Shown here: positions 1 through 64,000 of the stretch, piece after piece
How positions within the stretch are numbered: the stretch's first letter is position 1
Layout of the letters: every line of letters starts with the position of its first letter
From: Balanoglossus misakiensis
Taxonomy: Eukaryota; Animalia; Hemichordata
Length of the DNA: 64,000 bases
Assembly (NCBI GenBank): GCA_040954595.2
Contig: CM082581.2
Coordinates: forward strand, 4,642,699 to 4,706,698
Direction: 5' to 3'
Translations under genes and position numbers: made by a program
Notes under the pieces: generated by a model
The model's input: only the letters and a program-made list of their open reading frames with translations
What the model was told of the DNA's origin: nothing
The model's database searches: none

Positions 1-1
1 G

Positions 2-162
2 AGGCCGAAGGACAGGATTATCTCTATGCTGAAGGCCGAAGGACTGGTTTAGCTCAGTTATTAAGGCCGAAGGACGGTGATACAATGTACCTCTATATTT
101 TAGGCCGAACGACACTATTATCTGTATGCTGAAGACTGAAGGACAGTAATATCTCCAAGCTA
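2..162. repeat. Degenerate tandem repeat, about 31-38 bp units with AGGCCGAAGGAC core (5 units, cut by window start)
   Basis: aggccgaaggac at 2, 33 and 64; aggccgaacgac at 102; agactgaaggac at 133. Intervening segments are partly similar (ttatctctatgctga / ttatctgtatgctga). Confidence 0.7.
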
Positions 163-1637
163 AATTGTCATTATTATCAACAAGTTGCCGCTACTTTCCC
201 TTCAAAGGGACATACATGTTGACGTAGGCATGTATAAACAATAGACTTTTTTCTCAATCTCTCGTATAACCTACAAAACCGTGCAAATTCTAAACTATTC
301 AGGTCTAATCTTGATCGCATTATTTACACGACAATACTTCCTTTATCATGTTTATGTGCATTAAAGTCTCATCTTAGGCCGATATGTGTAACATCTGTTC
401 TGTTCGATTCTCTACCATGACATTGGTATTATAGTTGAAAACACCCACCAAATGTTCTCCTTATGAGCTTGTCATATTTGCTTCGAGCATTGTGCTACCT
501 GTATGCCTGAATAACCCGTGCGTCTGCTCTTCCCTGTTAACCTTCAGTTTAAAACCATTTATCGTTGCGAATGGCGTCGAACGCAAAATGTTAACAGGTA
601 AATTCAAGTATTCGACTTATCCCAAACAGTTTTCTAGTGCTAATATACGACGTCATACAAAGGATCTTCAAGGTCGCAGGTATTATAGAATGACCAACGC
701 AAATGAGAAAACATTAGTTACCCTGGCTACAATGAAAATATACCTTTCTATGCAGTGTATGAAATTGCCTGCACTTGCCTCATCATGCACCCGTCTGTGT
801 GTCGCTATACAATAGAGATTGGTGTAACGACGAAGTTCCGGTCTACATTTTTTTCAATAAACATTAGACCAACTTGCTGATTACTCTAGTCCTTTTTTCT
901 CCCGTTTATAGACAGTAGAGTCTATGGTTACTCCATGCTACGTCTTATCAGTTGCTAATCCAGAATACAAGCTACCGAGCTACCATATGCCATAAACTCT
1001 GAATATCTCTTCGTATATTTTCTAAGCAACTTTTGTCAGAAGCATTATCAACTCGAAGTCAGACTCACCGGATTATTTTTTTTATTTTGTGAACAGAGCA
1101 ACTTCCACTTAACAACATATTGAAGGACCAAAATTCGAACCAATGAAATTAAAAGGGATTGAAACTAATAAAATATGCAAATATGAGTCTTTTGTTTTAT
1201 GCCATGTAAAGGCATAGGGAGAAAATTGCTGATTTGGGGTAAGTCTGAGATCGTGACTAACATACTTAGGATAGTTTGATTTTTAACGTGCAAAATGTCT
1301 TGAACAGGACAAGACCTCCGCCATAATATATTACGGAGCATACTTTACACAAATCACGTAGGCCTAAACTTTGGAGGTTTAAACATGCCGATAAATGGCC
1401 GGGCAAAACAGCATTGTCTATACTACCTGGGTGAAATAATTTTAAAATGCTGGTATATCAGAATTGCAGCGCGGGGGGGGGGGGCGTGACATTTTTGTCA
1501 CGTGCGATTTTTATTCGCTTGTCGGGGAGGATCATCTTTAGTAGATCACCCATCTCTCCGCGCTCGAGCCACCTCCCTGTTGACAATCGAACAGTCCGTT
1601 AAAAAGTCTCAGACAAGGCAAGGCTGTGTGGTTGACG

Positions 1638-3590
1638 ATGCTGTGTACAAAGATCACAGGACATGCCGTCAGGAAAATGAGTTTGAAACCTATCATTGGA
1701 ATCGCAATTACTATCGCCTCTGTTGGATTGTATGGGCTTTACTCTTGGAGGGGAGTTGGTCTAAACATACCCGATGTTCGCACACCAGGGTAAGACAGCA
1801 AATATTCTATACTGGATATCGAATTTTAATTATGTACATGCACGAGAATATGCTACAGAGTATGTATCGTAGCAAATTTTGCTACGTGACAAATTCTCAA
1901 ACTTTAACTTTTTACAGAACTAATCCCAACCCAAAGAACCGATGGCTAATGACGGCCAAGTGAAAGTCTAATCTATTTCGAATAAAAATATTTTGCTATC
2001 TGGCGTTATTTTGACCTAAATCGTACTTCAGCTAGGACTGGCGACCGTGCGATTTTGATCGGGTAGCGAATGTTGTATTCGACATCGACAGCTGGCGACA
2101 TGGTTTGCCGCTAAACAACCTGACGATACATACCATTCGTCCGTTGACCCAGAATAATACTTCTACAAACCGCGAAACCTTCTCATTTACCATCATATTT
2201 CCCGAATTGTACTTTTTACAGTTATTTATGAACAATTCCAGTTTACGACACATGGTGAAAAGATAAGAATACTATTGTGCGTATTCACGTTTTCGGTTAT
2301 ATATAACCCACATGATCAACATATAAACAAATTAACATCTAACTTTTTAGGATGAAAGATTAACGTAATCGATAACATTTATATCTATCATCTACATTTA
2401 TGCATGTTTCAAAAGTTTCGGAGTTGCGTGAAAATCTAAAATTTTCTGATTTATTTACGTATTTACATTTCCAACCAAATGCCGATGATGTCGGAATAAC
2501 ACAAAGTTTACACCAGCATGGCAAAAATCATTATCAAAATTATCCTCTGGTTCATTTTATTAGAGAAATGAAACAAACCCACCTTGGTATTGGACGCGAA
2601 GAACAAACTGTGAGCAGACTGTATCCATGGATGGTGCGACGAAATTATCTGCCAAATTTCTTTACTCGTCCGGTGAACAAAATGACGTCAGAGAGAGCGC
2701 CACCAGACGCAGCATACGCAAACAGTACCGTGGTCTTCGTTCATAACACGAAGTCTGGAGGCACAACATCCAAAGCTTGCCTTTCACGGATACTGAGAGA
2801 CATGGGTGAGGCGCATGCTCAGCTCATAGGCAACCCCAATGGAATTCGTCTCTATGCCCGGATGTTGACGGAGGGAAGGGATCAAAATCTCGCTAAGTCC
2901 TACGTTGGCAGTTTAACGTTTCCCGTGTGTGATTTTACAACGAAGCCTTGTGGAACGTTCACGGTTTTGCGGGATCCCTATGAACGGCTTATTTCGTCCT
3001 ACAACTTTTGCGGAGCCTTCAGCAAGCAGCCTCAGTGTTCGATGCGACGCATAGGTAAGATGACAATGAAAGAATGGGGCATTCATCAGGGTAGTCAGTT
3101 TTTCCGACAAATACTACTAAATCCGGTGTTTTTTACACCGGACTATTTAAACCTTCTGGATGAAGTTCGCACTGCCGAGGACCCAGTAACTGATCGCATT
3201 GCACCGTTTTGGATAAATTCACTGATTTTGGACCATGTCGTAGAGGAGGGACACAAAGCTCTGATTTTGGATTACGTTTTGGACAACCTGGAATTGTGGT
3301 TCGCCGTCATAGGTTTGACCACTGAGTACGACACAACGTTCAAGCTTCTTGAACGGGCCTTCAAACTTCCCTTCTACGATAAATGCGCTGGCCAACACGA
3401 AAACGCGAGGAAATATTTAGATGAAGACGAGAACGCTAAGAAAACCAAACAGGAAATCGTTGAAAAGCTAAGGAAGGAACTTTCTTCCGATCAGGCCGTG
3501 AGAGAAGCGCTTCACTACGACATCGAAATTTATCGGAAGGCTGCTGACATTTTCAGAAAACAAAAACTGGCTTTCGAAAACGACTATTAG
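1638..3590 (+). CDS. Golgi-type (type II membrane) carbohydrate sulfotransferase, Sulfotransfer_2 / HS6ST-Gal3ST-like; exons 1638-1789, optional 1918-1959, 2564-3590
   Basis: Exon 1 encodes MLCTKITGHAVRKMSLKPIIGIAITIASVGLYGLYSW (signal anchor) and ends at a phase-2 GTAAGA donor. The phase-2 acceptor ttttattag at 2563 is in frame with ORF 2400-3590. That ORF carries the PAPS-binding 5'PSB motif VFVHNTKSGGTT and the 3'PB motif LRDPYERLISSY. Confidence 0.88.
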
Positions 3591-4887
3591 TCCACAGACT
3601 GAGATTTCTTGGTATAAATGTGGAGTCCACGATTGTTGAATTATGGCATTTAGGAAGTAGTTGTACACACCAATGTGTGTAATATTGTCACAGTAAATTA
3701 GGTAAATGTGTGATTGTTAAATTATTAAATGATAACAAATGCAGCAAGGAATTCAAAGGACTGTGTCGTTTTGTTGTTGGGAATTTCTTCATTTTTAAAG
3801 TCGGATCTTTAGCATAATGTGTGTGTGTGTGGATATATATGTGTATTAACTTTTAAAGATGACGCTCTCCCCTAAATTGATTTGAACGCCCACCAATGGG
3901 ATCGGGTTTGCATTATTTTTTGTTGCATTCTACAGGCTTTATTTCTGGAGTCAAACTGGTTGGACACTCACCAAATATAGCATCGGATATTTTAATAAAA
4001 ATAGTTGCATTAAAGGGAAGTCGAATTTGATAATAATTTATTGCTTTGCCGCTTGCACACAACTTAACTATGTACACGTGAGCATATTCAGTTCATAGTT
4101 CTGCAGCCTGATGTCAGTAGGTTAAAGGTCACTAAGTGGACTTTCGACTGACAGCTGTCATGTACAGTCTCAGTACCGAGGTTTGCAATAGGACTGCTGC
4201 AGTGAGCGATGGCAAGTGCAGTTAGAGTAATGTACAATTTTCTGGGCAACTCTGGCCTCAGAGTTTCTAATATTTGTCTTGGGACGCTGACATTCGGCGA
4301 AAACAAGGTAATATTGTCACGTATACTTTACTCGAAACGTATTAAATAGAAACGTTCGCCATTTTCTTTGCTGGTGTCGATTCACTATCTCAGGCTACAG
4401 ATAAGCGTCACTCGCAGTCTCCGACCATAGAGGGGCGTGGGCACTCCTCCTGACCATATAGCTCGGGAACCTGGTACTAGTATACATCAAGACGTACCTA
4501 AACCAAACCAACCCATGTGGACGACGCAGTACTTCTACAGATAGGGAAAATTTGTCAGAAATCTAAATAGCCCGAAATTTGCGAGTACACTGCAAGAGAC
4601 TGTATTTGATTTAGATGTTTACAAAGTACTCGCGTGACTTCACACGGAGAGGTATGCTTCTGATCGAACACGAACGACAACACATCAGTCATGTTTATTC
4701 AAATTAGGCGGGTGGTGGTCATACGTGACGTGTATGAACGTCCTCACTAGGTCAATAAAAATGCAAACAGTTAAAAGGTTTGATTGGCGTGTTTACAGAT
4801 TACCCGAGTGAGTGACTTCACGCAGTGGGGGCAGGTTTAACATGAACGATATAATTTATCGCCCATGTGCTTATATCCTCCGGTTAA

Positions 4888-5836
4888 GGGACCGTTCAGT
4901 TTTTACGGCAGGGGGGGGGGGGGCTGGCAAGTTTGTGTCATCGGTTCTCAAAATCAGGCCGACCCCCCCTTCACCCAGCCCAAAAAAATGATGACCCCCC
5001 CTTTGACAGACCCAAAAATATGATGACCCCCCCCCCCCACGCCGAAAACATTCGCCATCCTGATCCTATGTATACACTGTATGCAATAAAGGGAATGGGG
5101 CTCCTCACCCCTCAATTATAAATTACTTAAAGTAATTGAATTATTTAATAATATCGTTGCAATAAAGAAATCTATGAACAAAGTAAAATGACAAGTCAAT
5201 ACAATAGTTGCTAGAATTGGTAAAACAAGTGGCGGGGGTGGGCGTGGGAGGGGGTGTCCCCCTCCCACATAAGAAAATTTTGTAAAATATGTAGCTCAAA
5301 GTTGCATTTTTATGAACTCAAAAGCAAATTCATCTCAATGTTTGGGAGGACCAATTTTATTTTTTGCCATTCCACTCAAAGTTAGAAGATTTGGCGTCAT
5401 CTTCGTCATGACATCATTTATAAAACTTCCAGCATATAGAAGATGCAGCACGAAACTATCAGTTATGCAATATGGTTTAAACGTTTATTCTCCTTTATGT
5501 ATTAACTTTGTTAAATATTATCATCAGTGGGTTTGGGGTGGCAAGCACTCTGCCCTGGTAGAATAGTCAAAGCAGCAAAAATCGATATGTAGCAAAGAAT
5601 GTAGGGGGTGGGTGTGGGTCCCTCCCACATTAGAAAATTTTGTAAAATAAAGGGCGCGAAACTGCAATTTTGTGGACTCAAAAGCAAAAGTTTGGTGGCA
5701 AAAGTATGTGACCCCCCCCCCTAAACGTTTAAAAAAACCAGATGACCCCCCCCCCTTTTGGACTTCAAAATTCAAGTGACCCCCCCCCCCTGGATTTTGC
5801 CGCCCCCCCCCCCCGCCGTAGAAACTGAACGGTCCC
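4888..5836. mobile_element. Non-autonomous PIF/Harbinger-like (Tourist-type) DNA transposon
   Basis: TIRs GGGACCGTTCAGTTTTTACGGC / GCCGTAGAAACTGAACGGTCCC. TAA target duplication at 4885-4887 and 5837-5839. Repeated TGACCCCCC subterminal motifs. Internal direct repeat of about 80 bp (about 5250-5330 and 5610-5690). Confidence 0.85.
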
Positions 5837-5839
5837 TAA

Positions 5840-6028
5840 AGGTATACGGTCACCCATTGAAAATTAGCTATACACTGTAGTTACCATGGCAAAATGAGAT
5901 CTAGCCAATCACTGATTTTCAGTGGGTGGCACACGCGGAAAAAGGGCGCCACCATATGTTCTTTAGAATGCCCAAATACGCCATTTCAGCCATATATGGG
6001 CATATAAATTGGAGGTGACTGTATACCT
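5840..6028. mobile_element. TTAA-targeting MITE family A (Kolobok-like), copy 1, in opposite orientation to the other copies
   Basis: TIR AGGTATACGGTCACC / GGTGACTGTATACCT with TTAA at 6029. Internal sequence matches copies at 16883, 19791 and 25063. Confidence 0.85.
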
Positions 6029-9000
6029 TTAAACGTACAGTACTCACTGGTCCTCAAGCGGCAATATGGAAATTCTGCGGTTTTGTCGTGGAAATGTTTA
6101 AGAAAATGAGACGCAAAATAACTGAAACATCCAAAGAATACTAGTACATATAAGCCCTGTGTTATAAAACGGAATATTTTGTTTCTGGTGCGATGCTGTC
6201 TGAAATCAAATTTTCAGAAAGTAGCGAACAGTAGGGTGGAGCCATTCTCCAGAAATACGCATATTTTCCTTCATCTTCGACAAAATAACGCCGGCCTGGC
6301 CACCCGACATCTTTCGCCGGTATTTGAATGGTTGAAAAGTCAGTGAACAAACACGGCGTTATAGCCTAGGTGCTCCGGCTGGCTTTCACGGTTAGAATTT
6401 ATTTTGAGGTAATGATCTACGGAATATCTGACGGACGACCGAACAACGCGCATACATGTAAGCTCAAAGATTCACCGTCGTTAGGTTCACACCTTTCTGG
6501 AAACGAACTCGCGAGATTAATTAAAAAAAAAACAATCACCAGAGACTCGGTTCTAATACACTTGCGATGGACATGGGAGACCGAGTCCACTAGCAGAGAT
6601 GTGATTCTAAAGAAACTACGATGTTGATCCAAAACAAAATGCACAGTTTGAATTCTATATTTTCACTTCAGTTAGGTCGGCCTGGTCAGTGCGATGAAAA
6701 TTCATCGCATCAGTTGTTGGACCGATTTGCGGAGGGCGGCGGTAACTTTATCGACACTGCTGATAGTTATCAGGAAGGTACAGCTGAGGCTTATGTTGGA
6801 TCATGGATGAAGAAGTAAGTGTGAAAAAATTCCTTTTATTTTATTCTGTCATTTTGTTAATTGAGGAAATGATCAAAATTCAGTTATTTGCCCCGATATA
6901 CCTCCGCGTTTTCAGATATTCTACACGTTGCTGATATATGATACGTGTAGCTTTACTGGTAACTGTTAAAAATATACTACTGTGTCATATATAAAGGGAA
7001 TTATTGGTGTACTTATTCTATTATAAGTCGGAGAATCAAACTGTTGTACGGGTTGCTGCTTCTCGGTGCCGATTTTCCACTACACGGCGTTTTCTTCACA
7101 GGAGACGAAACAGGGAGAATATGGTGATTGCCACAAAGTGTCGAAATAACACCAACCCAGGCAGTCCGAACGGAATCGGTTTAAGTCGGAAGCACATCCT
7201 GTGGAGTGTTGAAAACAGCTTGAAAAGATTACAGACAGATTACATCGACCTCTACCAGGTAAAGAAAAATGAATAGGCGTTTTTGAAAAATCAACTATAC
7301 GTATCTTTATACTGGGAAGGGTATCATTCGATACATAAACGATGAGTTTCGATTTACCACCTGTTCTCCATATAAAGAACATTTTGGACCCAAGGTTTAA
7401 AGCCGCTAATTTAAACATTACATTTTCCCAAAATCAAATCCTTCCATGTTTATTGTTCCAATATCAGTACCTTTTTGAAATCTGCCGTTTTCAATTTTGC
7501 TCGTTTCAGATTCACTGCTGGGACAAAGCAACGCCAATCGAAGAAACTCTACGCGCAATGGAGGATCTGGTCCGTAGTGGAAAAGTCAGATACCTGGGTG
7601 CCAGTAATGTAAAAGGATGGCAGATGCAAAAAATCGTCTACGAATGCAAGAACTGAACTTACTTTTATGTTATCATAATCTTTAGGCATGCACCCATATT
7701 ACCAGTCTCCGCCGTTTACACAAATTTGACACGCAAGCAAATCAACCAAATGAGTCTCTTTTCAAAACAACGAAAACATCAGCGTTACTGCGGAGATTGT
7801 TGAACCAAAACTACCTCTGTCAATATGCATCAGTAAATAATACAAATGACCACCACACCATGAGGTAACTCGACAGATTAAATTATTTGCCTGAAAACTT
7901 GAAGTTGATCACCGTTAAATTTGATGACTTCTTACGCTGTAAATGATTCGACACAATCTCGAATGTAGAAGATATCGGAACGATTTAAAGGAGGTTAATT
8001 TTGGTAGAATGCGTTCCCACCACACGTGAATAAATGTTACTAAGATAGATCAGTATATAGTTGGAATTACCACCAATTGATCTGTTAACTACCGGACCTT
8101 TCTTCGCCAAACTTAATCAATGAACATGTTGAATTGAATGGAAGATGTACTGTAATTGTCATTGTCAAAGTGGTATGTGCATTTGTTTCCGTAGGCGCAG
8201 TACAGTCTGTTGTGTAGAGGTGTTGAACAGGAAGTGGTTGATGTCTGCAAGAATGAAGGGTGGGCTCTGTTGCCATGGAGTCCGCTTAAAGGGTGAGGTA
8301 ATCATAAACTTTCTGCCGCTAAACAGTGTAAAATACTGGTAATGCCTTCTCAGTACTTTATCAATATCGCGACACTTTAAAATCAATCATTCGGTTCTTT
8401 TCAAACATTTTCTTACTAAACAAATCGGTACAAAGTGGACCACGTTGGTATACAGACTTGATTTGAACTTATTTGGTTGACTGTAGGAGGATCATTTTGT
8501 ATTGGACCCTGGCAGTTTATATGGAAAATTCGAACTCTGGCCGGGGAGTAGAACAACGGAAATGCTCCTCATTAATTTAATAGGCGCATCCACCACTGAC
8601 AATTGAATCTTTTTTTTTCTATTTCCAAAATGGCTGACAGTGGTTGGTTGACGGGCAAAGCCAGGAAAGGTGTGCTGCCACCAAGCGGTAGCCGTATGGC
8701 CTTCGTGGAAGCGGATCGACAGCGCGAATACGATAGTCACCCTAGCTACTCCGCCTTTGGAGAAAATTCACAAGTGGCAAATCTGATAGAATATATGGAC
8801 ACGATTGGGAAAGAGAATGGTAAATAATCGCGCACGAGTTCGGTAGAACTATAGCCGATAGGTCCATGCGAGTGAAAGTTTGAAGGTTTCGTGGACATTT
8901 CACCATCATTTTACCGGATAAAGTTGGGATTTGTCACCGAACTCTCCATTAACTTACGTAAAATTACTGGTTGTTTTGTTTGAGGTGTTTCACAGGTAAA

Positions 9001-10837
9001 TCTGTCGCTCACGAAGCTCGAGCAAAGACTTCAGAACACTTATGAAACGTGAACATGCCTGAATTCGTTGTAGCTATAGCGTGAGAAATTCAAGTATGGA
9101 GTATTTTTCGTTTATAAAATTGTGGATTATTTTACATGGTGTTTCCCCAGGTAAATCCATAGCTCAAGTTGCCATTCGCTGGTTGCTACAAAAAGACACA
9201 GTTCCCTCGGTCGTGATTGGAGCAAAGACTTTACAACAATTGGATGACAACATGGGTGCCGCCATTGGCTGGGAACTGACAGATGAACAGGTGGGAAGTT
9301 GGACGCGTGTGTGAGTGGATGGATGTTGAACTGCAATGGTGTGTCCAGACTACGAATTTGATGTGGCTATCTAAACATGTGACTTAAAGTTGATCAATTT
9401 GACAGAACATCTGAAATGTTTTCCTACGATAGGTGTTCAAGACAAAAGCTTGTAGGAACCGACGTTTAGATACCAATTAAAAATGCAGGGTGTTTTGCAA
9501 CGTTAGGTTACCAGTTGTCTGTGATAGACACATGATTTTGAATAATTGATTTTTAAATCGATTTTTTTAAAAATCACAGATGGAAGAACTCGATACCCTG
9601 AGTGTCACTGAACTACCCTACCCCTATGGTATTATAAACCGGAAGAACGTCGACCGGATCAGAACGTCCTGGTGTAAATGATCATCAAAGCGCATCCACC
9701 TATGGTGTTTCGTAGAACCAGACCATTCGACTTCTGAAGGCAGAAGATATTGCGTGTCTGTGTGACGTCCCGAACAATTTTGTACTCGATTACCCGCGAC
9801 AGGGGAGTCTGACGAATGAGTAACACTGTACTTTGCTGTCTTCCTGAATATTTTGTTATTTGCCAAATAAAGTCGTTGGACTTCGCCTGTTGAATAACAG
9901 TATAAGTAACATATGGTGTGGCACCCCCTGTCATTTTTCAACTCTGGCTCGAAAACCCCTTGAAGACCGTCCATCTCACTAAATCGGGACTCCATAATGA
10001 TGTCAACTTTCAGACTCAATTCTGTCTGGTTAAGGCGTGCTCTCGATACTTCGAATATATCATTATCAACTTTTGCTCGTAGCGAAGGAAAGATTTTTGG
10101 AGATTTTGTACATGTAGGTTGCATTCCAAAGAGGCCCAGATTTCAGTCTTAGCTGTGCCAATCATATGGATCGGCCGCATGCGTGTTGTCCAGCAGACTG
10201 CTGGGATTGGCCTAAAAAACACGTGTCCATGTTCGTATGCCCAGATTCACAAGTTGGCCCAAGGGTTCGGAGGAATTCACGAATAATCGTCGAAATATAA
10301 TTGAATCAGAAAAGACGAGCTTGAACAAATAACTATGGGGAACCAGCAGACTTCGTTGTATTCACGTCCGACGCACAAAACAGACATTTTACTAGACTGT
10401 TGACAGCCACTGGTGCCGTTTTTGCCATTTTTCGCGAACAAGTCCTACTATTTGTAACTTTTGACCATTTGTTGTTATATGTGACCCACTGGCCTCGTTT
10501 TCGCATCGTCTGCATGACGTCATGTTTTTGAAGGGCGCCCTCTTTAGGAAAAGGCCATATTGGTTAGATAGTTATTCAACTCCTGCATGTTTTGGCAAAA
10601 GATGTAGGATCAGCAAATGGGATATGAATTGAGCCAGATGATTATGGATGGATCAGAGGACTTCAAAATACATACATTGGTGGATTTGATGAAGTACTCT
10701 TTGTGCTATATGCAAACCATTTGTAATTAAAGGATATCTATAATTGTTTAATTGAAAAATGGATAAATTACAATCTGTTCAATGTAGCAGCCGTCTTACT
10801 TTGTAGAGACTCAGAGAGATTTTATCAGTGCACGTAG

Positions 10838-11251
10838 TAGTCTCGGTTACCCAGACGCCTTTGCTTCTTCCGGTGCTCTCCAGAAAAGGGTCTGGGGAAA
10901 TGCTATTGAAAGCTTTGTAAAACAAAATGGCCGATGACCCGGGTCACTGACTCTCGACAATGTGTGATTATTTGTCGTATCTTCATATCAAGAGACCGGT
11001 ACTTGTTGGTTGATGCGAAAGGCAAAAGGCGTCCTCTGTTAGCATTGTTGGAGAAATTATATGAAATATCTTTGGTAGACGATTGTCAAAACTATTGCAG
11101 TGACCCGGGTCATACAGACAGCTCAGCCAATCAGGCGATGATCAAAATCCTGACATAGGCCATTTTGTTTTACAAAGCTTTCAATAGCATTTCCCCAGAC
11201 CCTTTTCTGGAGAGCATCGGAAGAGCAAAGGCGTCTGGGTAACCGAGACTA
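10838..11251. mobile_element. Non-autonomous DNA transposon with long TIRs, TAG..CTA ends and 9-bp TSD (AcademH-like)
   Basis: Near-perfect TIR of about 95 bp starting TAGTCTCGGTTACCCAGACGCC. Perfect TSD TGCACGTAG at 10829-10837 and 11252-11260. Confidence 0.88.
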
Positions 11252-13472
11252 TGCACGTAGTGATTTCACAGAGAAACATTCAAATGTCAAAACCCTTCTA
11301 CAGTATGCCGCTAAATGTCAATCTGAAATGTCACAAGTTCAGCGCAAGTTGGAGAGAAAATCTGAGATAAACAGAACATTGTGTGCCTAGGATAATAAAT
11401 GATGAATCTTAAACATTTATCGTACCAATAATTAATCTTTCGTAAGCCAAAAACTTAAACATTATTTCTGGTCATTGCTTTTATTCAAAGTAGTGTGGCA
11501 ATTAATGCAGTTTTTAATTTATTTTTTTTTCCTTGGGAAGAGCTAGGTGGACAAGGCAGATCATCATCATCATTACTACACAAGTACCTGTTGTTATAGA
11601 TCATATGTGGATCATGTGCACCCTTGACCTTGTTTTGAACTTTATTGCTCTGGCAGCCATCAATGCCACAAATCTGCAAGGCCACTTCTGGTTCTGCATA
11701 CAAACTTAATTCCTTTTGTGAAATGTGTATCTAGTAGTTAAGTTCCACCCCTAGCAGCACCTTTGTTGAGTTGAGTTGTGTCCATTTTGCCTTGCCGCAC
11801 TCCCCGAGTGTGTTATCGAGCAATGAAATTAGTAGGTAAGTGAAAGTTAGGGAAACCAGTGTTTTTCATACAATATTTAACCAAATTTCACAATGTTAAC
11901 TCTAAAACAACTGTTCCCCTTTAATGGTGATGGTCGAAAAATAACATACGTCATGCAACCTTGAATATGCACCAGTTCTGATTGTAAGTTATTATTGATT
12001 TCTATTATTGATCCTGCAATGATATTGATGGTATTTGTTGTTCTGTAGAGTCCTATCAATACTAGTCCTTTTATGAATGAGACAATCTCCTCAATAAAAT
12101 ACAAAATTACATCATTTTGAAAAGCGAGTATGATATTGTCTTCTTATCCAAGCACGGAAAGCCAATACGGTAGATCAGTAAACATGACCGCAAAGTCACG
12201 TAAATAGAAATAATTGGATCCTACTCGATACCCTTGAGGGATCTGACAAAAAGGGTCATGACCCCATAAGAAGTAAACAAGGCCAGGTGAAGGGCAAGGA
12301 GGTGTCAAAGCAGCTAAATGTATACTGATACCAGGGTTTCAATCAGTAAAACCGACCCAGTTCTAGGACAATGTTATGCTAATTGATGTGTTTATCTTAC
12401 AGCACATTATATTCCAAGGTAGCGGGGTGTCATCTTCACTTGAAACTATAGGTAGCACTGCCCTGCTAGCATTGTCATTGAACTGAGAGAAAATCTTGAA
12501 TTAATACAAGTGGTCAGAGCTAGATCATTTATTATATTATTTTTGTTCAAAATAATATGCCTGTTGATTGCATTACCTTTGGCCAAGCAGTGATGTTGCC
12601 ACACATTTTGCGTATGCGATATATGGTACAGCTTACAGCAACAAACAGTGTAAACATGTGACTGTTTGTTTCAAATTGTGGCATATGCAACATAGACAAA
12701 AGCTGTGGTAATAAGCGAGGTTATTAATGGTTAATTGGATATTAAACATCTTTGGGAAATTAGCATGTTTTGCAGAAAATGCATGTCAAGCGATACATGA
12801 TGTCATTACTTTTTATGCCACGTCCAATAAAATGCCAAGATTTTCACATGTGTTCTTTTCCCACAGCTTGTTCCAAAAATTCACCATGGGGCTAGAGTTA
12901 AAATATAAATCCTGGCCAATCAGACAGCTTAAATTGATTAAAGACTGCTATAAAAGTGCGATGGTGGTAGTGTGGTAGAAAAAGCAAACCAGGACAATAA
13001 GAAAAAATGTAAAGTTTTCAAAAGGAACAAAGCAAAAATGTGATAGAATGTATATATTTTACGAAGAGTGATTGGCCCATTCACAAACACATCACAAACA
13101 AAAGCATGTAAACATAAAAAAATTACTATTCAAAGTATTATAAAAGCAATAATGATATGTTAATTAAAGCAATTATAAGGAAAAGTCGCAAACAGGCCAG
13201 TACAATGTCTTTCCCATTATATAATTAAATTCTTTAAGATACAATTTTTGATTGAAACTGGCAATGACTAAAATTACCTAAAAGTAATTTTGAAACAGTA
13301 ATGAATACTTTTTCTGATTAAAATAAATCAATATTTCACTGTACTTATTAAACTGAAAATACTCTTGAATTTTATTGGGTTTTATTTGGCAGTTACACAA
13401 ATTTATAATCTTGGACCTGGTTAGGGGAACTGAATTTCAACTTGAATTAGAGTCTGTGTCTCTATTTTTACG

Positions 13473-13473
<1 letters not shown>

Positions 13474-13505
<32 letters not shown>

Positions 13506-13542
13506 AGACATACACACACATGCACACACACACTAACACACA
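13474..13542. repeat. (CT)n / (CA)n microsatellite
   Basis: ctctctct... run followed by an imperfect acacac run. Confidence 0.85.
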
Positions 13543-16500
13543 AAAAGGAAATTACTCGTGAAATTTATAAAATATTGTTTTGCAAACAATTAAATCTTCG
13601 TAATCTTCAGCAATTCATACTTGCTGTCTGCTCGATTTTATATTTTATAGTTCATCAGTGAACATTTTCTTAAAACAATTAACATTTACTTGTAAAAAAA
13701 ATAGCTTTACTTGTTTCCAAATAATGAAATGAAGAACTCTCACATGACCTTATTGTAGATTTTTGGAATAAGGATGTAATCATCTGATTTTCTTGAGAAA
13801 ACGCACATTATCGTTGTCCCTAAGGTGAGATGAAAGCATCACCATTTGTGGGCAGCGAATGACCTCTGAACTGTTGAAAGCTCATACAGAAAATGTAAGA
13901 TTTTGCACATACATATTGTTTTACAGGTCATCTTTTATCAAAAGCAAAGGATAAACGGACTGTTTTTTTTTCTTCAATTCTGTGAATGCACGAGGTACCT
14001 ATTCTGTGACCTTGGCAAATAAGACACATGAGAAATTCTGATGGCCAGAATTTTAATGTCATTAATTTTTAATTTTATTCCCCCAAAATTATGAGGAAAA
14101 ATTTAGATAAACAAGATTTTGAAATCTAAATTTTATTGAATGATTTGACTGTTAAAAAATAAGAATTTGGCAATTAATAAATTCGAAAAAAAAATATCTT
14201 ATTTTGCTATGTATTAGAATATATCACTAAAGTGTGGGTAAATTGCATGTTGAAATCAAAAGAAAGAAATGACATTGGTAAAAGACGTGATATATTTATT
14301 TTCCCAAGTAAAATTTGACCTGCAAATCTGTGTTTGTATATCTGAGATGTTCCAAGGTGCATATGCATACTATTAGCATATCAATGTCATAGTGACCTTG
14401 ACATCTGACCTAGTTCTGTAGGAAGGCCTTGTTCTATTGTAGTGGTTGAGGGAAGCAAGTGCTAAGAATTCACAGATTTTCCCTGCATTCTTTCCAAATA
14501 TATACCTTGATTCTCATGTCTTTTTAATCTTCATTCATCTTAAATTTTCATTTTTTATCATCAATTCAACTAGAACACATAGCATGCTTGTAGCACGGTG
14601 GAGATTTTGAAATAAATTTAAGGTGCAAAATATAGTGAGCTGTGTATATAATGCAAGGTTATAGATGGCAACCTAATTTTATATAAAATAGCTGTGACTA
14701 ACAATCACACATGCATTTCATTCGTTGCGTTTTAAACACACCCCTGACAGAAGACAATCTATCCTTCAGTAAATGAACAATGCAAATTGTGTTTTTTTCT
14801 TAGTAATTGATTTTATTAGAAAATCCCTCTAAAATCTGCACCAAAAATCCTCAAAATTGGAAAATAATTTTGCTGTGTATTCGTAATCTCGTGAGTTTTG
14901 TGAAAAAAATGCAGAAATGAGATACGGTCGAGTGTGCAGTTTGCAAAATAGGTCACATTAAATGCAGACGTTGGAATCAGTGGCTTGACAGAAGAAGCCG
15001 TATACACTGCCTGATTGACTGGGATATTTTTAGCCGAACGCCCACCAGTTCTCACCTTAATTTACGAAAGCAGAGCGGTTCATCTGAAAGTGTGCTTTAA
15101 ACGCGCAACATACTTCTCTCACAGTGACCTGCTTTCCCCGTTTCTCACAATCATTGATTTTTGTTCTATTTGTTATACCGGTCTTTGTAGTAAACAACTT
15201 CAGTCTGCGTGCACACTAGCTAGCTCTATTTCTAAGTGCAAGCAATTTCTGTTTTTTTTTCTCTCTCTCTCTCTCTTGTGACGAGTTATTTTTTCAGTCT
15301 CAGTAGCCTCGGGTTTCGAAGTGCATTTCTGTATAAACTGTATATTGACAGCATTTGAATTCTTGGAATCAGTACAGTGGTTTCCAGGTATCCATTGAAT
15401 ATAACTGCTTAATTACATTCTATTTTCTTTGCACTGATTTTTTGCAGGAATTTCCAATTCTCTGCTTGGTTACCTTTAAACATCAATTAACCTGGCAAAA
15501 AAATGCATGAATTTTTATTTCATTTGTAATTTTGTTGTATGATCTCAAAAATAAATAAATAAATACTCACTGACTCACTCCCTCCATCCCTCCAATCAAG
15601 GGAATGTCCACTGTACAGGTCATTTGATTTCTGGGGGTTGGATTGGGGATTTTTGGAGAAAAGTTAATGTAACAGTGACTGAACTGTACCTGTATAGTTT
15701 AGGTATTTTGTTATTTTGTGTTTTAAAGAGACAATCACATTATTGTCTGAGAACATGGTATGGATTTTCTCTTGCACACACCTGCTAAGACTTCATTGTC
15801 ACTCGAACTGAGAAAAACAAGTTGGGAATAGCCAACTGACAACAAATCAGTTGAGACAGGATGACTAATTTATTCCCAATTTTGCATACTGGTCGATCGC
15901 TATGACCACGAACAGGTCATTTTGCTGTCACCTAATGAATGTATGTATGTAAAATAAATAGGACTGTTAAGGTGGTACTGATGGATACAAATAGGTATTA
16001 TGGTTGCAAGCAATTAAAAAGCTAAAGTTTTGTTTATACAAGTCATGTGTCACAAATGTAGTTTATATTTTTTCCTAAAGCTGTGCACCAAATTTTCCTG
16101 GAGTTCTTTGTTCTCTATGTGGCTGAAAATGATTGACAGTTTTTGTTGTGTGAAAGGCCATTTTCTGATGATGTCCAATATTCTGCTTGTCAACATAGCC
16201 TTATGTGTGAGTAACTGACTGTCACTGTTAATGAATTCACATCAGGAATTACATTATATCAGTGCAACAGTGCCACAAATATAGTCTCATGATTGGATTA
16301 GAACCTGTTATAATTTGCATGAGTGACCGTATCCCTTTAATTGCCTCACTATCTGTTGATAATTTTAGTATCAACTGTGGTTTTCTCATGTTGAACACTC
16401 CCGATGTGTAACCTATGTCATCGCACTTTGAGATTAAAAAGGGCTGTTTTGGTTGAAAAGGTCACACCAAGCAGATAAACTGCATTTTACAGGTGCAGTA

Positions 16501-16882
16501 AAACAACATAAGCTATACACAAGGCTGGTTCTTCTGTGTTTACAAATAAACATTACGGACAATTTCTTTCTTAAGGTAATGCATACCTCGGGGACATACA
16601 TTGTATTTCCAGACAAATGACAGTCCTCCAAAACTTTCACTTTCTATTTTTAGTTATAAGAGAGAACAATCTAAAGTTGTAATGCCTTACGGCCAAAATA
16701 TTAGAAAGAGTTTAAGACTTTGGTTTTTCAGGATGTATTCCCCTTTAGGCTCTATATATGAAACAAACCAGTGTTTTGAAAACTCGATTCTCAAATAGGA
16801 AAATTGAACATTCGGCAGCAATGCCACAGGTTTTTTGACCTGTACAGCGATATAAACTGTAATAGTTTGTGTAACCACTTAA

Positions 16883-17050
16883 AGGTATACAGTGAGTCAC
16901 TCACCTCCAATTTACATATGACCATATATGGCGGAAATGGCATATGGTGGCACTCTTTTTTTTCGCGTGTGCCAGCCACTGAAAATCTGTGATTGGCTAG
17001 ATCTCAATTTGCCATGGTAATTTTCCATGGGTGACCGTATACATGTACCT
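16883..17050. mobile_element. MITE family A (Kolobok-like), copy 2
   Basis: TTAA|AGGTATAC...GTACCT|TTAA with shared internal sequence (ccactgaaaatctgtgattggctagatctc). Confidence 0.85.
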
Positions 17051-17069
17051 TTAAGGGTGTACCTTTCAA

Positions 17070-17163
17070 CCCCCCCCCCCCCCCCCCCCCAGTTCCGTCT
17101 TTAGAGGTCCAACCTCACCATTGAAAACAATAGCTTTTGGACTGAACCATGGTGGTGAAAGGG
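17070..17163. mobile_element. piggyBac-like MITE family B (about 90 bp), degenerate copy
   Basis: Shares cagttcc...ggtccaacct...ggactgaaccatggtggtgaaaggg with copies at 25964 and 31142. Confidence 0.7.
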
Positions 17164-17580
17164 TAAATGCACATTAAAGTGAAACTTGATATGTTGATGA
17201 AAAGGTTACTTGTAGAAATGTGGCTACTGGGGGGGGGGGGGGGCTTCAGATAGAAACACAAACAGACGAAATAACGTTGATTACATTTATAATAATTTAA
17301 TTACTTGTGGATGGTATACATTTGTAAAACAAAGTACAAAGATCAAGTTCTGTACTTAATATCAAAGTTATCAAATGGTAAAATAGTTTCAACTGGTTTT
17401 ATACAAATTACAATTTTTTGTTTGAAAATGATGGCTTGTGCCGTTCATTGCCACTTTTAATAGTGTCTGCAATTGGCATCAATCCGTTTAAAAGCAGTTA
17501 TTCCCACATCTCTGTACTGATAGCCTATCTCAGGACATATAGCAGCACACCCACATCTGGACAAAGTGTTGTGTATTGCT

Positions 17581-17749
17581 CAGGCAAAGTAGGCATTCTT
17601 TTCTGGGAAACAAACAAATAAACAAACAAATTCTTGTGTCAGCTGCTCGATCGCGCGAATTAGCGGCTTAATTCAAGACACTGCATTGTTGTTTGTTTGT
17701 TTGTTTCTTTATTTGTTTGTTTCCCCGAAAAGAATGCCTACCTCGCCTG
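17581..17749. mobile_element. Small MITE with CAGG..CCTG ends (hAT-like)
   Basis: TIR of about 45 bp: caggcaaagtaggcattcttttctgggaaacaaacaaata / tatttgtttgtttccccgaaaagaatgcctacctcgcctg. tgtgtattg is repeated on both flanks (imperfectly positioned TSD). Confidence 0.7.
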
Positions 17750-19790
17750 TGTGTATTGTCGTTGCTGTAGAAATTTCAATTCATAAACTTTCACCGGTGC
17801 TTTCTCACTAATTCTTTTTTCATGATTTTACTTCAGCTGCCGAGTGTAGCTTCCACAGTTTTACATTTGAGATTGAATAACATCGCACAACATGCCAGAA
17901 TTGATCTAGAAGTGGATTTTGTTCCCGCGCTGTTTTCAGAGACATTGCTTTTTCTTCGTTCATCCAGATTGCCACGAGACACGACAAAGATTGTAAAAAC
18001 GCTAAACTTATCATTATGTATCTTTCATTTGCTTTCCGAGTGACCCGACTGGTGTTACATTCAGTACCTATATGCAAACACTGCATGATTTCAATGCATG
18101 TACCGATTAAATAAAAATTCTAGGAAGATCTCCACATGTTTCATCAGAGTATATGTCAAAGCTTTGTCTTACATTTTGATGATTTAAGTATCAGGAAAAG
18201 GATCGTAGCACTTTTGGCAGAAGAAAAAAATGCATATGAATAAAAAATATGAGACAAAGAAAAAAACTCTTGTATCACTATCAGACTTTTTTTAGTTTCA
18301 TTTCATGGTACTTTCTTCTCACATTACCTCTAAGTGATTTCTACTCCTTCTGTAGGACTTTGTTTATTGTAATACTAGTGACAGACTGATTTATATCAAT
18401 TGAACTCTACAATATTTTACCTGGATATAATTTGCACTGGAGTGACATCAAAACGATTTATGCTGAGCATTCTTTTCGAGTATTTAAAAACAAAAGTTTT
18501 ACTGTTTTACTTCATTTTTTTGTTATAGTCCTCTTTACAAATTGGTTAATTTACATGTATGCAAATATCGTCAGTATGGAATTATGAATGTATACATGGG
18601 ACTGCCATATCCCCCAGTACACAGGACATTTCTTATATGCGAGGATTGGACGAAAAGTCTCAATGGACAAGTTGATGAACTCTGTATTAGCAGATTGAGT
18701 GAAACAGAAAAATTAGATTTTGCTTGATATGGTAAACTGCAAACCAGTGTATGGACAAATAGTGCTGCAGAACACATCCCGAGATAGGCTACCAATAAAA
18801 CAGCTGAAATCAGTTTGTGAACTCTCACTTACTAGCAGTCTGCTGGTAATGACAGTTCTGTGCAAACTGTTTAACCATGTCATTAAACTAGGCTAGCTCA
18901 GTATAGAAATATACCATCACAATCACCGATGCAATGGGTTTTAAATACACCCTTTAGCCTGTACGACTGGTTCCAACCAAACATAGCAACAAACCCCTTC
19001 CTGTAATGTACTCTGTAATTTTCTTCGGTTAAAAAAACATGCAAAAAATTATTTCAGATTGTAATCATGACTTCCTCAATGCAGTCACTTGTTTAAATAA
19101 AGAAACATTTCTAGTTAAATTGAACAGCTCATCATTGCACCTTTGCTGGTCCCTCCCACCATGCTTCTGTTATCAAAAGATTGATTTGCCTTCATTTAAA
19201 TGGACATTACACACCAAACTTGCATGTCAACCATTCTCGGTATCATGCAGTAGGCACTGCCAAGCAGAGGGTGGGTGGGGGAAAAGGTTACATGATTTGC
19301 AGTACTGTCAAATTACTAGTTGACGAAAAACGTCTCACAATGAAGTCTGATTCTAGACTTGGTCCTGTCTTGTAAAATGGCAAAAACTAGCTCTGCAGAC
19401 CCCTCTTTTGCTCCTTTCAAGAGAAATGTTCATGTTTTTTGATATCAACAAACATACTATTATTTGAACTGCATATTGAAAGTCAAAACAATTTGCGATT
19501 TTCATCATGTCTGCCTTCAACGTACACTGGGATGTCCTTGTGACCAGAAAAGCTTTGTTTTTTTTCGAATAAAACTCACAGGTTTTATATCCCAAACTTG
19601 TACAACACATGAAACAGTTCGACCCCCAAAACAGTCTGCAGAGAACTAGTTTTCAGCCAAGTCATACCTCCAAGCTTACACAGTAGGCAAGTATACACTT
19701 TGTCTACACAAATCACATATCTGGTTCTCTAAAATTTATAGTTTTTTTCTTGAGTTGCAATAAAATGTGCATATTGCCAGTTATGATTAA

Positions 19791-19968
19791 AGGTACACGG
19801 TCACCTCCAATATACATACGCCCATATATGGCAGAATTTGAGTATTCTAAAGAACATATGGTGGCGCTCTTTTTTTTCGCGTGTGCCACTCACTGAAAAT
19901 CTGTGATTGGCTAGATCTCAGTTTGCCATGGTAACTGTATATATATTTGCATAGGTGACCGTATACCT
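19791..19968. mobile_element. MITE family A (Kolobok-like), copy 3
   Basis: TTAA|AGGTACACGGTCACC...GGTGACCGTATACCT|TTAA. Confidence 0.88.
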
Positions 19969-22900
19969 TTAAATTCAATAATAAAAACGCCAAATATGGC
20001 TTCACAATGGGTTCTTAAGAAAGTAAACTGAATTTTCATAAAAATAATCATTTTAAGTTCTTATTATTTATATAAAAAATTGGAGAAATCTGGACACAAA
20101 TACAAGAGGTAGAAAAATGGGAAATTTTTGACGACTGTTTCTCTTGCTGCATATTCATGATGTTATAGTGGGTCTTTTTTTACTTTTCCGTTTTTAAATG
20201 CAAATGATGGATCTTGTTACGATAATAGAATCTTCCATATTTCTGCATAATTGGTACAAAAGTGTAAAAGTACTGAATTTTCATCGTGTCTCTTGCTCTC
20301 TTTGGAAGATACAAAACAGTTCTTGATTCAAAGATACACCATACGGTGGCAAGTTTTTTTCTGTATCAATTGCAAAATTGTTAAAAATTCTTCTGTCAGG
20401 ACAGTTACAAAGTTAAAGCTCATCAATAAAGATTAATTAGTACACTGAAAAAATTGACAATGGTAAAAACTTACTGGGCTGTCAATACGGACAATATAAC
20501 AACACCAAAAAACTGACACCAAAAAGATTTCAATTCTTGTATGGAAAATGATCCAAAATAATGCCCCAGGCTTCGACTCAATTTTATCACGTATTTCACT
20601 AAGCAATATAGAAAATGGACTTGATTTGTGATGAGAAAACATAGTCCGATATTTATTGGCTTGTTTTCAGTGTTTTTTGGAAATAAAGTAAGCATTTCAC
20701 TAAGACTGGAAGGTTTGGTTTTCAACCTTTCAGTACATGTATGGTTAGATGCAAGTGAAATGTATTTTTCGTTGATCTTTCAGCCTGGAACAAACTTACT
20801 TCTGATGCATTTCCATCCTTTGAATAAAACAAAAGAAATTTTTGAAAAAAGTCAAAGTTGAAAACTTTCACAGCACGGACAAGAATCTCAACTACAATGA
20901 ACAACGACTTGTACAAACATATAAAGTCAACACCTCCACAGTACACCAAAAACAAAAAACAAAATATGATTGGTTCACCTCAAAATTGGTTAAGGGTCCA
21001 TATTAAAATTGATATAAAAAAAGTTCAGAAAGATCCTACAATTGTCTACCTCCATTGGTTGAAGCACCATACCAAAATGCAGCATACAAGTATTTAAATC
21101 AGAAAACAACTGTCTTAGAAATTCCATATAAAATGGATGTACAAAAGTGTATTCTGACTTAGGAGCCAGACCAATTGAATTAGTTGTTACATGGATCTGT
21201 TGCAGTTTTCATTATGGACTGAATATTAATATCAGGTGCCCTGCATAGTCATTACCCTGTTCATTGAATCATAGGTCTTTCTAAACACATAAATTGGAAT
21301 AAAAAACAAACAAACTTCTGAATCACATTTTACAATAAAACTGTTTGCAGTATAAAGTTATACAAAAAAAACTCTTCATGACCATTAATTAGGTTTTTCG
21401 ACATGGAATGCTGGTATTTTGCATTATGTTTCTACGATGACACTGCAACAATGTGATTGTTTACGGTCCATGCAACATATCATGGGTTTGGTCTGGCCAT
21501 CCAATCATTTCAATCCACATGGCTGCTCTTCCAAGAATTGTCAGAAGTACAGTTCAAGTGTACCACTTCTTCGAAAAAAAGATATCCCGCCTTCTGAGTA
21601 TTGGCACCTTGGTCACAAAAGTTTTACGGTCATGAAACTGCACTTAACACGTTCCAGAGGTTCATTTTCTAGTCAGTATCACATTGGTCTCAATCATTTA
21701 ACGCCCGTGTGAAAAACGGTCACACACGTGAGGGCAGGCTTTACAATACTTCTGCGATCGGCAGCACAATTAAAAAAATGCTCCAAAAAATCCTCTAGGC
21801 AACTTAAATGACACAGATGGACTCTCGTTCACACTATTGCTTTAAATCACTGAAGTTTTTTCCCGTAATTCTCTTCATAATTTGGTCCATTAAAAACAAA
21901 AGCACAGTAGCGTCCAAAGTACCAGAGCAAGTCTGGGTGGTTTCAAGGTTTTTCGCTCGAAACATGTCATTTATGTTGCAATTGAAAATGGAAGCTGATC
22001 GGCTCAAATTGGGTAAACATATATCGTACAACAAACTTGATAAATTATCAGAAAGGGACTTTTATAAATGCATGTTGCAAGCTTTGTAATATTACATCCA
22101 ATGCAACGATCATCATCGCTACCATTTTCGTTCCCTGCATAAAGGTCAGTTGAATGAACTTGAAAACAAGGTGACAAATTCTACCAGTTTGGTGATTTAG
22201 TCTGTAGATGGGTAGTCGATAAAGAGAGGTTTCCCTTGCCTAGCTAAATATTCTCAGATATAGTCAGCATATTTCGGCAATCAGCGAATGATGATGTGCT
22301 GTGGCGGTTTAATCATACTGCTTGAGTCTGTAGTGCACCCTCACAGACTATCTGGCCACACTGAATTAAAATGGTATGATCCAGCATATACAATCACGCA
22401 GTGCACTAGGATCGGCCTTGCACTAGTTTTAGCATTATAATTTGTGTTAAAACGTAAATAAATGATAAAAGTTTTTTTTTCTTTCAAAAATGGTCTAAGC
22501 AGTGAAGAGTTAAAATCCACCCATACATTTTGATCCCAGGAGTTACCCTACTGATTTAAAAACGCTCCCTTGTTAATTGATCAAAAAGGACAGTGCCCCT
22601 TTCCACTACCTTCAGAAAAACACTGTTGCTATGGCAACATAATGGTGAAATACAGCAGCAAAATACAAAAAAGGACCTTGTGTAACATCAGCATAAGTTG
22701 CTAGTGAATCAAAACATTTGTTAAACGTGGCTTGGAAAGAAAATAAATGAGGCTAAAAAACCATGGTAATATTTAAATAAGGTACAAAACAGCTTTTTAT
22801 AATAAAATGACAACCTGCGAAAAATGAGCGCAACTGAAAAACACGGCAAGCCTAATTTGCAACGGCTCATATTGACCTGCATCTGATCACCACAAAATCC

Positions 22901-23093
22901 GACCTCGCAGTGCATTTTCAGTCGTTCTCTTTTTATATATATTTTAGAACACTCGACATCTGTGCTTCCTCCCTGCGCCTTCCTTCCATCGCCAATGAAA
23001 ACCATCATCATCAATACCTTCGCTAACCTCACCATTGCTACTGAATTTTTTCACTCATTATATTTATCGTGCTTTTTTACCCGGCCTCGTTCT

Positions 23094-23777
23094 TCACTCT
23101 CCAGACAATTCTCCCGCGGCAGCCGCCTCCACGATGGCTTTCTTCAGGGGTTTGCTGCGCGGTTTTTTGGCCACTGGTACCTCTACTTCTGGCTCTGGTG
23201 TGTCACCTTCGGCCGCGGCTGTGGCGAGGGGGGCCTTCCTCTTCCTTCCCCGTCCTGATGACCGTTTGCCGGTTGTTTCAGCATCCGGCGTTGCTACGAC
23301 GATCTTGCGGGGTCGCCCTCTTCCTCGCCCCGTGCCTTTGCCCTTCTTCCCCGCGGCCTTCTTTGCCTTCGGTTGTGATTGCTCCTCGCCCGTGCCTGCC
23401 GATTCGGATTTTCTCGGTCTGCCCCTGGCTCGCTTGGGACCGGCGGTGGTGTCCTTTGGCGGGTATTTTCGAGGTCTACCTCTGGGTCTCTTAGGGCCGG
23501 TCTGTTCCACCACGGGTTTGTGTTTCCGTGGCCTGCCCTTCGGCCGCTTCGCTCCTTCAGGCACCGGCTCTTGGATTTTGGGAGGCAGTGGCTTTCGACC
23601 CCGCTTCTTCTTGGGCACCTCGGGTTGCTCTTCCGACGTACCGGCTTCTGCGGTCACGGCAGGCGCGATGTCAGAAGCTGTTTCCAGTGATATTGTTGGA
23701 GCAGAGGTTGCCGGTGAAGCTTCAACATCGTCGGTAGCGACTGCCGTCGTCGTCTCTTTACCTTCCGCGGTGCTCAT
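23094..23777 (-). CDS. HMGA: HMGA-like AT-hook chromatin protein, 227 aa, intronless CDS
   Basis: First ATG at 23777 (MSTAEGKETT). AT-hooks KRPKGRPRK, KRPRGRPRK, KRARGRPRK and GRGRGRPRK, plus hook-like KKRGRKP and GRGRKRK, in a low-complexity K/R/E/P/A-rich protein with no other domain. A candidate 5'UTR splice acceptor (cacttttcctgttgctgtag) lies at 23901-23920 on the minus strand. Confidence 0.85.
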   Translation of the reverse strand: MSTAEGKETTTAVATDDVEASPATSAPTISLETASDIAPAVTAEAGTSEEQPEVPKKKRGRKPLPPKIQEPVPEGAKRPKGRPRKHKPVVEQTGPKRPRGRPRKYPPKDTTAGPKRARGRPRKSESAGTGEEQSQPKAKKAAGKKGKGTGRGRGRPRKIVVATPDAETTGKRSSGRGRKRKAPLATAAAEGDTPEPEVEVPVAKKPRSKPLKKAIVEAAAAGELSGE

Positions 23778-23900
23778 GTCGAATGCAACGGTGTGGCCGT
23801 ACACGTTCGAGACGATCGTTGCTCGCGTTGTCAAATCTCTCGCTTAAAATTTCGTGAGCTGAATTTGTAGCTGAAATCGCGCAGATGTGTACTATATCGA

Positions 23901-24300
23901 CTACAGCAACAGGAAAAGTGGCTGAGCCTCACTCAGCATTTACAGCGGCAACAACAATACCACACTCGTTAGCCTTGACCCTCCAAGGTTGATTTCCAGG
24001 GTACTTGGAATATACCACTAGCTGTGTGGGAGCGGTTTGTTTTGTGTCATGTCACGCACGCAATGATGTTGTACTTTCAAGAGCTCTTTCCTGGGTAAAT
24101 TTTACATGCCATTGCAGATAATATAGAGTTTTGAATCAACTTAGTACGTTCACGGAAGTGTGCTTTGTATCAGTGGAAATGCTGCCCTAAATTTAATCAT
24201 TCCTATTCACCGATACCTTTTGCTGATATCCCGCAACCCCCACAGATAAAATCCTTGCGTCCGGTAACATACGCGTGCGCGTGGTGGCGCACTTTTTGAC
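23901..24300. promoter_or_regulatory. Candidate shared (bidirectional) promoter between HMGA-like and PNK-HAD-CYREN genes
   Basis: Divergent start codons are about 520 bp apart (23777 and 24301). A CpG-rich patch lies at 24255-24340 with an NRF1-like cgcgtgcgc, and a YY1-like ACATGGCG overlaps the ATG. Confidence 0.5.
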
Positions 24301-27300
24301 ATGGCGGACGTCGTTATATTCTACGGCCTGCCGTTCTCAGTAAGTATCTCCACAGTAATATAACCCCCGTCCGTTACTGGAGGCGCTGTGATAATCAGAT
24401 AAAAAAAAGAAGAGAAGTAGATGTAAACCTTGCCACGATCCTCGCTTTTGATATTTTGCTAATTCCCGCCCACGTTGGATTGCACTTGTCGACAGAGTTT
24501 CTGTGATCTCTGCGACCAACATATCGGCGTTCACTTTTCCATCATCACGGCATCATGGCTAATGCATGGGATGACTTTCTCATCCGTCCCACGCATTTCG
24601 ACCCTCACGGCAAGAGTGTGGGAGTTTGGTAGAAAATTGTCAGTATCTTCCAATATGATGTGCAAAACCCGGAAGCGCGTGAAACGTTTTAATAGTCAGC
24701 AGTGGGAGTTCATCTGACGAGTTACCATGGCAACGACAGCCAAGGCGCCCCATGCGAGATTCACAGAAACTGTTACGTGTGCGGCTCACTATTATCAAAC
24801 TTAATACAATAAATTCTTTAATAATTCTTTAATAACAAATGCATTGCAAGAAGAATTGAGCATCTACATATAATTCCATGTCAACTGGGTATCTCAAAAA
24901 ATATTTGGAAATAGGTAATTTCTGTGATCTGTTCGTGTCTGGCTATATTTGTGATTACTCTTTAAAGTTTAATTAAATCACAAGAGTAATATTCTTAATA
25001 TACTCGCCAAAATGGATGCAGTGCTGTGCAGCAGTGAACAATGTTGAGAGAAATGTCATTAAAGGTATACGGTCACCTCCAATTTACATATCGCCATATA
25101 TAGTTGAAATGGCGTATTTGAGTGTTCTAAAGAACGCTTTATTTTCGCGTGTGCCACCCACTGAAAATCTGTGATTGGTCAGATCTCGATTTACCATGGT
25201 AACTGTGGCTAAATTTGTATAGGTGACCGTATACCTTTAATATATCCTCACATAATCACACCAACACAATTTATTTTCTTTTATATCGATAGTGTTATCT
25301 ACAACTATTATTTATATAATCAAATCAGGCATACAGTTTTCAAGTGCTGCCAACAAAAGAGTCTGAAATGGGTTGTCAGGAGATTATACCTCCACAGTAT
25401 CAGACAGATAACTTCACTTCCGTGGCAATCCCTTAAGATGATTTAATCAGCATATTTGTACACATCCGTTTGTTTAAAAAAAAAAAAAACAAATGTTGGC
25501 AGCACCTGAAGACAATTTAGGCGTTTAGGCGGTATCAATCTCAAAGCATTCGTCCAAAAGTTTATTGTGTGGACGCACGCAGATTCAACAAGAATCCTGT
25601 ATATTGTTGATATCGCAAACAATTTAATAAGAGCTTCACTCCTGATTTTATAACAGGGTAAAAGTGCCTACTGTGAAGAAAACTTTTCGACATACAAGCG
25701 AGTCTCAGCCCAAGAAATCTATCGGAATGACCCTTCTACTAGTCTACGGCAGATTATTCTACAGATTATCACTCATCTGAGAAGTGGACATAAAGTTGTG
25801 ATAGATGATGAAAACTGGTCAGATATCACCAGGGCTTCATACATCAATTCTATTCATACCAAGGTAAGGCAGACTATGACATCATTCATAGTGATTCATA
25901 CACATTGTAGCAAGTAAGCACTTTGGACTTGACAGTGGATGAGTGCTTACCCCATTGCCTTAACCCTTTCACCACCATGGTTCAGTCCAAACTCATTGTT
26001 TTCTATGGTGAGGTTGGACCTCGAAAGAGGGAACTGGGGGTGAAAGGGTTCAAGCCCCAATAGCTGCCGATTTTTGCATTATTTTAATGATTTTAAACCA
26101 TGGGGGTGAAAGGGTCAAGGGAGCCCCCCCCCCCCCCCCATTGGGAACCTGCTATACTGATTCATACACCAAGGAAGCCAGTGCAAAAAAAATAACCTCA
26201 CTCAGCCAAAACTTTTCAAGTGCTATGGTATTGAGCAGGAAGTCCGAACAGAATTTAAAGGGACAAAGTCTCTCTCTCGCTGGCCTTTTTCCATTAATTA
26301 TGTTTGATACAAGACGCTGTTTATGTTATTCTACATGTGGATATATGGTGAATCAACATTGGACCACACACAACTTCCATCTCGTTTGTAGGATATGAGA
26401 GTAAAAACTCGCCCAAAATGAATAAATGGTAAAGAAAGATAGATTATTCATTTTGGCGAGTTTTTTCACTCTCCTGTCTACAAGAGGGATGGAAGATGTG
26501 TGTGGTGGAACGTTCATTCACTATATATCCACATGTAGAATAACAAACGTTGTCTCTTATCAAATATAATTAATGGGAAAAAGGGCAGCGAGAGAGAGAC
26601 TTTGTCCCTTTAATCTTCAAAAGCTGATTTGACAATTTGTGGAAGGTAAACTACAGAACTGGCTGAGATATTACTTAAAAAAGCAACCTTAGAAACTCAG
26701 ACTCAGACAGCAGACTCACTCACTCTGGATCAGGTTCTCTTGCTGATCAGACTGAACCGTTTAGTTTCACATGTGTCGGTTTCAGAGTGTGTGTGTACAT
26801 GTACATACAATCAGCTTTAATTCTCTGGGTTTTTCTTCAGTCAGTCTAACTTTGGTCATATTATACAAATTGGATATGCACCTTTAAAATTCAGCATACA
26901 AGTTGATCAGGACAACTTGTCCATTTAAAATCATGCAAGATTTCCGTTGAAACCTTTTGAGTCGACTGTACACTTCCTCTGGGGGCATTACAGTCAAAAG
27001 AATGGGATACCCAACTTTGGTATGACTACCTGAGGGTGAGGAGTTCATGACCTGGGAATGGACTTTTGTTAAATTGTTACAGCATATTGAGATGTATTAT
27101 GTAATGCACTATATGAGAAATCAATATTATCGTTATTATTATGTTACCATTCCTTAGAGCAGGGCCCCTCTTGTTGTGTCTGCCATACCCATTACCCAGG
27201 AGGGCTGGGCATCACATCCTGCAACTTTGCTATCTGTTACCTGTTTGATGACAGACACAAGAACGAAATACAGCTGAAAATAGAAAATGGCAGGGTATAT

Positions 27301-30300
27301 AGTGTCCCACTCATACACAGGCAGACTGCAATAGTTGAGTAGAACGACCTTTTCATGAAACCATGCTGAAATTCAGAAACATGTTCCCTTACACTGTAAA
27401 AATACATGTTGAGGAAACAAAAAGGAATGTCATAATTTCTCTAAAAAAATTAAGGGAAATTAAGGGCAGTTAGGGAAACAGGACAGTATTTATTTTACTT
27501 TCAACTCATCACCAGATTTATAGATAGGAATGGCAGAGTGGGAAAACCAGCAGATTTCAGGGATCTGATGACTGATTTCTTGGAAGATGTATCTTTCAGT
27601 GTTTCTAGAACTGTTCGATCCAGCAGGGACTATGTCATTGACAGTGACTTGTCATGTGATCTTGCTTTAACTTTGAGTTATACGTTTGTAGGCAAATTCT
27701 ACTAAATTTTGCTTGGTTTTTAATAGATTAAAAAAAAACAGATTTAGAATATTCTGCTGAATAACATAAAATTAAGAATATGCTATGTGTGGACAGAAAA
27801 GAAGTGGATATACTTGTTTATGCGTTATACCCTTTAGACAGCAAAAATTCAGAGATGCAAACAAGCAGAGTCTTTTAAAATTTGCACCAATAATAATGTG
27901 TGTATTTACTATTAATCTCACCAGATACCAGACTGTACCTTTGAGTGTGTGACCTTTGAACCCCACAATAAGATGCGAGTGTACTGGGCAAGAGAATGGG
28001 CGTTGGCTGAGCAGTGCCTGGCAACAGCTCCTGTCAATCCGTCACGCGTGATTGACATGTGTCAATCGGACGGCAAATTTGAGAGGTGGTTCAGAGATGG
28101 TGAGGGTACATCAAAGAGACACTTTCTCAAACCACCGTGTGAGAGTGAAGGATTCACCATCACACAGGTGAAAACTCACCTCCAAGCCAAGGTTTTTTAC
28201 AAGGTAAGACAGAAGTAAGTAAAGTATCTGTTTTGCATCTGCTTGTCCTCGTATCAACTGAGCTAGGGGTTTTTCATTTGTTCATTGCTTTTGAAACCAA
28301 ATACATGTAGTCCACTCCAGTCAAATACATAATATGACCCTTAGCCACCGTAAGTCAAAACTTTACGTGCAACTGATGTTGATCACATGAAGATGTGTTA
28401 CTGATATATTCCAGTATCAATAAAATAGTTCACAGACACTGTAGGAGTTGAATGTTCCCTAGTATTTGCCATGTCAACCCATCTTCTGTGTGGATGTCAT
28501 TCTGTAAACAGAACCTGTAAGTTTTATGTACATGTACTGGCATATACATGTAGTACAAGATCACAAGCTCAATATACTCTCCATTTATGAAAGTACAGTG
28601 AAAGTGTGATGCCAACACAATCATAGCTGGTCCCTGACTCTTTACAAACATGTTGTGTTAATGACTTTATTGTACCAAGCAGTATTTCTATCATGCACTT
28701 GTGCTATCCGCAGTTATAGAAATGATTAGACATGCTTACAGACCTTTCCTGCTTTTTCCTGCAGTTTGAAGTACCAGCCCTGTTTATTCAATGGCAGAGT
28801 ATTGTGAAGTCTGAGGATGAGACGTTGTCAGTAGTCACTGGTGTCAAGGACACATTGAGTAAATGGTACCAAATTAATCCTTGCGGTAGAATTATTATCA
28901 TCATAGGTAGACAAAATGGTGAGTTATTGTAATTACAGCTATGGTCACCTGACTTTATACTGCTGTAGGTTTTTTTTCACAACCAAATAACCCTTGCTTG
29001 CTGTTGGTAACCACTCAATACAGAAGCTGTCTTTTAGATAGTAGGGTACATTTTTCAACATCCTTTTCAAAAGTGACTTGTCCAATTGCCCTAAAATTTG
29101 GTATGCAGGTCTCTTGGGCTGATCATTCAAAATTGGTCAGAATCTGCAATATTGAAATTTTTGGGGAAGTTTTTGCCATTATTTTGTGTGACATCTTGAA
29201 TCCTTTTGTTATACAGGTCCTTATAGTGCTCATGATATTTAATATACACATTCTTCATAAAACAAATCCCACATACCGTGGTATAGGCTATTTTATGTTA
29301 AATATAACAACATAGCACTATCAGCCTACATACATGTTTAGGTCACTTTTATATCTGTGTTTTCATATATTTTGCCAAATAATGAGTATAAGACACTTTC
29401 TCATTTTAAGGGATATGTGTTATTCTGTCTTTATTTTAGATTGTGATGAAGAAAACAGCCAGCTAAAAGATATCTTGTTGGAGCTTTGCGACGATTTCAG
29501 GGACTGTCCAGTGTATTTTTGTGGCATTGAAGATGAGATGACCTGCGGTCAGTTTGCCTTGCCCCCGCAGCCTGGTCTCATAGCCTGGCTTCAGAGACTC
29601 CATGGCATTCAGCTCAATCACCGGGGAACCTTGTATTTAGTGGCCACTGCAGCGCATATCAAGTCGGCCGAAGCAGCCGGCGTGAGTCACATGATCGCTT
29701 CTACAGTGTACGCACATCCTGGCATCGTGACGGCGCCGAACTGCGCGACCAAAGGTCACGAACCCTCGCTTCATCGGAATGTGAAACTTCGCCTGCCGAC
29801 GGGGTGTACAGCGGGCGAACCCAGAGTGCCCCTCCAAGACGAGGTGACAGTCGAAAACTTTCTCAGGATTTCCTGTCCAGGGTCTCGCTTTCATGGAGTT
29901 TGTTTTAAGGACATCAACGTTTTTAAAAAGTATCAAGAACTGTACGTAGAACACGCAACGCTGTTAACAGAGAAAGTCAGCAAAATCGACCAGCTCAGAC
30001 AACAGCGACTGCGAGAAAATACCGCACAAGCTGTGACCAAAAATCCTTCAAGGACTACTGACAGATCTCTACCGCAGTGGTTGCTGGGAAAATGTCCGCG
30101 AGATCCCAAACCGGTGTGTTCTCACAGCGAGGCTACAGCAGAGGCTGCTGGGAAAAGGAAGACGTCTCCGAACAAGCAGACATCTAAGTATGTCTTCATA
30201 CAGATTTATCTTTGCAGTGATATGTGTTTCCAATTATGCAGCAGTGTAGAAAACAGCCAACAGGTGGCAGTGACAAAATCTCTCTACATCCCTAATGTCA

Positions 30301-32582
30301 TAGTTCAAAGTTCATCACAGTTCAGCACTTCTGGTCAGACTTGCCAACCAACTGCAAAAGAGAAACAGAAAACAGAAATTATAAACATAGATATGATAGA
30401 ATAACATAAACGGTGTCTTGTATCAAACATAATTAATTGAAAAAGGGCAGTGAGAGAGAGACTTTGTTCCTTTAGTAATAACGACATACTGTGTAAGTAT
30501 ATTTACATACCTCATGAATTATTATTCCAGTTACTGGGCTGATTTTTTCCGGGAATTTCTCAAACAAGGCACTAATTTGTCACATGTCCATATCCTTGAC
30601 ATGTACTACTACTGTTTTCGACATATTACTCTGTAACGACATATAAAGACATGTTACTCTGTAAGTACATTTACATACCAATCATGAGATCGCCAAATTT
30701 TGTCATCAGAAAAAAATATTTTAGATAGTTTACTTGGGTTACTGGTAGTATAGGGGGGGGGGGGTGATATAATACTTACAAAGAAATGAATTTAGTATTC
30801 AGGTCTACCGGTGAACAAGCAAAATAGTATAATTATCCGCAACTCACATTTTTCCAGCTCATGAATTATTATTCCAGTTACCGGGCTGATTTTTCCTGGA
30901 ATTTTTCAAACAAGGCACTCATTTGTAATGTTTCCATATCCTTGACATTTATTACTATGTATTGTTTTCCAGGAAATGCCATATTTTGATATTTTCTTAA
31001 GGCCACAATTTACTCATTTCTCAAACTATTTCTGTACAATGACTGTACCACCATGGTCTCGCATGTAAAACCAGTACTCACACATCATTTACAATGTGGT
31101 CAGATGCTTCATTGATCTCCTGGCTGTGTGTATCTGTTTAACCCTTACTCCCCCAGTTCCCTCTTTAGTGGTCCAACCTTACCATACAGAACAGTGGGTT
31201 TGGACCAGGGTTTGGACTGAACCATGGTGGTGAAAGGGTTAAATTTTGTCCCCGAAATGAATCAATAGAGGCTGTAACAGCGTTCATTGTACTCTTCGTA
31301 AACTATTTTATACTCTAGATTAACCTGTATCTTACAGGATTCAAATATGAAGCCACTGCACTGTAGTAATTCGTGTTGCCAGGAACGCAACATACAAAAC
31401 CACTCGGCCAAATGCTCACCTCCAAAAAAAGTGTTGCAAATCAAAATGCTTATGAAATCTTCGCATATATGCTTCAATACTTTTTATCACATTCCAATCT
31501 AATTTTAATTAGTGATTAGGGCATACTGTTTGATTAATGGCAGCCTATAGTATTTGTGAACGAAATTCAGTAAATACAGTAAACAGAAATGTAGTCCAGA
31601 TTTTTATATGCCACCTACATCAGATATACCATACTAAAGTCTTCCAAATACCTGCATTTTTCCGTTTCTTCCAGGCATAAAATGTCAAGATCATTGTCAA
31701 GGTCGACTACTGTGTATTGTATGAATGAACTGGAATTGGTTGAAACTGCAAAAATGGTATTGAAAGAAGTAAGCAGAATAAACTTTACATGATGCCTGTA
31801 GATACACTGTAATTCTCCCATTTTAATTTGCACTTTCTATCAACCTGCTGGGTGATCATTTGTAGATTTTCTCTTTTTAAATCACACTTAATGTGAGTTT
31901 ATTACCTGTAAATACCAACAACTCATGAACTGTTTCAAGATGAAAAGATTAGACAGAGATAAACTTAACTTTTCAGTTCTGATATTTCAAATTCTCCTTC
32001 AGATTGGCTACAGGAATCAAGATTTAGTGAAATCAGAAACCGCAAAGAATGTAGTTTCACCTGAGAAAATGCAGAAACTAAATATGGAGACAAATGCTGA
32101 CAGTCGTCTCATTGTTGATAGGCCTATCCTAAGTGATGCGTCAACTGAAGAGGACTGTGAGGTCCACAGCGATGAAGAGCGCCCTCTATCGGATGGATTA
32201 TCTGTTGACTCTGAAAACGAAAGACAGAGGTAAGATGTCAATTGTACTCGTAGTTTGAAGGGTTTCCGTGATCACATTTTTAAGCACAAACATTGCAATA
32301 ACATTCCTTTCTACTTTGTCTTGAAACAGAGGCAAGCAGCCGGGCGAGCGGGGTCGAAGTGCATCGCCAAAAAGTGATGGTCAAGTCGGAATTCCTCACA
32401 ACCAAGGTGACATGGAGACTGATGCAGTTGCCGTTGACTACAGCGATTCAGTGGATAGTACAACTGAGGCTGCCGATGTTCCCATCACACCATCGACAAC
32501 ACAAACCAAAACAACTGATAAAGCAGAAAAGAAGAAAGTCACCCCAGGACTTGATCTAACTTTCTTAGATGATATTTTCTAA
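24301..32582 (+). CDS. About 662-aa protein: polynucleotide-kinase-like P-loop (AAA_33-type) + degenerate HAD-IIIA phosphatase-like domain + C-terminal CYREN/MRI-like NHEJ module
   Basis: Exons 24301-24339, 25657-25863, 27925-28203, 28765-28906, 29440-30187, 31675-31768, 32003-32229 and 32330-32582. All introns are GT-AG, with phases 0,0,0,1,2,0,2 consistent, giving 1989 nt open to TAA. Walker A GLPFS|GKS spans exons 1 and 2. VVIDDEN...TRASYI and PPCESEGF resemble the PNKP kinase. ALFIQWQSIV ... LPPQPGLI ... IKSAEAAGV resembles a GmhB/PNK 3'-phosphatase fold. RSLPQW, TVYCMNELELVETA and the terminal FLDDIF resemble CYREN. AATAAA at about 32635. Confidence 0.85.
24721..24734. promoter_or_regulatory. 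RFX X-box palindrome, with an ETS-like CCGGAAG at 24669, in intron 1
   Basis: GTTACCATGGCAAC matches the X-box consensus GTNRCCATGGYAAC. A similar site, GTTGCTATGGCAAC, is at 22625-22638. Confidence 0.45.
25063..25236. mobile_element. MITE family A (Kolobok-like), copy 4
   Basis: TTAA|AGGTATACGGTCACC...GGTGACCGTATACCT|TTAA. Confidence 0.88.
25964..26048. mobile_element. piggyBac-like MITE family B
   Basis: TTAA|CCCTTTCACC...GGTGAAAGGG|TTCA. It is the reverse complement of the copy at 31142. Confidence 0.75.
26259..26609. mobile_element. Fold-back (near-palindromic) TTAA-flanked MITE family C (Kolobok-like)
   Basis: TTAA|AGGGACAAAGTCTCTCTCTCGCTG...CAGCGAGAGAGAGACTTTGTCCCT|TTAA. Arms of about 165 bp pair around a loop of about 20 bp. 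Confidence 0.85.
30398..30473. mobile_element. Solo terminal arm of MITE family C
   Basis: agaataacataaacggtgtcttgtatcaaacataattaattgaaaaagggcagtgagagagagactttgttcct matches the arm of 26259-26609. Confidence 0.75.
30511..30960. repeat. Dispersed direct duplication of about 105 bp (30511-30615 and 30858-30960)
   Basis: ctcatgaattattattccagtta.[c/t]gggctgattttt...caaacaaggcact...ccatatccttgacat occurs twice. Confidence 0.8.
31142..31238. mobile_element. piggyBac-like MITE family B
   Basis: TTAA|CCCTT...GGTGAAAGGG|TTAA, with CCC..GGG termini and TTAA TSD. Confidence 0.8.
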
Positions 32583-33815
32583 AAGCTGAGCCTATATTAC
32601 AATTAACGTTAAAAACTTTATTTCTTTATAAAAAAATAAAATCATTTATTTTTTATATGTATCATATAAGAATGGCTGTAGTTTTATGGTGAATATGACC
32701 TATATATGTTAGTAAATGTGTGTTAGAGTGACAACACTATATCTAACTGCACTATAGTAAATTCCACGAACTGTAAATCACCAGACTGAAGGACATAATG
32801 TCATTTAGACTCAAAAAATGTTGTATCTAAAAAGGAAACTTATGAGTTTCACCGATATGAACTGTTACTGTAAATGATATTCTTAGTTTGACAGCTACAG
32901 CTGCCAGAAACATGAACGAACGAATGAATGAATGAATAGTGAGCTGTACTGAAGCCAAACATTTTGCATTGTAAACGACAAAATCTAAAAAGCTATGCTT
33001 AGAGGGCGCCCTGGCAAAAGTGTGATAAGCGTTGCGTATTTACAGTTTGGGGCAATTTTTGTCTTGGTCAAGAGTTTTCTCTGAAACCGCTTGTCTGAGT
33101 GCCTTGAAATTTGGTTTGCAGGGTTTGATGTCTAGGGATGATCAGTAATACGACAAATAATCGCGTTATCGCCACTGGGGGCATGCGCTGACGGACTTAT
33201 ACTGTGATCAAATCTCTATTTATGAATCGAGTCCCAGGGCTTGGATTCAGACCATAAGCAAAACTAACCATGTGTTATTAAATAACTCAAGCAGCGTCAT
33301 TGAATACTCCAGATGTTCTCAGCATCAATACCATCCCAACCCCCATTGTTGATTCAGTGTACACACAACTTTTAATTATACGTATTAGACATACTAGTAA
33401 GCTGGCGGTACACGCACAGTCCCTCCACCCGTACACGTAACCTAGTTTCCCATTGAGATCGCCTCCTCACTTGAACATTAAGCGCATTATGGCGTAATTT
33501 TCGGATTATTTGCTGAGCGCAACTTTTAATATAATTTCGAAATAGTCAAGATCTACGCATACACGGCCCATAATTTCATAAGATTCCAAGTTCGTTTGAT
33601 GGCGCCGATGCGTTACAAAACTTCAATGGATGGTCGTTCAGTGATGACAATAAGCTGAGCACGGCACCTGTCATCAATGAAAATGAGTCGCGCGCATTAC
33701 AAGAACGTTTAGTTCTGGTTATGCAGACGGTGGAATTTAGCAGATGACTTAGCGGTATTCTTTAAATGCTCTATGCGTAACTTTGTGGAATACACAGGTT
33801 GATGGCACCGGTCAC

Positions 33816-34889
33816 ATGGCGATTATGGATACTGAAGAAGGAATGCGGGAGATATTCCCGCCAAGTCCGGCACCAACACAAAATGAGAGCAACCATACCG
33901 CCTTCGTCATTTTACAGAGCTGCGTCCTGGGACTTCTCGTCTTCGGCATCATCCTGGCGAACGTCATCATACTGATGACCGCCATGAAACTGCAGCATTT
34001 GCCCGTAGCCACGAAACACCTGGTGATTTCGCTCGCTTTGGCCGATTTGGGAGTCGGCATCAACACGAGTTACAGCTTCATATCCAGCGTGGTCGGGTAT
34101 TGGCCCTTCACGTGGGTGTGGTGCCTGGTGACTGGGATACACGCCAAAGTTTTCACGTCTGTGTCTGTTCTCTCTATAGTTCTCCTTGTAGGGGAGCGCT
34201 ATGTTGCCATCGAGTACCCCTTCAAATACGCGTCGCTGGTAACACTTTGGCGTGTCAGGATATGCATTGTGATAACATGGAGTATGGTGGAAATTTTTGC
34301 GTGGATTCGATATGGAATATTCCAAGGCGATTTTATCAACTACAACGACATATACAAATCCTGTAGTCCGAACTACGGCGATCCTGATATCGTCGGGGAA
34401 ACCATAAGCACGATGATTCTGTACATTTTCGTCCCCGCTCTGATTATAATCGTTCTCTGCGGCCGAATCGCCTATATTTCACACAAGCACGCCAGACAGA
34501 TACAGGACATGTCCGTTGTAGGTCCACGTACAGAAGATGGCGACCAGTCAACGCAAGATTCAAATCAACGACCAAAACTGACCAGACGACACCTGAAGGG
34601 CTTCAAGACCATGTGCTTAACGGCTGGATGTTTCATCGTCGCGTGGTTTCCCTTCGCTGTCACATCGATTTATACATCTTTATCTGGAAGTGTCGTAGAC
34701 CCGTGGATCGCATTTCTCACTTCAACGTTGGCTATATCCAACAGCTTTTGGAATGCGATAATCTATAACGTCATGAGCAAGAAATTTCGTCGAACGGCCA
34801 GGACTGTACTGGGATGCAACGAGAACGTCATTCAGGCGGAGGACAGCACGGGCACCGACAACAGTGATAATCCAATGGCCACGAATTGA
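33816..34889 (+). CDS. Class A GPCR, orphan amine-receptor-like (trace amine / histamine H2-like scaffold), single-exon CDS
   Basis: Seven hydrophobic segments. SLALADL (TM2), WPF..WC (ECL1/TM3), ERYVAI.YPFKY, AWFPF (TM6), SNSFWNAIIY...FR (TM7/H8). N-glycosylation sequons NES and NHT. First ATG at 33816, following a splice acceptor at 33797. Confidence 0.9.
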   Translation: MAIMDTEEGMREIFPPSPAPTQNESNHTAFVILQSCVLGLLVFGIILANVIILMTAMKLQHLPVATKHLVISLALADLGVGINTSYSFISSVVGYWPFTWVWCLVTGIHAKVFTSVSVLSIVLLVGERYVAIEYPFKYASLVTLWRVRICIVITWSMVEIFAWIRYGIFQGDFINYNDIYKSCSPNYGDPDIVGETISTMILYIFVPALIIIVLCGRIAYISHKHARQIQDMSVVGPRTEDGDQSTQDSNQRPKLTRRHLKGFKTMCLTAGCFIVAWFPFAVTSIYTSLSGSVVDPWIAFLTSTLAISNSFWNAIIYNVMSKKFRRTARTVLGCNENVIQAEDSTGTDNSDNPMATN

Positions 34890-35947
34890 CTCGACCAGAG
34901 AAACGTAATTACATGTATCTTCAACGGGCGAAGAGTTTGAAAATCAACTTAATATTGGTGCATCCGTCACCAGCGATTTCTCGGGCATTTGTGAAGCAAT
35001 TTTTGAACAACTTGGCCTGAGTATGGTGCCCTAATGGTCTGTCCATACACGCCTCATGTTTTCACGAAACAATCTCATTACAAAATATTGGGTGCGAAAC
35101 TTAACAGACAAACTGATGATGATATCCAATACCGTACGGATGTCCTCGCCGTTCAAAATCTTTTGGTATATCTTTCCTGGGGGTGTTTTGTTGCTAAATC
35201 GGATTATATTATATATATTAAAAAAAAAACGTTCTAGTGTGCAAACACTGTTGCTAAGCCTATTAATTATACAAGGTCTTACCATGTCATACCATTTCTC
35301 GCAAATGTCGGTATGAATATTGCATTTCCCATGATATAACATCAGCCCACATTTATTCTACATAAATATATATTGCCTCATTTCACATGTTAGATGCGAT
35401 TCGATAATATAGGTGAAGCTACTTCATCGCAAGCTTTATTATGTCGGCATACAGAATAACATAATATGTGCTTCTGTTGCGCCTGTGCGCAAATTGTAGT
35501 GGATCTATGAACCATGGTACCACGGTGTGCAACCTGGGGCGATAGAGTCAGGACCAGCAGCTGTTGTGGCATTTACAGTACTTTTAAGAATAACTGCCTA
35601 ACGTCTTCTTCTGTACTGTTAAACATTTGTTCACCATGGGAGTTTAACGTTTCTCCTGCCAATCATTCAGATCTTGACTAAAATCACGTCGATTATCAAA
35701 CATGTTTTTAGAAGAAATTCATTTCGCTAACATAGCTGACGTAAAGATGTGTTCGAAATATTGTTTCTTCCGGCATAATCACTAATGGGTGTCATTGAAG
35801 CCAATACACGTCTCGTATGATTTCCTCTAAAATGTTCTTCTAATTTCCTCCTGTCCTTAGCCTTCTCAATCCTGATGATATGTTTGATCTACCTCTGCCT
35901 TCTTTTATTTGACCTTTATCCTTCTTCGCGTATACATGTATACGCTT

Positions 35948-36433
35948 TGTATGTATGTATGTATGTATGTATGTATGTATGTATGTATGTATGTATGTAT
36001 GTATGTATGTATGTATGTATGTATGTATGTATGTATGTATGTATGTATGTATGTATGTATGTATGTATGTATGTATGTATGTATGTATGTATGTATGTAT
36101 GTATGTATGTATGTATGTATGTATGTATGTATGTATGTATGTATGTATGTATGTATGTATGTATGTATGTATGTATGTATGTATGTATGTATGTATGTAT
36201 GTATGTATGTATGTATGTATGTATGTATGTATGTATGTATGTATGTATGTATGTATGTATGTATGTATGTATGTATGTATGTATGTATGTATGTATGTAT
36301 GTATGTATGTATGTATGTATGTATGTATGTATGTATGTATGTATGTATGTATGTATGTATGTATGTATGTATGTATGTATGTATGTATGTATGTATGTAT
36401 GTATGTATGTATGTATGTATGTATGTATGTATG

Positions 36434-36464
<31 letters not shown>

Positions 36465-36553
36465 GTATGTATGTATGTATGTATGTATGTATGTATGTAT
36501 GTATGTATGTATGTATGTATGTATGTATGTGTGTGTGTGTGGGGGGGGGGGGG
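35948..36553. repeat. (ATGT)n microsatellite of about 580 bp ending in (GT)n and a G-run
   Basis: Direct reading. It produces the spurious MYVC/YIHT ORFs. Confidence 0.98.
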
Positions 36554-37119
36554 TTCTGTATACACGTAATCTCAAGAGCGCCTGAACGGACTCAAATCAA
36601 ATTTGGTACACGGTATCTTATTGCTGATATCATCCACATTAGAATTAGCATCGTGGATGTAATAGAAGACGCTGTTTGTTGAGACTGCAACTGATATTAC
36701 GAGCAACAGGATAGTTTTACATAATGCTATCAAATAATGCGCTGCATCCATCCCCGGTAGTATCGAACACAAACTAGCATTCGAAAAATAACGAAATTAC
36801 ACCAGAACTTGAGACGAGCAGTAGGCCGTGCCGCCGCACAGAGCAGCGCCACCAAACATCCTGACTGCATGTGTAACAACGATGATGATCTTTTTGAACT
36901 CGGTATGTGACAAGTCATAATTCTCTAAGCTACACGTGTACTTAACTCGGGGTTTTTATCCCCCTCTCCTAAGTTTGCAGTTGACGTTGCTGTCATGGTA
37001 ATTTCACGAATAATATCACATGTCTCTAAATTATTAAAACGTTGAGACGCAAAGAGTAACGTGTATCTACTGCACGTTTAGACTAATTAGATCCTATCAA
37101 AAACGGTTAAGTCAACCTA

Positions 37120-37900
37120 CCTTCCATTAGTCGACCTATTCCACAATCTCACCACATTTCTTCCTTGCCGAGCAGCAATTCCAATGCATGTCTATAGTGC
37201 TGTTGTAGAGACGACCCGACGTCCATAAATGACGGATTGCCCCTTTCCGGATAAGATCGCATTTCCAGGAGGAACACGAACCCCCGATTGTAAATTGATA
37301 ATCTAAGATAGGCACCGCGCAAGAATGAGAACGGCTGAGGATGTATTAAACCTCAGAAAAAAATCTCCGAATGTTTTTTTTTTATTCCTAGCGCAGCGAC
37401 TACAGCATTTCATATCGACTATAACACCACACGTTAGGACGGTTATACTTTTAGGTTATATGTATAGAATAGAACAGAATATTTGCTTTCTCGGACAGTA
37501 TCAATTTGGTATTTATAACAATTCGCCATCTTCCGATCAGTCTTTGTAATTGCCTCAACTTTCAGCTCAGGGAAGAATATCATCTGCATACATATATTAA
37601 TGAGAGACGCGACAACTGGAACACCCAACCGAAGATCATGTATCTCGATTGCTAAATCATTAATAAACCACGACAACAGAGCCGGGAAAATGTCTCCTTG
37701 TCTAACACCATTAAGATGACTTGTCGCAAAGCAAGGTGAGTGGGTGCTATTATCATTAATGCAGGAGAGAGAGACCCGCTGTATAGATGTGATTGCTTCT
37801 CCCGAAGTGCCTATTTATGTAACTGTTCAGCAGAATGTAAAGAAAAACTTAGTATCAATCCATTAAAAGCCTTTTCATGTCCACAAAAGCCCAAGAATGT
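37120..37900 (-). mobile_element. Decayed non-LTR retrotransposon (LINE) reverse-transcriptase fragment
   Basis: Minus-strand remnants in canonical order, with frameshifts: AFVDM.KAFN (about 37862-37890), GVRQGD (37692-37709), FINDL, MYADDI (about 37576-37593), YKY, VRLWNR (about 37135-37155). Confidence 0.8.
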
Positions 37901-40900
37901 ATAGACAGACCATTTACAGCAGTTTATATTAAACAAGTTTATATCAGTCCAACCGAAAGTCGACATGCTTGAGCTGTTTCTGTTCCTATAGACGGACAGA
38001 ATAACACAAATTAGTGTTGACAGAACGGGTTCAGAAAAGCGAGAAAGTGTCGTGTGTTTTGCTCATATGTTTTGAGAACTACGCCTATCATTTAGAATGC
38101 CAGATTAGAGCTTACGGACCCGAGACACAAGGTTGGTGTCAATCCAGTTCAATGTAACTTATGGGTCAAAGAATTATACTTGATTAATGCTTTACAGCCA
38201 ATGGATGCCTGTTGTGCCCAAAGTAAAACAGAACAACAGGCATAGTACATTTTCTTTGACATGATTGTAAAGAAAGTCAAGCGTTGTAAGTGCGTTAGTC
38301 GCGACCATGGAAAAACGGCTACCATAATGGATAGTTTCAAAACACTGATCATACATATTTTGCCGCCAATTTATGTGAATTTTGATTCAGACATTTCCGA
38401 GTAGTGACTTCTGATTGCAAAGGACGAGTATAAAATTCTCCTGCAATGATTTTCAGATACATGTATGTATGGATGAATTATCTGTGTGCCACGCCCTACA
38501 ACCCTTCTGATGGTTAAACTTTGCTGTGGCCAATTTGTATACGAATTGACCGAATCAATATCCCCAGTTATAGTCAGCATCAGCGAAGAGTACCGTGATT
38601 GCTGCATCATTATGCATCGAAGAATATTTGTACAAAAACAAACTTTATTACAGTCATATTTCAGAGATTGCTCATGTACCAAAGATAATTACCTATTACA
38701 ATTATCTCCAAGTGAAAACCACAGACAATTACATGAAAATGAACACGTTTTGTCAATAAGCGTAAATCTATCGTTTGCCAAATAATGCGGAAAATGGCTG
38801 CTTGTTCAGCGTGGCGCAAGAGGACGGTAATAATCACACTCTGCCGTGCAAAGCTATATTTTGACTTGTCGACCAAAAAAGAGCTCAGTTTGAGAAACTC
38901 GACCCCTCTTTTGGTGTGTACATATAGATGAAGTGTCCTGGAATAGAAAACAACCTATGCTTGATAGTGCCACAACTCGCTTGCGAATGTAACATTCAGT
39001 CCGTTTATATCATGTTAAGACTCGGTAACGATGTGCCCTTTGCAGATATCTACATGTACACTCACATTTAAAGTGCTCTGTTTAGAATTCCAACAGCATG
39101 TTGTACCTGCCGTAATTTGTTTGCACTGTATTAAAAGGCGAGGCATTTACGTGGGGAGTTCCAAAGAAACGAGACTAAACCGTACCAAGTTAATCACATA
39201 AAACAAGAAATCACCTGCGTTTATGATACACTTTGAAAAAATCGAATCACTTCTGAACATAAAGAAAACGGATTAACAGAGGCTGTGTCATTTCAGTTGT
39301 CTGATAAAGACTGGGGAATGGAATAACGTTGAGGTTCTGAATATTTTATTTGGACATGGTGTGACGCGTTTTGATGTAGTGTGATGTGATATGAAGAGAT
39401 GAGGTGCAATTCGATGTGATGTGATGTGATGTGATGTGACGCGTTGTACGGTGGTATGCTGTGCTTTGCTGTACTCTGTGTGGAGTATATACTATAGTAG
39501 CTAAGTAGAATGGTGGAATGGACGTCGACTGACATGATGTAGGCCTAGTATGGTGATTGAAGAGAAGAGGAATTGAATGTGAAAGGATGATTTAAGAAAC
39601 CTTTTAGCACGTCTGTTATGAAATTACGTCGTATAAGAAATATATACAGGACAAATGGTGTAATGGGACGTGGTTTGGTGTTTTCTGCCGTGTGCATGCA
39701 GTTAAGTGCCATTTGGTGTTGCACGGTGGTTTGATGTACGACACAGTATAAGCACATATGTAACACAACTTTTTGTGCTCCCGCAAAATGGCAAAACATC
39801 ATTTCAATTGCTTAATTATGCCCTAAGATTACGATATAGTATATGATTATCGTCAGAATGCCAGTAACCAAACTAAAACAGCGAATGCTAGCGACAATAA
39901 ACATAGTTTTTTTTTATCAGAGATGTTAGGCTTGATACGAGTGCTCAACGCCCCAGTGATTTTGTAACCGCCACTACTTATAAGGAGCTCTTTTGGAAAG
40001 ACAATACTGTTTGGTGTAGTGGGTTTTTGGAGCGAAAATCCTTTAAATTAATTGGATAGCACAAATGGATGACGTTGGCAATTAAAAGTACCTTTAAACA
40101 AAGCAGGGTACTGAAGGTTCGATGTGGCCTTGTATGAACGGATCATACCAAAGCATTTTCAGGCTCCCACTTCTTATACAGTGTTGTCGTTACATCCGTT
40201 CGGAATCGCGGGACATTGTATACGAGACCAAACGTTAGGACAAATGCTGCTGATTGTATACGATTGAATGTCCGCAGAATTTCAAATCTCCTCTCATTGT
40301 ATGTCATCGGTGGCCGTGAAATGCGAACCTAAATTACAAAAAAGACCAAGTAACATGCTTGTAATCACATCTCCATATACAGCGTGGACGTGGGCAGTAT
40401 GCCAGGTTTTATTTCCAACACATGATTTTAAGTACAGTACATGACTTACAAAGTATTTTGTGTTTCAAGCAAATCTTATAAAAGAGATCTACAATTTCCA
40501 TGGTAACACCGGCATATGTGACCCGTTAGCCCTCATTATACAGGAATTTTAGAACAGAACATCGTTAATAATGACAAAATGTTTCCAATGGTACAATCAC
40601 ATTGTTCATATATAAAATATCGCAAATGACAATTTTAGGACAAAACTACCACTCTTGATCGGTGCAACAGGTAATTTATAATTTTGAAAACGTGTATTTA
40701 TGAAATAGTTCTAATTATGACATGTATCAGTGTACACAAAGAAATTTCTCAAGCACTGTGCCAGCCATTAATATTCCATTGAGTGTTATTATGATTGAAT
40801 GTACAGCTCAAAAACATAAGTACAGCATAATAAATAACCTGCCCATAACAATCGTTCGTATAATTTCGTTTTTCGATTCCCAGTTATAATTCAACGTTAT

Positions 40901-41714
40901 TTCCCATTGCCTATAGTCGGTTTTGAATCCATTATACACTGTCTGTGCAATTGCATGTTTATGATTTAACGACCAACTCAATTTCAGTACACGATCGCAC
41001 ATATACAGTAGAGATCACATTCGAACTGTTACTATGGAGGCATCGTAAATTATTTTGTGATATGATTTTCACATTTAATAAGGCTTTATCTGCGTTCATG
41101 TACATCCATGCTATCCTGTGTGGCGACTCCTCACTGGAGTAACCAAGCCGTCTACACACACCGTTGAGAATGCTAGTGAGAACACCTGAATATAGTAGTT
41201 CTTAACGACAATGGTTAAGGTAGTTGACTACTCAGAATTTAATATATTGTCATTTTCCTGATTTTATATGTATTGTATATCAATCACTTTTAAATACAAA
41301 AATAAAGAGAACACAGGGTGTTCCCATCCTACTTTTCCAGTAATGGGTCTCAAATATTGTAGATTATGCTGAGTCAGCACTTTTCTCGCACTCCTAATGT
41401 TATAGATTTCCTGTGGTGAAAATATCTGAACAGCGCTATCAGCATAGTGATATAGACTATAAGTGTTTATATTACTAAATGCCCCTTTTAGCACCTTTTG
41501 TGAAACATTCAAGAAAATGACAATATTGTAACATATGGAATGTGGTAACCATGCACTGCATCTGGGTAGTCTACTACCTTAAACAGAAACAGCTGCCACT
41601 GAACTACGTTGTATACAAGGTATAGGCAATTGTTTATTTAATGACTTGTGGCTTTCCCGTCTCATAAGGGTGACTTTCCAATATAAAACATTGGAAACGT
41701 CTCGGGTACTACTG

Positions 41715-42833
41715 CTACACCTCCGATTGGTTGCGATTGTCGGAGCACGATGTCCGATTGGTGGATCCACTGATATGTTGAGCCGATGAGTCACCTGGCG
41801 CTCGCGATCGGCGACACTTCGCTATGGAGTTGAAGACCCCGGCATACTCCTCCCGAAAGGCGTCGTGCATGAGGCCGTAAAAGAACGGGTTCACGCAGGT
41901 CGTTGTCATCGCAACGGCGTGGAATACATGATAAAACAAGCTCATGTTCTCGTTGTCAACCAACTTGAAATCAAAGTTCGAGACGAGAATCCAGATATTG
42001 ATGGGCAGCCACCCGATGGCGAATATGATGATGACGGCGACCAGCATTTTCGTGGTTTTCAGCTTCCTTCTCGTGTCCGTCACCTGCTGGCTCTCAGTGC
42101 GCACGCCCGGCACCACGCGCCGGTTCATGTGCAGCAGGATGCGCAGGTACGATATGCCGATGATCAGCAGCGGCAACACGCACTGCAGGAGAAACATCAC
42201 GATGTCATAAACCCCCTTCTCGGTTGTGCTCCGCCACTGCTCCGAGCACTTGACGACCTGGAACAGCCCCGGAATGGCGATCACCTCTATCCTGGAGAAG
42301 AATCCGATGGGCATGGCCAGGCAAGCGGAAACGATCCAGATGGCGATGACCACAAAGAAACTGGCTTGCACCGAGATCCTCGTCTTCATGGGGCGCACCA
42401 CAACGTAGTACCTGTCAACCGCAATGAGCGTCAGCGTCAAGGTGGACACGCAGACGGACAGAATCTGGACAGCCGGCACGAAGTTGCACATAAAACCTCC
42501 AAATATCCAGTTGTCCTGAAACGACGCGGCCAACGTGAACGGCAAACAGAGCACGCATACAGTCACGTCACTCACAGCAAGATTTCCTATGAAGACGTAC
42601 GTGGCCGTGTGCATCTTCTTGCTTCTGAGGATGGCGAAGATCACCAGAAGATTGCCGAGTATGCCGAAGATGATGATAAGAGAATTCACAATGATGATGA
42701 TGTATTTGAAGGCCGGGGCCTTGTGTCTCTCACTGAACAGACTGTTCTGCAGCGCGTCGAGGTAATCTTCGTGCCCATGGAAACCGTAATCGAAGCTTCC
42801 TTGAGAGTTCGTGTCTGAGGAATTCGTGTCCAT
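41715..42833 (-). CDS. Class A neuropeptide GPCR, NPY / prolactin-releasing peptide / sNPF receptor-like, 372 aa, single-exon CDS
   Basis: GILGNLLV, FIGNLAVSD..C.LC.PFTL, W.FG..MC, VSTLTLTLIAVDRY, C.E.W in ECL2, KTTKML, WLP, HAVAM...CVNPFFYG...FR. A 5'UTR splice acceptor (ttatatattgcag) lies at about 42867. Confidence 0.92.
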   Translation of the reverse strand: MDTNSSDTNSQGSFDYGFHGHEDYLDALQNSLFSERHKAPAFKYIIIIVNSLIIIFGILGNLLVIFAILRSKKMHTATYVFIGNLAVSDVTVCVLCLPFTLAASFQDNWIFGGFMCNFVPAVQILSVCVSTLTLTLIAVDRYYVVVRPMKTRISVQASFFVVIAIWIVSACLAMPIGFFSRIEVIAIPGLFQVVKCSEQWRSTTEKGVYDIVMFLLQCVLPLLIIGISYLRILLHMNRRVVPGVRTESQQVTDTRRKLKTTKMLVAVIIIFAIGWLPINIWILVSNFDFKLVDNENMSLFYHVFHAVAMTTTCVNPFFYGLMHDAFREEYAGVFNSIAKCRRSRAPGDSSAQHISGSTNRTSCSDNRNQSEV

Positions 42834-45800
42834 TGTTGAAACCCGGTGACAACGTTACGTTGTTAACTGCAATATATAAATAAAACATGACGGATATGAT
42901 AAAAAAACCCAGAATAATCTGACACACGGTGTTTATGTGTAATTTAGTGTGTTTCGCTTAAGATTTCCTGTGATATTACACTTTTGGGAATACTAGTACC
43001 CTTCCATGACATTTGCCAACGGGATGGAATTATTGTCTTACAATCTTTTGCAACAACAACTACATGGCCCTCAGATTCCGTCATATACAAAACCATAAAA
43101 CACACAAACTTGAATCAGTTAGCTAATATACAGAAAGCATTTAATAGCGGGCAGTTTTACGGTTTAACGGACCGATAACTTCAATCGGTAATCCCTGTAA
43201 TTACACGTGTTCATTCTACTGGTGCGTCGGATTATTCTCCATTTGACATGTTGAAGATTATTGACAGAATGTAATTAAGGTATTATTTCCGACAGCACCG
43301 TTCGTAAAGCTCTGTCAAATTCCTACAAAAAAACAACACTTTGACAAGAAGACGAATTTCACTGCTCTAATGCTCGGCGAACCTAATTCTGTGGAAACGG
43401 ATAGAATACTATTGAAGCATGGTGATGTCTAATTCTCCCCAGAGTGTTGGCAATCCATTTCAAGAAATTCAAAAAACACTCCCAACATCACAAGTATATT
43501 TGTTATAAGCAAATGACATAAGGGCACGTTTTTAGTCGTAGGGTTAGACAAGCCCACTAGTCGCTTGGCCTTCAGTTTTGTTCCTTATATTATTTACATG
43601 TATAAAGATTCTTTCTTTATTGACGTGTTCGCCGTCACTGTACTTATTACTAGTATCTTGCGTAGGCTCGTTTGCCTTGGGTGAGATTCGGTACTGAGCC
43701 TCGGTTACTGTTCGCCTATGCGGTCTACGACTTACGAGTTCACTTAAAAACAAGCTATATTATATGTAACTCTGGACAATAAATAACACACACCTTCTTA
43801 CAACCCAAATTTATACTGTTTTCCCTCCGCCACATCACTTGGTTAGAGACAGTGTACAGACTGTGTCCTCAGGAGAATCATTATCTACGTACATTGGGGA
43901 ATAATACAGTAATCACTGCATGGTAAGATGAACGGATGGTTGAATGAGTGAGCCAGGCTGTACAATTACAAGCACTGTGTGGTATTTGGCATTCATGGGG
44001 TTGTCTACAGTTGAAATCAATTTCGTGCGTGAATTCAGAGATTTCGTTGCGTATGTTAGCTTGAAAACAGAATCTTTTTCATCGTTCCAGAGTCTCCGAA
44101 ACCCCGTGCGGATATAATAAGCCTTGTTATTGCGCACGGTTAATGTTCTTCTTGTGCGTAACATTTGCAACATTATTACTCGCATGTTGTATACGTGACA
44201 TTACTCAGAAAATATCACTCAATAGGGAAATGAAGATCTTGGGTAATTCAAAACAATCCTAGTGCCGTGTTGTGTTATGGATGAGAGCGCATTCAGCTCA
44301 AGACAGTAATGTTCGATGATCGCGGCGCCGAAAGGTAAATCTCAACTAGTCCACGTGAGTGCGAAGCGGCCTTAAACCCAAATCGTAAACGCTGTATCGA
44401 TCAATTCTATTTGCTTGCGGGTGGAGATACCTTCGTCGTTCAAGGTAGAGAGAAAAAAAGCGAAAAACAACCAGTGATACTTCTGGTAAATGGAAACCTG
44501 CGGAAGCTATGGAGTAATTGAATTTTAACGAATGCCGAAATTGGGAGGTAAACGAGAGACAACGTTGATTACAGCCCGTTCCCGGCAGGACTTGCCGCTT
44601 GCCTCTGATGTGGGCATAATTACTCCCTGTGGTTCTAGATACGACCTTCGTTCAACGCGCAATCGCTTTCTACTCCATCCGGAAGCCCACGGCAGACCAT
44701 TGTGAGCTATGCATGGCACAGTTCACATTATAAAATAACGTTTTTTCTCACTCTCTCTCTTAAATCAGACTGCACACACATTTCTGACGAATGTATATGC
44801 AAAGTGCCAACTGTTGCTTTAGTGGCCATCCCTGGCGTTCCCGGGAGTCCGTGCATTAAGGCTTTGACAACTGCACAGAAAGATAATCGTCATTTGTTTT
44901 GACAGGGTCCTCGCGAGTTGCTTAACCTTGCAGTCGAGTACTAGTGGTAACCCAAGAGTTCACGAACCTGCCGCGAGAATTTTCTGACAAATCTACATGT
45001 ACGTGTAAGTATAGGCAAAGCATTACTGTCACGGGAGTATTAGCTTGTTGAATAAAGATTAGCGACCTCTTAATTCAATCTACTCCAAAATGCACTTGAT
45101 TCCATCTAGAAACTAAACTACTCAGAGAGAACTCACAACGGAAAATAAGTTGTAATTTTTGAATAAGCTTAACGGTGAACAGTGTGGTCTGTTCGAAACT
45201 CTAACAAACAACTCACGAATGCTTATTAACTCCACAAAATCGCTCATGGCCTACCAATTATATCTGAAACTGAAAACAAGCTGTGGGTTTCAGTTTCTTG
45301 TCACGAACATTTACAAAAGCACTTGATTTTTAATTACATTTCATCAGAAAGCTTTTTCCTAGAACTTGGACGTATTAAGTAATCGTATTACGTTCAGAAG
45401 ACGTTGGGAGAATTTCCAGCTGCAAGTATCGATGTCTAATTGAAATATTTTACTTCATCAAAATATTGAAAGCTGCAGTGTGAAAAATAACATTGAATGA
45501 CATCGTTTGTGGGGTATTTTTTTTCCAATAGAATGGTCTCCATGCAGGAAATCTGGAATGTTCAGTTTTGCAACTGAAAAGGATTCGAGCGGCGCTGCTC
45601 TTTGACTCATGACATTTAAGTGAGCACACAAAGCCAAGTTTGCTGGAAATGTTTTACTATTTCCTGGCTCTCAAGAAGTGTATAATTTGATTTGGTCTAT
45701 GCGTTGGGTGTTTGGGCGTGCAGTACTGCGCAATGACGCATTCGAGATTAGTTGAACAGCAGAAATTTCAGTCATTGTTCCCAGTGAGTGGACAATCTGA

Positions 45801-48800
45801 CCTTATAGATGGTTGGTCAGATTGGAATATTAATTTTTAAGTAAATGTACTGCATATAATGGGAAGGGGTTGTCGCGCCGCGTGGGTGTACCCTTTGACG
45901 AGAATATGCCCACCCATACCAGAGCAAACCCCACTGCAGTCGCCACGAACTACCAGGATCTTCAGTTGCTGTCATGCCCAGTCTACGCTGCGGTTGGCTG
46001 CTTCGTTCGTTTTAAAGACTGTTCTTATTTGAGGGTTTGTGGATGAATTATAATGTTTACACACAAACAAACGCGGCGCGACGACCTCCTTCACTTTACC
46101 AAGCCTTTATGATTTATGTGGGTATTGAAAGTTATCATTGATTCGCAATATTGTACTGGACGTGATCAATTGCAGTTCCCAGTCATGTCGCAGATCTTAT
46201 CAGATTGTTGGAAATTACGGGCTGCTGTTTGTCTATTATCTGTCGTTAACCGTTAACCATGTTTTGTGTTCAGGTCTCAGAGGGCGATTTAAGTCAGGCG
46301 TGTTTAATTTGTTCTGAAATTTGCAACATTGTGATTTGGGGCAATTTTGGTGAAAACATGGTACGGTTATTTCCCTCCGGATGACACGATTCAGATGTCG
46401 TTCGAGCTGTGACAAAATCTTTCATTTTATAGTTTAAGGCCATTCTGTATTATGAAAGCAATGTTGCCATTTTCTCAAAGATTACTAAGCAGCTGGAGTG
46501 CCCGAGTCTTTGAAATGTCTTATACAGATTAACGCTTCTATCAGAAACTGCTTGGTCAACATGTGCTATAACCTCTTCTCTTTAATTCCCACAAAGACGT
46601 GCGATTTTTAATTCATTTGCATTTAGAGATCACCATATGTTTATTCAAATAAACAAACACAGCATCTGTTGATTGTAACAGGTGTCACGTACAATGAGGG
46701 TGCTCTAACTATCCGACTCTGTGCATACACGCTGTTACCGGAGCCAGGTTTCAATTACCATCCCGATCGCTGCCTATTCTAGCACATTTGAATCGATACA
46801 ACTTCAATCTCCTCATGATCCTCAGGCGACAGATGAGAACATTTTGAATTTGTGGAGATTCTAGTACCCATATGCGCCATAGAAGTATGTTTGGCTACAA
46901 AATTATGTACACGTCTCCCTGATTGCAAACCCCATACACTCGTTCGTCAGAAAAGCTGTATTCCCTCGGGGGTACATCTTTCGAAAGCTATCCAATGAGC
47001 CATCTAACATTGGGTGAATATGCCTGACACGAAAAGCTGTTGTATTTTTTTCCGATTTGAAACACTCTCATCACAAACAAGAGCAAAATCAATATTTGTA
47101 ATCATAAATTTTTGCACGGATCATTAAAAAAATTACCATACGACTGAATTACAGATCGGTTGTCGTCAGACACCCAGAATTCATCACATTAATATCTTCA
47201 TAAAACATATTATATCTTTTGAAAAAATATCCAATATTCTAATGTACCTCGTGCTAATACTGTATCGTGATTCGCCAGAAGCCGTCACGTGGTAGGAAAA
47301 TAGAATCGACTATGAATCCCGAGGGAAATAGCAGAAAAAATATAAACCGGTCACGTGACCAACGTGTGTTCACAGTCTCGGGTTACGTCAATCAGCGTCG
47401 CGTCGTCCGACACAATGGCCACCGCTGAAGATGTCGTCTGTTCAATATTCCACACTACGTTTATCTGTGATGGTCACGATGAAGGTGCTGGAGATATTAA
47501 TTAGGACTAATTAAGTGCTCTAATCACTAATCACACGCAGTATCACGTAAATTTCACAAGCATGGCTTCCACGTTTTATCTTCGGTATATAGTTGTTGCC
47601 TAATTGAATTTATCAAATCAAATGTCGAACATTTTGTAAATTTGTTCAAAACATAAACGTCGACACGAAATGTTATGCCCAGTGCTTAGTATCACATGCG
47701 TGGGAAGGTGGGTAGGGGGAGGGTGGTAATAGCCACAGCAATACTGAAATGTGGGCGAGGGTGCAAAACATACCATTGCCTCGGCAAATTTTACCTACGC
47801 ATTTTGGGGGGGGGGGATAATTATCATAACAATTACACCAACGGATTCGTATTATATCATATATGATGTCAGATATCGACCGGCCTTGCAGGAAATGTAT
47901 TTCCTAATTCTACCACCAATGTTGCCACCACTGAGCATACAAACAGGTGTCAGCAACGAGAAATCCAGCAGCGCTGTGTTTCCGGGCTTCATACTCCATA
48001 CTTGACTAAAGCAAATGTTATTGTATGTTTGCCATTTATCTTTTTTTTAAAAGGTCACACGTTTAGTTCTAGCTACTTGCCAACTTACATGATTTAATGT
48101 ATTCAGACGAACACGCATCCAATCGTAAACATCTCTGTTTATGAATTAGATCCTCGCGATTAAATGCACCGACGCTCGCTTCAATTATTCACCATACTGC
48201 GTATATGGTCTTATGTTCGCTCCCCGCTGGCGCATGGAAACTGTTACAGGAAGCTACGAAGTCGTGATTTCATTTCGTGAAATACCACCACGCACGGTCG
48301 ACAATTCGATGAAAGTCAACGGAAAGGGATTGTCTGCGTTTGTACTGCTCGGCAAATACCGATAATCGAATATTGAAACCATTCAGATCGTTTTTAATGT
48401 ACGCAATTCTTTCAAATTGACGAAAAACCGTATGTATAAACAGTTCGGTATAACCGTGCTCTGATTCTAAACATTATGCTTGAAGTCTCTAATTGGTCAT
48501 TACACCAACCTTATCTATCTGACGAGGCAATGTAGGGAGAGTAAAGCCAAGTAGTTATGGAAACCTAGTTGCGTCAGTGGATGATCAGTCAGGTGAATGA
48601 TGAGTATTTTCCTTTATTATTGAAAACATATGATGCTTGCTTAGATGAAATAAGCTATGGTGCTCCAGTAATTTTTATCACTTTTTCCTTATCACGCTAC
48701 ATAGTTGATGTGCATTTCACTAACTTTGTTTGTTTGTTTGTGTGTTTGTTGCCCTCCCATCCGACTGTCCAACATATGCGACACCATTGTTATGCTAACA

Positions 48801-48996
48801 CAGTAACAAACATAGTAGACTGAGGCAAAAGAAATTCAGGTACTCTGCAGCAAAGAATAGAAACTTACTCCCCCATCACTCAAGCTCAATGTTTCTTTTC
48901 AAAATAAAAGAAAACGAAACAAAACGAGACATGAACAAACTATGCCATGGTATTTAATGTTTTTGAGGTTCTAGTTCACAATCGACGTTGACCTTC

Positions 48997-48997
48997 T

Positions 48998-49033
<36 letters not shown>

Positions 49034-49248
49034 CACACACAAACACACACACACATACATACATACACACATACATACATACATACATACATAAACACAC
49101 ACACATACATACATACACACATACATACATACATACATACATACATACATACATACATACATACATACATACATACATACATACATACATACATACATAC
49201 ATACATACATACATACATACATACATACATACATACATACATGTACAT

Positions 49249-49281
<33 letters not shown>

Positions 49282-49370
49282 TACATACATACATACATAC
49301 ATACATACATACATACATACATACATACATACATACATACATACATACATACATACATACATACATACAT

Positions 49371-49410
<40 letters not shown>

Positions 49411-49633
49411 ACATACATACATACATACATACATACATACATACATACATACATACATACATACATACATACATACATACATACATACATACATACATAC
49501 ATACATACATACATACATACATACATACATACATACATACATACATACATACATACATACATACATACATACATACATACATACATACATACATACATAC
49601 ATACATACATACATACATACATACATACATACA
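48997..49633. repeat. Compound microsatellite (ACAG)n-(AC)n-(ACAT)n
   Basis: Direct reading. Confidence 0.98.
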
Positions 49634-51886
49634 TGCAAAAACACATGAGTGCATGCATGTGGATGTGTCGCCTATATACTATGGCTTACACAAAGTTGTG
49701 ATATTTTCCAGCTAACCTCACATATTAGGCCTATACACGCAAATCTTTATGAAAAAAACCCAAATGAATACTTGATTACTGTAACATGTGCACGTACCTG
49801 TAGGAACGATGAAGTGCTTCTAACCATAAACCATACCAGTACGGATACAGTGGCAGACATGAAGGTCTTCTGATTGTAGTCTTACTGCGAATGCAATACG
49901 TGTCCCCACAATATAAGTCGCAGACGCAGTCGAAACCACTCACAGTGTGGGGGTGGACACGGTCTCACAACCTGCCAATCGGCTCAGAGCTGTACATTCA
50001 ATGCTTATTAGATGGGATATCTTCCATAAGCTTCAGGTAATGGAACAATGCCTTCTGGCCAGCAATATCAATACAGATATGAAAAAAACATATCAATGAT
50101 CATAATGGGAGGATGTTCGACGACGAGCGTCACCATATCACTGACATCATTGCAGTAGCATGATCAGAATTGAGCATTTCTCGGACTTCATAGTGATTTG
50201 GGTCATGTTGCTCCTCCAGCCGTTTCCACAGTTGAAACAACACCATCATCATAAAATATAAGGACGAAAGTATATATCGTATATGTAGAATACATATTCC
50301 AGCCACATAAGCCGTACATCTTATTGCAAATACCGCCGGTAGAATTACTGAAGCTTCGAATGCCGCCGCCAAGAATGCCTTTATCAGACTCTGTAGACGA
50401 TGGTAAACAAAAAAAAGACCCAAGCTGTCGCTCAGTAAGAATTGGAGTACCCTAACTATTACACCGAGACATTACAAATCGTTTACCCAAAAGAGAACTT
50501 AAATTGTCAGTGAAAAAACATCAGCAAACACGTACGCTTCATCCAACACAGAAGTAGATGGATGATTGAGGGTACTTGTGCATGCAGGACAGTCTCATTT
50601 CCAAACGCACTTGTTTACTGATAATATTGTATGTGATATTTTGAAACCATTTAGTTTCGCTGTACGCTCATTTCGATAAGAAAATACGCTTTACCCGAAC
50701 ACAGAACTATAGAGTGATGTTTATAGTTTTTACTTGTGCGCTCAAGAATAACTTTCGCGTTTTCATGATATTTGCTGGTTTACCATAATGTGATATTTGA
50801 AACCCTTCAAGTATAGTATTTTACTGTGCGCCCCTTCCTATCTTAAAAAACCCAGAATAATATGAACCGGGCGAGGGTTATTTTACATTTTACTGAAGTC
50901 AAACATTTTGAGACCGGACATCAACGATTCAATAATATCATGTGTCACGACGCGAAGTGGAACAGAATGCGATATCATCATTTGGTGAATCATCTGAAAT
51001 AGCCGGATATTCATGTTTATACGTAAAAGTAGAAGTTCTTGTGTATATCACTCTAGATTTTCCGAGAATGTGTTTTGTTAGCGGGCTGCACGGCGGTTTT
51101 CTATTTGACCGACTCTTCGATACGTGCTGCGTGTGATCCGTTGAGACTAATAAAATGGCAAGCAAAAACCATATCGACCACAAAAGCTTATATCGTGCTC
51201 ATACGAAGATGTTATCAAGTTGTTATCAGATATTTTATATTTTTCTTCAACTTGTCAAATGAGACTGTCAATTATTTCAATACCCATCTTTCCTTTAGAT
51301 GTCAATTATTCAGCAGTACTACATTTACTACATGAATTGTGAATCGCCAAGTAATAAGCTTATATGCAATATTCCGCACGTGTTTGTGATGCCTGAAAGT
51401 GTCTGTTGCCGCTAATTTCACGGTGACCACTATTTCGAGGAAGAGTTGTTAAATTCTGCACTTATAATAGTTTCATACACAGCTTGACTCGCTACCCTTC
51501 GCTGCAGTAAATAACATAGGCTAGTGAGTTCTCGCATAACCATTTTTATCACTGGGTGGTGAAAATAACAATAATACACATGCATGAATTCAATTTAACG
51601 AACAATCTCGTAATACATGCATGTGTATACACTACCGCCAACATTTTATATTAAAAGTTATGTTATCCTTAACTTCGGTATGCTTACTTTGGTAAACGGT
51701 CCATGAACTCTTGATTTAGTTCTAGAAAAGTGTTTCTTATACTTAGGCCTACTAGTATCATCGCATGCGCAGTACTAACATAATCGAAATATATTGCACA
51801 GTATTCTGTCTTGATGAATGAAAAGATTCAAGGTCAGTTGCTTTGAAAGAAAAAAAATATATATCAATTGAGCCTCATTAGAAAGA

Positions 51887-51960
51887 AATTGACCTGAAGT
51901 TTGTCAGGTCTTCCTCGCCAATTAATTGACCTGAAGTTTGTCAGGTCTTCCTCGCCAATT
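51887..51960. repeat. Perfect 37-bp tandem duplication
   Basis: aattgacctgaagtttgtcaggtcttcctcgccaatt twice; each unit holds a gacctga/tcaggtc inverted repeat. Confidence 0.9.
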
Positions 51961-54900
51961 TCACTCCAATCTCAACGAAAAGTTCCACGTCTTTGTCAAG
52001 ATTGCCGTGAATACCGAGAAAACAGCAGCTGATTGGGGGGGGGGGGGGAGGGGGCTACGTTTTGGCGTTGTAAATCACAGACTAAGTGCAGAAATGGAAG
52101 AATAAAACTGGCGCCAACACGACAACAGACAACTTAGGTTACTCATATAGCCTATCCGTTTTTTTTCAATCAAGTTCCCGCGAGGGTTAACACCAGGCTC
52201 TGGTGAAGAGTTGTCCCGCCATCAGCTAAATGCACGCGTCGGTGAAATACAATAACTGCTCACGAATTCAGCAAATTCAAAGCACTCCAAATCGCCTGAT
52301 CTGTAATACGCGGCATGTGTGAGTGTTCACACAAGCACAACGCATCAGTTACAGTGTACTGCTCACACAATGTACTATAATCCTACCGGGTTCCCAGAAC
52401 CGTCGCGAAGAAACAGAACCAATTCGACATTTTTGTTTAGCTGCCCCATCTTCCAATTACACGTCTGCTACCTTGGTAATCTCACCGGTTGAGCCGACAT
52501 ATCTTTCATCTCCATTATCTCAGATTCCACAGACAGAAAAATAACCCACGGATTAATGTCTGTCTCAAAATGGACCATCTTTTCAAATAAAAAAAAATCT
52601 GATTTGCAACCCTGAGTACATTTCAGGCGAGTATGAATATTAGTTGCAGAAAATGTATCTGACATACGTGGCGCAAAATGACTAATATGTCAAATATAAA
52701 TAATTTCAAGTATATACCGGCTATTCTATCAATGGAAAGTAAAATAAACGAATACCACATGCATCACCTTGGCATATTTGGTTTGGCTACACCAACAGTG
52801 ATTTAATATAGTACATTAAGCTCATATTGACGAAAACATGATACATGTGATATTAACTGATAACAGTTAATTTCTTGAGAATGCACATTTTGTGTTAACG
52901 CGATATATTCTGAATTCAAAATATACAAACCTTTAGAATATGATAATTAGTTTGAACAAAAATAGCAATGAACGAAAGGACATCAGACGTAATTACTTAG
53001 CATCCGTCTTTATGCTTCTTAAATTTGCATTCAATGATCCCTTGATGTATAATGTAAGTTATGTTGCATGCGCGCATTAAATCTATATTACTGTTACCGT
53101 AATTAAGTCGTTTGTTCTGTATATCGACAAAAACAAATTATAGTATTTGGTGAAACTAAGCAAAGAGTTCGTTAAAACCGCCATTATTCCTTTTCCAAAT
53201 GCCATTTTCTGTAAATCACGTTATTTGTTTCTATGCTCCCAATGGTCACGCCACCAAGGACGAAGAAAGGAATTAACGAGCTTCCACAACCTAATTGGTT
53301 CCAGACAGAATATGATACTGCATCAGAAGTTTCATCTCTCATGATTCCCCATCCCTTCAGCTTGTAAACAAAAGGTAAATGGATATGTACTTGGCGGGAT
53401 CAGGTAATGTACTGTAACGTGTATCACCGTGTACTCTATTCCGTGGAACCAAATATCGCGGCGTAAAGGGTCACGAGAATCGGAAAATTAGCAGATATTA
53501 TAGTTTTTGTCTTTGTAGCTGAAATACGAGATGTGAAAAGAATCAGCTTCTTCGGGGGATTCGTTCTCCAAGATGATAAATCTTCACGTTTATCATTCTG
53601 TATGACGAGTTCGTAATAAAAACACGTAACTTACGATATCTACATCAAAAATCGGGTGTATCGAAACCAAGGCATGAAAAACATATTTTCGATCAGCATT
53701 CCTAAAAGTCGTAAAATATTTAATACGGTAATTTACTTGTGACGAGACAATAATGCATACCAACGATGCGTGGAATCGTTTTTCATATTTACTGTCTTTC
53801 TCAATGAATTCAGGTTTCCATCGTCGTCTCGATTCGCCGATGCTAGTTGGCATTCACGAGACGTCATTTGATGACATCACGACCCACCGTACCCTGTCAC
53901 GATTACAGTCTTGTGGGTTATCTGTGCAAGACAAACACGGCGCAACGCGAGACGCTCACTTGTTATCGATGCGTTAGATACAGGTAGTGCGGGCGATAAA
54001 CAGCATTGGAATTCACGACCCACGGCTCACCACTCGCCATACAGATGAGCCTTCACATCAAAGAACCGTGCCAATATTCACAGCTGAAGAACATCAAGAG
54101 AGCGGTTCCCTGACTGCGAACTCGGCAGTGTTGCATGATTTATACTTCAAAAGTGCTTATTTTCATTTCCGGAATGCAGGACATGTCTCGGAGGCCTATA
54201 CGCACAGAATACACCTGTCACGTAATTCTGCCTTGTTGCCTTGTTAGCATTTCGTTTTCCATTCTATGGTGCAGTTTCGGTGATCAGAGTTTGGCGGGCC
54301 TGGCGTGCATGATAGTGTACATGTATAGTTAACAAATCTTACATGTAATTCATTCAACCCTGGAAATGGCTGTCTACGGGGAGAACGTTAGTACTGGCAC
54401 GTAAAGTTGATGGCATCTTCTCATCACAATCCCAAGGTTATTATGTGCACAGTAATGTGTGTTATGCCAAATATCTGCTTACTTACATTGTGTAATGAAA
54501 AATCCTTCAGACACACATCGTGATGAGAAGCCCGTATTACTGGTATTGCCCATGTACATGTACTTAACAGAAATTCCAAACTGGTTTGCATGCAACTGCA
54601 GTACCCTAGATCTTTCTTAAACAACAGCATTTAGTTTCGAGCCCTCGTTGTTTTGACCGTTGCTTGCTTACAGAGTCTATGTAACCATACGAGACAATAT
54701 CTAATTATGTGAGCTTTATTGGCCGTAATAGTACCAGCAACATCGAGTGACTATAAAAAAGCATGCCCAAAAGGATAATACATGAATTCTCAATTGGAAT
54801 CAAATACACAGTAGCTGTGTTTCTATTTGGGGAATTCAGCAAAATTTGGCATGAGTCGTTAATTTTGCTTAACGAAATTCCTTGCAAATAAGTGAATCGA

Positions 54901-57900
54901 CTTGTTTCAGGCTTGCATCAGATTTTCAACACACAATCGTGTGTAAAAATCGTGAAATTGCCTCTTTGAAACCAAGGTTTGACGGTGATCCTGTCCGTAT
55001 TTGACTTTTCGGCCATGTAAGCCTAATTCCTACATGTATAATACCAGAATACCTAAACAGTATCTGGCGTTATTTCTCTGAAATGTTTGACTTTTGATAT
55101 ATTTCGTCCTTTTTGGAGTCGCGAGGGACTTTATCATTAGTTGTGCTGTATCCTCTTTGTTTATCCCCTGAATCGCACGCGGACATAGAGGATAAAATCA
55201 CAGCTTGTGTGCAAATGGTAATTACCGTTTATCTATATCTAGTCATATACGGTATATTAGTCCGGGAAGACCATGTTGTTGTAACGAGAATAGGGATGCC
55301 GTAATGGCCTGATCACGGTCTGATAGCAAGATCTGATCTCATCTTTCTTGCATAGGACTTGCCATACACAGCCGCTTATTAAGATGCTAATACGACACTG
55401 TGACGCACTTCTACCATGTAGTAGTTTAATCCTCTTGTTCAGTGTAATTTGGCTTTAAAACTATTATTCAAACTTTCCCCCACACAGAAACTGGACACGT
55501 TGGATTAATCTTGTTGATATAATCTTTTTTGTTGTGTATGTTCTTCCTGTAAATGCATCCTCTCCATACTTTTAGGAGTTAAACTTGTTGCGTAAATCAA
55601 TGAAATTCTATAGACGTGGCCATAACGGACGTTTCAGCGTAAGTCCGTACTGGCCAAGTCTAGATCTGTGTGGTGATAGGTCTTAATGTATTTTGCCTAC
55701 TGTACATGACGTAATGATTTATTTCAGTAACTTCATCAAAGATGACATTAGCCCTGAAGTCTGTTGTACAATAAGCATGTCTTGTATAGTCAAGGGGAGT
55801 CGAGATGGTAATTCAACATACATGTAATGTGTTCAGGGCAAAACAGCGTGTCCGGAACATGTGGATCAGATAGCAAGTTCTTTAATATTTTATCCGTTAT
55901 TGTTTGATTATTTTACCCCAAATCCTTTGACAGTAAAGGAAAGAAGTCATGTGGCTATGTAATCGAGAAATAATACAAGCACATTGTTAAATATGAATCA
56001 AAACCAACAGATATATAAGCTTAAACTAATGTGAAACCAAAAACCACGAAAACGCCCTTATTTTTTTGTAACACAAGAGTGCGTTTGACTCATTGCACTC
56101 TCAGAGTCAAATTTATAGCTTACAGGATCGATTTGTCTATCCTTGACCAGACACAACCCTTTTACAAAACGTTTTATTGCTATCTAATTGTGCAGGTATA
56201 ATAACATGTGATGCTGTGCATACAGGGTATAATTATGATATGCACGGAAAAAATAAGACTTACATCGTTAAAAGCTGGTCGACCAGCCTCCTGCTGTCAC
56301 AATCCATATACCCTATTGACTTAATCAGGAGACATACATGCCGCGAATACCCTGCAGCTGTTCATGTGCATCTAATTTGGCATGAAGCTACAGAAATTGT
56401 ACCTCCCTGCATTGACGTCACCAAAGACAGTAAAAACACCCGTCGTACGTTTGGCAATCATTGTGGACCTTTTTTTCACCGAGTTCATAAAATCGGGGTA
56501 GGCAATTAGATATTGAAAATCAAGATTTATAGTTGTTTATTTGTTTATGGTGAAAGGAACACACTTTACCGCACCCTTTTATCGTGACAATGGTTTTGTT
56601 TTGTTCAGAGTCGTTGCAATCACGACTGCTTAACTTGGCGCACTCTTCTGTATTTAAAGGCGCGAATGTGGTCTGGTACATCACTAAACACTATATACTT
56701 TGCATCAGTTTCAGATCGATAGTACTCCTAAACTTGCAATTGTACAGTAACATGGTTCGTCTGGAAGTTTGAAATTCCTGAAAACCATATACCATTCTTG
56801 CGCATATAATAAAAACCCTGTAGGGATTTTGAAATCGAACTGTTTTATGGTTACATGTACTAGTAAGTCTTCATGGAAATATTGTTTGGTCACTTACGCC
56901 TCAAAACTATATCAATCAACATTCACCCAACAACACAGGCGTATAGATCAGTTTTTTATGTACTACCATGCCCATGCGCACATAAACCTTACCCTCACCG
57001 TCGATGCGAGGACTTGCAACCGCGTTTTACAGGTGAACAGGAAGCCCAGATGGAAAGTTATTGTGTAAAAACACATTTGCTAAACACATACAAGCAGAAT
57101 AAACCTTAGAATATATTTGCGTCTCTGTAAATAATAGTATATTGAACTCACTTTGTTGGAGTTCATTCATGGCCAATTGTAATAGTCACTTTTCGAGCGT
57201 ACCTCCACAGGGGGCTTGTAGTTTAGTTTTTAAAGCGGCGCCATCTATTCATTATAAAATTGAGCTACCCGGCTTGGCTGCGTGCACGTTGTTGGGTAAA
57301 CCAGCTGCTCAGCATTTAGACTAGCATGTCAAGAATAATACAATTATTTCCTGCTGTTGCATTTAGTGAATTACTCTTGTGCTGTGTACATCGCCCGTAA
57401 CCTTGACTTGTTCGTTTTGTGAGCTAGGAAACCAGGTCATCGTTTCCGTTATAGTTTTTTTACATAAGGGCAGCGATCTCAAAAACGGGTGGGGTGGTGT
57501 GGGGGTCGGAGAATTAATTAAGAGGGGGGGGGTGACTCGAAAATTTTGATGATGGCGGAGCGGAGACATAACACTACAGGGTTGTTGAGGGGTCTGGACA
57601 TATTTTTACGTATTTTTACGTAAGTATCCCGACACAGCATATTTTACATGTAGGTACCCAATCCTTAAGTTAACAATGGAATAGGCAAAACATTTGAATA
57701 AAGTTCACGAGAAATCACTGCAAGCGTTCATTGGAGTAGTAAACTACCGAACACAATACGCGCTATATTGAATTAATACGTCAAATTGATATAAAACCGT
57801 GACAGGAAACACGCACATGATTATATGATTTGGTTCTGTTTGACAGCACTCACTTTTTTTGTCAAAGTATAATATTCTCATCAGGGTATCGAATTAATCG

Positions 57901-60900
57901 ACGGGGGCACATTGTTCTACTTCGTGAATCTGATTTCACCCTTAAGGGGTTAGGATGAGCCCTTCATCTGAAGTAAACGAAATTCGTTTCTGAGCTAAAA
58001 CTAGACGCGACCATGGATGAGAATGACGATGCCCTGTTCGATTCCAATCACTCGAAAAGCTGCGCAAGAACTGTGAACGGAAGTAATTAGCCGCGCGTCA
58101 ATTTCAGCCTAATTGATTGGAAGATGTGACGGTGATAATTACTAATTTTCACATTAAGCTTAGATGTTTACTGTCATGTCTCATCTGACTCTAGCCGATA
58201 ACCGACCATGAACGCTTTCATTCTTGAAATCTTTAGAGTACGGTGAACCATGGTTCCCGTATTTGTAACAGAAAAGATAATTGCTATAGCAGCTAGTGCG
58301 AACTTTTTCTTAGAATGATACACTAATTTACATAAAATAATGGTTCCTGTCAAAGTTAACCTCTTTTCAAAATTTTCTGCAACGAATCTATGCAATTCGA
58401 TATTCTAGCAGCCTGCATGGAAGCACCAAAATAAAATTTAGACACCTAGCATTCTGGAAATCAAGGTTTTGTGATAGGTTTCTCACCTTTTCGGTGAAAA
58501 ACATGGCATTGAATAATTAATGTAAAGAAACCTTACATCGCATCGCCATCTTAACTGAGCAATAAATTAATCCAAATGAGCAACCAATCGACGGCATATT
58601 ATAAGTGTTTAACGCTCTGAAGGTTTCTCAGCTATCGGGCATTCTTATATTTCTTCTAATTCTATACAGTAGCATATTACATTTGCAAAAAATCACCATT
58701 ACGCCAGTATGTTTTTATCACTTATAGGGTCTATACTGCATGTTTTTGTAAATAACTTTGAATTTAAATAAATGATATACTATCTTTAAAACATTTACTA
58801 AAGAGAATAATTATTATGAATATTCATTATGTTTATTAAGTCTAAAGTTATTGTGTCTTAGGATTTCCGTTCAACATTTTTTGAGACTTGGACAGTTGTT
58901 TGTTGTTCCTGACACTAGAGGGACTTATTCTCATAATCTCGGCTGAGTAGTCCTTGCCTACATTGGAAATAGGCCAGTCACTGTCATGTGACCTATAAAA
59001 ATACTTTTTGAGGTTGTGCACAGGTTACCGTATGTTTTTTTAGATGGACTAGTGTAAGCTGATTCTTGGCACCAAGCAGTCTAATTATAACATTTGATCC
59101 ACCTCTAATTGAGCTAAAGTGTAATTAATCCCTTAGCTTTTTATCTGTCAAGGTGGGTATTGTCTAAATATTAATTCTATACTATATAATCATAAACTGA
59201 ATTTACAAAAGTATATTTCAACCAGAACATTTAGGAGGGGGGGGGGGACTCTGTTCTAAGCTATGATGCTGATAGTTTTGTATTACTTTAATACTTTGTT
59301 TAAACATGTTTAAGCTATAGGCAGAATCGTTCATCGCAGGTAATGCTGGTAGCGTGACACATTTTAATAGGCACCCCTACTGACTGAAGTACTCAATAAT
59401 TGACACTACCCTGTCGCAGGTACATGTATATCTCTTTAATAAGTGTTCATATAATTTAACCATAGACCAGGGTGTATAATTTAACTATGTCCTAATAATG
59501 GCGTGTTTATCTCAACACGTGTCTAATGTTAACCATGGTTTAGTATGGCAGTTAACTTATGCAACTGGGCAAACTTTGGCATCACCTTTGGAGTCTATGA
59601 TTACAGGAGTGCATGTTAAGAGGCCGATGACATTACTCGGCAATCCCTCGGAAACAATCAGAACATCAACATCATCGGTTGTTTCCACGAGGGAATCAGT
59701 TAATCCTTCATTCGCTTATAAGCTTACTAACAGTGTGTAACATAGAACATTCGTTTTGCTTACAGGTATGTAATAGTGTGATGCTTAACACATTTAAGCA
59801 ATGGAACCACCGCGTAAGCAACTGTCACTTACCCTTACATTCGTGTCTGCTAGCGTGTTTTCTTAACATCGTCCATTGTACAGAAATGTTTCAGGGTTTT
59901 CGCCACACCATGCCCAAGTCGGTATACCCATTAACCCCTTAACTACATGTACCATTAGGCCTACCTACAAGTACATGTATGTAAACATATATGGCTTTCG
60001 TCCGCATCTAGGGCAAATAATGGCATCTGCTATTAAACAATCCCTAGGTCAAAATAGTAAGCAATCACACTCGAAGACAAATGTCACTGAAGCCATCAGC
60101 AATTTGTTTTAGAGATACATTGTACTTATCTATATATGCTCATTACACCTTCGAAAAAGCGAGTCAACATAGAAACAAGCCTTTCGCTAAAATAAACCTG
60201 ATTTATCAGTTTGGGTGATATGTGGCTGTGTTGTTCTCCAAAATCACTACATGAACTGTTCTTGCATAACGGATATGCTGTGAAATATATTACTAACGAG
60301 AGTGGTACATGTATAGTGCGTACAAGGTGTGGAAAAGTGATCATGATAGTCAAGTTATATACAGCAGAGTAGAAATATCAACCATGTTCACGGAAATCGA
60401 GTAATGAAAGTGAAGGTTGACATTCAAGATTTGGTAAAGTACCAAGTCGTTATTATTTTTGACGAAGTGGGGCATAAAACCCACTAAACTAAACAAATTG
60501 CCTTTGTGAATACAGCAGCTAGACACAATACCCCATTTCATAACCTACTAGCATATATCTCGCACCTGCAGATGTCACTTAGAACAACGCCGATTAACGT
60601 TGGAAACCTTAATACTTTTCCTGAAAGATACAAGGATTTCATATTTAAGGAAGAGGCGAAGTCAATATATCCAGTGATAAAATTACACTAATAGTAATTC
60701 TTTAAGATACTCCGACTGGATTGATATAATTCATACACCTGTTCCATTGTATGAGGTTAAATTAGTATCTTATCGAGTTTCACGTCTTCTAACGCCAGGA
60801 GTCGTTCACAGTTTACATATGAAAAGAATTGACTTCCTCTTTGGGAATAGTTCGCATTCGACAGGGACTCAAATGTGTCCTGAATTCCCATGGTGTAATA

Positions 60901-63796
60901 CAATAACGTATAGTGACAGGCTGTCTTCGCACTGAATACCCAGGTGTATTTCAAGCTTGTATGGTAACCAGACACTTGTCAATCTGGGAGGAAGAACGCG
61001 AAGCTGAACCCAAGAGTGTGACAGAAGTTTGGCTGAGAATCCAAGTGATTTGGATAAAGGTATACTTTACTATATATGTACCATATGTATTTGCTGCATG
61101 AAAATAAGTTGAAGAGATTTTTCCAAACGATGAAAGTGAGTGCATCCCCGTATATTGAGTCAGTTTATATAGGAAAAGAGTCTTTGAAGTTTATGATTTA
61201 ACTTAAAAACATCACAATTTAACCCAATAGAATATAAAAACTCGTGATAAATCTAGTAAAGAAAGAAGTCGTAAACATGGTGAGAATGTGATTGTCCAGT
61301 TGTTGTTACCCATACGTTGGGACCCATTGTCAATTAAATCCAGTGGTTCCTAAAGACTATAGACGAATGGAATAATTTCATAATGATCACTCTTGATGCT
61401 CCTTAGACTCTCTCACAGTCCCTCTCGCCGCCTACGCATACTTATGGTATTGATTGAATGTGTGCCCTCAGTGGTCGAGTGAAACAATGAGAAACGAGAT
61501 GTCACCATACTGTACCTTGTCACCCATTTATTTTCACACACGAACCTATACTTGTACTTCCTTGACGATTCCCAATATTCATGTGGGCAATCGAAAGCTA
61601 GTACAGTTATCCGTACACAGAAAATCCCACCAAATATGAAGTGCCACTTCGACCAGACTCATCTGAGTTAAATGTGCAACAAAAACAAGTTGATCATAGC
61701 TCCGAATAGTTCTATATGCTACATCGCTATAGAAATATATGTTTGTCGCCCAGTATGACGGTTTCAATATTTACATCATGTAGTCTAAGCGAAATTGCGG
61801 ATGTGTAAACTTGTTATCTTCACTATTGTCAGACTGTATAATTAGCAAAATTATTGTTTAAGACAACGCGATGGTGAATGCACGAAAATAGGGGTTATTC
61901 GGCTTCGTTTGTACCTCCATGAAATGTACAGGAGTTGATGAAAGAGAAGACACTTGTCACAGGTGAAAACAATACCTCGGCGGGAGATTTTGCAGATGAC
62001 AGCGTAGCGTAGCAGGAAATCATTTTCGAGCACCAACGGGAGCCGTCATTAAAAGTCGTCGGCGACAATCAAAGCATCGTGGCTATACCAAAATTGTGCG
62101 CTGCAAGATCCATAGCGTCACAGCCCGTGATGCTGTAATACCTGTAAACACCAAAGTATAAGACATATCCTGGGATATCCTGATATTCGCCCACCTATTA
62201 CTGTTGATCACGAAGCAATTTCACTAAAGGTGTGTTTTAAAAGGACTTTTCCCGTTATGTGGGTATTGGAAACCGAATGAAATTTTATAGAGAGATAAAC
62301 AGTATTCATAAGAATGGTGAAAAGGTCGTGTAATTATTCATCAATGGCAAAGGATGATCTTCATTGTCGCTGTTTTAAAAACCATACGGTGCACAATACA
62401 AAGACCATAAACACAAAAGCTATTTCATCCCTCTAAGTATCACATGACCCGCAAGTGTAAAATTGGCATCGCAAATAATAATAAAAAAACGTTGTCATGG
62501 AAATCGACTATAGACTAGAAAGTTTACCCTTTTACATCAACAACATGACATTCAGCCCAACATGCCAATTGTTTAAGTACTGCGTTATTTGATTCGTAAG
62601 AAATCACTCATTACTTAAACGTTTCCTTGCGGTTTCAACTTATGTACATGTATTTTAAGAATAAATTGCACCAAACTAACCTTCAAAATGATCAAAAGAA
62701 TAAATTACTCGAAAATTAAATGTTACAGCATTCCAAAACAGGGGTAATGCAAATCACTATATACACTAGTTTCTATATTTGGACATATCTAAGGCAGAAT
62801 AACACATGGCGAAAATAAAGTGTTAAATTGTCTCAGCGGGATGTAATGAAAGCACGATTAAGTTTCTTAGTAGTGTGCTCATCAAGGGTATGACGATTTG
62901 TTGTCAAACCTACCAATTCAAAGGGCGCGTGAGACTGACTTACATCATATTTGTACCACCATTTGGCATCACCTATACATACCACGTAGTAAATGACAAC
63001 GAGGGACAGGGCTTCGTATTTGGAAGAGATGCATAATTTTTGTATTTCCCCCTCGATCCATCACCAGATCTTATCAACACACGATTCAATCATGGATAGT
63101 GCATGATAACTAACATATCCTCACATGTGAGACACAATTGATTGACATCCGCGTGGATCATACAGTCGAGAAAAACATCCCCAGATATGGTGTACTCCAT
63201 GGAGACTATATGAATTGGTCCAAGGTCACGTCTCTTGGGAACACCAAACCAACGAGTATGCCTCCGACAAGACTGACCTGACAATGACAGATTATGTACA
63301 CCCCCATCGAGCAATACATGTACTTAGACTATTCCAACAATACTACACTAATATAAATCCCACATCTCTATATTTATCGAAGGCCACGGAAATACCCAGT
63401 AATAATTATCTGATTTCTTTTGACTTTTCTACAGATCGCTATACGCGAACGTCATTCCGTATACTCAGAGAAGAGCGGTGTTCGTGCTAAAATATGAACA
63501 TTGTAAGCTGCTATATAAAATTTAATATTGCTATTTGAACCGCTAATTATTTTCTTTTTGTCCATTATGCCACTACGCCTGTCAATCGCGGTCTAACATG
63601 CTAACAACCAAGATTCCATGTTGTAATTTAACTACGGAGTCGTTTGGTCTATCGCCAAAGGCTTCCCACATTTGATACAATTTAAATACAGACATCTGTG
63701 CATAGCACTAATGGCATCTGTTTGTTTGCAAAAGTTTCGAAACGAAAACAATGATTGACTGTATTCTAGGATTATATGTAAGCAATAAATACTGTA

Positions 63797-64000
63797 ATGT
63801 ATGTATGTATGTATGTATGTATGTATGTATGTATGTATGTATGTATGTATGTATGTATGTATGTATGTATGTATGTATGTATGTATGTATGTATGTATGT
63901 ATGTATGTATGTATGTATGTATGTATGTATGTATGTATGTATGTATGTATGTATGTATGTATGTATGTATGTATGTATGTATGTATGTATGTATGTATGT
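63797..64000. repeat. (ATGT)n microsatellite running off the window end
   Basis: Direct reading. Confidence 0.98.

Follow-up and report, generated by a model that had tools for sequence, protein, structure and literature searches.

A probable PNKP-like double pseudo-enzyme precedes a CYREN-like, putatively Ku-binding tail in an ancient animal protein family

We found that one eight-exon gene of the hemichordate Balanoglossus misakiensis encodes a 666-residue protein which, on our preferred reading, places a catalytically dead PNKP-like kinase fold and a dead HAD fold ahead of a complete CYREN-type Ku adaptor tail and belongs to an ancient animal family. We put the probability of this reading at about 65%.

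The eight exons lie on the forward strand between positions 24301 and 32582 of the window (i.e., the whole 64,000-nucleotide stretch of DNA that was analysed) and splice into 2001 nt, giving 666 codons plus a stop with no internal stop codons. All seven introns are GT-AG and phase-consistent. An earlier note on this DNA had described one gene with eight such exons, a Walker A motif (GLPFS|GKS) split by intron 1 and an exon of only 94 bp; the open frame and the tblastn relatives bore out the first claim, and the other two also proved correct (the 94-bp exon is exon 6). The single open frame that it proposed likewise stands, at 666 rather than about 662 residues. In tblastn searches with six relatives, matches fell in order on exons 1-6 and on the last part of exon 8, and the exon series is therefore not a product of chance. 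Exon 1 (24301..24339, residues 1-13), which carries the first strand and the first half of the P-loop, reached 82-85% to relatives. These searches gave no support for exon 7 or most of exon 8, both of which fall in a poorly conserved tail (32/133 identical to Glandiceps XP_077992120.1), and junction 7 (32229>32330) is placed by splice signals and frame only. Identity to the same Glandiceps protein is 115/169 in the kinase, 79/143 in the HAD part, 24/32 in exon 6 and 10/12 at the C-terminus. We omitted two candidate exons, near 27158 and 27516, because the frame is complete without them and they lack tblastn support. A candidate polyadenylation signal (AATAAA) follows on the same strand at 32635..32640. 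Together, these results demonstrate that the eight-exon gene is real.

Residues 1-175 are predicted, from AlphaFold models of relatives, to adopt a P-loop polynucleotide kinase fold closest to mammalian PNKP. Foldseek ranked the mouse PNKP kinase as the best match to the kinase of a relative's model (E 1.9e-8), and the Glandiceps model kinase aligned with PNKP 3u7f over 144 residues (Z 15.8, rmsd 2.7). The kinase half of TIGR01663 was matched in seven of eight relatives, at E 4e-8 for the best, but every score fell far short of its cut-off; the AAA_33 match that had been expected was likewise obtained in relatives, only below its own cut-off. Single-exon Pfam and PDB searches gave no useful matches. 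The fold is encoded by exon 1, exon 2 (25657..25863, residues 14-82) and exon 3 (27925..28203, residues 83-175), the last of which supplies its second half and the WAREW lid. Exon 2 contains the P-loop Lys15, the sequence VIDDEN and the conserved Arg44, Arg72 and Lys82. It also contains Ala31-Gln32, which align with PNKP Arg395-Asp396 (the Gln32 codon lies at 25711-25713). Across 30 aligned rows, the site of the general base Asp396 is Asp in one and the Arg395 site is Arg in none, and the P-loop (GxxxxGK[ST]) is intact in 15; that of the B. misakiensis protein is intact. Fragments and isoforms were excluded from this set, as from the 21-sequence motif set described below. Conservation of Arg44 (28/30), Arg72 (27/30) and Lys82 (30/30) exceeds that of the P-loop Lys. 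These residue losses indicate that the kinase is likely to be catalytically dead, which makes the end-processing enzyme envisaged in the earlier note improbable.

Residues 176-320 are similarly predicted to form a HAD-IIIA phosphatase fold. The HAD part of an amphioxus model matched GmhB (Z 12.6), which ranked above PNKP 3zvl (Z 11.3, rmsd 2.7, 136 aligned). Structure comparison of the relatives' models thus supports both the kinase fold and the HAD fold that had been proposed from the sequence. The HAD fold begins in exon 4 (28765..28918, residues 176-227), where the catalytic DxDxT is absent and QWQ replaces DxD (Gln184 codon, 28789-28791). Reading the catalytic-site register from the structural alignment (range 4..158 to 162..330), we found Gln at the nucleophile site in 22 of 30 rows, Glu in eight and Asp in none. 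This agrees with the pseudo-phosphatase that had been suspected, and the domain is likely to be inactive. The remainder of the HAD fold lies in exon 5 (29440..30187, residues 227-476), followed by an accessory subdomain (about residues 320-418) that is ordered in a relative's model. Searching the ESM Atlas with exon 5 returned PNK3P/HAD leads only, all below 0.9.

The C-terminal third carries three motifs in the order that had been reported (RSLPQWL, TVYCMNE, LTFLDDIF-stop), and all three are conserved in relatives. RSLPQWL (30063..30083), which starts at residue 435 in exon 5, fits the APLF-type Ku-binding motif R-x-x-P-x-W (PMC4831024) and may serve as one. Exon 6 (31675..31768) encodes a CYREN-like strand-helix module, TVYCMNELELVETAKMVLKE (31709-31768), with TVYCMNE starting at residue 488; TVYCMN (residues 488-493) is identical to human MRI residues 52-57, and a helix is predicted after the strand motif at residues 515-528 of a relative. 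Exon 7 (32003..32229, residues 508-583) is an acidic tail, disordered (pLDDT <50) in the AlphaFold model of a relative. Exon 8 (32330..32582, residues 583-666 plus stop) carries a basic patch (KKK) and then LTFLDDIF-stop (32556-32582), an arrangement that agrees with the verbal definition of the XLF-like terminal motif (a basic patch and a terminal Phe). LTFLDDIF may be the counterpart of the human CYREN ending ...EIFFS.

Among the B. misakiensis protein and 20 named full-length relatives (n = 21), PxW[MLI] is present in 20, strict RxxPxW in 16, the strand-helix motif in 20 and the terminal motif in 15. In the RxxPxW alignment columns, Trp occupies 31/31 and Pro 30/31 non-gap rows. These motifs form the most conserved blocks (0.60-0.69), ahead of the folded domains (0.44-0.46) and the linkers (about 0.3). 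RxxPxW is present in more than 600 proteins and arose in 426 of 200,000 shuffles of the B. misakiensis protein; TVYCMN with RxxPxW[LM] 25-80 residues upstream is expected about 4e-6 times per 1e7 residues by a post-hoc estimate. Exact TVYCMN is specific to hemichordates among the relatives, and Asn occupies its column in 4/31 rows. The Pfam MRI match that had been expected was not obtained, the shared stretch being only about 25 residues. Two tail-motif searches returned no vertebrate CYREN (one match among 27 candidates, then 11 among 1775, all from this pseudo-PNKP/CYREN-like family); they were run without a positive control, and their word filter may have excluded vertebrate CYREN. The case for CYREN homology is thus made by short motifs. 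The tail had no match in the ESM Atlas, and its motif profile matched no PDB chain. A two-copy structure prediction of the strand-helix module scored 0.01, with its alignment unused, and carries no weight in either direction. Judged by its motifs, the CYREN-type tail is likely to bind Ku at double-strand breaks.

A phmmer search with exon 5 gave 45 matches (P0035, P0037 and P0042 were excluded as spurious or repeat matches). Full-length "uncharacterized" relatives with the same domain order occur in hemichordates, echinoderms (including sea urchin and sea star), amphioxus, molluscs, a brachiopod, nemerteans, corals and a sponge. The co-occurrence of both halves in one gene was thereby supported, with kinase, HAD and tail in single records from hemichordates to the sponge Sycon, the brachiopod Lingula among them. 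The family tree roughly tracks animal phyla, and the best reading is that the family is ancient; the lineage-specific fusion entertained earlier does not fit a range from sponge and corals to amphioxus. Of two unnamed Logan contigs, the one of 2241 nt encodes 658 residues across the parts and the one of 2295 nt encodes 541; being intron-free, both are probably transcripts. No vertebrate was found among the family matches, and a word-index search with exon 5 gave no matches among 3205 candidates. The Acropora cervicornis member lacks the Ku motif. Corals and sponges carry an additional SWIM zinc finger.

We hypothesize that RSLPQW docks into the Ku80 vWA pocket, that the TVYCMN strand-helix mediates multimerisation, binding to the HEBO domain of ERCC6L2 or both, as in human MRI, and that the terminal Phe motif provides a second contact with Ku or DNA-PK. 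The dead kinase cleft (Arg44, Arg72, Lys82) could then grip or cap DNA ends, for example those that are 5'-OH or overhanging, and leave them unchanged. Ku tethering would substitute for the FHA-XRCC4 route of PNKP.

It is unlikely that the kinase is active where the P-loop is kept, in which case the protein would phosphorylate 5'-OH polynucleotide ends while tethered to Ku, its phosphatase being dead. B. misakiensis does retain GLPFSGKS, the Walker-B-like Asp and the lid Arg (the latter two each in 20/30 rows). Furthermore, mouse PNKP D396N retains 23% activity on recessed ends, some relatives in the fold family lack a base at this site, and Glu33, beside the lost Asp396 site, is acidic in 19/30 rows. 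However, the near-complete loss of both Arg395 and Asp396 equivalents and P-loop decay in half of the rows argue against activity, as does the inactivity of hnRNPUL1 (Asn) and hnRNPUL2 (Glu at the Asp396 site) (PMC13066744). Also improbable is a true CYREN-type Ku tail whose folded module works away from DNA ends, binding RNA or acting as a scaffold that is structural, stabilised by nucleotide or bound to other proteins. Trp, Pro, Gly and Leu fill most of the best-conserved core columns, acidic residues slightly outnumber basic ones in the folded core (49 D+E vs 47 K+R), vertebrate CYREN functions without the kinase/HAD module, and the dead PNK domain of hnRNPUL1 serves chiefly to regulate the disordered regions beside it and also binds RNA (PMC13066744). 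Against this, Arg44, Arg72 and Lys82 are conserved above the P-loop Lys, and both folds are of nucleic-acid end-handling types retained from sponges to amphioxus.

We give little credence to the idea that an unrelated PNKP paralogue came to resemble CYREN convergently, or by acquiring a Ku motif on its own. Short Ku motifs do recur (in APLF, WRN and MRI), and profile and tail-motif searches yielded no statistical link to vertebrate CYREN. Yet the three motifs follow CYREN's order, the Arg-to-Thr spacing from RxxPxW to TVY is mostly 31-63 in the family vs 41 (R11 to T52) in human MRI, the six-residue identity TVYCMN occurs in deuterostome relatives of vertebrates, and a sea-urchin fusion came up in a PSI-BLAST/jackhmmer survey of NHEJ proteins (bioRxiv 10.1101/2023.05.26.542399). 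That the exons for the kinase and HAD folds and those for TVYCMN form two genes or separate isoforms is hardly credible, even though the Ptychodera flava protein is annotated as two halves (XP_070541482.1 and XP_070541481.1), the newer (version 2) Saccoglossus record lacks the kinase, and the exon 5 frame can extend 73 codons into intron 5. The P. flava break falls inside exon 5 rather than at a junction, its halves are isoforms of one locus, and most named relatives are single records; the odd P. flava tail resembles the shifted B. misakiensis frame there, which suggests a one-base indel in the P. flava record.

Returning to a dead double enzyme on a CYREN-type tail, parsimony suggests that vertebrate CYREN is probably a family protein that has lost the folded two thirds at its N-terminus. 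More tentatively, the ancestral animal CYREN may have been a Ku-tethered pseudo-PNKP, i.e., a non-catalytic DNA-end reader of which vertebrates retained the adaptor tail only. This ancestor would have been a domain-reordered PNKP paralogue that delivered ends that are blocked or carry overhangs to Ku and ERCC6L2. Among NHEJ factors, CYREN has been called the least conserved, and its role as inhibitor or stimulator, which depends on overhangs, is disputed. The long form in most major animal groups sampled would supply an origin for CYREN, and the ancestral reading, if true, would also account for the dependence of its effects on end structure. The motifs retained since sponges would be the Ku motif, the TVY strand and the terminal Phe, and the PNKP-derived double pseudo-enzyme is a candidate end sensor.

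The architecture had been thought undescribed. In the literature covered, which included few subscription papers, we found only one sentence in the 2023 preprint, on a PNKP-like protein of sea urchin joined to a Ku motif like that of CYREN, and no fuller account. That fusion very probably belongs to this family; the main text differs from our description in giving an N-terminal Ku motif only, and it leaves out the range, the order of domains, the catalytic state and any experiment.

Animal PNKP (TIGR01663) shares with this family the kinase fold, for which it is also the closest in sequence, and a HAD fold of the same IIIA group. Unlike PNKP, which runs FHA-phosphatase-kinase, the present protein runs kinase then HAD; the absence of FHA had been predicted and holds, since relatives start at the kinase strand. 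It has also lost the equivalents of Asp170/Asp172 and Arg395/Asp396 and gained Ku motifs and an extra subdomain. T4 Pnkp has the same order of kinase then HAD, and its alignment spans residues 18-330 of the model, although at a Z of 12.9 the rmsd is 13.7; each domain of the relatives' models matches it less well than PNKP; it differs in being an active RNA-repair enzyme with other domain packing and no Ku motifs. WRN differs as an active exonuclease/helicase of unrelated folds. hnRNPUL1 combines a PNKP-like kinase fold without Asp396, which still binds nucleotides and RNA, with ties to double-strand-break repair, but it is a SPRY-dPNK RNA-binding protein with neither a HAD domain nor CYREN motifs (PMC13066744). 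Vertebrate CYREN/MRI (C7orf49, 157 residues) shows the same succession of a Ku motif (R-x-x-P-x-W-L/M), a T-V-Y-C-M-N strand with an amphipathic, hydrophobic helix (residues 49-81 of human MRI) and a disordered tail with a Phe end. It is small and disordered and starts at the Ku motif, whereas here about 430 folded residues precede that motif, the linkers and tail are longer, and the Pfam MRI profile gave no match.

The gene at 24301-32582 on the forward strand reads as one protein when its eight GT-AG exons are spliced by coordinates: the 2001-nt product encodes 666 aa with no internal stops, which bears out the single open frame proposed in an earlier note. That note's positions also hold for the P-loop split by intron 1, for exon 6 (94 bp, 31675-31768) and for the three tail motifs. 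In tblastn, six relatives aligned collinearly with exons 1-6 and with the last part of exon 8, and gave no second copy of the gene within the window. Junctions 1, 2, 3 and 6 fall within gap-free alignment to Glandiceps; around junctions 4, 5 and 7 the alignment has small gaps or runs through the variable tail. In Ptychodera flava (records P0003, P0005) and Saccoglossus (P0002, P0046), public annotation breaks up or shortens the gene; the newer Saccoglossus record lacks the kinase part.

The tail resembles human MRI (CYREN). According to four sources (bioRxiv 10.64898/2026.07.22.740027, bioRxiv 10.1101/2025.11.28.691009, PMC12179622 and PMC4831024), human MRI binds the Ku80 vWA domain through R11, P14, W16 and L/M17 and the ERCC6L2 HEBO domain through T52-V53-Y54, multimerises through Y54-C55-M56-N57 and helix residues 64-69, and carries an XLF-like motif at 150-157. 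In the window protein, R435-x-x-P438-x-W440-L441 corresponds to the Ku motif and T488-V-Y-C-M-N493, together with a hydrophobic helix like that of MRI, to the strand-helix region; KKK...FLDDIF-stop is a candidate counterpart of the XLF-like motif. Across 21 full-length proteins, patterns for the Ku, strand-helix and terminal motifs matched 20, 20 and 15, respectively, and these patterns miss some visible variants.

That core and tail belong to two genes is barely credible: in most named relatives the protein is one record, two Logan contigs without introns span the kinase, HAD and tail parts, and the break in P. flava sits within exon 5. Because the aberrant P. flava tail, GNIVLGFKYSTH, is similar to a shifted frame of the window, GNLVFSGHCSAY, the split points to an apparent one-base frameshift (an indel) in that record. 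Convergence on CYREN, which we regard as very improbable, would agree with the failure of profile searches to return the Pfam MRI match that the earlier note had expected, and with two targeted searches that yielded no vertebrate CYREN, all run without a positive control. Against it stand the three motifs of the window protein and a post hoc estimate of ~4e-6 per proteome for the joint chance of TVYCMN with a Ku-type motif upstream. True homology of the tail to CYREN is strongly favored, and the window protein is predicted, with almost equal confidence, to bind Ku.

A phmmer search with exon 5 returned 45 matches among 1.84 billion representatives. Looking up 30 of them gave 20 named clusters: Glandiceps, Saccoglossus, Ptychodera (two), Patiria, Diadema, Branchiostoma, Littorina, Haliotis, Lymnaea, Dreissena, Mactra, Mytilus, Pinctada, Lingula, Lineus, Tubulanus, Acropora, Orbicella and Sycon. 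These 20 included no vertebrate, tunicate, arthropod or nematode and no functional name beyond 'SWIM-type domain-containing'; five of the 15 matches beyond those 30 were placed among molluscs in a 27-core tree. Molluscs (99/99), hemichordates (99/100) and corals (100/99) each occupied one side of a branch, echinoderm and nemertean groupings were weak, and the window protein was sister to Glandiceps (98/96). Such a topology agrees with inheritance by vertical descent since early animals, and with a source resembling an acorn worm. A pattern search placed a SWIM-type CxC...CKH finger between core and Ku motif in corals (P0059, P0058, P0024) and in a sponge and its sister (P0039, P0036), and Pfam SWIM scored above cut-off in Acropora; no Ku motif is present in the record of Acropora cervicornis. 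The Branchiostoma lanceolatum tail (P0047) has five occurrences of the terminal-type motif (F/L)LD(D/S/N/E)I(F/I), and Glandiceps and Patiria have two each.

The locus lies head-to-head, ~480 bp apart, with an intronless, AT-hook-rich, HMGA-like ORF (23097-23843, reverse strand; Pfam AT_hook below cut-off, E 0.022). CpG observed/expected is ~1.0 between them, 0.28 in intron 2 and 0.40 in intron 5, consistent with a shared promoter. Also in the window are two single-exon rhodopsin-family GPCR genes (33753-34886, forward, 7tm_1 E 8e-32; 41718-42854, reverse, E 2e-57) and a sulfotransferase-like ORF (2376-3587, forward; Sulfotransfer_2 below cut-off, E 0.001). Intron 2 holds a 360-bp imperfect palindrome (26255-26613, 83% self-complementary), probably a MITE-like element, part of which recurs in intron 5 (30393-30474); introns 1, 2 and 5 contain further dispersed repeats. 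Long TATG/CATA tetranucleotide microsatellites at about 35900-36580 and 49000-49700 yield spurious open frames.

Folds were modeled on Glandiceps and amphioxus relatives in place of the window protein. In the Glandiceps model (681 aa, 36-row alignment), pLDDT was mostly >90 at residues 20-435 and <50 over most of the tail. Its N-terminal domain best matched mouse PNKP kinase (Foldseek E 1.9e-8; Z 15.8, above bacterial Pnk at 14.5 and T4 at 12.9). Sequence profiles concur weakly: PNKP chains were the top five of nine PDB matches (E 0.03), and 7 of 8 relatives matched the kinase half of TIGR01663 (best E 4e-8). A stretch of 263 aa from amphioxus (pLDDT 92) matched HAD-IIIA phosphatases, with Z of 12.6 for GmhB, 12.0 for mll2559, 11.6 for HisB-N, 11.3 for PNKP and at most 10.3 for other HADs. 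Together, these matches indicate that the predicted kinase fold is PNKP-like, that the HAD is of the PNKP group and not uniquely PNKP, and that their order is reversed. The models hold ~100 more ordered residues besides these folds.

Both catalytic sites are predicted from alignment to be lost in the family. Across 30 rows, Gln or Glu occupies the HAD nucleophile position in every one, motif IV acids are absent, and the presumed motif III Lys position, placed by eye from the KPxxG pattern, is Pro in 27. The P-loop Lys is kept in 21 rows and the full GxxxxGK[ST] in 15, the window among them; Arg44 (28), Arg72 (27) and Lys82 (30) are conserved. PNKP uses Asp396 as its general base and contacts substrate through Arg395 (PMC2764422). 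Ala-Gln aligns to Arg395-Asp396 (residue numbers hand-counted from the printed alignment), with Asp at the Asp396 site in 1 of 30 rows and Arg at the Arg395 site in none. An active kinase is unlikely. Against a complete loss of activity, mouse D396N retains 23% activity on recessed ends (PMC2764422), although PMC13066744 terms this mutant inactive. The latter also describes hnRNPUL1, with Asn at the Asp396 site, as binding NTPs and RNA, N456D restoring activity. We favor, at a probability of about 0.65, an adaptor that would be tethered to Ku and multimerise as MRI does, its dead PNKP-like module holding or reading DNA ends. End binding is the weakest step; it is suggested by three conserved basic residues and ancestry, and the core's lack of net basic charge argues against it. 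That the folded module is instead a scaffold or RNA-binding module seems slightly less likely still than an active kinase.

At the level of titles and listings, the literature holds nothing further on the family than one sentence in a 2023 preprint on a sea-urchin PNKP-like/CYREN-like Ku motif fusion, very probably a member (bioRxiv 10.1101/2023.05.26.542399), whose Table S1 and figure may name further species; the accessible parts of 10.1101/2023.12.12.570754, PMC8549938 and PMC6995585 contain nothing on it. New here are the presence of all three CYREN motifs together, a distribution that reaches from sponge to amphioxus, the SWIM-bearing variants, and the loss of both catalytic sites in a protein whose domain order, in the predicted folds of its relatives, is the reverse of that in PNKP.
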